Assembly: GCA_964016885.1 (NCBI GenBank)
Contig: OZ024743.1
Location: 246,140,001 to 246,204,000 of the forward strand
Length of the DNA: 64,000 nucleotides
Direction: 5' to 3'
Source of the DNA: Eledone cirrhosa
Taxonomy: Eukaryota
In this document: positions 1 through 64,000 of the stretch, piece after piece
Position numbering within the stretch: position 1 is the first letter of the stretch
Layout of the letters: each line of letters opens with the position of its first letter
Made by a program: the position numbers and the translations under genes
Notes under the pieces: generated by a model
What the model was told of the DNA's origin: nothing
What the model saw: the letters and a program-made list of their open reading frames with translations, nothing else
Databases searched by the model: none

Positions 1-3
1 TAA

Positions 4-114
4 TAGGAGAAAGTATGACCACGACGGCAGAGCTCAAGCCGTTTCGACGGCTATTTCTGGACCAGTATTAGCCGTCGAAACGGCTTGAGCTCTGCCGTCG
101 GGATCATACTTTTT

Positions 115-118
<4 letters not shown>
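4..118. repeat. Fold-back palindrome carrying the 3' half of a hammerhead (stem II-GAAA-stem III-GUC)
   Basis: Arms taggagaaagtatga...gtttcgacggcta and tagccgtcgaaac...tcatactttttccta. GAAA 77-80, stem III cggc/gccg, GUC 97-99. Near-identical copy at 42620-42735. Confidence 0.85.
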
Positions 119-155
<37 letters not shown>

Positions 156-429
156 GGAATAGAATGAAACGAAATTTCATTTCTCACTCTTAGTACGGCA
201 CTTACTTAAATGTAAGTATGTATGTATACGTACATACATATATGTATACAGACGTACAGTAGTATGTATATATATACATACATGCACACATATATATATG
301 CACGTATTGGTTTACCGAACATTTATTATAATGCTCGGTTTGTTTGTTTGTAAACAAACAAACAGCCTGAATTACGCCGTACAGTGTTTAGGCAACCACG
401 TCACCTTTTTGTTCAACACTGACACAGGA

Positions 430-472
430 ACGATGTACTAGTTTCAAGCTTATTAGCTATCGTCAGCATCGT
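430..472 (-). ncRNA. Type I hammerhead ribozyme
   Basis: Reverse complement reads ACGAUG CUGACGA UAGCU AAUA AGCUU GAAA CUAG UA CAUCGU: stem I, conserved core, stem II, palindromic stem III, GUA site. Confidence 0.85.
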
Positions 473-673
473 ATACCTTCCTGCCAGATGGTTGAACGTC
501 TGAAAGTATATACTTTCCTTATGCATATTAACGGCTGAGCAGCCTAATTTGCATATCGAGTGAGTTCAGTCGGCCGGGCACACCGAAAACGATAAATGGA
601 ATAGAATGAAACGAAATTTCATTTCTCACTCTTAGTACGGCATTTATCGTTTTCGGTGTGCCCGGCCGACTGA

Positions 674-733
674 ACTCACTCGGTATGCAAATTAGGCTGC
701 TCAGCCGTTAATATGCATAAGAAAAGTATATAC
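674..733 (+). promoter_or_regulatory. Candidate U6/H1-like (type 3 Pol III) promoter block: octamer, PSE-like, TATA
   Basis: ATGCAAAT at 685-692 and TATATA at 727-732. A homologous block with nearly the same spacing lies at 25148-25206 upstream of a different HHR. Confidence 0.4.
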
Positions 734-766
734 TTTCAGACGTTCAACCATCTGGCAGGAAGGTAT

Positions 767-809
767 ACGATGCTGACGATAGCTAATAAGCTTGAAACTA
801 ATACATCGT
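767..809 (+). ncRNA. Type I hammerhead ribozyme (inverted copy, one stem III substitution)
   Basis: acgatg ctgacga tagct aata agctt gaaa ctaa ta catcgt. Confidence 0.75.
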
Positions 810-1018
810 TCCTGTGTCAGTGCTGAACAAAAAGGTGACGTGGTTGCCTAAACACTGTACAGCGTAATTTGGGCTGTTTGTTTTATTACAAACAAACAAA
901 CCGAGCATTATAATAAATGTTCGGTAAACCGATACGTGCATATATATATGTGTGCATGTATGTATATATATACATACTACTGTACGTTTGTATACATATA
1001 TGTATGTACGTATACATA

Positions 1019-1095
<77 letters not shown>

Positions 1096-1154
1096 CACCT
1101 TCACCACTAATTGATTTGACAGATGTCTTTAACCAAATATTATTTGGTCAATAG

Positions 1155-1257
1155 TTAAGGTTCACTTTGCCTTTCATCCTTACGGGATCGATAAAATAAA
1201 GTACCAGTAATGTACTGGATAATTGCTGGCCTTGTGCCTAAAGTAGAAACAATTATT
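1155..1257 (+). mobile_element. SINE family A, 3' fragment
   Basis: ctttgcctttcatccttacgggatcgataaaataaagtaccagt...gtagaaacaattatt, shared with about ten copies in the window. Confidence 0.8.
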
Positions 1258-1286
1258 TGGTTAATAGTGCGTGTGTAAGTATATAA

Positions 1287-1372
<86 letters not shown>

Positions 1373-1404
1373 TTGTATAAGTATATTAATGTATATATAT
1401 ATAT

Positions 1405-1748
1405 ATATGCTTGTGTGTCTGTGTCTAAATATGTATGTTTGCATGCATGAATGAATACACTATGCTTTAGATTTAGTAGAATATACAACCATTGCACTAT
1501 CGTATATTTTGGTTTCTAGTAATTCCCTGGGGAATTGGTTGACCAAATGCTTTGCTTAATTGTTTTATTTATTTTTTTAAAAATGCTATTTTTTCTCTTA
1601 GATTTCAGGTATTTTTTGAAAGCAAAGCATTGGCCCCTAAAATACTATAGTGGACCCTGCAATGCTACTGTGAGCTCTTGCAATGCTACCGTGTGCCCCC
1701 TGGGGCCCACTTGCCATTGGGCAACCTGGCAACTTGGCCAGTCCGCCA

Positions 1749-1751
<3 letters not shown>
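1405..1751 (-). mobile_element. Non-autonomous DNA-transposon-like repeat (terminus CAGTGGCGGA)
   Basis: Reverse complement matches 33844-34203 over about 350 bp. A similar terminus occurs at about 39717-39729. Confidence 0.6.
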
Positions 1752-1799
<48 letters not shown>

Positions 1800-1900
1800 G
1801 AGTATAGAAAATTATTGTGAGCAAGAAGCCAACAGTATTCCATAATATATAAGTGATTATAGCATCAAAATGGAAAAATAGTAACGTTGGATGTGGGGAA

Positions 1901-2639
1901 ATATCTTTCCATTGCAATACCATCGTTGTTTGTTTACATGTCTCGCTCGTTTCACGCTATTTTACTTGTCCCAATAACTCTATTGCTCGCGCCAACTAGA
2001 GGTATATGATTTTTAAAGCGATGAAATAGCAATGAAAGTTGGAAGATCACTGATGAAGGACTAATTTTATTCATATGTAACCCATGTGCAACCACGCAGC
2101 TCTCCATTTTTCGCATATTTATATTTTTTCCTCAGCTGCGATTGTCTGTTTCTTTCTTACTGCTTCCCCTCTCTCTGTATCTCTCATCTTCTTTTTACCC
2201 CTCTGCCAGTCACAGTCTCTCTCGGCTGGTCTCTTCCTCACACTTCCACTCACTCACTCTCTGCTTCACTCACTCTCTGCTTCTCCCCCTCTCTCACTTC
2301 CTCCCGTTTGACCTGTGTGAAATCCTTTTCTCGCTCACATCTCACCCATGTCGGATGGTCTGTATCTCTCGTCCATGAATTCACCAAGCTTAAGCTTACA
2401 GATATCATGTACTTGTTTCTTCCTATCTTTCCGTTGCAATACCATCTTTGTTTGTTTACATGTCTCGCTCGTTTCACCCTATTTTACTTGTCCCAATAAC
2501 TTTATTTAGTTATTGCTCGCGCCAACTAGAGGTATATGATTTTAAAGCGATGAAATACCAATGAAAGTTGGAAGATCACTGATGAAGGACTAATTTTATT
2601 CATATGTAACCCATGTGCAACCACGCAGCTCTCCATTTT

Positions 2640-2647
<8 letters not shown>
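1901..2647 (+). repeat. Unit with ~220-bp terminal direct repeats (period ~522), pyrimidine-rich middle, ending in (TA)n; pLTR-like
   Basis: 1901-2118 is repeated at 2423-2647. Confidence 0.75.
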
Positions 2648-2723
<76 letters not shown>

Positions 2724-2887
2724 GATAACAAATAATCGTTATAGGTAATCCAGTTAGAGTTTGGGAATACTCCGTATTGTGGATAGTTTTAGCGTACGAC
2801 GTTGTTTGACTCAACAAGAGGTTTCCTTAGGTAACGAGTTTGTGAGTTTTCGGGAATTCCTATGCAGGTTAATCTTGGAGTAATAAT

Positions 2888-3867
<980 letters not shown>

Positions 3868-3879
3868 ATACTTGGGGAG

Positions 3880-5921
3880 GGTCATATTGTTGTATAATAT
3901 TGCAAGAAATAATAACCGAACACACTCACTGTTTGGTTGGTTTTCGCTTCTGTATCTTTTATATCTCCACAGTTAATTCATCCGGTCCTCAATGTTTATC
4001 ATTGACTGACCAACGGTCAAAAATACAGATATAATATAGATATAAACGCATATATACAGTCTAATAAAGGTCTTTCGTTGCACATCTGCAACATCATCAG
4101 TGGTTCTATTATGTTCCTCCTGTTGTATTGTATGTCTACGCCATTTTTATTTTATCTGTTTATTTATTTATTTTTGTCTTCTTCTCTGCGCATGCGTTTG
4201 CGTGTGTGTATAGTGTTTGGTGTGTGTGTTTGTGTTTGTGTTTTGGTGACTGTGTTTTGGTTATTGTATTCTATCTTAGTTTACTAGTATGTGTTTATAT
4301 GTGTTTGTTGTTATTGTGCTTGCGTATATATTTATTTATTTATTTATTTATATTTCTCTTAAGTCAGTATTGTTTGTTTGGGTGTTGTTGTTATTCCATT
4401 CATTCTTTCTGTTTAGCTTTGGCCTTCTAAGCTATATTTCACTTGCCTCTCTGATTTGCCTATCTGCTGGGTCATTTCTATGTTTAGATATTATTTTAAT
4501 TTCTATGTTGTCTATGTTACCGCCATGTTGTTGTCTGGCGTGTTCGTATAGTATTGAACCGTTTTTTTTTTTTGTCCTTTACCCCCCCCCCCCCTCCCAG
4601 TGTTGGTCTATCCTTTCACCTATGCTACGAGCTGTCTCGCCTATGTATGTTGTTGTCATGTTTCTGCAAGTACCCTCTGTACATCTTATGCTATAGACTA
4701 CATTTCTAGTGTTACAGTTTATCTGGGGGTTTACTTTACATATAACACATTTCCTATTAGTATAGTGGGTTTTCTTAAAAGGGTATGTTTTGCTGATCAG
4801 GGGTTTATGGTAGTTCCTGGCTTTTCTACCTCTTTAATCTTTAAGTGGGTCTTTCTCAGGGCCTTTCTACACTGGTTAGCTAATTTCCCTCCAGGAGTAG
4901 CATCCACGAACATGACACTCTGGTATCTCTGGTTGTCGTACCACGAGGTGGCTTTCCTTATCTTATGTTTAGTCCTATCTAAGCTATTCCATGATTTGCT
5001 CCTGTATAATGGGCAAATTCCTTTCATGTCCAGTTCTACGAGCGTCTTACACTTCTCCGTGGCTCCTTTGTATACTCTGATTCTATCTCTTTGGTTGTAG
5101 CCAGAGAACTGCATGCGGTTGATGAAGTGTTGGATGTGTCTTTCCATTTCTGTTGGGTCGCACATGCGGGACACGTTCTTCATCACTCGTACCAAGTCTG
5201 CGATCAGAATATTAAACTACTGGACATTGCTGAATTTTTTAGTATCAGGTATTTGGAGGCCATGGGTTTAGCGTAGTGTGAGTGGAGAATTTGGACCCTC
5301 TCGTCTATAGCGTTAATCCAGTGTTCCGTGTCTAATACAGGTAGTCTATTGTTAGGGTGTTTGGAAGGGTAGTCGATAGTTACAGTTATACTCTGGTGTA
5401 TGGAGTTAGCTATCTGCTGGATGCTTTCCATTGTGTTATTTTCTAAATCATATTTGTTAGTACTCTCTTGTGGGGATGTCTACGTAACGAGAGTACATGA
5501 TGAGGTCTATGGAGCTCTCATCAAGGAGATCTTTGAGTCTCCTTTCCCACCATACCATACCATAAAAAGGTTGGCAACGTCACCAGCTATGCTGACGCCA
5601 AAGGCTGCTCCCTCATTTTGGGTGTAGATCTTTTCGTTGAATTTGAATATATGGCCCTTTAGGGTAGTTTTAATACTAGCCCCTATTGCATGCGTGACCA
5701 TTTTTCTTACCTGATCATTGTTTTGGGGGGTCCGTATGGCTTTGGTCCCCCCCCCCAATTCACCTTCCCATGGGAGTTTTTTTTGTCATTGAGGTTATGG
5801 TGGGGTGTCTACCTCTTTTGGGTCTATTGGGGCAGAAATGGCTAAGGTCATGGCTGTCTAGGTACTCGGTGTCATAGGTTAGTCTAAGTAGGAGGCCCAG
5901 TTCATCTGTGTCGACGTCGCA
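3880..5921 (-). pseudogene. Degenerate Penelope-like retroelement (RT C-terminal half plus GIY-YIG endonuclease), possibly Nematis-type
   Basis: Broken minus-strand frames: IFKFNEKIYTQNEGAAFG, ITVTIDYPSKHPNNRLPVLD, HSHYAKPMAS, MFVDATPGGKLA, and NVVYSIRC...TYIGETARS (GIY-YIG). Frameshifts and deletions present. Confidence 0.85.
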
Positions 5922-5923
5922 GT

Positions 5924-6333
5924 TTTTCGAATATTAATAATAATATTCGATTCGTTTACAATTATGCAAACAAGCCTCTTTTTTAAAGCCATGTCAGTAG
6001 AATGAGCCCCTCATTCTTGCTCTTGTGTTGGCATATAAACAGAACTGCAGACACTAGTGTTTCTGGGTATTATCCTTCATCAGTGCAGTTCACTGTTCAT
6101 CTGCCAACTGTCAGAACTAGTGAAAATATATATTTTCTAAAATATACAGTGACTGGCAGACGAACAGTGAACTGCACTGATGAAGGGTAATACCCAGAAA
6201 CACTAGTGTCTGCAGTTCTGTTTACATGGCAACACAAGAGCAAGAATGAGGGGCTCATTTTACAGACATGGCTTTAAAAAAAAGGCTGATTGCATAATTG
6301 CAAACGAATCGAATATTATTAATATTCGAAAAG
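5924..6333. repeat. ~190-bp-arm palindrome containing two oppositely oriented hammerheads
   Basis: 5924-6112 is the reverse complement of about 6150-6333. A fragment of the same family lies at 42750-42857. Confidence 0.9.
6169..6218 (+). ncRNA. Type I hammerhead ribozyme (mirror copy on minus strand at 6042-6091)
   Basis: gaactgca ctgatga a gggt aat accc a gaaa cactagtg tc tgcagttc: 8-bp stem I, palindromic stem III, GUC site. Confidence 0.9.
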
Positions 6334-6345
6334 CTCAGATTACAC

Positions 6346-7515
6346 TACAACGCTATTAGCTGTCAGTCGAAGCAGCCGATGAAAGCAAAACATCGTTTAT
6401 TTTCGTATTACTACCACGCGTAAGTGGAGTTACTTAAATGAAAATTTTTTTTTTTCACGCGTTTTAAAAAAAAAAAATTTTTTTATTAAAGCATATAGAT
6501 GTAAGTGGAGTTACTTAAATGAAATTATTTTATTTTATTTTTATTAAAGCATATCGATGTAAGTGGAGTTACTTAAATGAAAATATAGGTGGCCCTTAAA
6601 AGGGCCAAATTAGAAAACAAATTTAAGTTAATTAGAAAACAAGTCATGGTTATCAAATAAATTGGATTTAATCATTTATATTTTCATAGTCATGGTTATC
6701 AATGTAGAAAACAAGTCATTTTCACCAACAGTGGAATTACTTCTGACAGCTAATACCATGAACTATATTTTCATAGTCATGGTTATTAATGTAGAAAACA
6801 AGTCATTTTCACCAACAGTGGAGTTAACTTAAATGAAAATATAGGTGGCCCTTAAAGGGCCAAATTAGAAAACAAATTTATGGTTATCAAATTTTTTTCA
6901 CCAACCCTTTATGAAGAAATGTTTAGAAAACAAATTTTTTTCACCAACCTTATTCAAAAGCATGGATACAGTCCACATGGAGACAAGAGACAGTCCCCAT
7001 GGAGATTTATGGTATCTGTAGTAGCGGTAGCGATGGAAAGATCGCGATGGTTAATTCCATTAACAATTTGGCCCTTTTAAGGGCCACCTATATTTTCATT
7101 TAAGTTAACTCCACTGTTGGTGAAAATGCCTTGTTTTCTACATTGATAACCATGACTATGAAAATATAAATGATTAAATCCAATTTATTTGATAACCATG
7201 ACTTGTTTTCTAATTAACTTAAAATTGTTTTCTAATTTGGCCCTTTTAAGGGCCACCTATATTTTCATTTAAGTAACACCACTTACATCTATATGCTTTA
7301 ATAAAAAAAAAATAATAATTTCATTTAAGTAACTCCACTTACATCTATATGTTTTAATAAAAAATAAAAAAATAAAAAACGCGTGAAAAAAAAAATGTCA
7401 TTTAAGTAACTCCACTTACGCGTGGTAGTAATACGGAAATAAACGATGTTTGACGAATGACGTCACCTTCGCCTGCTTTCACCGGCTGCTTCGACTGACA
7501 GCTAATAGCGTTGTA
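6346..7515. mobile_element. Foldback/MITE-like element with long modular inverted arms
   Basis: Termini tacaacgctattagctgtcagtcg and cgactgacagctaatagcgttgta. Reiterated gtaagtggagttacttaaatgaaa and ggcccttaaaagggcc modules occur in both arms. Confidence 0.75.
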
Positions 7516-7851
7516 TTGCCCATTTATTGTATTCAGCCATGTAGAGCGATAATTTTTTATACATATATATATATATATATATGTACATCCACACATATAC
7601 ACACACAACACTTATGTGTGTGAATGGGGTGTAAATAAGACCGTTCTTGCCCTAATCTGTAAACAAAACACACGAGAGCCAACCTTGAACTAAAGCCAGC
7701 TATAAAATAAACACCTATACTCCATCTCAGACACACGCACACACACACTCGCACACACATACACACACATACGCACACACATATATTTATATATATATAA
7801 TACATATATATATTTTATACATTGAATATATATACATATATATATATAATG

Positions 7852-7969
<118 letters not shown>

Positions 7970-8103
7970 ATATATATATATTATACATAATATATATATA
8001 TATATATCAAGGGCGGTGCCCCAGCATGGCCTCAGCCGGATGGCTGAAACAGGTAAAAGAGTAAAAGAGTATATACATATAAATATATATATATATATAT
8101 ATA

Positions 8104-9330
8104 ATAAAACATGTCTATAGAATCACTAGATAAAATATATACTATTTCCTCTCCCAATTAGCATAATTAACTATATAAAAAATCGAATAGACCAGGCTAT
8201 ACGAATGAGGCTTCTATGAAGGAATCTCCGACAAATACCGAAACTAGCCCTTCGCGTCGGCCGTAGCGGAATATTTATCGAATATTTCGACAGCGTAATC
8301 GTCTAGATATAGTCAACTAAACAGAATTAGGTTTAAAATAAACTAGGAGAAAATAGAATACATTTAAATACCTCTACCATGGTTTCGTCCGTGTTTTGAG
8401 TTTTCCAATAATTATGTAATAATTATATAAACTCGAGCGCCGGATTCTTCAGGAAGCTCGCTCATATCTAGACATTAAATTTTCCAAAGCGATCGCGCCA
8501 AGAATTCATTTCAAAATGGCTAAAAATCGTGAAGGTAGTCGCGGTCAAGTTGGAAGGGGTGTGGTAGTTGCTTACGACTGGTGGCATTTTTGCTAGTAAG
8601 CACCGCACAATACAGCCAAATTTGTATCTCAACCTAGTGGGAGATTATTACATATAAAAGTTTACATATATATATATACATACACATACATATACGTGTT
8701 TTGCAACTGGTCACTTTGTGGCCCAATGAAAAATTAATAAATTAAACAATCAGAGCTATATATCATAAAACATGTCTATAGAATCACTAGATAAAATATA
8801 TAATATTTCCTCTCCCAATTAGCATAATTAACTATATAAAAAATCGAATAGACCAGGCTATACGAATGAGGCTTCTATGAAGGAATCTCCGATAAATACC
8901 GAAACTAGCCCTTCGCGTCGGCCGTAGCGGAATATTTATCGAATATTTCGACAGCGTAATCGCCTAGATATAGTCAACTAAACAGAATTAGGTTTAAAAT
9001 AAACTAGGAGAAAATAGAATACATTTAAATACCTCTACCATGGTTTCGTCTGTGTTTTGAGTTTTCCAATAATTATGTAATAATTATATAAACTCGAGCG
9101 CCGGATTCTTCAGGAAGCTCGCTCATATCTAGACATTAAATTTTCCAAAGCGATCGCGCCAAGAATTCATTTCAAAATGGCTAAAAATCGTGACGTAGTT
9201 GCGGTCAAGTTGGAAGGGGTGTGGTAGTTGCTTACGACTGGTGGCATTTTTGCTAGAAAGCACAGCACAATACAGCCAAATTTGTATCTCAACCTAGTGG
9301 GAGATTATTACATATAAAAGTTTACATATA
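8104..9330 (-). repeat. Two near-identical ~570-bp direct repeats (period 661), each with a hammerhead
   Basis: 8104-8670 is repeated at 8765-9330 and the pair is flanked by (TA)n. Confidence 0.9.
8370..8457 (-). ncRNA. Type I hammerhead with long stem II (second copy 9031-9118)
   Basis: Reverse complement: GCUUC CUGAAGA AUCCG...CGGAC GAAA CCAUGG UA GAGGU. Confidence 0.7.
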
Positions 9331-9334
9331 TATA

Positions 9335-9864
9335 AATTTTTTAAAATTTATTTTGAAACTTTTTCATTATTTGCTAAACCTTGTTTATATTTGTTCTGGC
9401 TCGTTAATTTATTAACCCGCCATTGAACCACACTGGCATTTGGTTGGACAATACATGCGTACCTTGGCGCCTTGTGCGTGAAGGAACGTATATCCTATTA
9501 CTACTACCTCCACTAATGTTGAGAACAAATTTGGTCGTTCTGACTGCTGCTAGCAATAGCTGTGGCTAGTTTGACCTACCTCCTTCTGCCTCTATCTTTG
9601 CGTCGGCCTTTGATAAACCTGTTTCTACATCATCCACTCTCATCCCAGGAACAGTTTTGATAGCGCTAGTCTGTGATTTAAATTCAGGAATTTTATATTC
9701 TTTGAATGAAAAGAACCTTCTGACGAGAATCTTTCTTTGCAACGAAGGCCGTATGGTCTCCGTTTTATTTTTGGGATTCGAAACCGATCGGTAAAGGTAA
9801 CTATAGTAGGTAAAGTCAATTTTTTAAAATTTATTTTGAAACTTTTTCATTATTTGCTAAACCT

Positions 9865-9867
<3 letters not shown>
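9335..9867 (+). mobile_element. ~483-bp non-coding HHR unit with ~50-bp terminal redundancy (retrozyme or solo pLTR)
   Basis: ttattttgaaactttttcattatttgctaaaccttgt occurs at both ends. Flanked by TA runs. Confidence 0.7.
9715..9798 (+). ncRNA. Type I hammerhead ribozyme
   Basis: acctt ctgacga gaatctt...gggattc gaaa ccgatcgg ta aaggt. Confidence 0.85.
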
Positions 9868-9925
<58 letters not shown>

Positions 9926-9930
9926 CAAAG

Positions 9931-10001
<71 letters not shown>

Positions 10002-10189
10002 AAGAGAGCGAGAGAGAGTGATATATATATATATATATCACTCTCTCTCTTGCCAGTCCCACATGTATTGATAGACTCGCTATTGACTGAGCGTAAACAT
10101 ACAAAACCTCTCAAATATATTTCTATTACCACAAGCCTACAATGCAAGGTGTTACACAATGCTATTACCTACCCCGGACTACACCCGTA

Positions 10190-11206
10190 CTACACCCGTA
10201 CACATCCAAATACACACACCCGTACACACCCAAATACACACCCAAATCTCATACCCAAATACACGCCCAAATACACACCCAAATACATACCCAAATACAC
10301 ACCCGTACATACCCAAATACACACCCAAATACACACACCCGTACACACCCAAATACACACCCGTATACACCCAAATACACACCCAAATACATACCCAAAT
10401 ACACACCCAAATACACCAAAATACACACCCAAATACATACCCAAATACACACCCGTACACACCCAACTACACACCCAAATACACACACCCGTACACACCC
10501 AACTACACACCCAAATACATACCCAAATACACACACCCGTACACACCCAAATACACGCCCAAATACACGCCCAAATACACACCCAAATACACACCCAAAT
10601 ACACACCCAAATACATACCCAAATACACACCCAAATACACAACAAAATACACACCCAAATACACGCCCAAATACAGACCCAAATACATACCCAAATACAC
10701 ACCCAAATACACACCCAAATTTCATACCCAAATACACGCCCAAATACACACCCAAATACACACCCAAATACACACCCAAATACACACCCAAATACACACC
10801 CAAATACATACCCAAATACACACTCGTACACACCCAAATACACACCCAAATACATACCCAAATACACACCCAAATACACACCCAAATTTCATACCCAAAT
10901 ACACACCCAAATACATACCCAAATACACACTCGTACACACCCAAATACACACCCAAATACATACCCAAATACACACCCAAATACACACCCAAATACACAC
11001 CCAAATACACGCCCAAATACACACCCAAATACACACCCAAATACACACCCAAATACACACCCAAATACACGCCCAAATACACACCCAAATACACACCCAA
11101 ATACACGCCCAAATACACACCCAAATACATACCCAAATACACACCCAAATACACACCCAAATACACACCCAAATACACACCCAAATACACACCCAAATAC
11201 ACACAC
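10190..11206. repeat. 12-bp minisatellite (ACACCCAAATAC)n
   Basis: Direct reading. It explains the stop-free ORFs in several frames. Confidence 0.97.
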
Positions 11207-11344
11207 AAACATATACAAACTGTTTTGGTTTACCATTAACAGACATTTTTACTATTAAAGAATAAAAGAAATCGTTACCAACAACATCATCGTCATGATC
11301 ATCATAGTTATCATCACCATCATTGTACATCAGCTAGCTTGGAC

Positions 11345-12335
11345 TAAACAATCGCCCTACATCTCTTTGACAGACACTTACCATAGATTTTACCGGGGAG
11401 GCTTAACAAGGAGATCCCTCTATAATTGGAGCAAGCTCCAGTCTCCTTTTTTGAAAATTGGGATTATCACCCCCGATTGCCATTGTTTATGTGCCCTTCC
11501 AGAGATCCAGGCCATCCGGCACACATGAGTCAGCCAGAAAACACCTTCTGTATTTAAGGCTTTTAACATCTCGGACCGAATTTCTTCTTCCCCCAGCGGT
11601 CTTTCCATATTTGAGTTCTTTAATTGCTCTTTTGACCCCAGTCTCCGAGAGATTAGTCACAGTTTCCAATGCACCTCGTGTCCATCAGAAGTTGCGGTTG
11701 TGAGCGTGTTTAAGAGATCAGCAAAGTATTCTCTCTACCTTGCGAGGATGCACCTCTCTGAAGAGAGGAGAACCCCAGACGCATTCCTGATAGTAGGTGC
11801 TGAGGAGGACTTTTTATTAAGAAGTCAGAACACTTTATTTGCTGATCTGAAATCGGATTCCAGCTTAAGCCCAAAGTCCTCTCATGTCTTAACTTTGAAC
11901 ACCTTTACTATCTTTGCTGTGACTTTTCGCGCTAACTTCTACCGCAAGTACATGAAGGAGGATTTATTTCCAAGCCAAACTTTGCAGGCCTCCTTCTTTG
12001 CTCGGATGACATCTTTGACCTCTCGACTGAACCAAGGTTTCCTCCTGCTACCCGGTGAAACACCAAGCCACTTTCACCTACATCATTTAACAGCTGAAGC
12101 AAAAATTGCCGTACTGAACAGTCATTAGTTTGTTCAGAGAGTTGTCCGAATTTGGATGTAATAGTATCCGCATATCTGGTCCTAACTTCCTTATCCACTT
12201 CATCCTGTAGATCACCCTTGGACCTGGCAGTTTTGTGGGCTTCCTTGACTTTAGGTAGTCTCAAGTTGCAGATAACTTGATGGTGATCAGATGACAGCTC
12301 TACCCCTCCTTCACAAGAACTAACACGAATATAAC
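11345..12335 (-). pseudogene. RTE-clade LINE fragment (end of AP endonuclease to start of RT), frameshifted
   Basis: LSSDHHQVICNL, AIKELKYGKTAG, EIRSEMLKALNTEGVFWLTHVCRMAWISG...WQSGVIIPIFKKGD. Confidence 0.85.
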
Positions 12336-12349
12336 TATATATATATATA

Positions 12350-12648
12350 TGCATGCATACATATATACATGTATGATACACTGGCACATCCCCGCGGCGG
12401 CACGTGGGAGCACACACACACACACACACACATACGCACATGCATACACGCGCACGCACTGACCGCCGCACGCCCGTGGATTGGCCCCGCTCACACACGG
12501 CCAGCTGACACTGCATGTTCGTGCTTGTGCATCCATGCACGTGCCTCCCCGGACAGCACACCAACACCTACGCCAACGCGCCCACTCACATACACCTGCA
12601 CACAGATATACTGACACACCTCCGCAACGGCATATGTCCGCACGCACG

Positions 12649-12747
<99 letters not shown>

Positions 12748-13610
12748 GCACACACACACGCACGCACGCACGCACACACGCACACACACACACGCGCGCA
12801 CATACAAACACACACACACGCACACACAAACACACACACACACACACACGCACCCACACACTCCCTGTGACTACCCACAAGTCATTTCTCTTCCATTTTA
12901 CAAACGGCCATTCCTGACGATGGATTTACTAACCTGGAATCGAAAACATAACTCGAACCATACTAGATACGACACCCACCTACCTCTTCCGTATACACAC
13001 ACGCACATACGCTAACAGATGCAACCACCAAAAACACACCAACAACCACACATCCCTGCCAAACACACATACTAACATACACATGCTTACACACATGCAC
13101 GAGTGCGCACACTTGAACACAGGCGTGAGTGTGTGATTGTGCGTGTGGTCGTGCGTGCGTGCACACACATATGTATATACACACACATGTGTACACACAC
13201 ATGTGTACACACACACGTGTACACAGATTTATCCACACACACTTCCACCAACAACACACTTAACACCCAACGCAAGCATACACGCATTGTAATATGCGCC
13301 TCATCTACACTCAACCAACTGCACGTCTGTATCTCCATCACGGCCCCACACCCGCACGCCGGACGACTCCCCCGCCCACTATTGCTGCCCTTCCTCCCCC
13401 TCTCCTTTTTATTTTTAATTTTATTTCTAATTTTATTTCAACAAACTTATTTATATTCTATGTTCTGGTTTGTGTTTTTTCCTGAGGAAGGGAAAATACC
13501 CGATACGTTGACTATGTAATTCACTCTTCTTCCTCCAAGCATGAAACTAATACAACTTCATGTTATTGCAGCCTATTGTTTATTCGTTTTTTGTTTCCTT
13601 GATTTATATA
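12350..13610 (+). mobile_element. Probable PLE 3' UTR fragment (CA-rich) ending in a degenerate HHR
   Basis: cctgaggaagggaaaatacccgatacgtt at about 13481-13510. The 3' end resembles 37870-37980 of the PLE at 34.2-38.0 kb. Confidence 0.45.
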
Positions 13611-13645
13611 TTCATATAATATAAATAAATAATATATATATATGT

Positions 13646-13718
<73 letters not shown>

Positions 13719-13814
13719 TATATATAGAAATGACTTCTACATGACAAAACATGTTTCATTCGTATTAAATCATCAGGAATAAAACAGTTCTAGTCCTGTA
13801 GAAGTCATTTCTAT

Positions 13815-14600
13815 ATATAATAAAGATGCATACAATCCACCAATGTATTGAGTACCTTTTCAAACTGTGGTTATGCAAATTAAGCCCACAAATTAACTGC
13901 AAAACTAGGAACGTAGTATATAACATAAGATGTATAGAGGGACAGTGTAGGAATAAGATCACAACATACATAGGTGATACAGTCCGTAGCGTAGGAGAAA
14001 GGATAAATATACACTGGCAGAACTCCAAGATGGGAAGAACTCATCAGTATTCCACCAACATGCCAAAATGGAACATGGGGGCACACTAGAGTACATAGAA
14101 ATAAAAATCATATCCACACACAGAAAAGACACAATGCTCAGACAGATTACAGAAGTGACAAACATAAACGAACTCCAACCAAAATTAAACAGAAAATGTG
14201 GAATAGCAACAACATCACAACTAGTAATTAAGGACAATATAAAGACATACAGAGATACATAAGAACAACTAATTAAGGATAAGATAAAGACATACAGAGT
14301 CACACAAGAACCAAATTAATGAAACAAACCTGAGATACACAGATGGAACAAGGAACCAACTAGTGACAAATAAATAAACGTATAAATAAATAAATGAAAC
14401 ACACACACGGCCGGATATAACGTATGTGCAACCCAAATACGCAGCACACAGCTCACAAAAACAAGATGATGTAGGGCGGAACAAAGGAAAGACAGAAAAT
14501 AACAAATTAGTCACCGAGGAGGTAACAATATGTGCGATGAAAGAGTTTTTACAATAAACAAATAAACAACCATCCAGTTATTAAATTAACCAACTGGAAT
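13815..14600 (+). pseudogene. PLE 3' fragment (GIY-YIG domain and 3' UTR), related to 3880-5921
   Basis: CKLSPQINCKTRNVVYNIRCIEGQCRNKITTYIGDTVRSVGERINIH, then LRQITEVTNINELQPKLNRK. Confidence 0.85.
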
Positions 14601-15087
14601 TTCATAATAAATTGAAGTGAAAATCATCTGGTGCGTGTGCTTTTATTGACAGCATGACCCTCTCAGAGTATAACAATATCAATTACTGTTTGTCTTTCGT
14701 CTCTCACTCCTTTGGACAACGTTTGGCTTATGTCAGATGCTGTGACGACGGATGGACCAGCAGGTAGGGGTCGAAACTGCCCAAGTCTATCTCAACGGCC
14801 GATGATCATAGAGTTCTGTGTCCTTCGTTTGTATATTTATTTTTAAAAAATATCTTTTAAGGTTTTGTTTTCTTTTGTTTTGTTTCCGTTCGTTGCCTTG
14901 TCCTCTCTTTGTTAATTTTTTAAAGTTTATATATATATGGCAACATAAACTATAACTATGTGTATGGACACCAGTGGTTCTCAAACTTTTTTTGCCAACG
15001 GCACACCTTGGAACACATGAAAAAATAGCAGCACACCTGGCTAAATATATATGAAAAATATTTGAATTTTACAAAATAAAAACATGG

Positions 15088-18000
15088 CAAGTCATAGACG
15101 GCACACAACCGTAAACACAGACTAGTCATAGACGGCATACAACTGTAGACACAGACTAGTCATAGACGGCATACAACCGTAGACACAGACTAGTCATAGA
15201 CGGCATACAACTGTAGACACAGACTAGTCATAGACGGCATACAACCGTAAACACAGACTAGTCATAGACGGCATACAACTGTAGACACAGACTAGTCATA
15301 GACGGCATACAACCGTAGACACAGACTAGTCATAGACGGCATACAACTGTAGACACAGACTAGTCATAGACGGCACACAACCGTAGACACAGACTAGTCA
15401 TAGACGGCATACAATCGTAGACACAGACTAGTCATAGACGGCATACAACCGTAGACACAGACTAGTCATAGACGGCATACAACCGTAGACACCGACTAGT
15501 CATAGACGGCACACAACCGTAGACACAGACTAGTCATAGACGGCACACAACCGTAGACACAGACTAGTCATAGACGGCATACAACCGTAGACACCGACTA
15601 GTCATAGACGGCACACAACCGTAGACACAGACTAGTCATAAACGGCATACAACTGTAGACACAGAGTAGTCATAGACGGTATACAACCGTAGACACAGAC
15701 TAGTCATAGACGGCATACAACCGTAGACACAGACTAGTCATAGACGGCATACAACCGTAGACACAGACTAGTCATAGACGGCATACAACTGTAGACACAG
15801 AGTAGTCATAGACGGCATACAACCGTAGACACCGACTAGTCATAGACGGCATACAACTGTAGACACAGAGTAGTCATAGACGGTATACAACCGTAGACAC
15901 AGACTAGTCATAGACGGCATACAACCGTAGACACAGACTAGTCATAGACGGCATACAACCGTAGACACAGACTAGTCATAGACGGCATACAACCGTAGAC
16001 ACAGACTAGTCATAGACGGCATACAACTGTAAACACAGAGTAGTCATAGACGGCATACAACCGTAGACACCGACTAGTCATAGACGGCATACAACTGTAG
16101 ACACAGAGTAGTCATAGACGGCATACAACCGTAGACACAGACTAGTCATAGACGGCATACAACCGTAGACACAGACTAGTCATAGACGGCATACAACCGT
16201 AGACACAGACTAGTCATAGACAGCATACAACTGTAGACACAGAGTAGTCATAGACGGCATACAACCGTAGACACAGACTAGTCATAGACGGCATACAACA
16301 GTAGACACAGAGTAGTCATAGACGGCATACAACCGTAGACAGCGACTAGTCATAGACGGCATACAACTGTAGACACAGAGTAGTCATAGACGGTATACAA
16401 CCGTAGACACAGACTAGTCATAGACGGCATACAACCGTAGACACAGACTAGTCATAGACGGCATACAACCGTAGACACAGACTAGTCATAGACGGCATAC
16501 AACTGTAGACACAGAGTAGTCATAGACGGCATACAACCGTAGACACAGACTAGTCATAGACGGCATACAACAGTAGACACAGAGTAGTCATAGACGGCAT
16601 ACAACCGTAGACACCGACTAGTCATAGACGGCATACAACCGTAGACACAGACTAGTCATAGACGGCATACGACCGTAGACACAGACTAGTCATAGACGGC
16701 ATACAACCGTAGACACCGACTAGTCATAGACGGCACACAACCGTAGACACAGACTAGTCATAGACGGCATACAACCGTAGACACAGACTAGTCATAGACG
16801 GCATACAACTGTAGACACAGAGTAGTCATAGACGGTATACAACCGTAGACACAGACTAGTCATAGACGGCATACAACCGTAGACACAGACTAGTCATAGA
16901 CGGCATACAACAGTAGACACAGAGTAGTCATAGACGGCATACAACCGTAGACACCGACTAGTCATAGACGGCATACAACCGTAGACACAGACTAGTCATA
17001 GACGGCATACGACCGTAGACACAGACTAGTCATAGACGGCATACAACCGTAGACACCGACTAGTCATAGACGGCATACAACTGTAGACACAGAGTAGTCA
17101 TAGACGGCATACAACCGTAGACACAGACTAGTCATAGACGGCATACAACCGTAGACACAGACTAGTCATAGACGGCATACAACTGTAGACACAGAGTAGT
17201 CATAGACGGCATACAACCGTAGACACAGACTAGTCATAGACGGCATACAACTGTAGACACAGACTAGTCATAGACGGTATACAACCGTAGACACAGACTA
17301 GTCATAGACGGTATACAACTGTAGACACAGACTAGTCATAGACGGCATACAACTGTAGACACAGACAAGTCATAGACGGTATACAACCGTAGACACAGAC
17401 TGGTCATAGACGGTATACAACTGTAGACACAGACTAGTCATAGACGGTATACAACTGTAGACACAGACTAGTCATAGACGGCATACAACTGTAGACACAG
17501 ACAAGTCATAGACGGTATACAACCGTAGACACAGACTAGTCATAGACGGCATACAACCGTAGACACAGACTAGTCATAGACGGCATACAACTGTAGACAC
17601 AGAGTAGTCATAGACGGCATACAACTGTAGACACAGACTAGTCATAGACGGTATACAACTGTAGACACAGACTAGTCATAGACGGCATACAACTGTAGAC
17701 ACAGAGTAGTCATAGACGGCATACAACTGTAGACACAGACTAGTCATAGACGGCATACAACTGTAGACACAGACTAGTCATAGACGGCATACAACTGTAG
17801 ACACAGAGTAGTCATAGACGGCATACAACTGTAGACACAGACTAGTCATAGACGGCATACAACTGTAGACACAGACTAGTCATAGACGGCATACAACTGT
17901 AGACACAGACTAGTCATAGACGGCATACAACTGTAGACACAGACTAGTCATATACGGCATACAACTGTAGACACAGAGTAGTCATAGACGGCATACAACC

Positions 18001-21000
18001 GTAGACACAGACTAGTCATAGACGGTATACAACTGTAGACACAGACTAGTCATAGACGGCATACGACCGTAGACACAGACTAGTCATAGACGGCATACAA
18101 CTGTAGACACAGACTAGTCATAGACGGCATACAACTGTAAACACAGACTAGTCATAGACGGCATACAACCGTAGACACAGACTAGTCATAGACGGCATAC
18201 AACTGTAGACACAGAGTAGTCATAGACGGCATACAATTGTAGACACAGAGTAGTCATAGACGGCATACAACCGTAGACACAGACTAGTCATAGACGGCAT
18301 ACAACTGTAGACACAGAGTAGTCATAGACGGCATACAACTGTAGACACAGAGTAGTCATAGACGGCATACAACCGTAGACACAGACTAGTCATAGACGGC
18401 ATACAACTGTAGACACAGACTAATCATAGACGGCATACAACCGTAGACACAGACTAGTCATAGACGGCATACAACTGTAGACACAGACTAGTCATAGACG
18501 GTATACAACCGTAGACACAGACTAATCATAGACGGCATACAACCGTAGACACAGACTAGTCATAGACGGCATACAACTGTAGACACAGACTAGTCATAGA
18601 CGGTATACAACTGTAGACACAGAGTAGTCATAGACGGCATACAACTGTAGACACAGACTAGTCATAGACGGCATACAACCGTAGACACAGACTAGTCATA
18701 GACGGCATACAACTGTAGACACAGAGTAGTCATAGACGGTATACAACTGTAGACACAGACTAGTCATAGACGGCATACAACTGTAGACACAGACTAGTCA
18801 TAGACGGTATACAACCGTAGACACAGACTAATCATAGACGGTATACAACCGTAGACACAGACTAGTCATAGACGGCATACAACTGTAGACACAGAGTAGT
18901 CATAGACGGTATACAACTGTAGACACAGAGTAGTCATAGACGGCATACAACTGTAGACACAGACTAGTCATAGACGGCATACAACCGTAGACACAGACTA
19001 GTCATAGACGGCATACAACTGTAGACACAGAGTAGTCATAGACGGTATACAACTGTAGACACAGACTAGTCATAGACGGTATACAACTGTAGACACAGAG
19101 TAGTCATAGACGGTATACAACCGTAGACACAGACTAGTCATAGACGGTATGCAACTGTAGTCACAGACTAGTCATAGACGGTATACAACTGTAGACACAG
19201 ACTAGTCATAGACGGTATACAACTGTAGACACAGACTAGTCATAGACGGCATACAACCGTAGACACAGACTAGTCATAGACGGCATACAACTGTAGACAC
19301 AGACTAGTCATAGACGGTATACAACTGTAGACACAGACTAGTCATAGACGGCATACAACTGTAGACACAGAGTAGTCATAGACGGCATAAAACTGTAGAC
19401 ACAGACTAGTCATAGACGGCATACAACTGTAGACACAGACTAGTCATAGACGGTATACAACCGTAGACACAGACTAATTATAGACGGCATACCACCGTAG
19501 ACACAGACTAGTCATAGACGGCATACAACTGTAGACACAGAGTAGTCATAGACGGTATACAACTGTAGACACAGAGTAGTCATAGACGGCATACAACTGT
19601 AGACACAGACTAGTCATAGACGGCATACAACCGTAGACACAGACTAGTCATAGACGACATACAACTGTAGACACAGACTAGTCATAGACGGTATACAACC
19701 GTAGACACAGACTAGTCATAGACGGCATACAACTGTAGACACAGAGTAGTCATAGACGGTATACAACTGTAGACACAGACTAGTCATAGACGGCATACAA
19801 CCGTAGACACAGACTAGTCTTAGACGGCATACAACTGTAGACACAGACTAGTCATAGACGGTATACAACTGTAGACACAGAGTAGTCATAGACGGTATAC
19901 AACTGTAGACACAGACTAGTCATAGACGGCATACAACCGTAGACACAGACTAGTCATAGACGGCATACAACTGTAGACACAGAGTAGTCATAGACGGCAT
20001 ACAACCGTAGACACAGAGTAGTCATAGACGGCACACAACCGTAGACACAGACAAGTCATAGACGGCATACAACTGTAGACACAGACTAGTCATAGCCGGT
20101 ATACAACCGTAGACACAGACAAGTCATAGACGGCATACAACCGTAGACACAGACAAGTCATAGACAGTATACAACTGTAGACACAGAGTAGTCATAGACG
20201 GCATACAACCGTAGACACAGACTAGTCATAGACGGTATACGACCATAGACACAGACTAGTCATAGACGGTATACAACCGTAGACACAGACAAGTCATAGA
20301 CGGTAAACAACCATAGACACAGACTAGTCATAGACGGCATACAACCGTAGACACAGACAAGTCATAGACGGTATATAACTGTAGACACAGACTAGTCATA
20401 GACGGCATACAACTGTAGACACAGACAAGTCATAGACGGTATACAACTGTAGACACAGAGTAGTCATAGACGGCATACAACCGTAGACACAGACAAGTCA
20501 TAGACAAATCATAGACGGCATACAACCGTAGACACAGACAAGTCATAGACGGCATACAACCGTAGACACAGACAAGTCATAGACGGCATACAACCGTAGA
20601 TACAGACAAGTCATAGACGGTATACGACCGTAGACACAGACTAGTCATAGACGGTATACAACCGTAGACACAGACTTGTCATAGACGGTATATAACCGTA
20701 GACACAGACAAGTTATAGACGGTATACAACTGTAGACACAGACTAGTCATAGACGGCATACAACTGTAGACACAGACTAGTCATAGACGGCATACAACCG
20801 TAGACACAGACAAGTCATAGACGGTATACAACCGTAGACACAGACAAGCCATAGACGGTATACAACTGTAGAAACAGACACGTCATAGACAAGTCATAGA
20901 CGACATACAGCCGTTGACACAGACTAGTCATAGACGGTATACGACCGTAGACACAGACAAGTCATAGACGGCATACAACCGTAGACACAGACTAGTCATA

Positions 21001-24000
21001 GACGGTATACAACTGTAGACACAGACTAGTCATAGACGGTATACGACCGTAGACACAGACTAGTCATAGACGGTATACGACCGTAGACACAGACTAGTCA
21101 TAGACGGTATACAACCGTAGACACAGACTAGTCATAGACGGTATACAACTGTAGACACAGACTAGTCATAGACGGTATACGACCGTAGACACAGACTAGT
21201 CATAGACGGTATACAACCGTAGACACAGACTAGTCATAGACGGTATACAACTGTAGACACAGACTAGTCATAGACGGTATACGACCGTAGACACAGACAA
21301 GTCATAGACGGCATACAACTGTAGACACAGACTAGTCATAGACGGCATACAACTGTAGACACAGAGTTGTCATAGACGGCATACAACCGTAGACACAGAC
21401 TAGTCATAGACAGCATACAACCGTAGACACAGACTAGTCATAGACGGTATACAACCGTTTACACAGACAAGTCATAGACGGTATACAACTGTAGACACAG
21501 ACTAGTCATAGACGGTATACAACTGTAGACACAGACAAGTCGTAGACGGTATACAACCGTTTACACAGACAAGTCATAGACGGTATACAACTGTAGACAC
21601 AGACAAGTCATAGACGCTATACAACTGTAGACACAGACTAGTCATAGACGGCATACAACCGTAGACACAGACTAGTCATAGACGGTATACAACTGTAGAC
21701 ACAGACAAGTCATAGACGCTATACAACTGTAGACACAGACTAGTCATAGACGGCATACAACCGTAGACACAGACTAGTCATAGACGGCATACAACCGTAG
21801 ACACAGACAAGTCATAGACGGCATACAACTGTAGACACAGAGTAGTCATAGACGGTATACAACTGTAGACACAGACTAGTCATAGACGGCATACAACTGT
21901 AGACACAGAGTAGTCATAGACGGCATACAACCGTAGACACAGACAAGTCATAGACAAGTTATAGACGGCATACAACCGTAGACACAGACAAGTCATAGAC
22001 GGCATACAACCGTAGACACAGACAAGTCATAGACGGCATACAACTGTAGACACAGACTAGTCATAGACGGCATACAACTGTAGACACAGACTAGTCATAG
22101 ACGGCATACAACCGTAGACACAGACAAGTCATAGACGGTATACAACCGTAGACACAGACAAGCCATAGACGGTATACAACTGTAGACACAGACTAGTCAT
22201 AGACGGTATACAACCGTAGACACAGACAAGCCATAGACGGTATACAACTGTAGACACAGACACGTCATAGACAAGTCATAGACGACATACAGCCGTAGAC
22301 ACAGACTAGTCATAGACGGTATACAACTGTAGACGCAGACTAGTCATAGACGGTATACGACCGTAGACACAGACAAGTCATAGACGGTATACAACTGTAG
22401 ACACAGACACGTCATAGACAAGTCATAGACGACATACAGCCGTAGACACAGACTAGTCATAGACGGTATACAACTGTAGACGCAGACTAGTCATAGACGG
22501 TATACGACCGTAGACACAGACAAGTCATAGACGGTATACGACCGTAGACACAGACTAGTCATAGACGTTATACAACTGTAGACACAGACACGTCATAGAC
22601 AAGTCATAGACGACATACAGCCGTAGACACAGACTAGTCATAGACGGTATACAACTGTAGACGCAGACTAGTCATAGACGGTATACGACCGTAGACACAG
22701 ACAAGTCATAGACGGTATACGACCGTAGACACAGACTAGTCATAGACGTTATACAACTGTAGACACAGACTAGTCATAGACGGTATACAACTGTAGACAC
22801 AGACTAGTCATAGACGGTATACAACCGTAGACACAGACAATTCATAGACGGTATACAACTGTAGACACAGACTAGTCATAGACGGTATACAACCGTAGAC
22901 ACAGACTAGTCATAGACGGTATACAACCGTAGACACAGACTAGTCATAGACAAGTCATAGACGGCATACAACCGTAGACACAGACATGTCATAGACGGCA
23001 TACAACCGTAGACACAGACAAGTCATAGACGGCATACAACTGTAGACACAGACTAGTCATAGACGGCATACAACCGTAGACACAGACAATCATAGACGCT
23101 ATACAACTGTAGACACAGACTAGTAATAGACGGCATACAACCGTAGACACAGACTAGTCATAGACGGCATACAACCGTAGCCACAGACAAGTCATAGACG
23201 GCATACAACTGTAGACACAGACTAGTCATAGACGGTATACAACTGTAGACACAGAGTAGTCATAGACGGTATACAACTGTAGACACAGACTAGTCATAGA
23301 CGGCATACAACTGTAGACACAGAGTAGTCATAGACGGCATACAACCGTAGACACAGACAAGTCATAGACGGCATACAACCGTAGACACAGACAATTCATA
23401 GACGGTATACGACCGTAGACACAGACTAGTCATAGACGGTATACAACTGTAGACACAGAGTAGTCATAGACGGTATACAACTGTAGACACAGACAAGTCA
23501 TAGACGGCATACAACTGTAGACACAGACTAGTCATAGACGGTATACAACCGTAGACACAGACAATTCATAGACGGTATACGACTGTAGACACAGACTAGT
23601 CATAGACGGTATACAACCGTAGACACAGACAATTCATAGACGGTATACGACCGTAGACACAGACTAGTCATAGACGGTATACAACCGTAGACACAGACTA
23701 GTCATAGACGGCATACAACCGTAGACACAGACAATCATAGACGCTATACAACTGTAGACACAGACTAGTAATAGACGGCATACAACCGTAGACACAGACT
23801 AGTCATAGACGGCATACAACCGTAGCCACAGACAAGTCATAGACGGTATACAACTGTAGACACAGAGTAGTCATAGACGGTATACAACTGTAGACACAGA
23901 CTAGTCATAGACGGCATACAACTGTAGACACAGAGTAGTCATAGACGGCATACAACCGTAGACACAGACTAGTCATAGACGGCATACAACCGTAGCCACA

Positions 24001-24562
24001 GACAAGTCATAGACGGCATACAACTGTAGACACAGACTAGTCATAGACGGTATACAACTGTAGACACAGAGTAGTCATAGACGGTATACAACTGTAGACA
24101 CAGACAAGTCATAGACGGCATACAACTGTAGACACAGACTAGTCATAGACGGTATACAACCGTAGACACAGACAATTCATAGACGGTATACGACTGTAGA
24201 CACAGACTAGTCATAGACGGTATACAACCGTAGACACAGACAATTCATAGACGGTATACGACCGTAGACACAGACTAGTCATAGACGGTATACAACCGTA
24301 GACACAGACTAGTCATAGACGGTATACAACTGTAGACACAGACAAGTCATAGACGGCATACAACCGTAGACACAGACTAGTCATAGACGGTATACGACCG
24401 TAGACACAGAGTAGTCATAGACGGTATACAACTGTAGACACAGACTAGTCATAGACGACATACAACCGTAGACACAGACTAGTTACAGACGGCATACAAC
24501 CGTAGACACAGACAAGTCATAGACAAGTCATAGACGACATACAGCCGTAGACACAGACTAGT
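15088..24562. repeat. 34-bp minisatellite, about 280 copies (GTCATAGACGGCATACAACCGTAGACACAGACTA)
   Basis: Period 34 read directly. Point variants and occasional 11-bp internal duplications. Confidence 0.98.
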
Positions 24563-24663
24563 GATAAACACATAGAATGACTCAAACTAAATAAAGAAAA
24601 ATACAGCTATGAACTTACTTTATTGCAGTGTTTCGAATTTCATCAGTGAAATAGCTGGCTTCT

Positions 24664-24780
24664 TTAGTGAGAAATTTCTGCCTGGCTTTTATTTATAATT
24701 TCCTCAATGTTTGGTCGAATATGAGACAGACACACCCTCTTTTCTTCTTCCCTTGTACGTAATCTCATTTTCTTAGTGTG
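24664..24780 (-). pseudogene. C-terminal remnant of Buster/ZBED5-like hAT transposase
   Basis: KKMRLRTREEEKRVCLSHIRPNIEEIINKSQAEISH* fits the typical ...ELRVxLSxIxPxI...QAQxSH* ending. Confidence 0.75.
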
Positions 24781-24967
24781 CCGTTCAAAATTTCGCGGCA
24801 CACTTAGGAACATCTCGCGAAACACAATTTTTCGAGCCGTATAACATAACTTAATATAACAGAGATAAACAGATGTATACATATCATAAGGGACCAAAGT
24901 CACTAGGGATAATAAGATACTATCTATGAACAATACGGTTTGTATATATATATATATATATATATAT

Positions 24968-25482
24968 AAACAATTAAGTTAAAAATGTACATCTACATAT
25001 GCATACTGAAATACTAGTGTGTATATGAATACACACACGTATACATATGCAGATGTAACAAGTCTTTCACTGGTTGCTTTACTGTGAGCAACCCAGCTAT
25101 TCTGTATGTAAACACACAGACAAACCGGTTTTTAGAGTCCGGTGCGTACTCACACTCTATGCAAATTAGTCTGCCCACTACTAATTTTCATAGAAAAAGC
25201 ATATAACGATATGTGCTTTTACAATTCTCCAGAAAGGCCGGTAGATAGGTAAATATTGTTGATGAGTTGTAACAACAACGAAACTAGTTCAATATTCCTT
25301 GTCTGGCTTTCTGGAGAATAGAGGGAAGGTGTTTCCTCGAAAACCAGTATGACTCTAAAAACCGGTTTGTCTGTGTGTTTACATACAGAATAGCTGGGTT
25401 GCTCACAGTAAAGCAACCAGTGAAATACACACTAGTATTTCAGTATGCATATGTAGATGTACATTTTTAACTTAATTGTTTA
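24968..25482 (+). mobile_element. Non-coding HHR element with inverted copy of its 3' part at the 5' end
   Basis: 24968-25139 is the reverse complement of 25351-25482 apart from an internal insertion. (TA)n on both sides. Confidence 0.8.
25225..25319 (+). ncRNA. Type I hammerhead with extended stem I (core UUGAUGA)
   Basis: aatattg ttgatga gttgt aaca acaac gaaa ctag tt caatatt at 25252-25296. Outer helix ttctccagaaag/ctttctggagaa. Confidence 0.75.
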
Positions 25483-25543
25483 AGCGTCAGTCATACAAAA
25501 GTGAGTTACAAACGAAACGAAATTTAATTTCGTTTCGTTATTT

Positions 25544-25601
<58 letters not shown>

Positions 25602-26416
25602 CTATGTATGTATGTATGTATGTATGTATGTATGTATGTATGTATGTATATATGTATGTATGTATTTATGTATGTATTTATGTATGTATTCAATGTATTT
25701 TATCTGTATTTATTTGTATCAAATCTTTAATATGTTTATGTATTGTATAGCGTTTTTATATAAATGAGAGTAAATTGTGATATTTTCAGGTATTAGTACT
25801 TAAGTACCGTGTGGGGATGGTAACGCCCACATTGTTTATTCACTAAAGTACACATATATACATTTACACACACACACACATATATATATATACACACACA
25901 CATACACACATATATATATACACTATATACCATACACACACGCACACACACATATACATATACCATACATACATATATATGTATGTATGTAAGTATTTAT
26001 ATTTTGCTGAAGTTGTCTCATAAAACAGAAAGATATCTTGAGTTAGCGTATACTTTACAAATCGTTTTTCATGAAGTTATCGTTCTTGTGTTTTTGAGTC
26101 GACCATGGTTCCCCAAAGTGACCGGTGTGCTTCTGGGTATCGATGAAACTACCTAGAGTTCCATTTAATTTTTAACCCCAAACTTGATATTCCTATACGA
26201 AATAAAAATGCATAAAATAATAGAATTAAATTTGACTTGCTTTTACAGGTTTCTGATTTAAATACGATTAGTCTTTATTTGCTATTCATTTTTATTCGGC
26301 GGGACATGACTTCACAATTATTTTTCGCGGTTTCGATCCCACTGTATGCCACCTTTGGCAAATATCATTTAGCATAGCCTCGGTTTGACGTTTGATTAAT
26401 GATTTGTGAGTAAAAG

Positions 26417-26570
26417 CAGCGGTCGCCAACCAGTGGTCCGCGAGAAATTTTTGGTGGTCTGCAGAACAATGTTAACGTATTTATCTTTAAAAAATTCATA
26501 TTTAATGGTCCGCGGGATTTAAAATTATGAATTTAGTGGCCCGTGATGTCCGAAAGGTTGGTGACCGCTG
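26417..26570. mobile_element. hAT-type MITE (154 bp)
   Basis: TIRs cagcggtcgccaacc and ggttggtgaccgctg. Confidence 0.8.
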
Positions 26571-26619
26571 GTCTAAAGGGTTTGGGAATGTGGGTGTGTG
26601 TGTGTATGGGGGGGGGGGG

Positions 26620-26912
26620 GATCCGTCAGTTCCTACGATAAATATTTCAGTTGATTCGATCAACGAACAGCTTGCTTGTGAAATTAACATGAAAGCGGCT
26701 GAGCATTCCATTTGCCTGTGTACCCTTAACGTAGTTCTCGTGGAGCTTCACCGTGACACAAGGGTGGCCACATCTGAATTACACATACAACTCACTTTTG
26801 TTAGTTGAGTGGATTGGAGCAACGTGAAATAAAGGACACAACTCACTCCCGGGAATCGAACTCACGATATTAAGATTGTGAGCCGTACATCCGAACTACT
26901 AAGCCACGCGCG
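26620..26912 (-). mobile_element. tRNA-derived SINE family B
   Basis: A box (tggcttagtag) and B box (gagttcgattccc) on the minus strand. Related copies at about 27130-27400, 56215-56490, 57345-57680, 58985-59130, 60875-61050 and 62620-62942. Confidence 0.75.
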
Positions 26913-27523
26913 TGTGCAATTCGTTTTCTTGAAATAGTGATCTGTGTAGTTCCTTGTAGTACTGATTTAACGCGACGTTGACTTCATCTCTGATAATTAA
27001 GAGGGTTTTTTTTCCCCCAGAGTCGTAACATTTGACTTGACTGATACCGTATCATGCTAACCATCTGTGACATTGGGAAACAAACTAACAGTTTGTTCAT
27101 TTACAGCTCGTTGAGCATTTAGTTGTTCTCCGGTTGACTTAGACATGGCGACAAATCAGTCGCACATCTGTGGATTCCCACGGTCTCAAGTTCGATCCCA
27201 CTGCATGGAATCTCAAGCAAGTGTATTTTACCATAGTTTCGGGTCGACTGGAGCCTTCTGAGTGTAATTAGGTAGTCGGAGAGTTTATGATGTCCGTCAG
27301 ATGGATTGTACCGGCAATTCAAAGACCAGCCTTGTCACATATTGTGTCACGCTAATTCGAACTCAAAATTACATCAAAGGGGTATGTGCGGTAGAGTAGC
27401 TAGAAGGAGGTGACGGGGCAGTCCGACCCGGGTGACAGTTATATGGGGGCGGCACTGTTGGGTCTGCTGTAGGCTATGAGTGTTCTTTCAATGCTGCAGC
27501 ATAATATTCTAATTTTACGCAGA

Positions 27524-27608
<85 letters not shown>

Positions 27609-27730
27609 TATCTGGCCCGTCCGGCTGGCACCCGGCTACCATTGGCGTCTTCTACGGCACCCATATATATATATATAGCTGACGTACCTGCTTCGCTTGG
27701 ATAAACAGACGATAAGCCGTCTGTGTTGTA

Positions 27731-28100
27731 TAGTATTACTGTTGAAAATATATAGTATAGTATCACTGTTGAAAATATATAGTATAGTACAGTATTACTG
27801 TTGAAAATATATAGCATAGTACAGTATTACTGTTGAAAATATGTAGTATAGTATTACTGTTGAAAATATACAGTGTAGAGTATTACTGTTGAAAATATAT
27901 AGTATAGTATCACTGTTGAAAATATATAGTATAGTATTACTGTTGAAAATATATAGTACAGTATTACTGTGGAAAATATATAGTATAGTAGAGTATTAAT
28001 GTTGAAAATATATAGTATAGTATTACTGTTGAAAATATATAGTACAGTACAGTATTACTGTTGAAAATATATAGTACAGTATTATTGTTGAAAATATGTA
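27731..28100. repeat. ~27-32-bp minisatellite (AGTATAGTATTACTGTTGAAAATATAT)n
   Basis: Direct reading, about 12 copies. Confidence 0.9.
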
Positions 28101-28110
28101 CACGAATATA

Positions 28111-28149
<39 letters not shown>

Positions 28150-28196
28150 GTAAATAGAGAAATTAATGTGAGCAAGAAGCCAACAGTATTTCATAA

Positions 28197-28399
28197 TATA
28201 TAAGTGACTATAACGTCAAGATGGAAAATATTTAACGTAAGATATGGGAAAATAATTCAAACTAAAAAAAAAAAAAGCCAAGTTTTCTGAATTTCACAAA
28301 ATCTGTGGATAAAATTTCTGTCTTGACTTTTTTTGAATTGAGTTTGAATTATTTTCCCATATCTTACGTTAAATATTTTCCATCTTGACGTTATAGTCA

Positions 28400-28406
<7 letters not shown>
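28197..28406. repeat. Inverted repeat between (TA)n tracts, family shared with 1805-1900
   Basis: atataagtgactataacgtcaagatgg...attcaaact and agtttgaat...ccatcttgacgttatagtcacttatat. Confidence 0.85.
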
Positions 28407-28450
<44 letters not shown>

Positions 28451-28954
28451 TTAAAAGTTGGTTAGAAACGAAGCCAATACAGACTGGCAGACACACAGAC
28501 AGATATTATAAGCGTGCGACGTTATAGCTATGTATCTATCTAAAAAGACAGAGTAAGAAAGAGAGAGGGATGTCGTATTATATATATTATATATAATAAA
28601 GTACCAGTAATGTAGTCAGCTTTATTAATATAGATAGAGATTGACAATATACACAGAAATTTAATTCATGATACATTAAAAAAAAAGACGATATTATATA
28701 TAAACTGCAAAATATATGAATGTTTATTTAAGCGATCGCTAACCGGAAGTGTTGACATTTAAACATTTTAAAGAAGTGAATCTTTAGATAAACAAAATAT
28801 CTTTAATCAATAATAACGAAATTTAGTAGACAAAAATACCCTCACTTTCTTCCTTGGAAAAAGTTACATCTATGGTGCAAATTTGGTGCTTTTTGGTCTA
28901 GCTGTTTTGCCAAACGTTTGTTACATGCATACGACCGTCAGCTTTATTAATATA

Positions 28955-29481
28955 GATATATATACGTAAATGGCAATTTCTGTCTGTTTGTTTGTGAACC
29001 TAAAACTAAAAAACTACCAAACCGATCTTGATGAAACTTGACACGTGTGTGGGGCTCATGCCTATTTGATTTCTTACGTATATTTCATTTTAATCAAAGG
29101 GTTCCCCGGGGGTTCAAACCCCTGCTGAAAAACCTCCCTTAATTTTTTCTCTTCGATTTATATGAAATTTATATGACTAGATATGATGCCTATTCACAAA
29201 ATTTCAGCAAATTTCAATAATATTAAGACACCCCAATGGGGTTCTATTTTTTTCCTTATAGCAACACTCAACTTCTTTGACAAACATTTTTTCGCCTGAC
29301 CAAAACAATCAACAATATTTGTTTGTATTATTGTTTGTATTATTGTTTCGTAAATGAATTTGTCTTCGCTTTTGATTATCTGTCCTATATTTTGATTTCA
29401 TTTTTGGTTTGAGAGGCATTGAGCATTTTAATGGGAACTGGGAATAGCCCCGCTTCCGGGTATTACCGGGTACCTCAGCTA

Positions 29482-29482
<1 letters not shown>
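28955..29482 (+). mobile_element. Non-autonomous Helitron-like element
   Basis: 5' TA-rich start with ctgtctgtttg tract. 3' GC hairpin ccgggtattaccgg followed by CTAG|T at 29479-29483. Confidence 0.65.
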
Positions 29483-29517
<35 letters not shown>

Positions 29518-29601
29518 ATAATAATAAATGTGAAGACTAAAATCCGAAGAGAGCTCGATAAGGATAATATATATGTAAATATATATAAGAACCGTAGAGC
29601 A

Positions 29602-29912
29602 AATCTATATATCTAAAACAGAGAATGTCTATATGTCTATCTGTCTATCTGACTCCCTAAAGCTCGAGAACCACCCAACCGATTGTTTTCAAACTTTACA
29701 CATGTAATACTTATGGTCGTGTGAGTGTTTTGAGCAAAGAATATTTCAAATTTTCAATGCCCTAGGGACCGCATTAGGCGATTTAGCGATCTCTCTATAA
29801 TTCTTAGTCTGTCTTTTTAGATAGATACATAGCTACAACGTCGCGCCCTTATAATATCTGTCTGTATGTCTGGGTGTCTGCATTACGACATTATGACGCT
29901 ATCTGTGTGTGT

Positions 29913-29977
<65 letters not shown>

Positions 29978-30022
29978 TGTGTGTGTGTGTCTGTGTGTGT
30001 GTCTGCGTGTGTATATATATAT

Positions 30023-30100
<78 letters not shown>

Positions 30101-30532
30101 TATAACGTTTTTCAAAATATTTACTTCTGCGTTCACAGATTGATTTTTTTAGATTCAGAAGATCCCGTTAAGGGTGAAAGCATCAATTTTTCGCTTAAAC
30201 TTTTATCTGTTATTTTAATATATATATATATATATATAATTATATATTCGTGTACAGATATTTTTGCATACACAATAACAAAATATAAACAAACGTATTT
30301 ATTTCACGAGGCTCAACAGCAGCAAAAACAACAACAAAAAAGAGAGAGAACGCAATTACGTGCTTTTGAAAGATCTTAATGGAAAATTATTTGTCTATTC
30401 GCCCAACGACTTCGACTTTTATTAGGACTTCTGCATCAATTGGTAAACATACAACGAAACTGTTTCAGAAAGAAGGGATAAACATGCCAATCTATGTATA
30501 GAATCCCGAGCAACGCCGGGCCATTCTCCAAG
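29602..30532 (+). mobile_element. Composite Helitron-like region
   Basis: Starts A|TCTATATAT. 29650-29890 matches 45740-45990. 3' hairpin cccgagcaacgccggg then CAAG (degenerate CTAG). Confidence 0.5.
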
Positions 30533-31642
30533 TATTTATTAAAATAACAGATTAAAGTTTAAGCAAAGAATCGCTGCTTTCACTCCTAACGGGATCTTCT
30601 GAAACTAAAAAAATAAATCTGTGAACGCAGAAGTAAATATTTCGAAAAACGTTGCAACCGAAAGAAAACAGGAAGACGATACTTTGGTTCGTGAAGACGT
30701 TCCCTGGCAAAGCACGGGAAAAAAGCGAGGATAATACGTCGTTATGTGGTGCGTGAGAACAATTTCACGCAGACAAAAAAACAAAACCACGTTTATGGTA
30801 TAAATGGAGTCATTAACTATTATTACTTCTACGATTTTAATAACCTCTGTCATTTTCAATCTACAAATTTATTTACATATAATTAAGTATACGTACATAC
30901 ATATATGTATACAGATATACAGTAGTATGTATATATATATACATACATGCACACATATATATATGTACGTATGGATTCACCGAACATTTATTATAATGCT
31001 CGGTGTGTTTGTAAACAAACATCCCGAATTTATTTACATTATTCTTAAACTCCAGAGCTGTGAATCATTCGGTTATTCTAAATAGAATATTAGTCTAATG
31101 ACTCCATTTTACCATAAAAGTGGTTTTGTTTTTTGTCTTTACGTGAAACTCTTCTCACTACAGACACTCAACACACATATATATATAATGGGACGCCACA
31201 TTTACCGATTCTTTTGCTCCTTCCTATATCTTGGATGCAGCGGCGAAGATGAAGGTCAGCGTATTCGTAGTCGAACATAAATACATTCTCAATACATTCT
31301 TAAATACCAGGAGTTATAGACAAACAAATTTCGGACTGTAGGGTTTGAAACATTTGGGGGAGCTGGGCTGCTACAACGAAATTCTTCTCATTATTGGCCG
31401 TTCGCCTTACTGAAGAATCAGGCGATGCTCGCAGGAGCGCTTGGTTATTTCAGCGTTTTAGTCTCGCTACTATACACGGCAATGCCATGAATATCTTGCC
31501 TTGCCTCAAACATTATTAGAAGGAAACTCTGACGTATAATTGAGTGTGCATATCTTGTCCCACTTTTTTTCTATTTGTTTCCTTTCCAATTTTCTTTTCT
31601 TTTCTCTGATTATTTTTTTGCTGCAAATTATTAAATGCGTTG

Positions 31643-32153
31643 ATAATTGTTTCTACTTTAGGCACAAGGCCAGCAATTACCCAGTGCATTACTGGTACTT
31701 TATTTTATCGACCCCGTAAGGATGAAAGGCAAAGTCAACCTCGGCGGGATTTGAACTCAGATCGTAAAGGGACGTAACTATGCTGGAAAGCATGGCGTCC
31801 GACCCTCTACCGATACTGCCAATCCACCGCCCTGGGATGATAATATATGTAAATATATGATAATATATGATAATATATGTAAAAAATGCGTTGATAATAT
31901 ATGTAAATATTTCATATTAAATAAAATTTAACTATAATGGTGCTAAATAATGGTTTCTTATATAGGCACAAGGCCAGCAATTTGGGGGAGGGGAAAGTCG
32001 ATTGAATCGACCCCAGTGCGCGTCTGGTACTTTATTTTATCGACTCCGTAAGTTAACCTCCGCGGGATTTGAACTCAGATCATAAAGTACCGTAACTCTA
32101 TGCTGCAAAGCATGGCGTCCGACCTTCTACCGATACTGCCAATCCACCGCCCT
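31643..32153 (-). mobile_element. Two SINE family A copies (31643-31833 and 31947-32153)
   Basis: Head gggcggtggattggcagtatcggtag, B box gagttcaaatccc. TSD aatggtgctaaataat around the second copy. Confidence 0.85.
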
Positions 32154-32226
32154 CAATGGTGCTAAATAATACATACGATTTGTGTATGGATTACAGCTAT
32201 GCGTGCATGTACATATAGTGTCTATA

Positions 32227-32450
32227 TACAAGGGTAAGTCAAAAATTATCAGCACTTTCACCATAACATATTTTTAGGTTTGTCACACTGCTTTCTGCTC
32301 CTGCGTGCTTATAGTTGATACTATTGTGGTCACGTGATCGAAGTTTGGGCTTGGTCGCACCAATTTTCTTGCTATTGTTACAGTGTAAACATAGCCGCTC
32401 CGCTAGCGATGTGCACCAAGGAGCAACAAAGAGCAGTGATCCAATATGCC
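32227..32450 (+). mobile_element. Mariner-like 5' fragment
   Basis: TIR-like tacaagggtaagtcaaaaattatc. 32391-32447 translates IAAPLAMCTKEQQRAVIQY, resembling a mariner transposase N-terminus. Confidence 0.55.
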
Positions 32451-33131
32451 CAGTAAGTAACAGGGCATAATAAAAGAACTCGAACTTGAAGGAGTAGACC
32501 TCTTTAACCAAACCCCATGAAACGCCCCATTCTATGGTATTTTAAAATGTTTATATTTATCTAAAAACCTTCTATCGTAATTCTGTGCACGAATCATTCT
32601 TTAATTACACTCCAAATACCAGCTTAATAATGTTAAAGTTAGCAATTTTACTTTCTCCAAATTCTTGAAATTTTCAAGATAATTTTAACATCATAGGCAG
32701 TGTTTTTTATATTTATTAGAAATGTGGTATTGAACGGGTTAAAACTAGTAGGATCAAGTCAACTGGCCCCTCTACCTCACCAATCTGGCCTGGTCTGGCC
32801 AAGTTGTTAGTGAAATTGTATCAATCTGAAACTGAAAGAGGTTGCAGGCTCAGCTAGTTGAGAGCTGATTTCTTACTCAACTAAAAACAACAACCGTACA
32901 TGCATCATATAAATATTGACTCAAAATCACGAAATTAATCAATCTATCGAAAGCTTTGTTAATATATTTGTTTTTCGGCAAAATCATAGAAGTGAAATTA
33001 TAATCAGCCGATCCGATGTACCGATTGTAATAAAAGAGAACGGGAATAAAAGAAGAAACGCTAAAAATATGTAGTTAACTGTGAACATAAACTCATTTAT
33101 AGAATGAACACACACACACACACACACACAC

Positions 33132-33554
33132 TTGGGGGAGCCATGCTTCTCCCATGGCCAACTTTATGTTGCCTGTTCCCGCGTAGGGAGCAGGAATGGA
33201 CTTTTTGCTTACACTCCTCAAGGGATGACACGCAATATCGTCTACAAAGAGGTGCTATAGATGTTGGTCCAAGTGTTGGAGGTGTTGGAGCTATGGCGTC
33301 TGGAAAACTATTTCCATGGCGGACAGATCTGACACCCAGCGGCATCTTGCAACTTTGGCCTGCTGAATTCGCTATTGGAAGATTATTAACTCATTGATTG
33401 TCCAAAATGCTAACTGTTTCGTAACTTTTAATAACCGGTTCAACTGCTTTATGCACTTAATTGATAAGCTTATTCGCTTTCAAGCCACGTTTACCTGTAT
33501 GTAACTTTTCATAGCAAATGAACAAACCAGAACATCGCCGGGCTAAACTGCTAG
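33132..33554 (+). mobile_element. Helitron 3' end with PIF1-like helicase C-terminus
   Basis: 33132-33260 translates LGEPCFSHGQLYVACSRVGSRNGLFAYTPQGMTRNIVYKEVL* (helicase motif VI, absent from the ORF track). Ends in CTAG|T at 33551-33555. Confidence 0.85.
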
Positions 33555-33843
33555 TTATATATAAACTACATTAAAAGAAAATTAGCGACAGAAAATTAAT
33601 ATGTTTATTTAAGCGATCGCCACCGGAAGGTTTGACATTTGAAATTTTTAAAGAATTGAATCTTTAAATAAATAAAATATATTTAATGAACCGCCACGAA
33701 ATTTAGTAGATAAATTATGTAATATTCATTCATTATTTATTCAAAGTAATCCAACTTATTTTACTAATGGGATAAAAAATTATAAACCGTACGCAGTCCC
33801 GCGCTTCTTACTTTATTATAGTTTAGATATGTATATGTGTGTG

Positions 33844-34201
33844 CCGTGGCGGACTGGCCAGGTTGCCCAATGGCAAGTTGGCACCAGGAGGCCCACGGTA
33901 GCATAACAAGAGCCCACATTAGTATTGCAGGGCCGAATGTGGTATTTTAGGGGCCAATGCTTTGCTTTCAAAAAATACCTGAAATCTAAGAGAAAGAATA
34001 AATAAAAAATAAATAAAATAGTTTTATTTTTTTTTTTTTAAGCAAAGCATTTGGTCAACCAATTCCCCAGGGAATTACTAGAAACCAAAATATATGATAG
34101 TGTAAATAGCTGGAATCAGTGGTTGTACATTCTACTAAATCTAAAGCTTAGTGTATTCATGCATGCATGCAACATGCATATATAGACACACACACACAAG
34201 C

Positions 34202-34203
<2 letters not shown>
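33844..34203 (+). mobile_element. Second copy of the 1405-1751 DNA-transposon-like repeat
   Basis: Reverse-complement match to 1405-1751. Confidence 0.6.
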
Positions 34204-34242
<39 letters not shown>

Positions 34243-34243
<1 letters not shown>

Positions 34244-37200
34244 TCATCCAAAACCTCAACCACGACCTCTTCTCCTTCCTCACCTCCACCAAAGCCCTTA
34301 AGCTACACTCACTCCTCTCGACCCCCCTTCCCCCGCCCATCCCTATGACCTCCCCCCATCCCCCATACCCCCTCTACACCCCTCCCATACCCACACCCCT
34401 ACACAATCTCTCCCCCCTCTCAACCCCTCACACACCCCAACGCCACCACTTGTTGTCACCATATCCCCTGACCTCCCCCTCTCCGCACCTGAGCCTTCAC
34501 TCCTCAGTATAGGCCTTCGCTTCATACCCCACACTCCGCACAGCGACGAGTTCCGCACCCGAACGGAAGTCGAGCGATTCGTGCGGCGCACAAAGCTACA
34601 GGCACATTTCGATCAAACGCCACTGGCTCCGAACGCCCCAGACCCGTTTCTCGCCCTGGGCCGACAACCATCGTCTTGGACGCCGGCCCGAGGGCAATTT
34701 AGCACCCTGGACGCGTTCGTCGATGCCTGCCGTAGCGCCGTAAATCGCTTCGACTTCCGCCACCGGTCCAAACGGCATAACATCTCACGGGGCGAACTCC
34801 TCGCTCTCCGCTCCCTCCGTAGCCGAGATTACATCGTCATCAAACCGGCGGACAAGGGATGCGCCGTGGTGGTGTGGTGCGCTGACCTCTACACGGCTGA
34901 AGCCCTCAGGCAGCTCCGTAACCGCCTCTTCTACGGCCCTCTACCCTCCGATCCCACACCCCTCTACCAACAACACGTTTCCTCACCACCATCCAACACC
35001 TTGTCTCCTCCTACCTCCTCCCCCACCAGTTCCCACCTCATCGTCCGCACCGCCCGCACCCCCACTATCTACTTCCTCCCCAAACTCCACAAACCCGACA
35101 ACCCCGGCGGCCCCATCGTCTCCGCTTGCAACTGCCCCACCGAACTCATCTCCGCCTTTCTTGACTCCATCCTCGCCCCCCTCGTCACCACCCTCCCCTC
35201 CCACATCTCCGACACCAACCACGCCCTTCGCCTATTCGACTCCTTCACCTTCCCACCCGTCTTACAGCCCTTCCTCTTCACTCTAGATATCAAGTCGCTC
35301 TATACTGTCATCCCCGACGCCGACGGCCTACGTGCCCTCAAGCGCTACCTCGACCTTCGCCCCTCCCCCATCCCCCCCACCCTCCTTCGCCTCGCCGAGC
35401 TGGTCCTCACCCTCAACTGTTTCTCCTTCTCAGGTGAGTTTTGCCAACAGGTCACGAGGGTAGCCATGGGCACAAGAATGGGCCCAAACTATGCCAACCT
35501 TTTCGTTGAGGCCCAAATCTGTTACCAGTACACCGGCCTCACGCCCGAACTGTACGGTCGTTACATCGACTTCACCTCCTCCCACCCTACACACACTAAA
35601 CACTCTATTCCCTACTCCCAACTCCTCAGCCGAGATGCTGACTTTGAGTCCCAGGCCCTTTCCCTAGTCAGCTATTTCATCCGCAGAGGTCCCCCCTCCC
35701 TCGTCCACACCGCCCTCACTCGCGCCCGTGCTGTCCACCGCTCCACCACCCCCACCCAAGCCACTGCACACTCACCCACCGTCTCCCCTTCCCCATCACC
35801 TACCACCACTCCACCCTAGCCCTCCATCGCACCATCCTCTGCTCTTCCGACGCCTCCAATCCGACCCCTCCACCTCCCACATCTTCCCGCCCCACCACTC
35901 CCCTCTTTCAAACGCGCACGCAATCTCCGCACCCTCCTCGTCCGTAGCTCCCTACCCCCCAACCCACGCTCTCTTCCCCCCCGGTTCCCTTCCCTGTTCC
36001 AGGCCTCGTTGCAACACCTGTCCCCACATCACCAATACCACCACCTTCCAGGGTCCAAACGGCCACTCTCTCTCTGTCCGGCACGCCTTCCGCTGCACCT
36101 CCTCCAACCTACTCTATGGACTTCGCTGCACGGAGTGTAGCTCAACCTACGTCGGACAGACTGGACGTCGCCTGGCGGACCGTTTCACCGAACACCTCCG
36201 GGATATTCGTCTCGGCGGGAGTTCCCCCATCGCCCGCCACTTTGGCTCCCCTGGACATTCCGCGCACCACCTCACAGTTTGTTGCCTACTCCAATGCCAC
36301 GGAACACCCGCCACCCTTCTCAGGGTTGAACAACGCACCATCTTCACCCTACAGACCCACACTCCCCCCGGCCTGAACTCCTCACCCCTATTCCTTTAGC
36401 CTTCGACCGCCATGTCCCCCCCCCCCCCCACACACACAAACACATATCCCCCACTAACACCACTAACACACTCCTCCTTTTCATCGCCCACCCCACAACT
36501 AACAATACTAACAACCCCACCCACCCCCGACCACCCTCCCTCAACTAACAATACTAACATCCTTTCCCCCTTCCCCTCCCTCTCCCCTATCACGCACACA
36601 CCCACCGGTACATATATACACGCACTCACACTAACCACACACCCTACTACCACCACTAACCCCCACCTACACATCTACTCCCACCACCCCACAACTAATA
36701 CCACTAACATCCCCCCGACCCCACGCACACGAACACACCCACCCACCCACACCCATTTACACCACCCACTCTACACACCCTACCACCACTGACCCCCACT
36801 AACACACCCCCATTCAACCCTTTCCCCACCACCAGTATACTAACACCCACTAACACACACTCATCCAAACACGCACACACACACCAGTACACTACATTCC
36901 CTCCACCGTCCCCCACACCTTTCTCTCCCTCTCCTCGCTCCACCCACACCCCTTTACACACGCACACATCCCACTAACACCTCTACTAATACACACACCC
37001 TTCCCCCGCACGACCCCCTCCCCATTCCACCTTTCACACCTACCCATCCTCTCCCCTGTCCACCGCACCTCCGCACACACTGACACACCGACTTTCTCCA
37101 CCTGCCATTCTCCTCTACTGCTGCTATGCCTTGACCCTCTGACCACCTCTCCGCACACACAGACACACAGCCTTCTCCACCTGTCCTTCTCCTCTACCCT

Positions 37201-37976
37201 CCTCCTGCCTTGACCCTCTGACCACTTCATGTTGCGCGCGCACCCCACATCTCCCCTCTTCCAACCAACCCAACCACGGATTACACACATTGGACATCGC
37301 TCCCACCAATCAACTCCATCACAAGGAAAATATCCGGCACCTCACCACACCCTCTACGGAACTACCTTAGGAACTTACCCACGGACATACACTCACAAAA
37401 AATTGTTTTCCCACACGCCACTTACATCCACAATACGTATAAACACCACACACACGTGCTTACCCCCACATATTTACACACTCAGCCTCCGGAATCCTCA
37501 CGCCCCCTCTCTCTGACCCCTCCCCATCCACACGCGCACACACACCCCCCACACACACTTTTTCCTGAACATGGAACCTCGTTCTTCCCCCAATTCTCAC
37601 ATTCACATACACACACACACACGTACACCTACACACACACACCACCACCAGCCCTCCCCGCTCGGACACCCAGCCTCCCTCTCCCCACTCCACCCACCAC
37701 CACCCCTACAGGCCCCACACCCTTCCACCTCTTGTTTATCTTCATGTTTATTTTTATTTTTATTATTTTTTTATATTTATTTTCATTTGTACCCCTTCCG
37801 CCCCCCCCCATTTTCTAAATGTCTCTCCCCCACTCCTCTACACACCCTTGGAACTCTCTTCCCACACTTTTCGCCTAAAGAAGGGCTTATGCCCGAAACG
37901 CCCCCCCCCCACTCTCAAGAGTTGAAACTAATAAACCTTTGTTCGTACTGCCTCTGTTTTGTTCCCATTCCATATT

Positions 37977-37981
<5 letters not shown>
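34243..37981 (+). pseudogene. Penelope-like retroelement, Neptune-type (RT, Cys-rich linker, GIY-YIG), internally deleted and frameshifted, long C/A-rich 3' UTR
   Basis: IVIKPADKG, YFLPKLHKPDNPGGPIVS, LDIKSLYT, AMGTRMGPNYANLF, YGRYID, CSRPRCNTC, LLYGLRC..YVGQTGRRLADRFTEH, stop at 36399. Degenerate HHR ctaaagaagggcttatgcccgaaacg at about 37875-37900. (TA)n on both sides. Confidence 0.92.
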
Positions 37982-38042
<61 letters not shown>

Positions 38043-38110
38043 GGATGCTTAAAAGCGTCCGTGTGCGGTAGGCCGTTTGAGCACTCGATGCTCTTACAGA
38101 GCAGAGTACA

Positions 38111-38325
38111 ATATCACATAAGAAACGGAGAATCAGTGGTGTGACGAATTAGAATTTATTAGACATATTACAATCATTGCTCTGGCGACCAGCTCGAGCC
38201 ACGATCGATGCTAGGATCGAACTCTATCCTCGCATCGATCGTGCCTCGAGCTGGTCACCAGAGAAACGATTGTAATATGTCTAATAAATTCTAATTCATC
38301 GCACCACTGATTCTCCGTTTCTTAT

Positions 38326-38332
<7 letters not shown>
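38111..38332. repeat. Near-perfect ~105-bp-arm hairpin centred on a probable HHR stem II
   Basis: Arms atatcacataagaaacgg... and ...ccgtttcttatgtgatat. The right arm contains gaaacgattgtaatatg after a GC-rich helix. Confidence 0.85.
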
Positions 38333-38411
<79 letters not shown>

Positions 38412-38416
<5 letters not shown>

Positions 38417-38770
38417 ACTAGAAATTGATTGACATATATATATATATATTTAAAATAAACTCATGAAACAATCACAAGGGATAATTTGTAAAGTGTGTAA
38501 TCACACATAGCTATGTAGGTAACTATTTAAAGTTTAACTAGAGCTTCAAATATTACCTTTATTTGAAGCTCTAGTTAAACTTTAATTAGTTACCTACATA
38601 GCTATGTGTGATTACACACTTTACAAATTATCCCCTGTGATTGTTTCATGTGTCAATCAATTTCTAGTTGATATAAAATGCTCGGATCTATTCATTGGAA
38701 TCTTTGAGCTTATTCTACGATGGATATGGCGCATGTCTCGGACATGACTCCCTTAATTTAATTTAATTAA

Positions 38771-38780
<10 letters not shown>
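38412..38780. repeat. Palindromic element family, with further pieces at 43000-43140 and 43440-43627
   Basis: 38462-38552 is the reverse complement of 38559-38651. Shared sequence gctcggatctattcattggaatctttgagc. Confidence 0.8.
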
Positions 38781-38814
<34 letters not shown>

Positions 38815-38902
38815 GTCAATCATTGTAAGTTTGAATCTAAGTGACATGCAAAAACATATATATAGGAATAAGGTAAGACGAAATCATAGTAGATTCAAAT
38901 AT

Positions 38903-38979
<77 letters not shown>

Positions 38980-39113
38980 TAGGAGGAACAGAAATGAAAC
39001 ATGGATTACAGGTTAAAATGTAATCTAGATAGATGAGAAACAAAACGAGGATGTAGTTTACGGAACACTCAAATGATTTAGAAGTCGACCATAAGTAGGA
39101 GCAATAACATTAA

Positions 39114-39482
39114 GAAAGACATGAACGACACCACATCATATTGTTTTGAAAATTTTGAAAGCTGGTTTATAAGATTGAATTTTCATAAGATTTTCGAGGC
39201 TGTCACAGTGGCCTAGCGGTAGGTACTAGAGACGGTGGAGATCCTAGCCTTGGGTTCAATCCTGCCAAGAGGTACATGTAACCTTTTTCAGATTTTATTT
39301 TACAACCAAGAAAAAAAAAACTGTAAAAGGAGCCCTACTCCCGACCAGGATCGAACTTCAGACCAGGAAAACCACCGTCTATGATTCCTCCGAGACAGCT
39401 ACAAAAGTAGAATGAAAATTGATAATTATAAACCTACTTTCAAAATCAAAGTTAAAAAGATGTGGTGTCGTTCATGGCTTTC
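39114..39482. mobile_element. Inverted-repeat element with two convergent tRNA-like Pol III heads
   Basis: Outer IR catgaacgacaccacatc/gatgtggtgtcgttcatg. Plus-strand A box 39209-39219 and B box 39253-39262. Minus-strand B box 39348-39356. Confidence 0.55.
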
Positions 39483-39826
39483 CTACAGCTATTAGTAATA
39501 TTTAGAGTCGACTTCTGGTCATTATTGAAAGTCTCTGCATTTCGCAAAATACATATTTTTTATTGAAGAAGGTAAGATATTTTTCCGCAAAAATTTGATT
39601 GCAGTGTTTTGTTTCCACTTATGTATTTTTGAAAATTATATTTATTCATTATAAAAATTAAATGATAGCATTCTATATGTAGGTGGGCCCCCTTTATCTC
39701 CAATATTTTTAGACCCAGTCCGCCACTGTATATATATATATTGTTATGCTTTGGGAGGGTCATGTTGCCAATAAGAAACACACGCACCAGTCGCATTCAC
39801 TTCAATTGATTATAAATTCAGAAACG

Positions 39827-39861
<35 letters not shown>

Positions 39862-39867
<6 letters not shown>

Positions 39868-40808
39868 TAAACGGAATAGAAAATGCTGACAAATTGTTCA
39901 CAGTTGAAAAATGGTTTAATTAGGAATAAAAGAGTATTAGTGATTGTATGCAGGGACTACCCTGCATCACTAATTGACAATGGAATCCAACGTGCCCTAA
40001 AACTCAGTACCCAGGACCTTAGACACCCTAAAGTAAATCAACCAAAACTAAAAGCTCTTCCATACATCTCCACACACAACCCCCTCAACAATGAGGCCTT
40101 TAACACCATCCTCCAGAACATCCCTGTATTGAAAAAGGACCATAGAATGAACCAAATTCTACGAACACACGATATCATAAAGAGCAAAAGACAATCCAAG
40201 TCAATGAAAAACATCTTAACACATGCCAAAGTACTGCCAACCACAACAACGAAACCCACAGTAAAGAAATGCGATAGACCCAACTGTGGCATTTGCATCA
40301 ACCTAATAGAGGGTTCGGAATTCTATTTCAAAGATGGACAACGTTTTATAGTAAAACACAATTTCACATGTGCATCGGAAAATCTAATATATATATTAAC
40401 TTGTTCAGGTTGTCGAGAACAATACATAGGCCAGACCAAAAACAGCCTCCGCCAACGCACGACTGTCCATAGATCCCAAATCAAAATACGGGAATACAGG
40501 AAAATACCACTGAGTGAATACATTGATACCTGTGCCGCCCAAAATCATCCCAACTTCAGAATCTTTCCCCTCTACAAATTTAAAGATAATGCCACCCACA
40601 CCCAGCGCATCAGCAAGGAATCTTACTTCATTAACAAATACGGACCCCGTCTAAACACTTCTCCCTAAGACGAACCCACAACATACACACGTCAACATAC
40701 ATACCTACATCAGCACACATCTCTACCCACATATAAACACAATGACATACGTAAACACACATGCTCTATGGTGCAACACAAAAAAATATATGTGCATATA
40801 TATATGTA

Positions 40809-40880
<72 letters not shown>

Positions 40881-41023
40881 ATATATGTATGTGTATATAT
40901 ATATAGTGAATATCATTTCACACCTTTTTTTGTTAAGATTTTTGATGTTCTATTAAGAGAACCGATTTTACTGAAAAAATCGAATAATGTACACCATTTT
41001 ACCAGGGGGGAAAAAATACTGGT

Positions 41024-41066
<43 letters not shown>

Positions 41067-41108
41067 CACACACACATACACACGCGTACATCAACATACA
41101 AAGAGACT

Positions 41109-41153
<45 letters not shown>

Positions 41154-41271
41154 TTCTCCGTATAAGACAAAAGCTGAAAAATATCTTTTGATATGCTAAA
41201 ATACCCCCCATTGCTTTCAGACACATTCTTACTGACCATCCCTGCCACCACAAATTACTCTGCTATACACA

Positions 41272-41316
<45 letters not shown>

Positions 41317-41400
41317 ATCTTAATAGCCATTTGACACACATCGCTGCTAACCATTATCACAACATCGAACACCTTACTACTACTACTACTACTACTACTA

Positions 41401-41434
<34 letters not shown>

Positions 41435-41932
41435 TTGTTGTGAAAGAGTCATTTCTCAATCTTGGCGCAAAACCAATTTTTTATTCACATGACCTCTACC
41501 GACCAATCAAAATTGTTTTGACCACAAGAATTTTTGCTGGAGCCACTTTTTTAACATAAAAACAGTCTTGGCGCAAAATCAATTTTTTACATTCACATGA
41601 CCTCTACCGACCAATCAAAATTGTTTTGACCACAAGAATTTTTGCAAATTGGAGCCACTTTTTTAACATAAAAGCAGGTAGAATTCCCAAAACTAATCAG
41701 ATCAGAGCAAACAGCACGGACACTCTATCTCAAAATTATTTTTGAAAAGCATTTAGAAATGCGCAACCGGTAAAAACTTAAAAACTTAAAACCACAACTG
41801 AATACTAACCCATACAATCACTAATACTCTTTTATTCCTAATTAAACCATTTTTCAACTGTGAACAATTTGTCAGCATTTTCTATTCCGTTTACCAATAT
41901 ATAATAACTTGTGTGTTATACCTCTATTCTTT

Positions 41933-41937
<5 letters not shown>
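39862..41937 (+). pseudogene. 5'-truncated Neptune-type PLE (thumb, Cys linker, GIY-YIG) with inverted 3'-end copy at its 5' junction
   Basis: CDRPNCGIC...FTCASENLIYILTCSGCREQYIGQTKNSLRQRTTVH, stop at 40668. 39862-39950 is the reverse complement of 41811-41900. Confidence 0.9.
41461..41675. repeat. ~106-bp tandem duplication within the PLE 3' UTR
   Basis: cttggcgcaaaa...ttttaacataaaa occurs twice. Confidence 0.9.
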
Positions 41938-41981
<44 letters not shown>

Positions 41982-41989
<8 letters not shown>

Positions 41990-42412
41990 AGATCAAAAGA
42001 TGGTTAAAGGAGTTCCATGTATTTTATTATGCGCATTTCAAAAACAAACATCATCATGCAATAATATTTGTGTTTTCATCAGATAAAACAGGAGAACATG
42101 ATATGAAGGCTAAAAAAACACTTGTGGATAGTGCAGTTTTAAATCAACATATGTTGATATGTTGATTTAAAACTGCACTATCCACAAGTGTTTTTTAGCC
42201 TTCATATCATGTTCTCCTGTTTTATCTGATGAAAACACAAATATTATTGCATGATGATGTTTGTTTTTGAAATGCGCATAATAAAATACATGGAACTCCT
42301 TTAACCATCTTTTGATCTTATATTATGTATACTCCAGTCCTACAAACTGTAGAGTGCTTCTTATCCGATATCTGCATTGCTTTATTGTACTACAATAAAA
42401 CTCACCTCCTAC

Positions 42413-42414
<2 letters not shown>
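41982..42414. mobile_element. Palindromic solo pLTR of the PLE family at 51.4-54.4 kb, with two opposed HHRs
   Basis: 41982-42152 is the reverse complement of 42157-42326. It matches 51411-51582, and tail 42374-42413 matches 54394-54432. Confidence 0.88.
42218..42288 (+). ncRNA. Type I hammerhead (mirror copy on minus strand at 42020-42090)
   Basis: tgttttat ctgatga aaacacaaatattatt gcat gatgatgtttgttttt gaaa tgcgca ta ataaaata. Confidence 0.8.
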
Positions 42415-42474
<60 letters not shown>

Positions 42475-42510
42475 TTTACTCGTTGTAACCCAACAATTTA
42501 AATAAAACTT

Positions 42511-42543
<33 letters not shown>

Positions 42544-42619
42544 CGAAGCAATTGTGGTAAGGAACCAGATGGACCATAACGCACCAGAGTACTCAATACA
42601 TAGGGTAGTAAAGTGGGTA

Positions 42620-42735
42620 ATAGGAAAAAATATGATCCCGATGGCAGAGCTCAAGCCGTTTCGACGGCTATTTCTGGCCCAGAAATAGCCGTCGAAACGG
42701 CTTGAGCTCTGCCGTCGAGGTCATACTTTTTCCTA
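42620..42735. repeat. Second copy of the 4-118 half-hammerhead palindrome
   Basis: ggcagagctcaagccgtttcgacggctatttctggcccagaaatagccgtcgaaacggcttgagctctgcc. Confidence 0.9.
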
Positions 42736-42863
42736 TATATATATATAAATGTAATCTGAGTTTTTCGAATATTAATAATATTCGATTCATTTGCAATTAT
42801 GCAAACAAGTCTAGTTTTTGAAGCCATGTCAGTAAAATGAGCCCCTCATTCTTGCTCTTTATT

Positions 42864-43002
<139 letters not shown>

Positions 43003-43622
43003 CAACTAGAAATAGATTGACATATATATATATATATAAAATAAACATATGGAACAATCACAGGGGATAATTTGTAAAGTGTGTAAGTACATATAGCTAG
43101 TTAGGTAACCAATTAAAGTTTAACTAGAACTTCAAATATAGATACCTTTTAAAATGATTAATCTCCTTTGTATATATTTCTTTAAATAAAAAAATATATT
43201 TCACCAATTAATTAGTAAATCACAGTAGTCAAATCCTGGATGGTCACCAAAGGAGAAGAAATAACTATCTGCGTTTACAAAGCAAATGCAAATCTGTGAA
43301 TGACTCGAACCACGTGTTGCATTTTAAAAAAAGAAACACATCGCACAGCATCATCCCAGTGGCTTGAATAGGATTATCGACAGCTAGAAATAGCAGCTGA
43401 GCCCATTCAACTGAGTTAGCTCTACAATTAAGGGGCCGTATATATATCCAAAATTAAATTAAGGGTTGTCATGTCTGAGAGACATGCGCCATACCCACTG
43501 CAGAATATTAACTAGAAATAGTTGATATGAAATGCTCGGATCTATTCATTGGAATCTTTGAGCTTATTCTGCAGTGGGTATGGCGCATGTCTCTCAGACA
43601 TGACAACCCTTAATTTAATTTT

Positions 43623-43741
<119 letters not shown>

Positions 43742-43839
43742 CATATATATATGTAAAAGGTAAACAGAAATAAGAACATAATCGGTACAGTATATGAAAG
43801 GAATATATTAGGTTAACGCTTGAAATAGCAGGAAGAGGG

Positions 43840-43875
43840 TCTTAACGTTTCGGACGCTAGTCCTTCATCAGAAGA
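43840..43875 (-). ncRNA. Minimal type I hammerhead (PLE-type)
   Basis: Reverse complement: UCUU CUGAUGA A GGAC UAGC GUCC GAAA CG UU AAGA, inside a ~230-bp insert between TA/TG tracts. Confidence 0.75.
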
Positions 43876-43976
43876 AAGAATGAGAAATAAGATGGATTGA
43901 AGGGGCGGGCGGATTGGCATTGGAAAAAATGTCTTTAGATAAAAATAACAGGTCCATTCATGTTGACATCTTTTGG

Positions 43977-44029
<53 letters not shown>

Positions 44030-44093
44030 GTATGTATATATTATATATGTATGTATATCATATATACATATACAATATATATACATACATATG

Positions 44094-44130
<37 letters not shown>

Positions 44131-44133
<3 letters not shown>

Positions 44134-45668
44134 CTATTTCAGAGCATTTATTCCAATTTCTAATTTCTGCCGGACCGGCAACCGCTCTTTCAAACCAGTT
44201 CCTGTACACAGCTAAGTATTCTATAAGTCTCTAGCTGTGTCATTCTCGATAAAAGCACTGGATATGTAGTCCTGATGAATTCTAACAAGAATGAAACGCG
44301 TAGATTACTTCCCTTGCTTTTATCGAGAATCTAATTGTAATACGTGACGTATTCTATTCTATAGCGATTAGGTCTTCAAAATGTTTATTATAAACATACA
44401 GAATATTTTCGAATATTCTATGTCTGTGTTCACATATATATCGCTATTTCAGAGCATTTATTCCAATTTCTAATTTCTGCCGGACCGGCAACCGCTCTTT
44501 CAAACCAGTTCCTGTACACAGCTAAGTATTCTATAAGTCTCTAGCTGTGTCATTCTCGATAAAAGCACTGGATATGTAGTCCTGATGAATTCTAACAAGA
44601 ATGAAACGCGTAGATTACTTCCCTTGCTTTTATCGAGAATCTAATTGTAATACGTGACGTATTCTATTCTATAGCGATTAGGTCTTCAAAATGTTTATTA
44701 TAAACATACAGAATATTTTCGAATATTCTATGTCTGTGTTCACATATATATCGCTATTTCAGAGCATTTATTCCAATTTCTAATTTCTGCCGGACCGGCA
44801 ACCGCTCTTTCAAACCAGTTCCTGTACACAGCTAAGTATTCTATAAGTCTCTAGCTGTGTCATTCTCGATAAAAGCACTGGATATGTAGTCCTGATGAAT
44901 TCTAACAAGAATGAAACGCGTAGATTACTTCCCTTGCTTTTATCGAGAATCTAATTGTAATACGTGACGTATTCTATTCTATAGCGATTAGGTCTTCAAA
45001 ATGTTTATTATAAACATACAGAATATTTTCGAATATTCTATGTCTGTGTTCACATATATATCGCTATTTCAGAGCATTTATTCCAATTTCTAATTTCTGC
45101 CGGACCGGCAACCGCTCTTTCAAACCAGTTCCTGTACACAGCTAAGTATTCTATAAGTCTCTAGCTGTGTCATTCTCGATAAAAGCACTGGATATGTAGT
45201 CCTGATGAATTCTAACAAGAATGAAACGCGTAGATTACTTCCCTTGCTTTTATCGAGAATCTAATTGTAATACGTGACGTATTCTATTCTATAGCGATTA
45301 GGTCTTCAAAATGTTTATTATAAACATACAGAATATTTTCGAATATTCTATGTCTGTGTTCACATATATATCGCTATTTCAGAGCATTTATTCCAATTTC
45401 TAATTTCTGCCGGACCGGCAACCGCTCTTTCAAACCAGTTCCTGTACACAGCTAAGTATTCTATAAGTCTCTAGCTGTGTCATTCTCGATAAAAGCACTG
45501 GATATGTAGTCCTGATGAATTCTAACAAGAATGAAACGCGTAGATTACTTCCCTTGCTTTTATCGAGAATCTAATTGTAATACGTGACGTATTCTATTCT
45601 ATAGCGATTAGGTCTTCAAAATGTTTATTATAAACATACAGAATATTTTCGAATATTCTATGTCTGTG

Positions 45669-45672
<4 letters not shown>
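44131..45672 (+). mobile_element. Tandem array of five 310-bp HHR-containing units (non-LTR retrozyme-like)
   Basis: Units start at 44131, 44441, 44751, 45061 and 45371, appear identical, and have no ORF in the track. (TA)n flanks and short (TA) junctions. Confidence 0.9.
44242..44330 (+). ncRNA. Type I hammerhead with extended stem I (copies at +310, +620, +930, +1240)
   Basis: gtagtc ctgatga attct aaca agaat gaaa cgcg ta gattac at 44266-44308. 16-bp outer helix attctcgataaaagca/tgcttttatcgagaat. Confidence 0.92.
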
Positions 45673-45699
<27 letters not shown>

Positions 45700-45705
<6 letters not shown>

Positions 45706-46001
45706 CTGAGGATGTCTGTCTGTGTGTGTGTGAGTTTGAATCCCTAAAACTCGAGAACCACCCAACCGACTGTTTTCAAACTTTGCACATGTAAAACTTA
45801 TGTTACATGTAATACTTATGTAATACTTATGTTACTTATTTCAAATTTTCAATGCCCTAGGGACCGCATTAGGCGATTTAGCGATCTCTCTCTATAATTA
45901 TTAGTCTTTCTCTTTTTAGATAGATACATACATATAACGTCGCGCCCTTATAATATATGTCTGTATGTCTAGCTCTTTGCATTATGTCACTTCCCTGAGG
46001 A

Positions 46002-46085
<84 letters not shown>

Positions 46086-46663
46086 TGTGTTTGAATCCCT
46101 AAAACTCGAGAAGTACCCAACCGATTTTTTTCAAACTTTACATGTGTATTACTTATGTTTCAGGGAGTGTTATGCACATAAAACTTTTTGATCTCCCAGC
46201 GCCCGCATTAGGTTAAAAACTGCGTTTTTTAAAGCTTTTTAGGGGTTTTTTGAGGCGTTACGTCAGACCCATTTCCTTGAAATTGCAACTATGTATTAGT
46301 CAGTCTCTTCTTCATACCGCGAGCAAAGAAAATCCAACTTTTTTTATGGCCTAGGGCCCGCATTAGGTGAAAAATTTCATTTTTTCAGCTTTTTAGGGCT
46401 TTTTGGAGGTGTTACGTCTAGCCGATTTTCCAGAAATTTCAAGGCATATTATGCACATAAAAAAATTATTTTCTTTTTCCCCTAGGTGAAAACCTGCATT
46501 TTTCCTGCTTCATCGAGGAAAATCTTAAAGATTATCCAGCCATCAGAGTATTCGGTTTATTTTCTTTACATATTGTCCAGGCATGCAGTTTTTCCACGAT
46601 TAGGCCTGTTGGCGGCCCGCGTTCCAAAATACCTTATCTCTTGTAACGGGGTACCACTGCTAG
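45700..46663 (+). mobile_element. Non-autonomous Helitron-like element with duplicated 5' module
   Basis: ctgaggatgtctgt...gaatccctaaaactcgagaa occurs twice. Ends gggtaccactgCTAG|T at 46660-46664. Confidence 0.65.
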
Positions 46664-46729
46664 TATATTATATATTATATATTATGTATTATATATATAT
46701 ATATTGTATATGTATATATTATATATGTT

Positions 46730-47147
46730 CTTCTGGTTTTATAATTTCACAATTTTTTGTCAATAGAGAGAGGGTCAGTTTCTAACATAGACACAAGACT
46801 CTCTCATTGGAATGTACACATCAACTAGAAAGATATGTATGCATGTCTGCATGTGTGTGCCGGTATGGATGTTATTGTATGTGTGGCTGTGTATGTTTAG
46901 AGTTGTATGTGTGCATGTGCATATGTTTTGTATCTGTACAAGTGTATATGCAGTTATTAGATGCAGAATTTTTTGAATGTTTTACATATTTTACTGTTCC
47001 ATTAATGGATTGTACTTGTAATTTCGTAACTAGTCGAGTTCTTTCTATTTCTGTGAAGCCCAGCTTCTCAAGATTTGTATTGGGGGCAGTTACTAACATA
47101 CCCCAGTGACCCAATAATCACAGGTATAAATCTGAAGGTATAGTCAG
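46730..47147 (-). pseudogene. 3' end of an RLE-type (R2/R4/NeSL-like) non-LTR retrotransposon
   Basis: Minus strand DYTFRFIPVIIGSLGYV, then after a frameshift NLEKLGFTEIERTRLVTKLQVQSINGTVK. PVIIGxLG is typical of restriction-like endonuclease C-termini. Confidence 0.6.
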
Positions 47148-48505
47148 TATGTATGTATATGTATATATGTCACACGTTTTGATACGCCCGTCGTTTTCAT
47201 CGAATTTTACTTTCACTTCAATAGGATTTTGTCTGACCTTTCTGCTAGTAAAATTTTCTTTTTAATGTATTTCAACGGTTATCTGTTACGTAGGTGTTTT
47301 TATTCAGATAATCAGTCGTACATCTGTTGGAGTCCCTCGGTCTACTTTAAAAAGAAGCCTCGATAACAATTTCTAAGAAACAGATGAAGAGGAAGGGGGT
47401 GGGGGGAGGGTAAACAGACATATTGATAGTGGTGGTAAGGGGGGCGTAGTGTGTGGTGGCGTGAGCGGAAATAAAAGCGGTAGATAGAGATATATAAAGT
47501 TAAAGTAATCTGTATGTAAAAGGAAGACTTGAAAAATAAGCACGTTTCTTTCGATTCAGTTGGAGCTGAGACAAATTTTTAAAATGTAGTAGGAGAATGA
47601 AAAATAAACAAAATACAAATGAAAAAAAAAGGATTTGAAAAGAAAGTTTTATAGGTGATAATTTGAAAGACAATCGCACATATGGCGCATATGGAGGAGA
47701 AGGGAGAGGATGAGAAGAAAGAATAGCAAAGGAGGAGGAGGATGGGGGGGGATAGTTGATGAGACATAGTAGGAGAAAGAGGAGGAGTGAGAAAGAAGAC
47801 TAGAAAATGAGCGAGAGGAGAAGAAGGAGATAGAGATAAAGGTGGGGGTGAAAGGGAGATCAACTGCTGAAAGTTGAGAATATAGGAGAAAAGTTATAGT
47901 GAAATAGGAATCTATCGGAGAGAGGGGAAGAGAGAGAAAGTGACAGCAAGTGAGTGACAGGGGGTGAGAAGACCGGTAAGGAGGGATGAGATTTGTAATT
48001 AGGAGAGAGATCTGCTGCCGAAACATTAAATATGACACAGTTGAATGTAACAGATGTCTTTTAACTATTTATACATATATATATTGATTAATTTATTCTG
48101 AAACGATTCAATTCGCAGTCGCCTTTTTTTTTTTTTAGCTTTACCATTTGTTTCTATATTTTAAGCCATTGTATTATCCTTTTACTGGTTTCAGTTATTA
48201 GACTGCGGTCATGAGGCACCAGCTTAATATAGTTGGCTATATAATCCCAGAACTTATTTTTTTATATCGTCTGGGACGTATTTTATCGATCCCATTTTGT
48301 TGAACTTTATACATATATAAAAATAAATGAAGAAAATGAAAGGAGGTTACAATTCTTTAATTTCTGCATACGTTTCAATACAGGTGACAATTGTATGTGC
48401 ATATGTAAACAAAGGAAGACTACATGAAATGGTAGTAGCCTTCCTTAAATGCTTGCCTTACGCCCAATATTTGTTATGGGATCTATTCTTATTATTTGAA
48501 TTTGG

Positions 48506-48961
48506 TAGGGTGGAGGATTGGCAGTATCGGTAGAGCGTCAGACACCATGCATTGCAGCATAGAGTTATGGCCCTTTACGGTTTGAGTTCAAATCCCCCCG
48601 AGGTTAGCTTTGCCTTTCATCATTATGGGCTCGATAAAATAAAGTACCAGTAACATATAGGGGTCGATTTAATCGATTTCCCCCTCCCCCAAAATTAATG
48701 GCCTTGTGCCTAATGTAGAAATCATTATTTGAATTTGGTAGGGCGGTGGATTGGCAGTATCGGTAGAGCGTCGTACACCATGCTTTGCGGCATAGAGTTA
48801 CGGTCCTTTACGTTCTGGGTTCAAATCCTTCCGAGGTTAACTTTGCCTTTCATTCTTACAGAGTCGATAAGATAAAGCACCAGTAATATACTGGGATCGA
48901 TTTAATAGACTTTCCCCTCCTCAAAAATTGCTGGCTTTGTGCCATAATCATAAACCATTAT
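48506..48961 (+). mobile_element. Two head-to-tail SINE family A copies
   Basis: Full tRNA-like head plus ctttgcctttcatc...gataaaataaagtaccag body, possibly a MetaSINE-like domain (from recall, unverified). attatttgaatttggta occurs before, between and after the copies. Confidence 0.88.
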
Positions 48962-49417
48962 TTGAATTTGGTAAATTTCATTCCTTCTTATATTTCCTGA
49001 AGAAATGAGGTTACTATATGTATTATGTCTTGAGTAAATAATTGCAAATTAACTGTAGCCAGAGGCATTCGGACTTACCTTGTGTCTTCGAATCACTTTG
49101 GGCAGAGTCGTTCCACCGTCCGCGTGCGGTATGTCCGACTCAGTCTGCGTTCAGACAACACGTCTACACGCCACGCGAATTGCTAGCACCAGCGCACAGG
49201 AGAGTAGCCCATTGACCCTCGTGTGACGTCACTCCTCCTCATGCTTCCAGTCAGGCGTTCCCCAACTTTCGGCAATCTCCCTCCACGGCAGCCCCACATT
49301 AACTATTTCCTATCGGCTTATTGTTTACACGTACCATTATCACCTGTATTGAGACGTATTCAGAAATCATAGAATCGATTTAAGTTGTTAACCTTCGTTT
49401 TTCTTCATTTTAAATAT

Positions 49418-49600
49418 TAATTGTTTCTACTTTTGGCACAAGGCCAGCAATTACCCAGTGCATTACTGGTACTTTATTTTATTGACCCCGTAAGGATGAA
49501 AGGCAAAGTTAACCTCGGCGGGATTTGAACTCAGAATGGCAAGTGCCGTAACTCTATGCGTCAAAGCATGGCGTCCTACCCTCGACCGATACTGCCAATA
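49418..49600 (-). mobile_element. SINE family A
   Basis: Reverse-complement match to the other family A copies. Confidence 0.85.
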
Positions 49601-50089
49601 TTAATGCTCTGCTACTTGTTCTGTCCTCAATAAGAACTTTAACTTTCAAAGGATATTTCGAATTTGTTATATTCCTTGCGAGCTGAGGATTTTTGTGTGC
49701 ATTGAGCTTCTCTCGCCTTATAGTAATAGTGGAATGCTCCATTATTCACCTAATGCAACAATTAGACATTTCTACAAAGTACAAGCGAAACTATCGATAG
49801 TCGGGACTGGGAGAATTTTTGGTAACGTTTATCTATTTTTTTCTTTAAACATTTTAGACTTAGGTCCGTTTAATTGATTATTTGTCTAGTTAATTTCTAC
49901 GGGCTAAGAGGAAAGATTAGGCAAATTTTATCTGACTGTTCCCCATAAAGGAATATCGATAGCATTTATCTGTTATTTCTTCAAAGTTACATTTTAAAAT
50001 TAGCTCCGTTTAAATGATTATTTATCTGGTTGATTTCTACGGACTAAGAAGAAAAAGTTGGATAAATTTTGTCTGACTATTCTTTAAAC

Positions 50090-50156
<67 letters not shown>

Positions 50157-50295
50157 GTGAGGTTTTTTTTTTTTTTTTACAAAATGAAAAATAACCGAGG
50201 TGTCCTACACGAGTGAAAGTATAAAGAAAAAGAGATGAAATCGAAAATGCAACTGGAGTCTTATTTTTTAAAAATATATATATATTTATTTGGTT

Positions 50296-50333
50296 CCTTT
50301 ACCGGTTTCGCAGTTCTTCTGCTTTTCAAAAGG
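50296..50333 (-). ncRNA. Type I hammerhead with U3-A8 covariant core
   Basis: Reverse complement: CCUU UUGAAAA GCAG AAGAA CUGC GAAA CCGG UA AAGG. Confidence 0.65.
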
Positions 50334-50361
50334 TGAGTTGAGATGGAGGGTCTGTGGTTTT

Positions 50362-50422
<61 letters not shown>

Positions 50423-50467
50423 TTTGTCCCGGGTTCAATCAGGGGTAACCACAGTAAGTAAGGTATT

Positions 50468-50517
50468 TACAGGGCTTCCTGATGATTTCTCCCGAATGAA
50501 ACAGTTCTAGTCCTGTA
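50468..50517 (+). ncRNA. Hammerhead-like motif (family also at 13723-13815 and 54505-54545)
   Basis: tacagggcttc ctgatga tttc tccc gaat gaaa cagttc tagtcctgta. Proximal stem I and stem III are imperfect. Confidence 0.5.
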
Positions 50518-50525
50518 GAAGCCTT

Positions 50526-50584
<59 letters not shown>

Positions 50585-51264
50585 CGAAGGGTTAAAAATG
50601 AAATGTTAGATGGTTTATATGTGATTATTAGAAATGATAATAACAAAGTATAATAAGAATATAAAGAATATAAGAATATATGATTTGGTTATATATAGTT
50701 TACTTCACGTGAATCAATTAAAAGGTACAATAAACAAGTTACCATAAGTTGCAAAGATTGACAATATTATTTTGTTGTTGATGTGTAGGCTGTTGTAGTC
50801 TGTTGTTGTTGGTGTGAAAACAGCGAGCGATAGATAATTGTTGTTGTTGTTGGAATTTGGAGACCGTGGTAGTAGTTGTTAGACCATGTTAGTAAGAGAG
50901 AGAGAGATATGGTATGTATATCTCTGAATGGTCTGTAGTAACTGAGAAATACCGTGAACTGCATACAGCGGTGAATCTTCCACAGCAGGGTTCCAATCGC
51001 TCTGGGTGTATCTGTAGACCTCATGGGGTCTGTTGAATAGTGGTGCATCTTTACATAGCTTGTTGTTGGTGAGGTGCTCCGATGTCTCTATGCTTGATAG
51101 CTTGATACAGGCTCTATATATAGCTGTCACTTCCTGTCCCCCAACCTGAGGGGACAGCCCATGCATGAACTTGTTAACACAATAAATGTGGTGACCTAAA
51201 ATTTGATCTTTAGGTATCACCCAAAGTTCAAGGCGCGGACAGATTTCGCTACACACACACACAC

Positions 51265-51407
<143 letters not shown>

Positions 51408-51410
51408 ATA

Positions 51411-54400
51411 TAAGATAAGATCAAAAGATGGTTAAAAGAGTTCCATGTATTTTATTATGCGTATTTCAAAAACAAATAACATCATGGGATGATACTTGTG
51501 TTCTCATCAGATAAAATAGGGAGACATGATATGAAGTTTAAAAAAACACTTGCGAGCAGTGAAGTGTTAAATCTACATATGAAAAAATAAAATAAGATGG
51601 ATATATGAGATTGGGAAAAAAAGAAAGAAGGGGGAAGGAGAGGTAAGGAAGAGGAAGAAAGAAAATAAAGGATGACGGGGTGGAGTATAAGAAAGAAGGA
51701 TGAGAGAGGAGGAGAAATGAGTGAGAGAGAGAGATAGCCTTTAATACTGAGAAACACTGTCTCACAGAGGGAAATTAAAAAACCGTTGTAAGATAATACA
51801 TAATTTTAAAAAATTTTGAAATTAAAAGTTAATGAGGTTTATGAATGGTGATGTTTATGATTAAAGAAAAAGGAATTAAGAATAATATTTATTTAAGGTT
51901 TATATATTGAAGGGTTTAATAATATGTACGAAAAGGAATTTATTAATATGTATTATTAAAATAAAAATATTAAGGAGATAAGGTGAATGAAGAAGGAATT
52001 AAATGAATTATGAACTTAGAGGAATTAGTTATGGTCTAAGTTTGTTTCTATGTATTGTAATATGAAAAAGTAAATAATAGGTTTAATACGAGCACAGAAG
52101 GAGAGAATAAAGAAAAAAATTTAAGGAAGAAAAAATATATAACGTCAAAAAAATATGTTTACAAAATTTACTAATGGTATATATTTACTAATTAGTATAT
52201 ATTAAACATATAGTTTGTATGGCCAAGAATATAAGGAAAATGCTATAGTGAGTAATAATATGAATTAAGAAGTAAATGAGAAGTAAAAGTTACAGATTAA
52301 AGATTAGAAATTAAAAAAGAAAAAAGGAAAAAAGGAAAAAGGGAAAAAAGGATAAAAAAGAAGAAAAATAGGGGACCGCTAACGACATAGAATGAGTAAA
52401 TTGTATAATATAATATACTGAAATAAGGTAGAAAGATGGGTATATTTGTAAAAGATATAAAAGAGTTTGAGAAAAGAAGATTTTAAACTAATTAGGTAGT
52501 GAGATATTAGCTGTATACTTTATGGAAAGTTCTATGGGATTTATGCAAGCAGAGCGAAAATAAATCTGTACGTCTATTTATTATAGAATTAAAATTAGAG
52601 ATAATGGTAAATTTCTCGGCTAGGCAGAGATTACATGTTCTGGATAGGGAAGAATTCCGGTAAGGAGATGCGTTGCAAACCTTCCTCCAAGAAATGTTGT
52701 AGTTAATATTTTTGTCTTTTAAGGACCATATGAGTTCTGAGAGTGCCGTGTTAGTTCTTTTAAGTTGGTATTTAGAAGACGAATTGTGATTATAAAATCT
52801 TGCTTTAAAGGAAGTGGAAGTGGAACCAAAATAGGTAAAAGAATTAGTACCAGTTATAACCTTACATTCATACACTAAATTTTTATCAAGACATTGGTTA
52901 TTAAGAGGACATTTAGTTCTAACAGGGCAATTACAATTACGATTAGAGAAATTACCAGAGTTATTGACAAGTGACCTAGTATTACTTATAGAAGGAATTG
53001 GATTGGAGAAGTTATTTACGATAGGTGCTAAAATTTCCTGATTTAGATTGGTGTTATGAACATTCGACAAAGTTACGTTTGACGTCGTATTTAAATTTAC
53101 TGAATCTAGTCTAGAGTTAACATTGACGTCGGGTTTACTATTGCTATTATTATGACGCTCAGTGTTGGATGGATATAATTTATTATTTAATATTTTATTA
53201 TTATGTTTAGAGATAATGTTAGAGATGTTGGAAGTGGTGGAATAAGAGAATTTGATTGTATGTTTGTTAAAGATCTTACTATAGATATGCGATGGAGGGA
53301 AGCATTTATCTAAGGCCCTAAAAAATAGTTTAGGAATATTACTAGTAATAGATAGAGAAAAAGGAGCGCTGTACCAAATCATATTTTTGTATCTAGGTCT
53401 TTTATTTAAGTTATTCGAATGTTTATAACTAACTATTTTACTATAAGTCCTTCGATGATTGGTTTCTTTACTGTATTTAATTTTGTCAGGATAACCGGCT
53501 TTGGAAAGCGCATTATTATAATAATTGGCATTAGCATCGAAGATAACTTTATTAGAGGATAGATTTGAGATTCTTTTTTCAACATTACTGACTATAGCAT
53601 TTTTAACGTTAATGGGGTGTTTAGATTTAAAATTAATATAATTTAGATTCTCGTTGCCTTTAATATAGGCCGGTGTCAAGATTAGGGGATATATCCAGGA
53701 AGTTAGCTAGTTTGACGTTGTTTTCAAATTCAATTTTTAGGTTATGGTGCTTAAATAGATCAAGTATATTATTCTTCATAATATTAAGGTTAACTAGGTT
53801 ACAGTTTAAAACAGTAAAAAGGGTTTCGTCACGATAAATTCCACGGCGAAGTTGAGGAATTTTCCGATTTAAAAAATTCAAAATAAAGAATCCAATCAAA
53901 TCCGTCAATTGCGCTGAATCCGACGAACCCATTGTGATATCAAAATTGTTGGAAGTATCAGCTCTAGTCCAATATTCGTTGTTGAACTCCAGGATAGTTT
54001 TTCTTGCGGTGAGAATGATGTAAAGTTCATCTGTGGTAATGTCAGAATATTTAAATGCGAAAGATAGAGCGTTGTTGAGGAGTGAAGGCGAAATAGAAGA
54101 ATAGTAACTGGCAATGTCAAACTGGATAAATTTTTGTTTGTTTTTATTATTCAGGTCATTGAACCAGTTAATTACATCAGATGTACCAATCCATAAATTT
54201 AAGTTAGAAATAGAGCAATTAGAACGAACCTGTGGAATAATTCTATCCAAGATGGATTTACTAACAACCCCCAGATCTGATTTAGAGGGGGCGATTAGTC
54301 TAACAGGCAGTTCCGTTCGAAAGTTACTTTTATGATCCTTAAGATTTATCCTCGGAGTTCTTGGGAAGAATGGTTCGGTCTTTTTCTCGATGCCATTGCT

Positions 54401-54428
54401 TTATTGTACTACAATAAAATTCACCTCC

Positions 54429-54432
<4 letters not shown>
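51411..54432 (-). pseudogene. Penelope-like retroelement, Naiad-like (RT plus CxC..C..C linker plus GIY-YIG), 5'-truncated, frameshifted
   Basis: ORFs 53660-54250 and 52507-53679: QFDIASYYSSIS, FDITMGSSDSAQ, GIYRDE, NFLDI, CNCPVRTKCPLNNQC, LVYECKV..YFGST..FKARFYNH, CNLCLAEK. Clade assignment is from recall of motifs. Confidence 0.9.
51448..51518 (-). ncRNA. Type I hammerhead in the PLE 3' pLTR
   Basis: Reverse complement: UAUUUUAU CUGAUGA GAACACAAGUAUCAUC CCAU GAUGUUAUUUGUUUUU GAAA UACGCA UA AUAAAAUA. Confidence 0.75.
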
Positions 54433-54502
<70 letters not shown>

Positions 54503-54551
54503 ATATAGAAAAGCTTCAACAGGACTAGAACTGTTTCATTCATGAGAAGAG

Positions 54552-54601
54552 TTTTGTGACTCTGGAGTTTCGCCTGCTTCTCACAGGGTCATCAGTCAAA
54601 A
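54552..54601 (-). ncRNA. Type I hammerhead
   Basis: Reverse complement: UUUUGA CUGAUGA C CCUG UGAGAAG CAGG C GAAA CUC CA GAG UC ACAAAA. First stem I pair is mismatched. Confidence 0.7.
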
Positions 54602-54682
54602 AAATTAATCAGCCTTAATAAAATTAATATTCAAACTCTACTTCAGTATTGAGTAATCTTTTTTCTAGGCCATCAACTACAT

Positions 54683-54777
<95 letters not shown>

Positions 54778-54807
54778 GATAGGATCGAAATCATTGTTGC
54801 AGCATAT

Positions 54808-54949
54808 GTACAGACTTTATTGGCATATTACAATTGTTTCAATATCTATCAACAAGGTATAATCAGAATGACTCTTATTCGACATCTCTTCAGATATGCA
54901 AGTTTATATCGATATCAAAACAATTGTAATATGCCAATAACTTTTGTAC
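54808..54949. repeat. Degenerate fold-back with HHR 3'-half (GAAACAAUUGUA)
   Basis: ttattggcatattacaattgttt and aaacaattgtaatatgccaataa. Similar to the 38111-38332 arm. Confidence 0.7.
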
Positions 54950-55105
54950 ACTGTATTCGATTCTACTTACTCTATTTACACCCTGAAAGTCCAGAGCCGC
55001 CTTAACTCTGGAACATAACCCAACACAGATCTCGTAACAGCATTGAGTGCTTCAAACGGTGCGCAGCCTGTAATTGCAGTTACACACCTAATTAACATGT
55101 AGGTG

Positions 55106-55260
<155 letters not shown>

Positions 55261-55565
55261 CGGGTTGCTTTAGTTTACGTCTACGAAATTCCACTCATAA
55301 AGTGATATTTGAGTAACGAATATGAGTGTACAGCTAAATAAATACTGAGTGTTAGTAGAGAGTTGATTGAGTGGTGACTGTGAGTGGAGGGTTCAGTGGA
55401 TGATGAGTGCGTGTATGAATGAATGGTGAATCAAAGTGGAGGATGAAGTGAAGGCACAAATGTTACTTCCAATTTTCACCCCTATACATCTGGAACCTTA
55501 TGTCAATGTTGGATTTTATTCAACATACGAATCATATTGGAGTACTGCTAACATATCTAGAACAT

Positions 55566-55649
<84 letters not shown>

Positions 55650-55793
55650 GACACACCTACATACATATATATTATTTACACAGATGTTTACCTCCACACA
55701 CTCACACACATATATAAATATATAAATAAATGCATTAAGAACACGATGTTTGTGTCTATATATTGAAAATGTATGTTTGTGCGTGTCTTCCCA

Positions 55794-55856
<63 letters not shown>

Positions 55857-56012
55857 CCTCTCTTTCTCGTCACTATTTTAATTAACCACAACTGCTCCGG
55901 TACTCGGAAGGGATGTTAACTTGAGAAACAGAAAGCAAGAGTCATTATGTATTGTTTTAACTGCAGCAAGACAACGGAACCTCGTGCGACAGCTTAACAA
56001 CAGATTTTGTTA

Positions 56013-56106
<94 letters not shown>

Positions 56107-57887
56107 TGTTGTCTGAAGTTGGGAGAGGGAATTTTGTGAAATATATCTATGTCGTCTCGCAGTGATCAGGAAAGGGTTTAGCATATAGTTGAGACGCATA
56201 CATATGTGCGTTGGACATCCGTCGTTTACGACGCTGAATATCCCAGTTGTTTAACCGGCGTAATAGCCTGTTCGTAAAATTAACGTACAAGTGGTTGAGC
56301 TCCACAGACACCTGCCCCGTTCATGTAGTCTCAGGGAGATGCAGCGTGACACAATGTGTGTATGACAAGGCTGGTCCTTTGAATTGCAGGTACAATTCAT
56401 TTTTGCCAGATGAGTGGACTGGAGCAACACGAAATAAAGTGACTTACCCAAGGACACAACTGACCACCGGGAATCGAACTCATGATCTTGTGGGGTTTAA
56501 TCATCAGGTATTTAGTAAATTAAATAAAGTTTTTTAACGCTTAGTCAAGAGGAAGGACAGAGCTCATCGCCCTTTTCAGCGTCTCTGAAACTGGAGAGAA
56601 GGAGGGAGATTTATCCCAGACTGGAGACAAGGCCTAAATTCTTAGAACAGATTGGACTCCAAGGAGCAGAGAGGAAATTGAAACTGGTCTGCGGACTCGA
56701 TTGACAGGAACAATCCTTTTGCTCATTGCTCTCTCCAAAGATCACTATATAGAAAGATTAATGTTCACGATAAGGATCCTTTTAAACTGTTGTGTTTTGT
56801 ATCAACATACAGAGCAGGCGTCTCAGTATTTCATACCCTAGGTTAGCCCTACAATATTACCCCAGTCTCCCAGTTATGCGCTCCGTGCTTTCAAATAAAA
56901 TAATTTCAACTTACAGTTCGACAAGCTAACAAACTTAGTTTTTGGCACTTCTTTCTTTGACCAGACTAAGAAAATTACTTAGCCTGCATTTTCCACTTGT
57001 AAGTAATAGCACCATTCGACCCTCTCCGCTGCTTTAGATATTTCCACAACGCTGCTACGCGGCAAAGATGTTCGCGATTTATTCATTGATCACAAATTAT
57101 TATATATTTAGGTTAATCATACAGATTTGTATAAAACTGTGATCCTTTAAGGTTCAGAAATGGACATTTTTGAGGCCTGCACCGTAGGGGATTGCTTGGT
57201 CTGGCAGTAATGTCGTTCCTATCACCGTATTCTAGGGAATACTGAATACATTCGTGTCATGTGAAGAGAGGTAAATAAATGTTTAAAACAAAGCCTTTAT
57301 TAGTTGAAGAAATAGGGAGTAATGGGTTGGGGGTGCTTATTAACGCTGCGTGGCCTGGTTGTTAGGAAGTTTGTTTCGGAATCATATGGTCCAGGGTTCG
57401 ATCACACTGCTTGGCATCTTGAGTAAGTGTCATTTACCATAGTTTCGGGTCGATTGATGCTTTGTGAATGAATCTGAGCAAATGGAAACTTACTCTGTCA
57501 TACCTGTAACTTAAGGAGCCAGCCTTGCCGTTCGATGTGTCACGCTGAATTGCCCTGAGAATTAAGTTGAGCGTACACGTTCCTGTGAAATGCTCAGTTA
57601 CTTGCACGTTAATTTCACAAGCAATCTGTTCCGTTGAACAAGCAGCTGGAACAATTATCAACGAAACTGATGGAGGTCCATTGCGGGATGGCTGTAAGTG
57701 AAATTGAGAAGTGTAAGAAAATGCGCGAACTGAAGTGGATCCCTCTTTGAAAACTTCTCACGAAACAAAACGCTATTAACTTTTATGAGTTTAATGAACA
57801 GTTTTTAACCTACACTGACCATCACTGGGACTTGAGTAGGTTTTAAAAAAATATATTCTAATGATCAAATTAGGTAAATGTAAAATA

Positions 57888-58720
57888 AATAATTGTTTCT
57901 ACTTTTTGGCACAAGGCCAGCAATTACCCAGTACATTACTGGTACTTTATTTTATCGACCCCGTAAGGATGATAGGCAAAGTGAACTCAGACCGTAAAGG
58001 GACGTAACTATGCTGGAAAGCATGGCGTCCGACTCTCTACCGATACTGCCAATCCACCATGGTTTCTGATTTAGGTATAAGGCTAGCAATTTAAGGGGAT
58101 GAGTATTAGACTGGTGCTTTATTTTATCAGCTCAGTAAGGACCAAAGGTAAAGTTGACCTCGGCGAGATTTGAATACAGAACGTAAAGAGCAGGAATAAA
58201 TACTTCAATGCATTTCTTTCGACGCTCTAACGATTCTGCCAACCCACCGCCTTTATATAAAGCAAATAATATATAGAGTATAATATTTTCTCATACAATC
58301 GGAAATGAACCCGTTTTTTTACAAAAGAAGCTAAATCTAACGATGGCGATAAGATCTTTAGTAGATGACACCTTATGATTCAATGCACAAGAATAGTTCC
58401 AGGCTTTTAATGCTGTACTTAGAAAGTTTTTGATTTTAAAATAATGTCTATTACAATTTCCGGGTTGTATACAGGATTCATATAGATTTCGTGGGAAGAA
58501 AGCTGAATCGAATTTATATTTATTACAAGTCCATGTCAGCGTATTTAGCACCCCATGGTAACTCCACAATAGGCGGCAAATTGGCAGAGTCATTAGAAAG
58601 TCGGATAGAATGCTTCATGGTATTCGTTCCGGCTCTGAGTTCAACTCCCGCCGAGGTCAACTTTGCTTTTCATCCTTTCGGGGTCGATAAAAAAAGTACC
58701 AGTCTCGTACTGGAGTCGAT
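57888..58720. mobile_element. Cluster of SINE family A copies (57888-58038 -, 58040-58251 -, 58572-58720 +)
   Basis: Shared head, B box and gtcgataaa..agtaccag body. Confidence 0.8.
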
Positions 58721-59280
58721 TCTTGCTCTATATCTCTTTCTCAGTTTTCTCTCTCTCTCTCACTTTCTATCTTTCTCTGGAAGAAATCTGCTGTACTCAA
58801 GTCTGGAATGGGATGGGTTCGCCAGGCTTGAAAGTGCCCAAGAAACGCTGTTTGTCAATACAACGCCCCTTCGATTCTATCAGGAGTTACGGGGCCATAC
58901 ATACAAGTCCATTCTCACCAAACATTTATAATTATTACAAATACAACCTCCCCACAAAACATGATTAATTATTACAAACCAATGATCATGGGGTGGTGAG
59001 TTCGATTCCTTAACAAGGCGGAGTATTTTGTCCTTGAGCTGGACACTTTATTTCACGTTGCTCTAGTTTACTTAGCTATAAGAAAATGAGTTGTGTCTGT
59101 AATTAAAAAGACCAGCATTGTTACATCACCCGTGTTAATACCCACTTTTTCCCGTTTGAGAGTTCATATGCCCTAACATTGGACGATTTACTGTAGTCAA
59201 TATACGTTGAGAGCTAATTCTGTTTTCAAAATTTTCAATCGCCACCGTATTCTAATTCTAATTCACACGCGCTTATACAT

Positions 59281-59640
59281 TTCTTCTTCTTTTTCTTCTT
59301 TTTCTTCTTTTTCTTCTTTTTCTTCTTTTCCTTCTTTTTCTTCTTTTTCTTCTTTTTCTTCTTTTTCTTCTTCTTTTTCTTCTTCTTTTTCTTCTTCTTC
59401 TTCTTCTTCTTCTTCTTCCACTTATTTCTGAGAGGGTTGTGGGGGCAGAGTCCTCAAACACTCGTTTCAGTGGGTCCTGTCAAAAGCAATCGTCTCCAAT
59501 AGATCCGGCTGGATCCCCAAGCCGAGCTCATGGATGTTATCCAACCATCTTGCTCGAAGTCTACCCCTGTGTCTCCTGCTGGTTGGTTTTGTCGGTAAAA
59601 ATCTGTCCAGCGATAGTTTTTCCCAGCCAAATCAAGCAAG
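59281..59640 (-). pseudogene. 3' end of an RTE-clade LINE with GAA-rich tail
   Basis: Minus strand RRHRGRLRARWLDNIHELGLGIQPDLLETIAFDR, resembling the RPRGRPRxRW RTE C-terminus, followed by a (GAA/GAAAAA)n tail. Confidence 0.7.
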
Positions 59641-60656
59641 CACTACATGCAAATGAACTTTTCGCGCAGATATTTTTTATGCAAAAATTATGTTATAGCT
59701 TATTCTTCTTTCAGTACTGAGTAAACGTCACAGGTGATGGATTTTTTTGAATCCTGAAATACTAGTGTCTGGCGTTCTCACACGGCTACTGAAATAGATG
59801 TGACACCTTAAAATATTTATAGCGAGGTTTGTATAAGTGTGTGGCGGATAAATCTATCGGAGAATACGAGTTAGTAAAAGTTGTAGAAGACTGTGTTCGT
59901 TTCTCGGGGTTACCAGTTGTTAACAAGGTTTATTTTATAATAACAATATTCACTTTGAACATAAATAATATTTATGACATGAATTATCCGTACATTAAAT
60001 TGCTTACTAACTTCTACGAGTTAGCGTACATGCATGTGTTGTATCTTACAGATACAATATGACAGAGACGAAAGAATAGGTGAAGCATAGAATGTAAACG
60101 ATAGGAACTTACTATGTGTGTGTGTGTGTGTGCCTATTCTTAGAATATATTCTTCTTCTCAAGGATGCTGCTTCCTGTCTGGCTGCCTGGCTGTGTCTGT
60201 GGCCGGTAAGGTGGAAGCCAGTAAAGGCCAGGACAGAGATAGAGTGAAAGGTCTACCGATGCCTACATCGTTATCACTTGCTGACTGCTGCTTCGGGACT
60301 GTCCTTGGGTTTCCTAAGTCGTTGTATTTATAATAACCTTATAGTTAGAAGGATGGATATATGAGGTTGATTTATGATCAGCCATGTGGTTATTGTCTCC
60401 CAAGAAGCTGGGGTCACAGGTCAAGTGGAATGTACGTTTATCATCGCTGTCTTTGACAAGACAATGGTAAGAACCTCCAACGATAGATAGTCCCAGAGGC
60501 GAGAAACCTCAGATTCGGTTTCGAATCTTCGCTGGTAAAACATAGGAGTATTCCGTTATAGGTTTATAAATCCATCGTATATGCCATCATATACAGCATA
60601 TCGTATAAGCCATTAAGGGTACTAGTGTATGTGAAAAAATCAGTCACTAATACAGT

Positions 60657-60845
60657 AATTGTTTCTACTATTGGCACAAGGCCAGAAATTACCCAGTACA
60701 TTACTGGTACTTTATTTTATCGACCCCGTAAGGATGAAAGGCAAAGTTAACCTCGGCGGGATTTGAACTCAGAATAGCAAGGGCCGTAACTCTATGCATC
60801 AAAGTATGGCGTCCGACCCTCTACCGATACTGCCAATCCACCGCC
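60657..60845 (-). mobile_element. SINE family A with 19-bp TSD
   Basis: cagtcactaatacagtaat at 60641-60659 and 60845-60863. Confidence 0.9.
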
Positions 60846-61425
60846 AGTCACTAATACAGTAATACAAGATGAACGTACCTGTAATTCAAAGAGGTAACCT
60901 TGCCACACATTTTATCAGACTAAATATCCCCGATAACTAAGTTAATGGTGTTAGTATCCAGGGAATGTTCAGCCACTTGCACGTTAACTTAGCGAGAAGA
61001 CTGTTCCGCTGTTCGAAGAATTGGAGCAAACATCGTCAAAACCGACGGAGGATCTAGTAATGTATTGAATTATTTTATTTATATATGTAATCTTTATCGT
61101 TGGTTAATAAACCTTACCAACTCAATGAACGTCGTTGTAAACAGTTGTGTTGGTACAGTTATACAAAGTTATATCTAGCATTTCCCAGTCTTTCCTGTAC
61201 AGCCATGCAAGTCTGTACACATTCTTCTTCTTTATAGTAAGTATTAGCTTAAGTGTTTCGCATGGCGACACCGATGTTATTTCACACTCGGACATGGGAA
61301 GGTTTCTCCTTTATATCTCTACATAGTTTCATAAATACTTATCTATGTATTGGTTTCTTATGTCTAGAGAAGATGGCAGAATCGGTAGAGTGACGGACAA
61401 AATGCCGTGTGGAATTTAGTTAATA

Positions 61426-62586
61426 CTAGCAGTGTATCCTGGCGTTGCACGGGTAAGAACATTGGTAATAGCACCTCCAATGAGAAACTTTATTTGTGAG
61501 TGCCTGTTAAAACTCACGAAAATATACCGACAGGAAACTTGTTTTATTTGGAGAAAAATAAGAAGTTTAAAGTACAATTTAGCTGTCTACGTGCATTGTT
61601 CATAGAAATATTGTTGAGCCCCTTCTTTTCATACTTCTCTGTTTTGGTCTTTTAGAGTAATTGTGAAAGAGAAAGTCACAGGTTAAGATGGCAGAAGGTT
61701 CCAGTGTCATAGCAGAAAGGCGTAGGCTACTTACCTCAAAAGTTCATTCGCACTCTTTCCACTAAGTTACTCTTTCTCTCTATCCCTGTCGGTGCAGTCC
61801 ATTGCGAATTTCTCGCGTAGGCCTGGTGTAGATTTGCACCCGATCCATCTACCCGATGCACATGTCCGCTTTGTACGGCTTTTGGAGGAAGGAGTGACCA
61901 GCAGTACGTTGTTCGGTATTATTACGAAAAGGTGTAGCAGAGAATCCCGCGTGAACTAACAGCTCGGGAGGAAACTGCTTACCTCGAAGATTCATTCGCT
62001 ATCGTTCTTGTCAATGCTCCGTTTAGTTGGTATTTATTGGTCTACAGTTAGATGAATGGCGCACAAAGGGTTAATGTTTATTAGCAAGAAGTGCAACTGG
62101 GCTGGCTTGCCTCGTTTATATTATATATTAAAATAACAGATTAAAGTTTAAGCAAAGAATCGCTGCTTTCACCATTAACGGGGTCTTCTGAAACTAAAAA
62201 AAAATCAATCTGTGAACGCAGAAGTAAATATTTCGAAAAATGCTGCAACCGAAGGAAAACATGAAGACGATACTTTGGTTCGTGAAGACGTTCCCTGAAC
62301 GGAAAATAGCGAACATAATACGTCATCAATGTTCGTCAGAATGTCGTAATGCAGACAGCCAGGCATACAGACAGATATTATAAGAGCACGACGGAGATGG
62401 ATAACCGGCGCCTAACACACCTTTAACAACAGAAAATTGAAACATAAAAGCTGCAGTTAATATCTTCAGACCGCAAGGAATATATAAATGCAAGTTTGAA
62501 GTCAATCGGAGTAGAAATGTGGATTTGTATAGACTTTGCAAAAATGAGGACACACACACAGACAACTACAGTTTTATATATATAGA
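61426..62586 (-). mobile_element. Non-autonomous Helitron inserted into a SINE head
   Basis: Minus strand A|TCTATATATATAAAAC at 62586 and hairpin cccgtgcaacgccagg then CTAG|T at 61426. Internal modules shared with 30537-30760 and 29830-29890. Confidence 0.75.
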
Positions 62587-63651
62587 TTATTACGTTTTAT
62601 ATTCTGCCATTGTGAACACTCCATGGCCAAGTGGTTCAGGAGTTCACCCCGCAAGCGTAGGGTGATATCTTGGGCAAACATCATTTAACATAGCTTACGG
62701 TCGAACCAACACTTCTGAGGGGATCTGAGCAGACGGAAACCGCCCTGAAGACTATCGGGTAGATTGTACCTGTAATTCAATAGGCTAGCCTTGTCACACT
62801 GTGTCACGGTCACTCTCCTCAAAAATTACGTTAGGGTTACACGTGTTGAATACTCAGCTACTTGCACGTTGGTTTCAGGATCAGAGTGTTGTTCCGTTGA
62901 TCAAATAACTGGAACACCCATTGTCGAAACCGACGGAGGTCCATTCTACAGTACATGCATCGAGTACTACCATGATTTGAAGTTTTCGCGGTCCTCGCAC
63001 TACACACACGCACACACACACATATATATATATATATAACAGGAATGTTAGCGGATCTAAAAATAAACACACATAAGGCAAAACCGACTCAATGTTGCTA
63101 TTTAGGATCAACAAATAAAATCTCGTTTTGTCGAGGACATCAGCCGGTCACTTGAACTCAATGTTGTCAAACTGGTTGAAGAAGAGAAAGAAGACATTTA
63201 TAGACGAATAACAAGACAGTGACAACACTAGTTGCTAAAATACACACTCTTAGAGCCTCTGCGTGCTAGAAAGAGCTGTAAAATCTGTTTTAAATCCAAA
63301 ACATCTTAAACAAGGAAGTAAACATTGAATAATGTTTTATTTTAATGGTTTTGTTAGAAGACGAAGAGCAACGCCTGCGTCCATTATCACGGATTTTGAT
63401 ATTAGCTGGAGGAAGTGAAGAAATTATCTTTATATCAGCCACTTGGCCTGAATGTAACGTCATTGTTATCGTTAGTTGCCCGAGCAGATGATGCAGTTGG
63501 TAGAACATTTCTTGGAAATTAATCGTGGTAATTTTGCATAATGGTATTGTTTGAAACCCAAAGTTTATATTCTTTGTAACAAAAGCACAAGATTAAAAAA
63601 ATACTATTACCTCTTGCAAAACATAGATAAACAAACAATCGACAACGAAGG

Positions 63652-64000
63652 GCTTCAGGTCGCACAGCATGGATGTAGTAGCCATTTGCGAGTCCATGAT
63701 CCACAGCAAGCGACAACTGGCCCCCATCTTCGACGACTTTGAGATCTACGCATCTCTCTGTCAGCCTGGAGGTGGGGGTGGGATTGCCGTTTTTCTGCGG
63801 AAACACCTGGACCTCGTAACACAGACGGTACATCTGGACCCGGAGGGTCGACTGGTGGTCCTAGATGTTGACGGTAGTGAAGGTGGAGCCTTCAGGCTGG
63901 TGGCCGCATATGCCCCATCCGGGACACCGCGGCCAGACTTCTTCAAACGTCTAGAGAATTTTCTGGGAACGTCCCGCTCTCTGCTGTTAGTGGGGGACTG
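63652..64000 (+). CDS. AP-endonuclease domain of an L1/Tx1-like LINE ORF2, open to the window end
   Basis: MDVVAICES...GGGIAVFLRKHL...DPEGRLVVLDV...FRLVAAYAPSG...DFFKRLENFLGTSRSLLLVGD. Abrupt GC increase. Not in the ORF track. Confidence 0.85.

What the first reader, a model, noticed from the sequence alone, without database searches (positions are those of the whole stretch)
44131..45672. Five identical 310-bp hammerhead units: candidate young retrozyme producing a circular RNA
Seen: each unit has an intact HHR with a 16-bp extended stem I and internal loop, a self-complementary ACGCGU stem III, and further hairpins (acacagcta/tagctgtgt, tgccgg-a-ccggca, atgttta/taaacat, agaatatt/aatattct). 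Junctions contain a short (TA) run like the flanking target. Established: metazoan non-LTR retrozymes are short tandem HHR repeats processed to circRNAs and thought to use PLE RT. Inference: cleavage after 44302 + 310n would release exact 310-nt monomers, and the built-in TA run could anneal to (TA)n targets to prime rolling reverse transcription. I cannot tell whether this family has been described.
Basis: partly seen in the sequence, partly recalled or inferred. Interest (0 to 1): 0.85.

Follow-up and report, generated by a model that had tools for sequence, protein, structure and literature searches.

The report
Edited circular-RNA retrozyme with Penelope ends
This five-unit repeat is one of more than a thousand dispersed insertions of a 310-base element that carries a hammerhead-ribozyme motif; the insertions have the ends typical of Penelope-type retrotransposons and shared A-to-G changes, which likely record an edited circular RNA being copied round and round into DNA.

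Summary
In detail: five identical 310-bp units, each with an intact type I hammerhead motif, lie between (TA)n runs. The family has over 1,000 insertions (1,013 exact tail junctions; 3,913 exact cores of one minority variant). I mapped 126 insertions. Most are two head-to-head arms. All 108 two-arm insertions with both ends resolved have one arm ending at unit position ~300 and the other ~24-40 nt further on: the Penelope-like (PLE) 'tail'. Inner ends are random and ignore the cleavage site. Variants unique to one locus and fixed across its array are 22 of 42 sense-strand A>G (T>C 3), against 16 of 172 single-unit variants. One unique locus has nine such changes, three destroying the ribozyme core, in all five copies on both arms. 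Best reading: a non-LTR retrozyme whose edited circular monomer is likely copied by rolling-circle reverse transcription from both ends of a PLE cut. Against: the A>G excess is weaker in pattern-found loci (6 of 25); three loci carry mirrored first-lap variants that one circle cannot explain; no RNA, cleavage or helper PLE is shown.

The parts
44133..45672 (+). Single-arm retrozyme insertion: five 310-bp units, the last ending at unit position u300
44133..44442 (+). Unit 1 (reference unit u1-u310); further units start at 44443, 44753, 45063, 45373
44242..44330 (+). Hammerhead domain with the 16-bp outer stem (44242-44257 / 44315-44330); repeats every 310 bp
   Evidence: 12 of 13 array-wide variants in the three stems keep pairing, including one compensatory pair
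44266..44308 (+). Type I hammerhead: stem I 44266-44271 / 44303-44308, core CUGAUGA 44272-44278, stem II 44279-44292, GAAA 44293-44296, palindromic ACGCGU 44296-44301, predicted cleavage after 44302
   Evidence: sequence; activity not tested
44430..44441 (+). Insertion end site 1 (u298-309, includes the internal TA run); used by this insertion at 45672
44433..44467 (+). PLE-type 'tail' between end site 1 and end site 2 (u301 to u25 of the next unit; site 2 mostly u24-32, range u14-32)
44426..44428 (+). Positions u294 and u296: G in all five units, A in the family majority; likely fixed RNA edits
   Evidence: haplotype shared with 1 of 125 other loci
44095..44132 (.). Upstream (TA)n target; its last 8-9 bases match u302-310 (5' junction microhomology)
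45673..45704 (.). Downstream (TA)n target, the likely primer side

Best explanation
The array is one insertion of a young, high-copy non-LTR retrozyme family whose 310-nt RNA likely self-cleaves and circularises and is likely copied by a Penelope-like (PLE) reverse transcriptase rolling round the circle. Shown: dispersed arrays in (TA)n, two fixed 3' ends about 24-40 nt apart, one of each per two-arm insertion, random inner ends, one haplotype per insertion, and a sense-strand A>G excess among array-wide variants. Inferred steps: (1) a tandem transcript is cut at each hammerhead, probably as a dimer through the palindromic ACGCGU; (2) the monomer is ligated and is sometimes A-to-I edited by ADAR; (3) a PLE endonuclease, probably Neptune-type, cuts both strands of (TA)n; (4) the two DNA 3' ends prime at site 1 (helped by pairing to the unit's TA run) and at site 2 on the same circle and each rolls for a variable number of laps; (5) the two cDNAs are joined head to head, mostly blunt or through 1-5 nt of microhomology. 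The window's insertion kept only the site-1 arm.
For: Dispersal: 3,913 exact cores, 1,442 site-1 motif matches, some internal, 1,013 exact site-2 junctions; reversed-pattern controls 0. Ends: 108 of 108 two-arm insertions with both ends resolved pair site 1 with site 2 (74; 34). An optional 30-40 bp tail at one end and an inverted 5'-truncated copy are PLE hallmarks (PMC8557442; PMC3846280), and a purified PLE extends both strands from two RT start sites that bound the tail (PMC11167929). A young coding Neptune-type family in this genome has the same two-end pattern in (TA)n. No stop at the cleavage site: 4 of 161 and 2 of 75 inner ends at u168-174, expected 3.6 and 1.7. Monomer bottleneck: 38 of 38 locus-unique variants covered on both arms are on both; two random loci share a haplotype 5.7% of the time. 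Editing signal: locus-unique array-wide A>G 22 of 42, T>C 3, C>T 1; single-unit A>G 16 of 172, T>C 24; Fisher p=4e-9; 14 of 34 without L044. L044's hyper-changed core motif occurs five times in the assembly, all at that locus, on both arms. A>G recurs at u136, u119 and u190 on 5, 3 and 3 backgrounds. The coding Neptune-type ORFs show no such excess (A>G 7 of 56 singletons, T>C 6).
Against: No RNA, circle, cleavage or editing was observed. The A>G excess is concentrated in the 14 loci found by BLAST with the window's own unit (16 of 17). It is 6 of 25 in the 112 pattern-found loci (p=0.02) and 2 of 5 in the 40-locus replication set (p=0.045). No clear ADAR neighbour or pairing preference (5' G 3 of 30 against 15 of 92; mean pairing 0.57 against 0.62). 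L103, L264 and L116 carry variants only in the first one or two laps of both arms, which one monomer circle cannot give. Long arrays (L080, L081, L253, L266) have scattered repeated variants, and a cluster on C14 looks DNA-amplified. The helper PLE was not identified: three coding families tested show no similarity to the unit at their ends. In the one purified PLE the unprocessed RNA was the main substrate (PMC11167929), and 8 of 9 Xenopus retrozyme dimers did not cleave in vitro (10.64898/2026.07.22.740005).
Confidence: 0.72

Rival explanations
1. The same PLE machinery copies uncleaved linear (or multimeric circular) transcripts of existing arrays, or one arm is copied from the other; monomer circles are a side product or a minor route.
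For: Variants mirrored from the outer ends in L103, L264 and L116. [quoted passage not shown] Stem III is weak as a monomer.
Against: Editing of a linear multimer should give single-unit A>G, mirrored on both arms. Single-unit variants show no A>G excess, and in the first set only 1 mirrored site (two entries) stands against 64 testable unmirrored variants. L044's changes are in every copy with no source locus in the assembly. In L260 one arm switches from A to G at u136 after four laps while the other is G throughout, which is not mirrored.
Confidence: 0.15
2. Short insertions (one to two units) are expanded and homogenised afterwards at the DNA level by unequal crossover or gene conversion, as proposed in the satellite model of 10.64898/2026.07.22.740005.
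For: Repeated scattered variants in long arrays, including a pair seven units apart in L080; a higher-order cluster on C14 between about 25.02 and 25.35 Mb.
Against: Single-unit variants (172) far outnumber multi-unit ones (17 entries), so turnover is slow. Both inverted arms share every locus-unique variant (38 of 38). DNA turnover would not give a strand-specific A>G excess. 144 of 161 arms exceed one unit.
Confidence: 0.08
3. Circular-template copying is right, but the A>G excess comes from polymerase or RT error bias or from selection for G-U-tolerant pairs, not from ADAR.
For: A>G keeps pairing in stems; no clear ADAR sequence context; the signal is uneven between sample sets.
Against: Selection for wobble pairs should favour C>T equally, yet C>T is 1 of 42. 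RT errors and DNA mutations are represented by the single-unit spectrum, which is strand-symmetric. Eight A>G within 13 nt in L044 is typical of hyper-editing (own knowledge).
Confidence: 0.12
4. The unit is only the terminal repeat of a coding PLE, or the array is an assembly artefact.
For: PLE-type ends; retrozymes resemble PLE terminal repeats in Xenopus (10.64898/2026.07.22.740005).
Against: In 126 mapped insertions the arms end in (TA)n, in each other or in unrelated flank; ORF scans were run only on the C14 cluster, the sister family and the PLE loci. Each locus has its own haplotype and junctions. The unit and its head-to-tail joint are in contigs of three further public runs.
Confidence: 0.02

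Closest known systems
Metazoan non-LTR retrozymes (coral, mussel, axolotl; PMC7229834, parts 2-4 of 6 read; review PMC7761336, passages read)
   Same: Non-coding 150-450 bp tandem unit, type I hammerhead, low GC, thousands of copies, self-paired predicted circle; weak palindromic helix III as in the axolotl HHR_Amex1.
   Different: Those papers show cleavage and circles, but state PLE-driven rolling reverse transcription as a hypothesis. The passages read do not describe head-to-head two-arm arrays, a PLE tail, (TA)n targeting or array-wide A>G. Here the RNA itself is untested.
Vertebrate retrozymes as non-autonomous PLE derivatives (bioRxiv 10.64898/2026.07.22.740005, parts 1-3 of 5 read; supplements not seen)
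   Same: PLE link; similar unit length; variable repeat number.
   Different: That link rests on co-occurrence and terminal-repeat homology, with tandems ascribed to local amplification. Here it rests on insertion junctions and per-insertion haplotypes; no homologous coding PLE was found.
Endonuclease-bearing PLEs: Poseidon of the green anole (PMC11167929, parts 1-2 of 4 read); Neptune and Naiad (PMC8557442, passages); rotifer Penelope (PMC3846280, passages)
   Same: Inverted 5'-truncated arm, 30-40 nt tail on one end, two RT start sites, AT-rich or (TA)n targets; one 11-12 bp target duplication at L057.
   Different: No ORF; arms are many laps of a 310-nt unit. PMC3846280 argues for an antisense template to explain head-to-head repeats; the sense-strand A>G excess points to the ribozyme-sense RNA here.

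Membership tests
Non-LTR retrozyme | Short non-coding tandem unit of 150-450 bp | tested here: met
   310 bp; no ORF of 120 aa or more in the array
Non-LTR retrozyme | Type I hammerhead motif in each unit | tested here: met
   Core and stems present in all five units; weak Rfam HH9 hit; core intact in 85 of 86 loci of the first set
Non-LTR retrozyme | Dispersed, multi-copy, variable unit number | tested here: met
   Arms of 0.2 to over 24 units; over 1,000 junctions
Non-LTR retrozyme | No LTR, PBS or PPT; target duplication longer than 4 bp where visible | tested here: inconclusive
   No LTR layout; PBS and PPT not searched; duplication unreadable in (TA)n; one 11-12 bp case (L057)
Non-LTR retrozyme | Self-cleavage of the transcript | not testable with these tools
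   Prediction only
Non-LTR retrozyme | Expression as linear and circular monomer RNA | tested here: inconclusive
   No run on record as RNA was listed; contig data cannot tell
PLE-mobilised element | Inverted 5'-truncated arm at the 5' end | tested here: met
   109 of 126 mapped insertions have two arms
PLE-mobilised element | 30-40 nt tail on one end only (two RT start sites) | tested here: met
   108 of 108 resolved two-arm insertions
PLE-mobilised element | Sequence shared with the terminal repeat of a coding PLE | tested here: inconclusive
   No match at the ends of the 3 coding families tested, out of many in the genome
Autonomous PLE | RT plus GIY-YIG ORF | tested here: not met
   None in the array or the C14 cluster

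The most novel reading that the evidence does not exclude
Each insertion is a DNA record of one ADAR-edited circular RNA molecule, copied lap after lap in both directions by a dimeric PLE reverse transcriptase whose two halves start about 35 nt apart on the same circle. That would be genomic evidence both for rolling-circle retrotransposition of an animal circRNA and for the origin of PLE head-to-head repeats from a sense template.
Probability: 0.55. Interest if true: 0.85.

Novelty: new variant of a known kind. Interest (0 to 1): 0.72.

Why it matters
How animal retrozymes return to the genome, and why PLEs make head-to-head repeats with a one-sided tail, are both stated as open in the papers read (PMC7229834, PMC7761336, PMC8557442, PMC3846280). 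This family offers more than a thousand young insertions of a 310-nt template, with natural per-molecule marks and two fixed start sites. That makes template strand, template circularity and two-ended priming testable by counting in one genome, and gives a minimal substrate for in vitro work. It would also show RNA edits written into the germline genome in many copies at once.

Tried and rejected
RNA evidence: no RNA holder listed. Of four runs laid, three of unknown library type each gave one 340-nt contig that closes on itself, and one gave 465 contigs of many variants. Trace DNA of a high-copy tandem gives the same picture, and one run may be the window's source, so these are not counted as evidence of expression.

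Helper search: three coding PLE families from the window (30+10, 20 and 20 loci read) have no similarity to the unit at their own ends; one locus has a separate retrozyme relative nearby. The young Neptune-type family has no hammerhead match; the older C-rich one has a minimal hammerhead. In 30 sister-family loci, five had PLE protein matches, none arranged as a shared terminal repeat as far as inspected.

Linear cleaved monomers as templates with frequent stops at the cut: not supported. My interim view that the TA run plays no part was dropped. ADAR context and pairing tests were uninformative.

Literature: ten searches listed no paper on this family, on retrozyme insertion junctions or on edited array-wide variants. 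The library lacks most subscription papers and Repbase; the supplements of PMC7229834 (invertebrate retrozymes, model figure) and of the 2026 preprint were not seen and may bear on novelty. One paper on dimeric PLE hammerheads was not held. Earlier scan findings: none.

Rows dropped before counts: the second copy of L066, the part of L079 that duplicates L080, sister-family fragments under 90% identity, pieces under 60 nt, 6 nt at inner ends and terminal positions from u298; seven cut or three-piece loci in the mirror test; the C14 cluster throughout.

Full report
OBSERVATION. The window holds five 310-bp units from 44133 to 45672 between (TA)n runs. Positions are given as u1-u310 from 44133. 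Units 1-4 are identical; unit 5 differs at u301, which is where the target begins. Each unit has a type I hammerhead motif: stem I u134-139/u171-176, core CUGAUGA u140-146, stem II u147-151/u156-160, GAAA, the palindrome ACGCGU, and predicted cleavage after u170 (44302+310n). Rfam HH9 hits all five at E=0.0089, under its gathering score. A perfect 16-bp stem encloses the ribozyme. The circular fold is -69.3 kcal/mol, z=-4.8 against 60 shuffles. Stem III does not form in the monomer fold while ACGCGU self-pairs, so a dimer is the likely active form (inference; PMC7229834 shows this for an axolotl hammerhead with a palindromic loop).

FAMILY. The window lies on contig C4 of a 3.0-Gb assembly. 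Exact searches give 3,913 cores of the 147A variant, which marks 20 of 86 loci in the first set; 1,442 matches to one 3' junction motif, some internal to a variant haplotype; and 1,013 matches to the other junction. Reversed controls gave 0. I mapped 126 insertions: 14 found by BLAST with the unit (the window included), 12 by the core pattern, 60 by the site-1 pattern and 40 by the site-2 pattern. The pattern-found loci were taken in listed order along contig C1. An older sister family of about 314 nt (1,966 first-look candidates) has the same layout.

ENDS. Of 126 insertions, 109 have two head-to-head arms, with 5' ends joined and 3' ends facing out; 17 show one arm, three of them cut by the fetched stretch or an assembly gap. 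3' ends fall at two sites: site 1 near u300 and site 2 mostly at u24-32 of the next unit. All 108 two-arm insertions with both ends resolved have one end of each kind: 20 of 20 found without an end pattern, 54 of 54 found by site 1, 34 of 34 found by site 2. This is the PLE signature of an inverted truncated arm and a 30-40 bp tail on one end (PMC8557442; PMC3846280). For the purified anole PLE, the tail is the stretch between two RT start sites and both DNA strands are cut and extended (PMC11167929). Inner junctions are mostly blunt or overlap by 1-5 nt, with a few inserts of up to 272 nt. L057, inserted outside (TA)n, has an 11-12 bp target duplication. A young coding Neptune-type family (intact 784-aa RT plus GIY-YIG ORF), with a truncated copy in this window at about 39864-41937, has the same two ends about 40 nt apart in (TA)n. 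It shares no detectable sequence with the unit, so it is a candidate helper only.

PRIMING. At site 1, of 75 consecutive tail-found loci, 35 replace C301 with target T, 24 keep it, 5 were classed as other, 2 are uninformative and 9 were not scored. Both main classes keep the (TA)n register over u300-309, which fits pairing of the primer to the unit's TA run (inference). Site 2 has 1-3 nt of homology, the sister family has TGTATACA at the run's place, and L057 needed no (TA)n, so pairing helps but does not define the sites.

TEMPLATE. Arms average 4.5 units; 144 of 161 exceed one unit. Inner ends are spread evenly over the unit (chi-square p=0.10) and are not enriched at the cleavage site: 4 of 161 and 2 of 75, expected 3.6 and 1.7. 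There are 58 haplotypes among 126 loci, yet 38 of 38 locus-unique variants covered on both arms are on both. Among locus-unique array-wide variants, sense-strand A>G is 22 of 42 (T>C 3, C>T 1, G>A 2). Among single-unit variants it is 16 of 172 (T>C 24, C>T 23, G>A 22); p=4e-9. Counted by locus, 12 have a unique A>G and 3 a unique T>C. L044 (C2:273.396 Mb) has nine A>G in u152-164 and u255 beyond the two it shares with the window, three of them in the GAAA core. The changed motif occurs five times in the assembly, all at that locus, on both arms. Edits made one molecule at a time would be fixed across an array only if one monomer were copied repeatedly. The window's own five units carry A>G at u294 and u296 against the family majority. 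Singleton changes in 11 coding Neptune-type ORFs show no A>G excess.

RESULTS AGAINST. The excess is uneven: 16 of 17 in the 14 BLAST-found loci, 6 of 25 in the 112 pattern-found loci (p=0.02; all distinct variants 15 of 51, p=2e-4) and 2 of 5 in the last 40 (p=0.045). Sequence context and pairing of the A>G sites are unremarkable. L103, L264 and L116 have variants in the first lap or two of both arms only, which points to a mixed multimer template, a coupled template switch or arm-to-arm copying in at least these cases. L260 shows an unmirrored switch at u136. Arrays of 18 or more units show scattered repeated variants, and a cluster on C14 has repeated blocks of truncated units, so DNA-level turnover does occur. 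No RNA data were available.

MECHANISM AND VERDICT. Most likely, transcript to dimer cleavage to ligated circle, sometimes edited, to two-ended PLE target-primed rolling reverse transcription in (TA)n (confidence 0.72). The junction pattern and haplotype sharing are shown; cleavage, circularisation, ADAR and the helper are inferred. It works like a non-LTR retrozyme and meets every sequence criterion that could be settled; the two RNA-level criteria are open. PMC7229834 and PMC7761336 propose multimeric cDNA from circles and name PLEs as candidates; the 2026 preprint adds homology and co-occurrence. Ten searches listed no description of this family or of such junction and editing evidence, within a library that lacks most subscription papers, and with the relevant supplements unseen. 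Novelty: new variant of a known kind. Interest 0.72.

Noticed in passing
window 39864-41937; L201-L210: Truncated two-arm copy of a young Neptune-type PLE in (TA)n. Full-length members have a 4,734-nt unit, a 784-aa RT/GIY-YIG ORF overlapped by an upstream 455-aa ORF without Pfam match (possible frameshift), a microsatellite-rich 3' region and no hammerhead match; most copies differ by 1-9 nt in 2,352.
   Followed up: partly
G000:C14 about 25.02-25.35 Mb (L031-L037, L049, L050, L166-L168): Large higher-order cluster of same-strand retrozyme pieces with recurring ends (u30, u136) separated by TA-rich repeats; looks amplified at the DNA level; not continuous (L169, L170 nearly empty).
   Followed up: partly
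L048:4527-6130, L131-L160, L207:5138-5777: Older sister retrozyme family or families of about 314 nt with a different hammerhead region but a conserved u239-u25 module, probably the RT-binding region.
   Followed up: partly
L081:1498-1769, L098:1031-1290, L121:4029-4082: Unrelated sequence between the two arms (272, 260 and 54 nt); possible capture of other RNAs by template switching, or later insertions.
   Followed up: no
window 34302-38071: Older C-rich Neptune-type PLE; members of its family carry a minimal hammerhead far downstream of the endonuclease.
   Followed up: partly
window 52507-54400 (-) and 4797-5216 (-): Two further PLE-like fragments; the first belongs to a high-copy family (58,832 first-look candidates); clades not determined.
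   Followed up: partly
window 42640-42730 and 43480-43620; 42000-42300: Short head-to-head inverted repeats next to (TA)n runs, possibly two-arm insertions of other non-coding PLE-dependent elements.
   Followed up: no
window 6567-6611 (-), 7065-7110, 7234-7278: Three Rfam histone 3' UTR stem-loop matches at or above gathering, with no long ORF listed beside them; they appear to lie in a repeat.
   Followed up: no
window 15090-24524 and 10199-11209: A 34-bp satellite of about 275 copies and a 12-bp minisatellite of about 85 copies.
   Followed up: no
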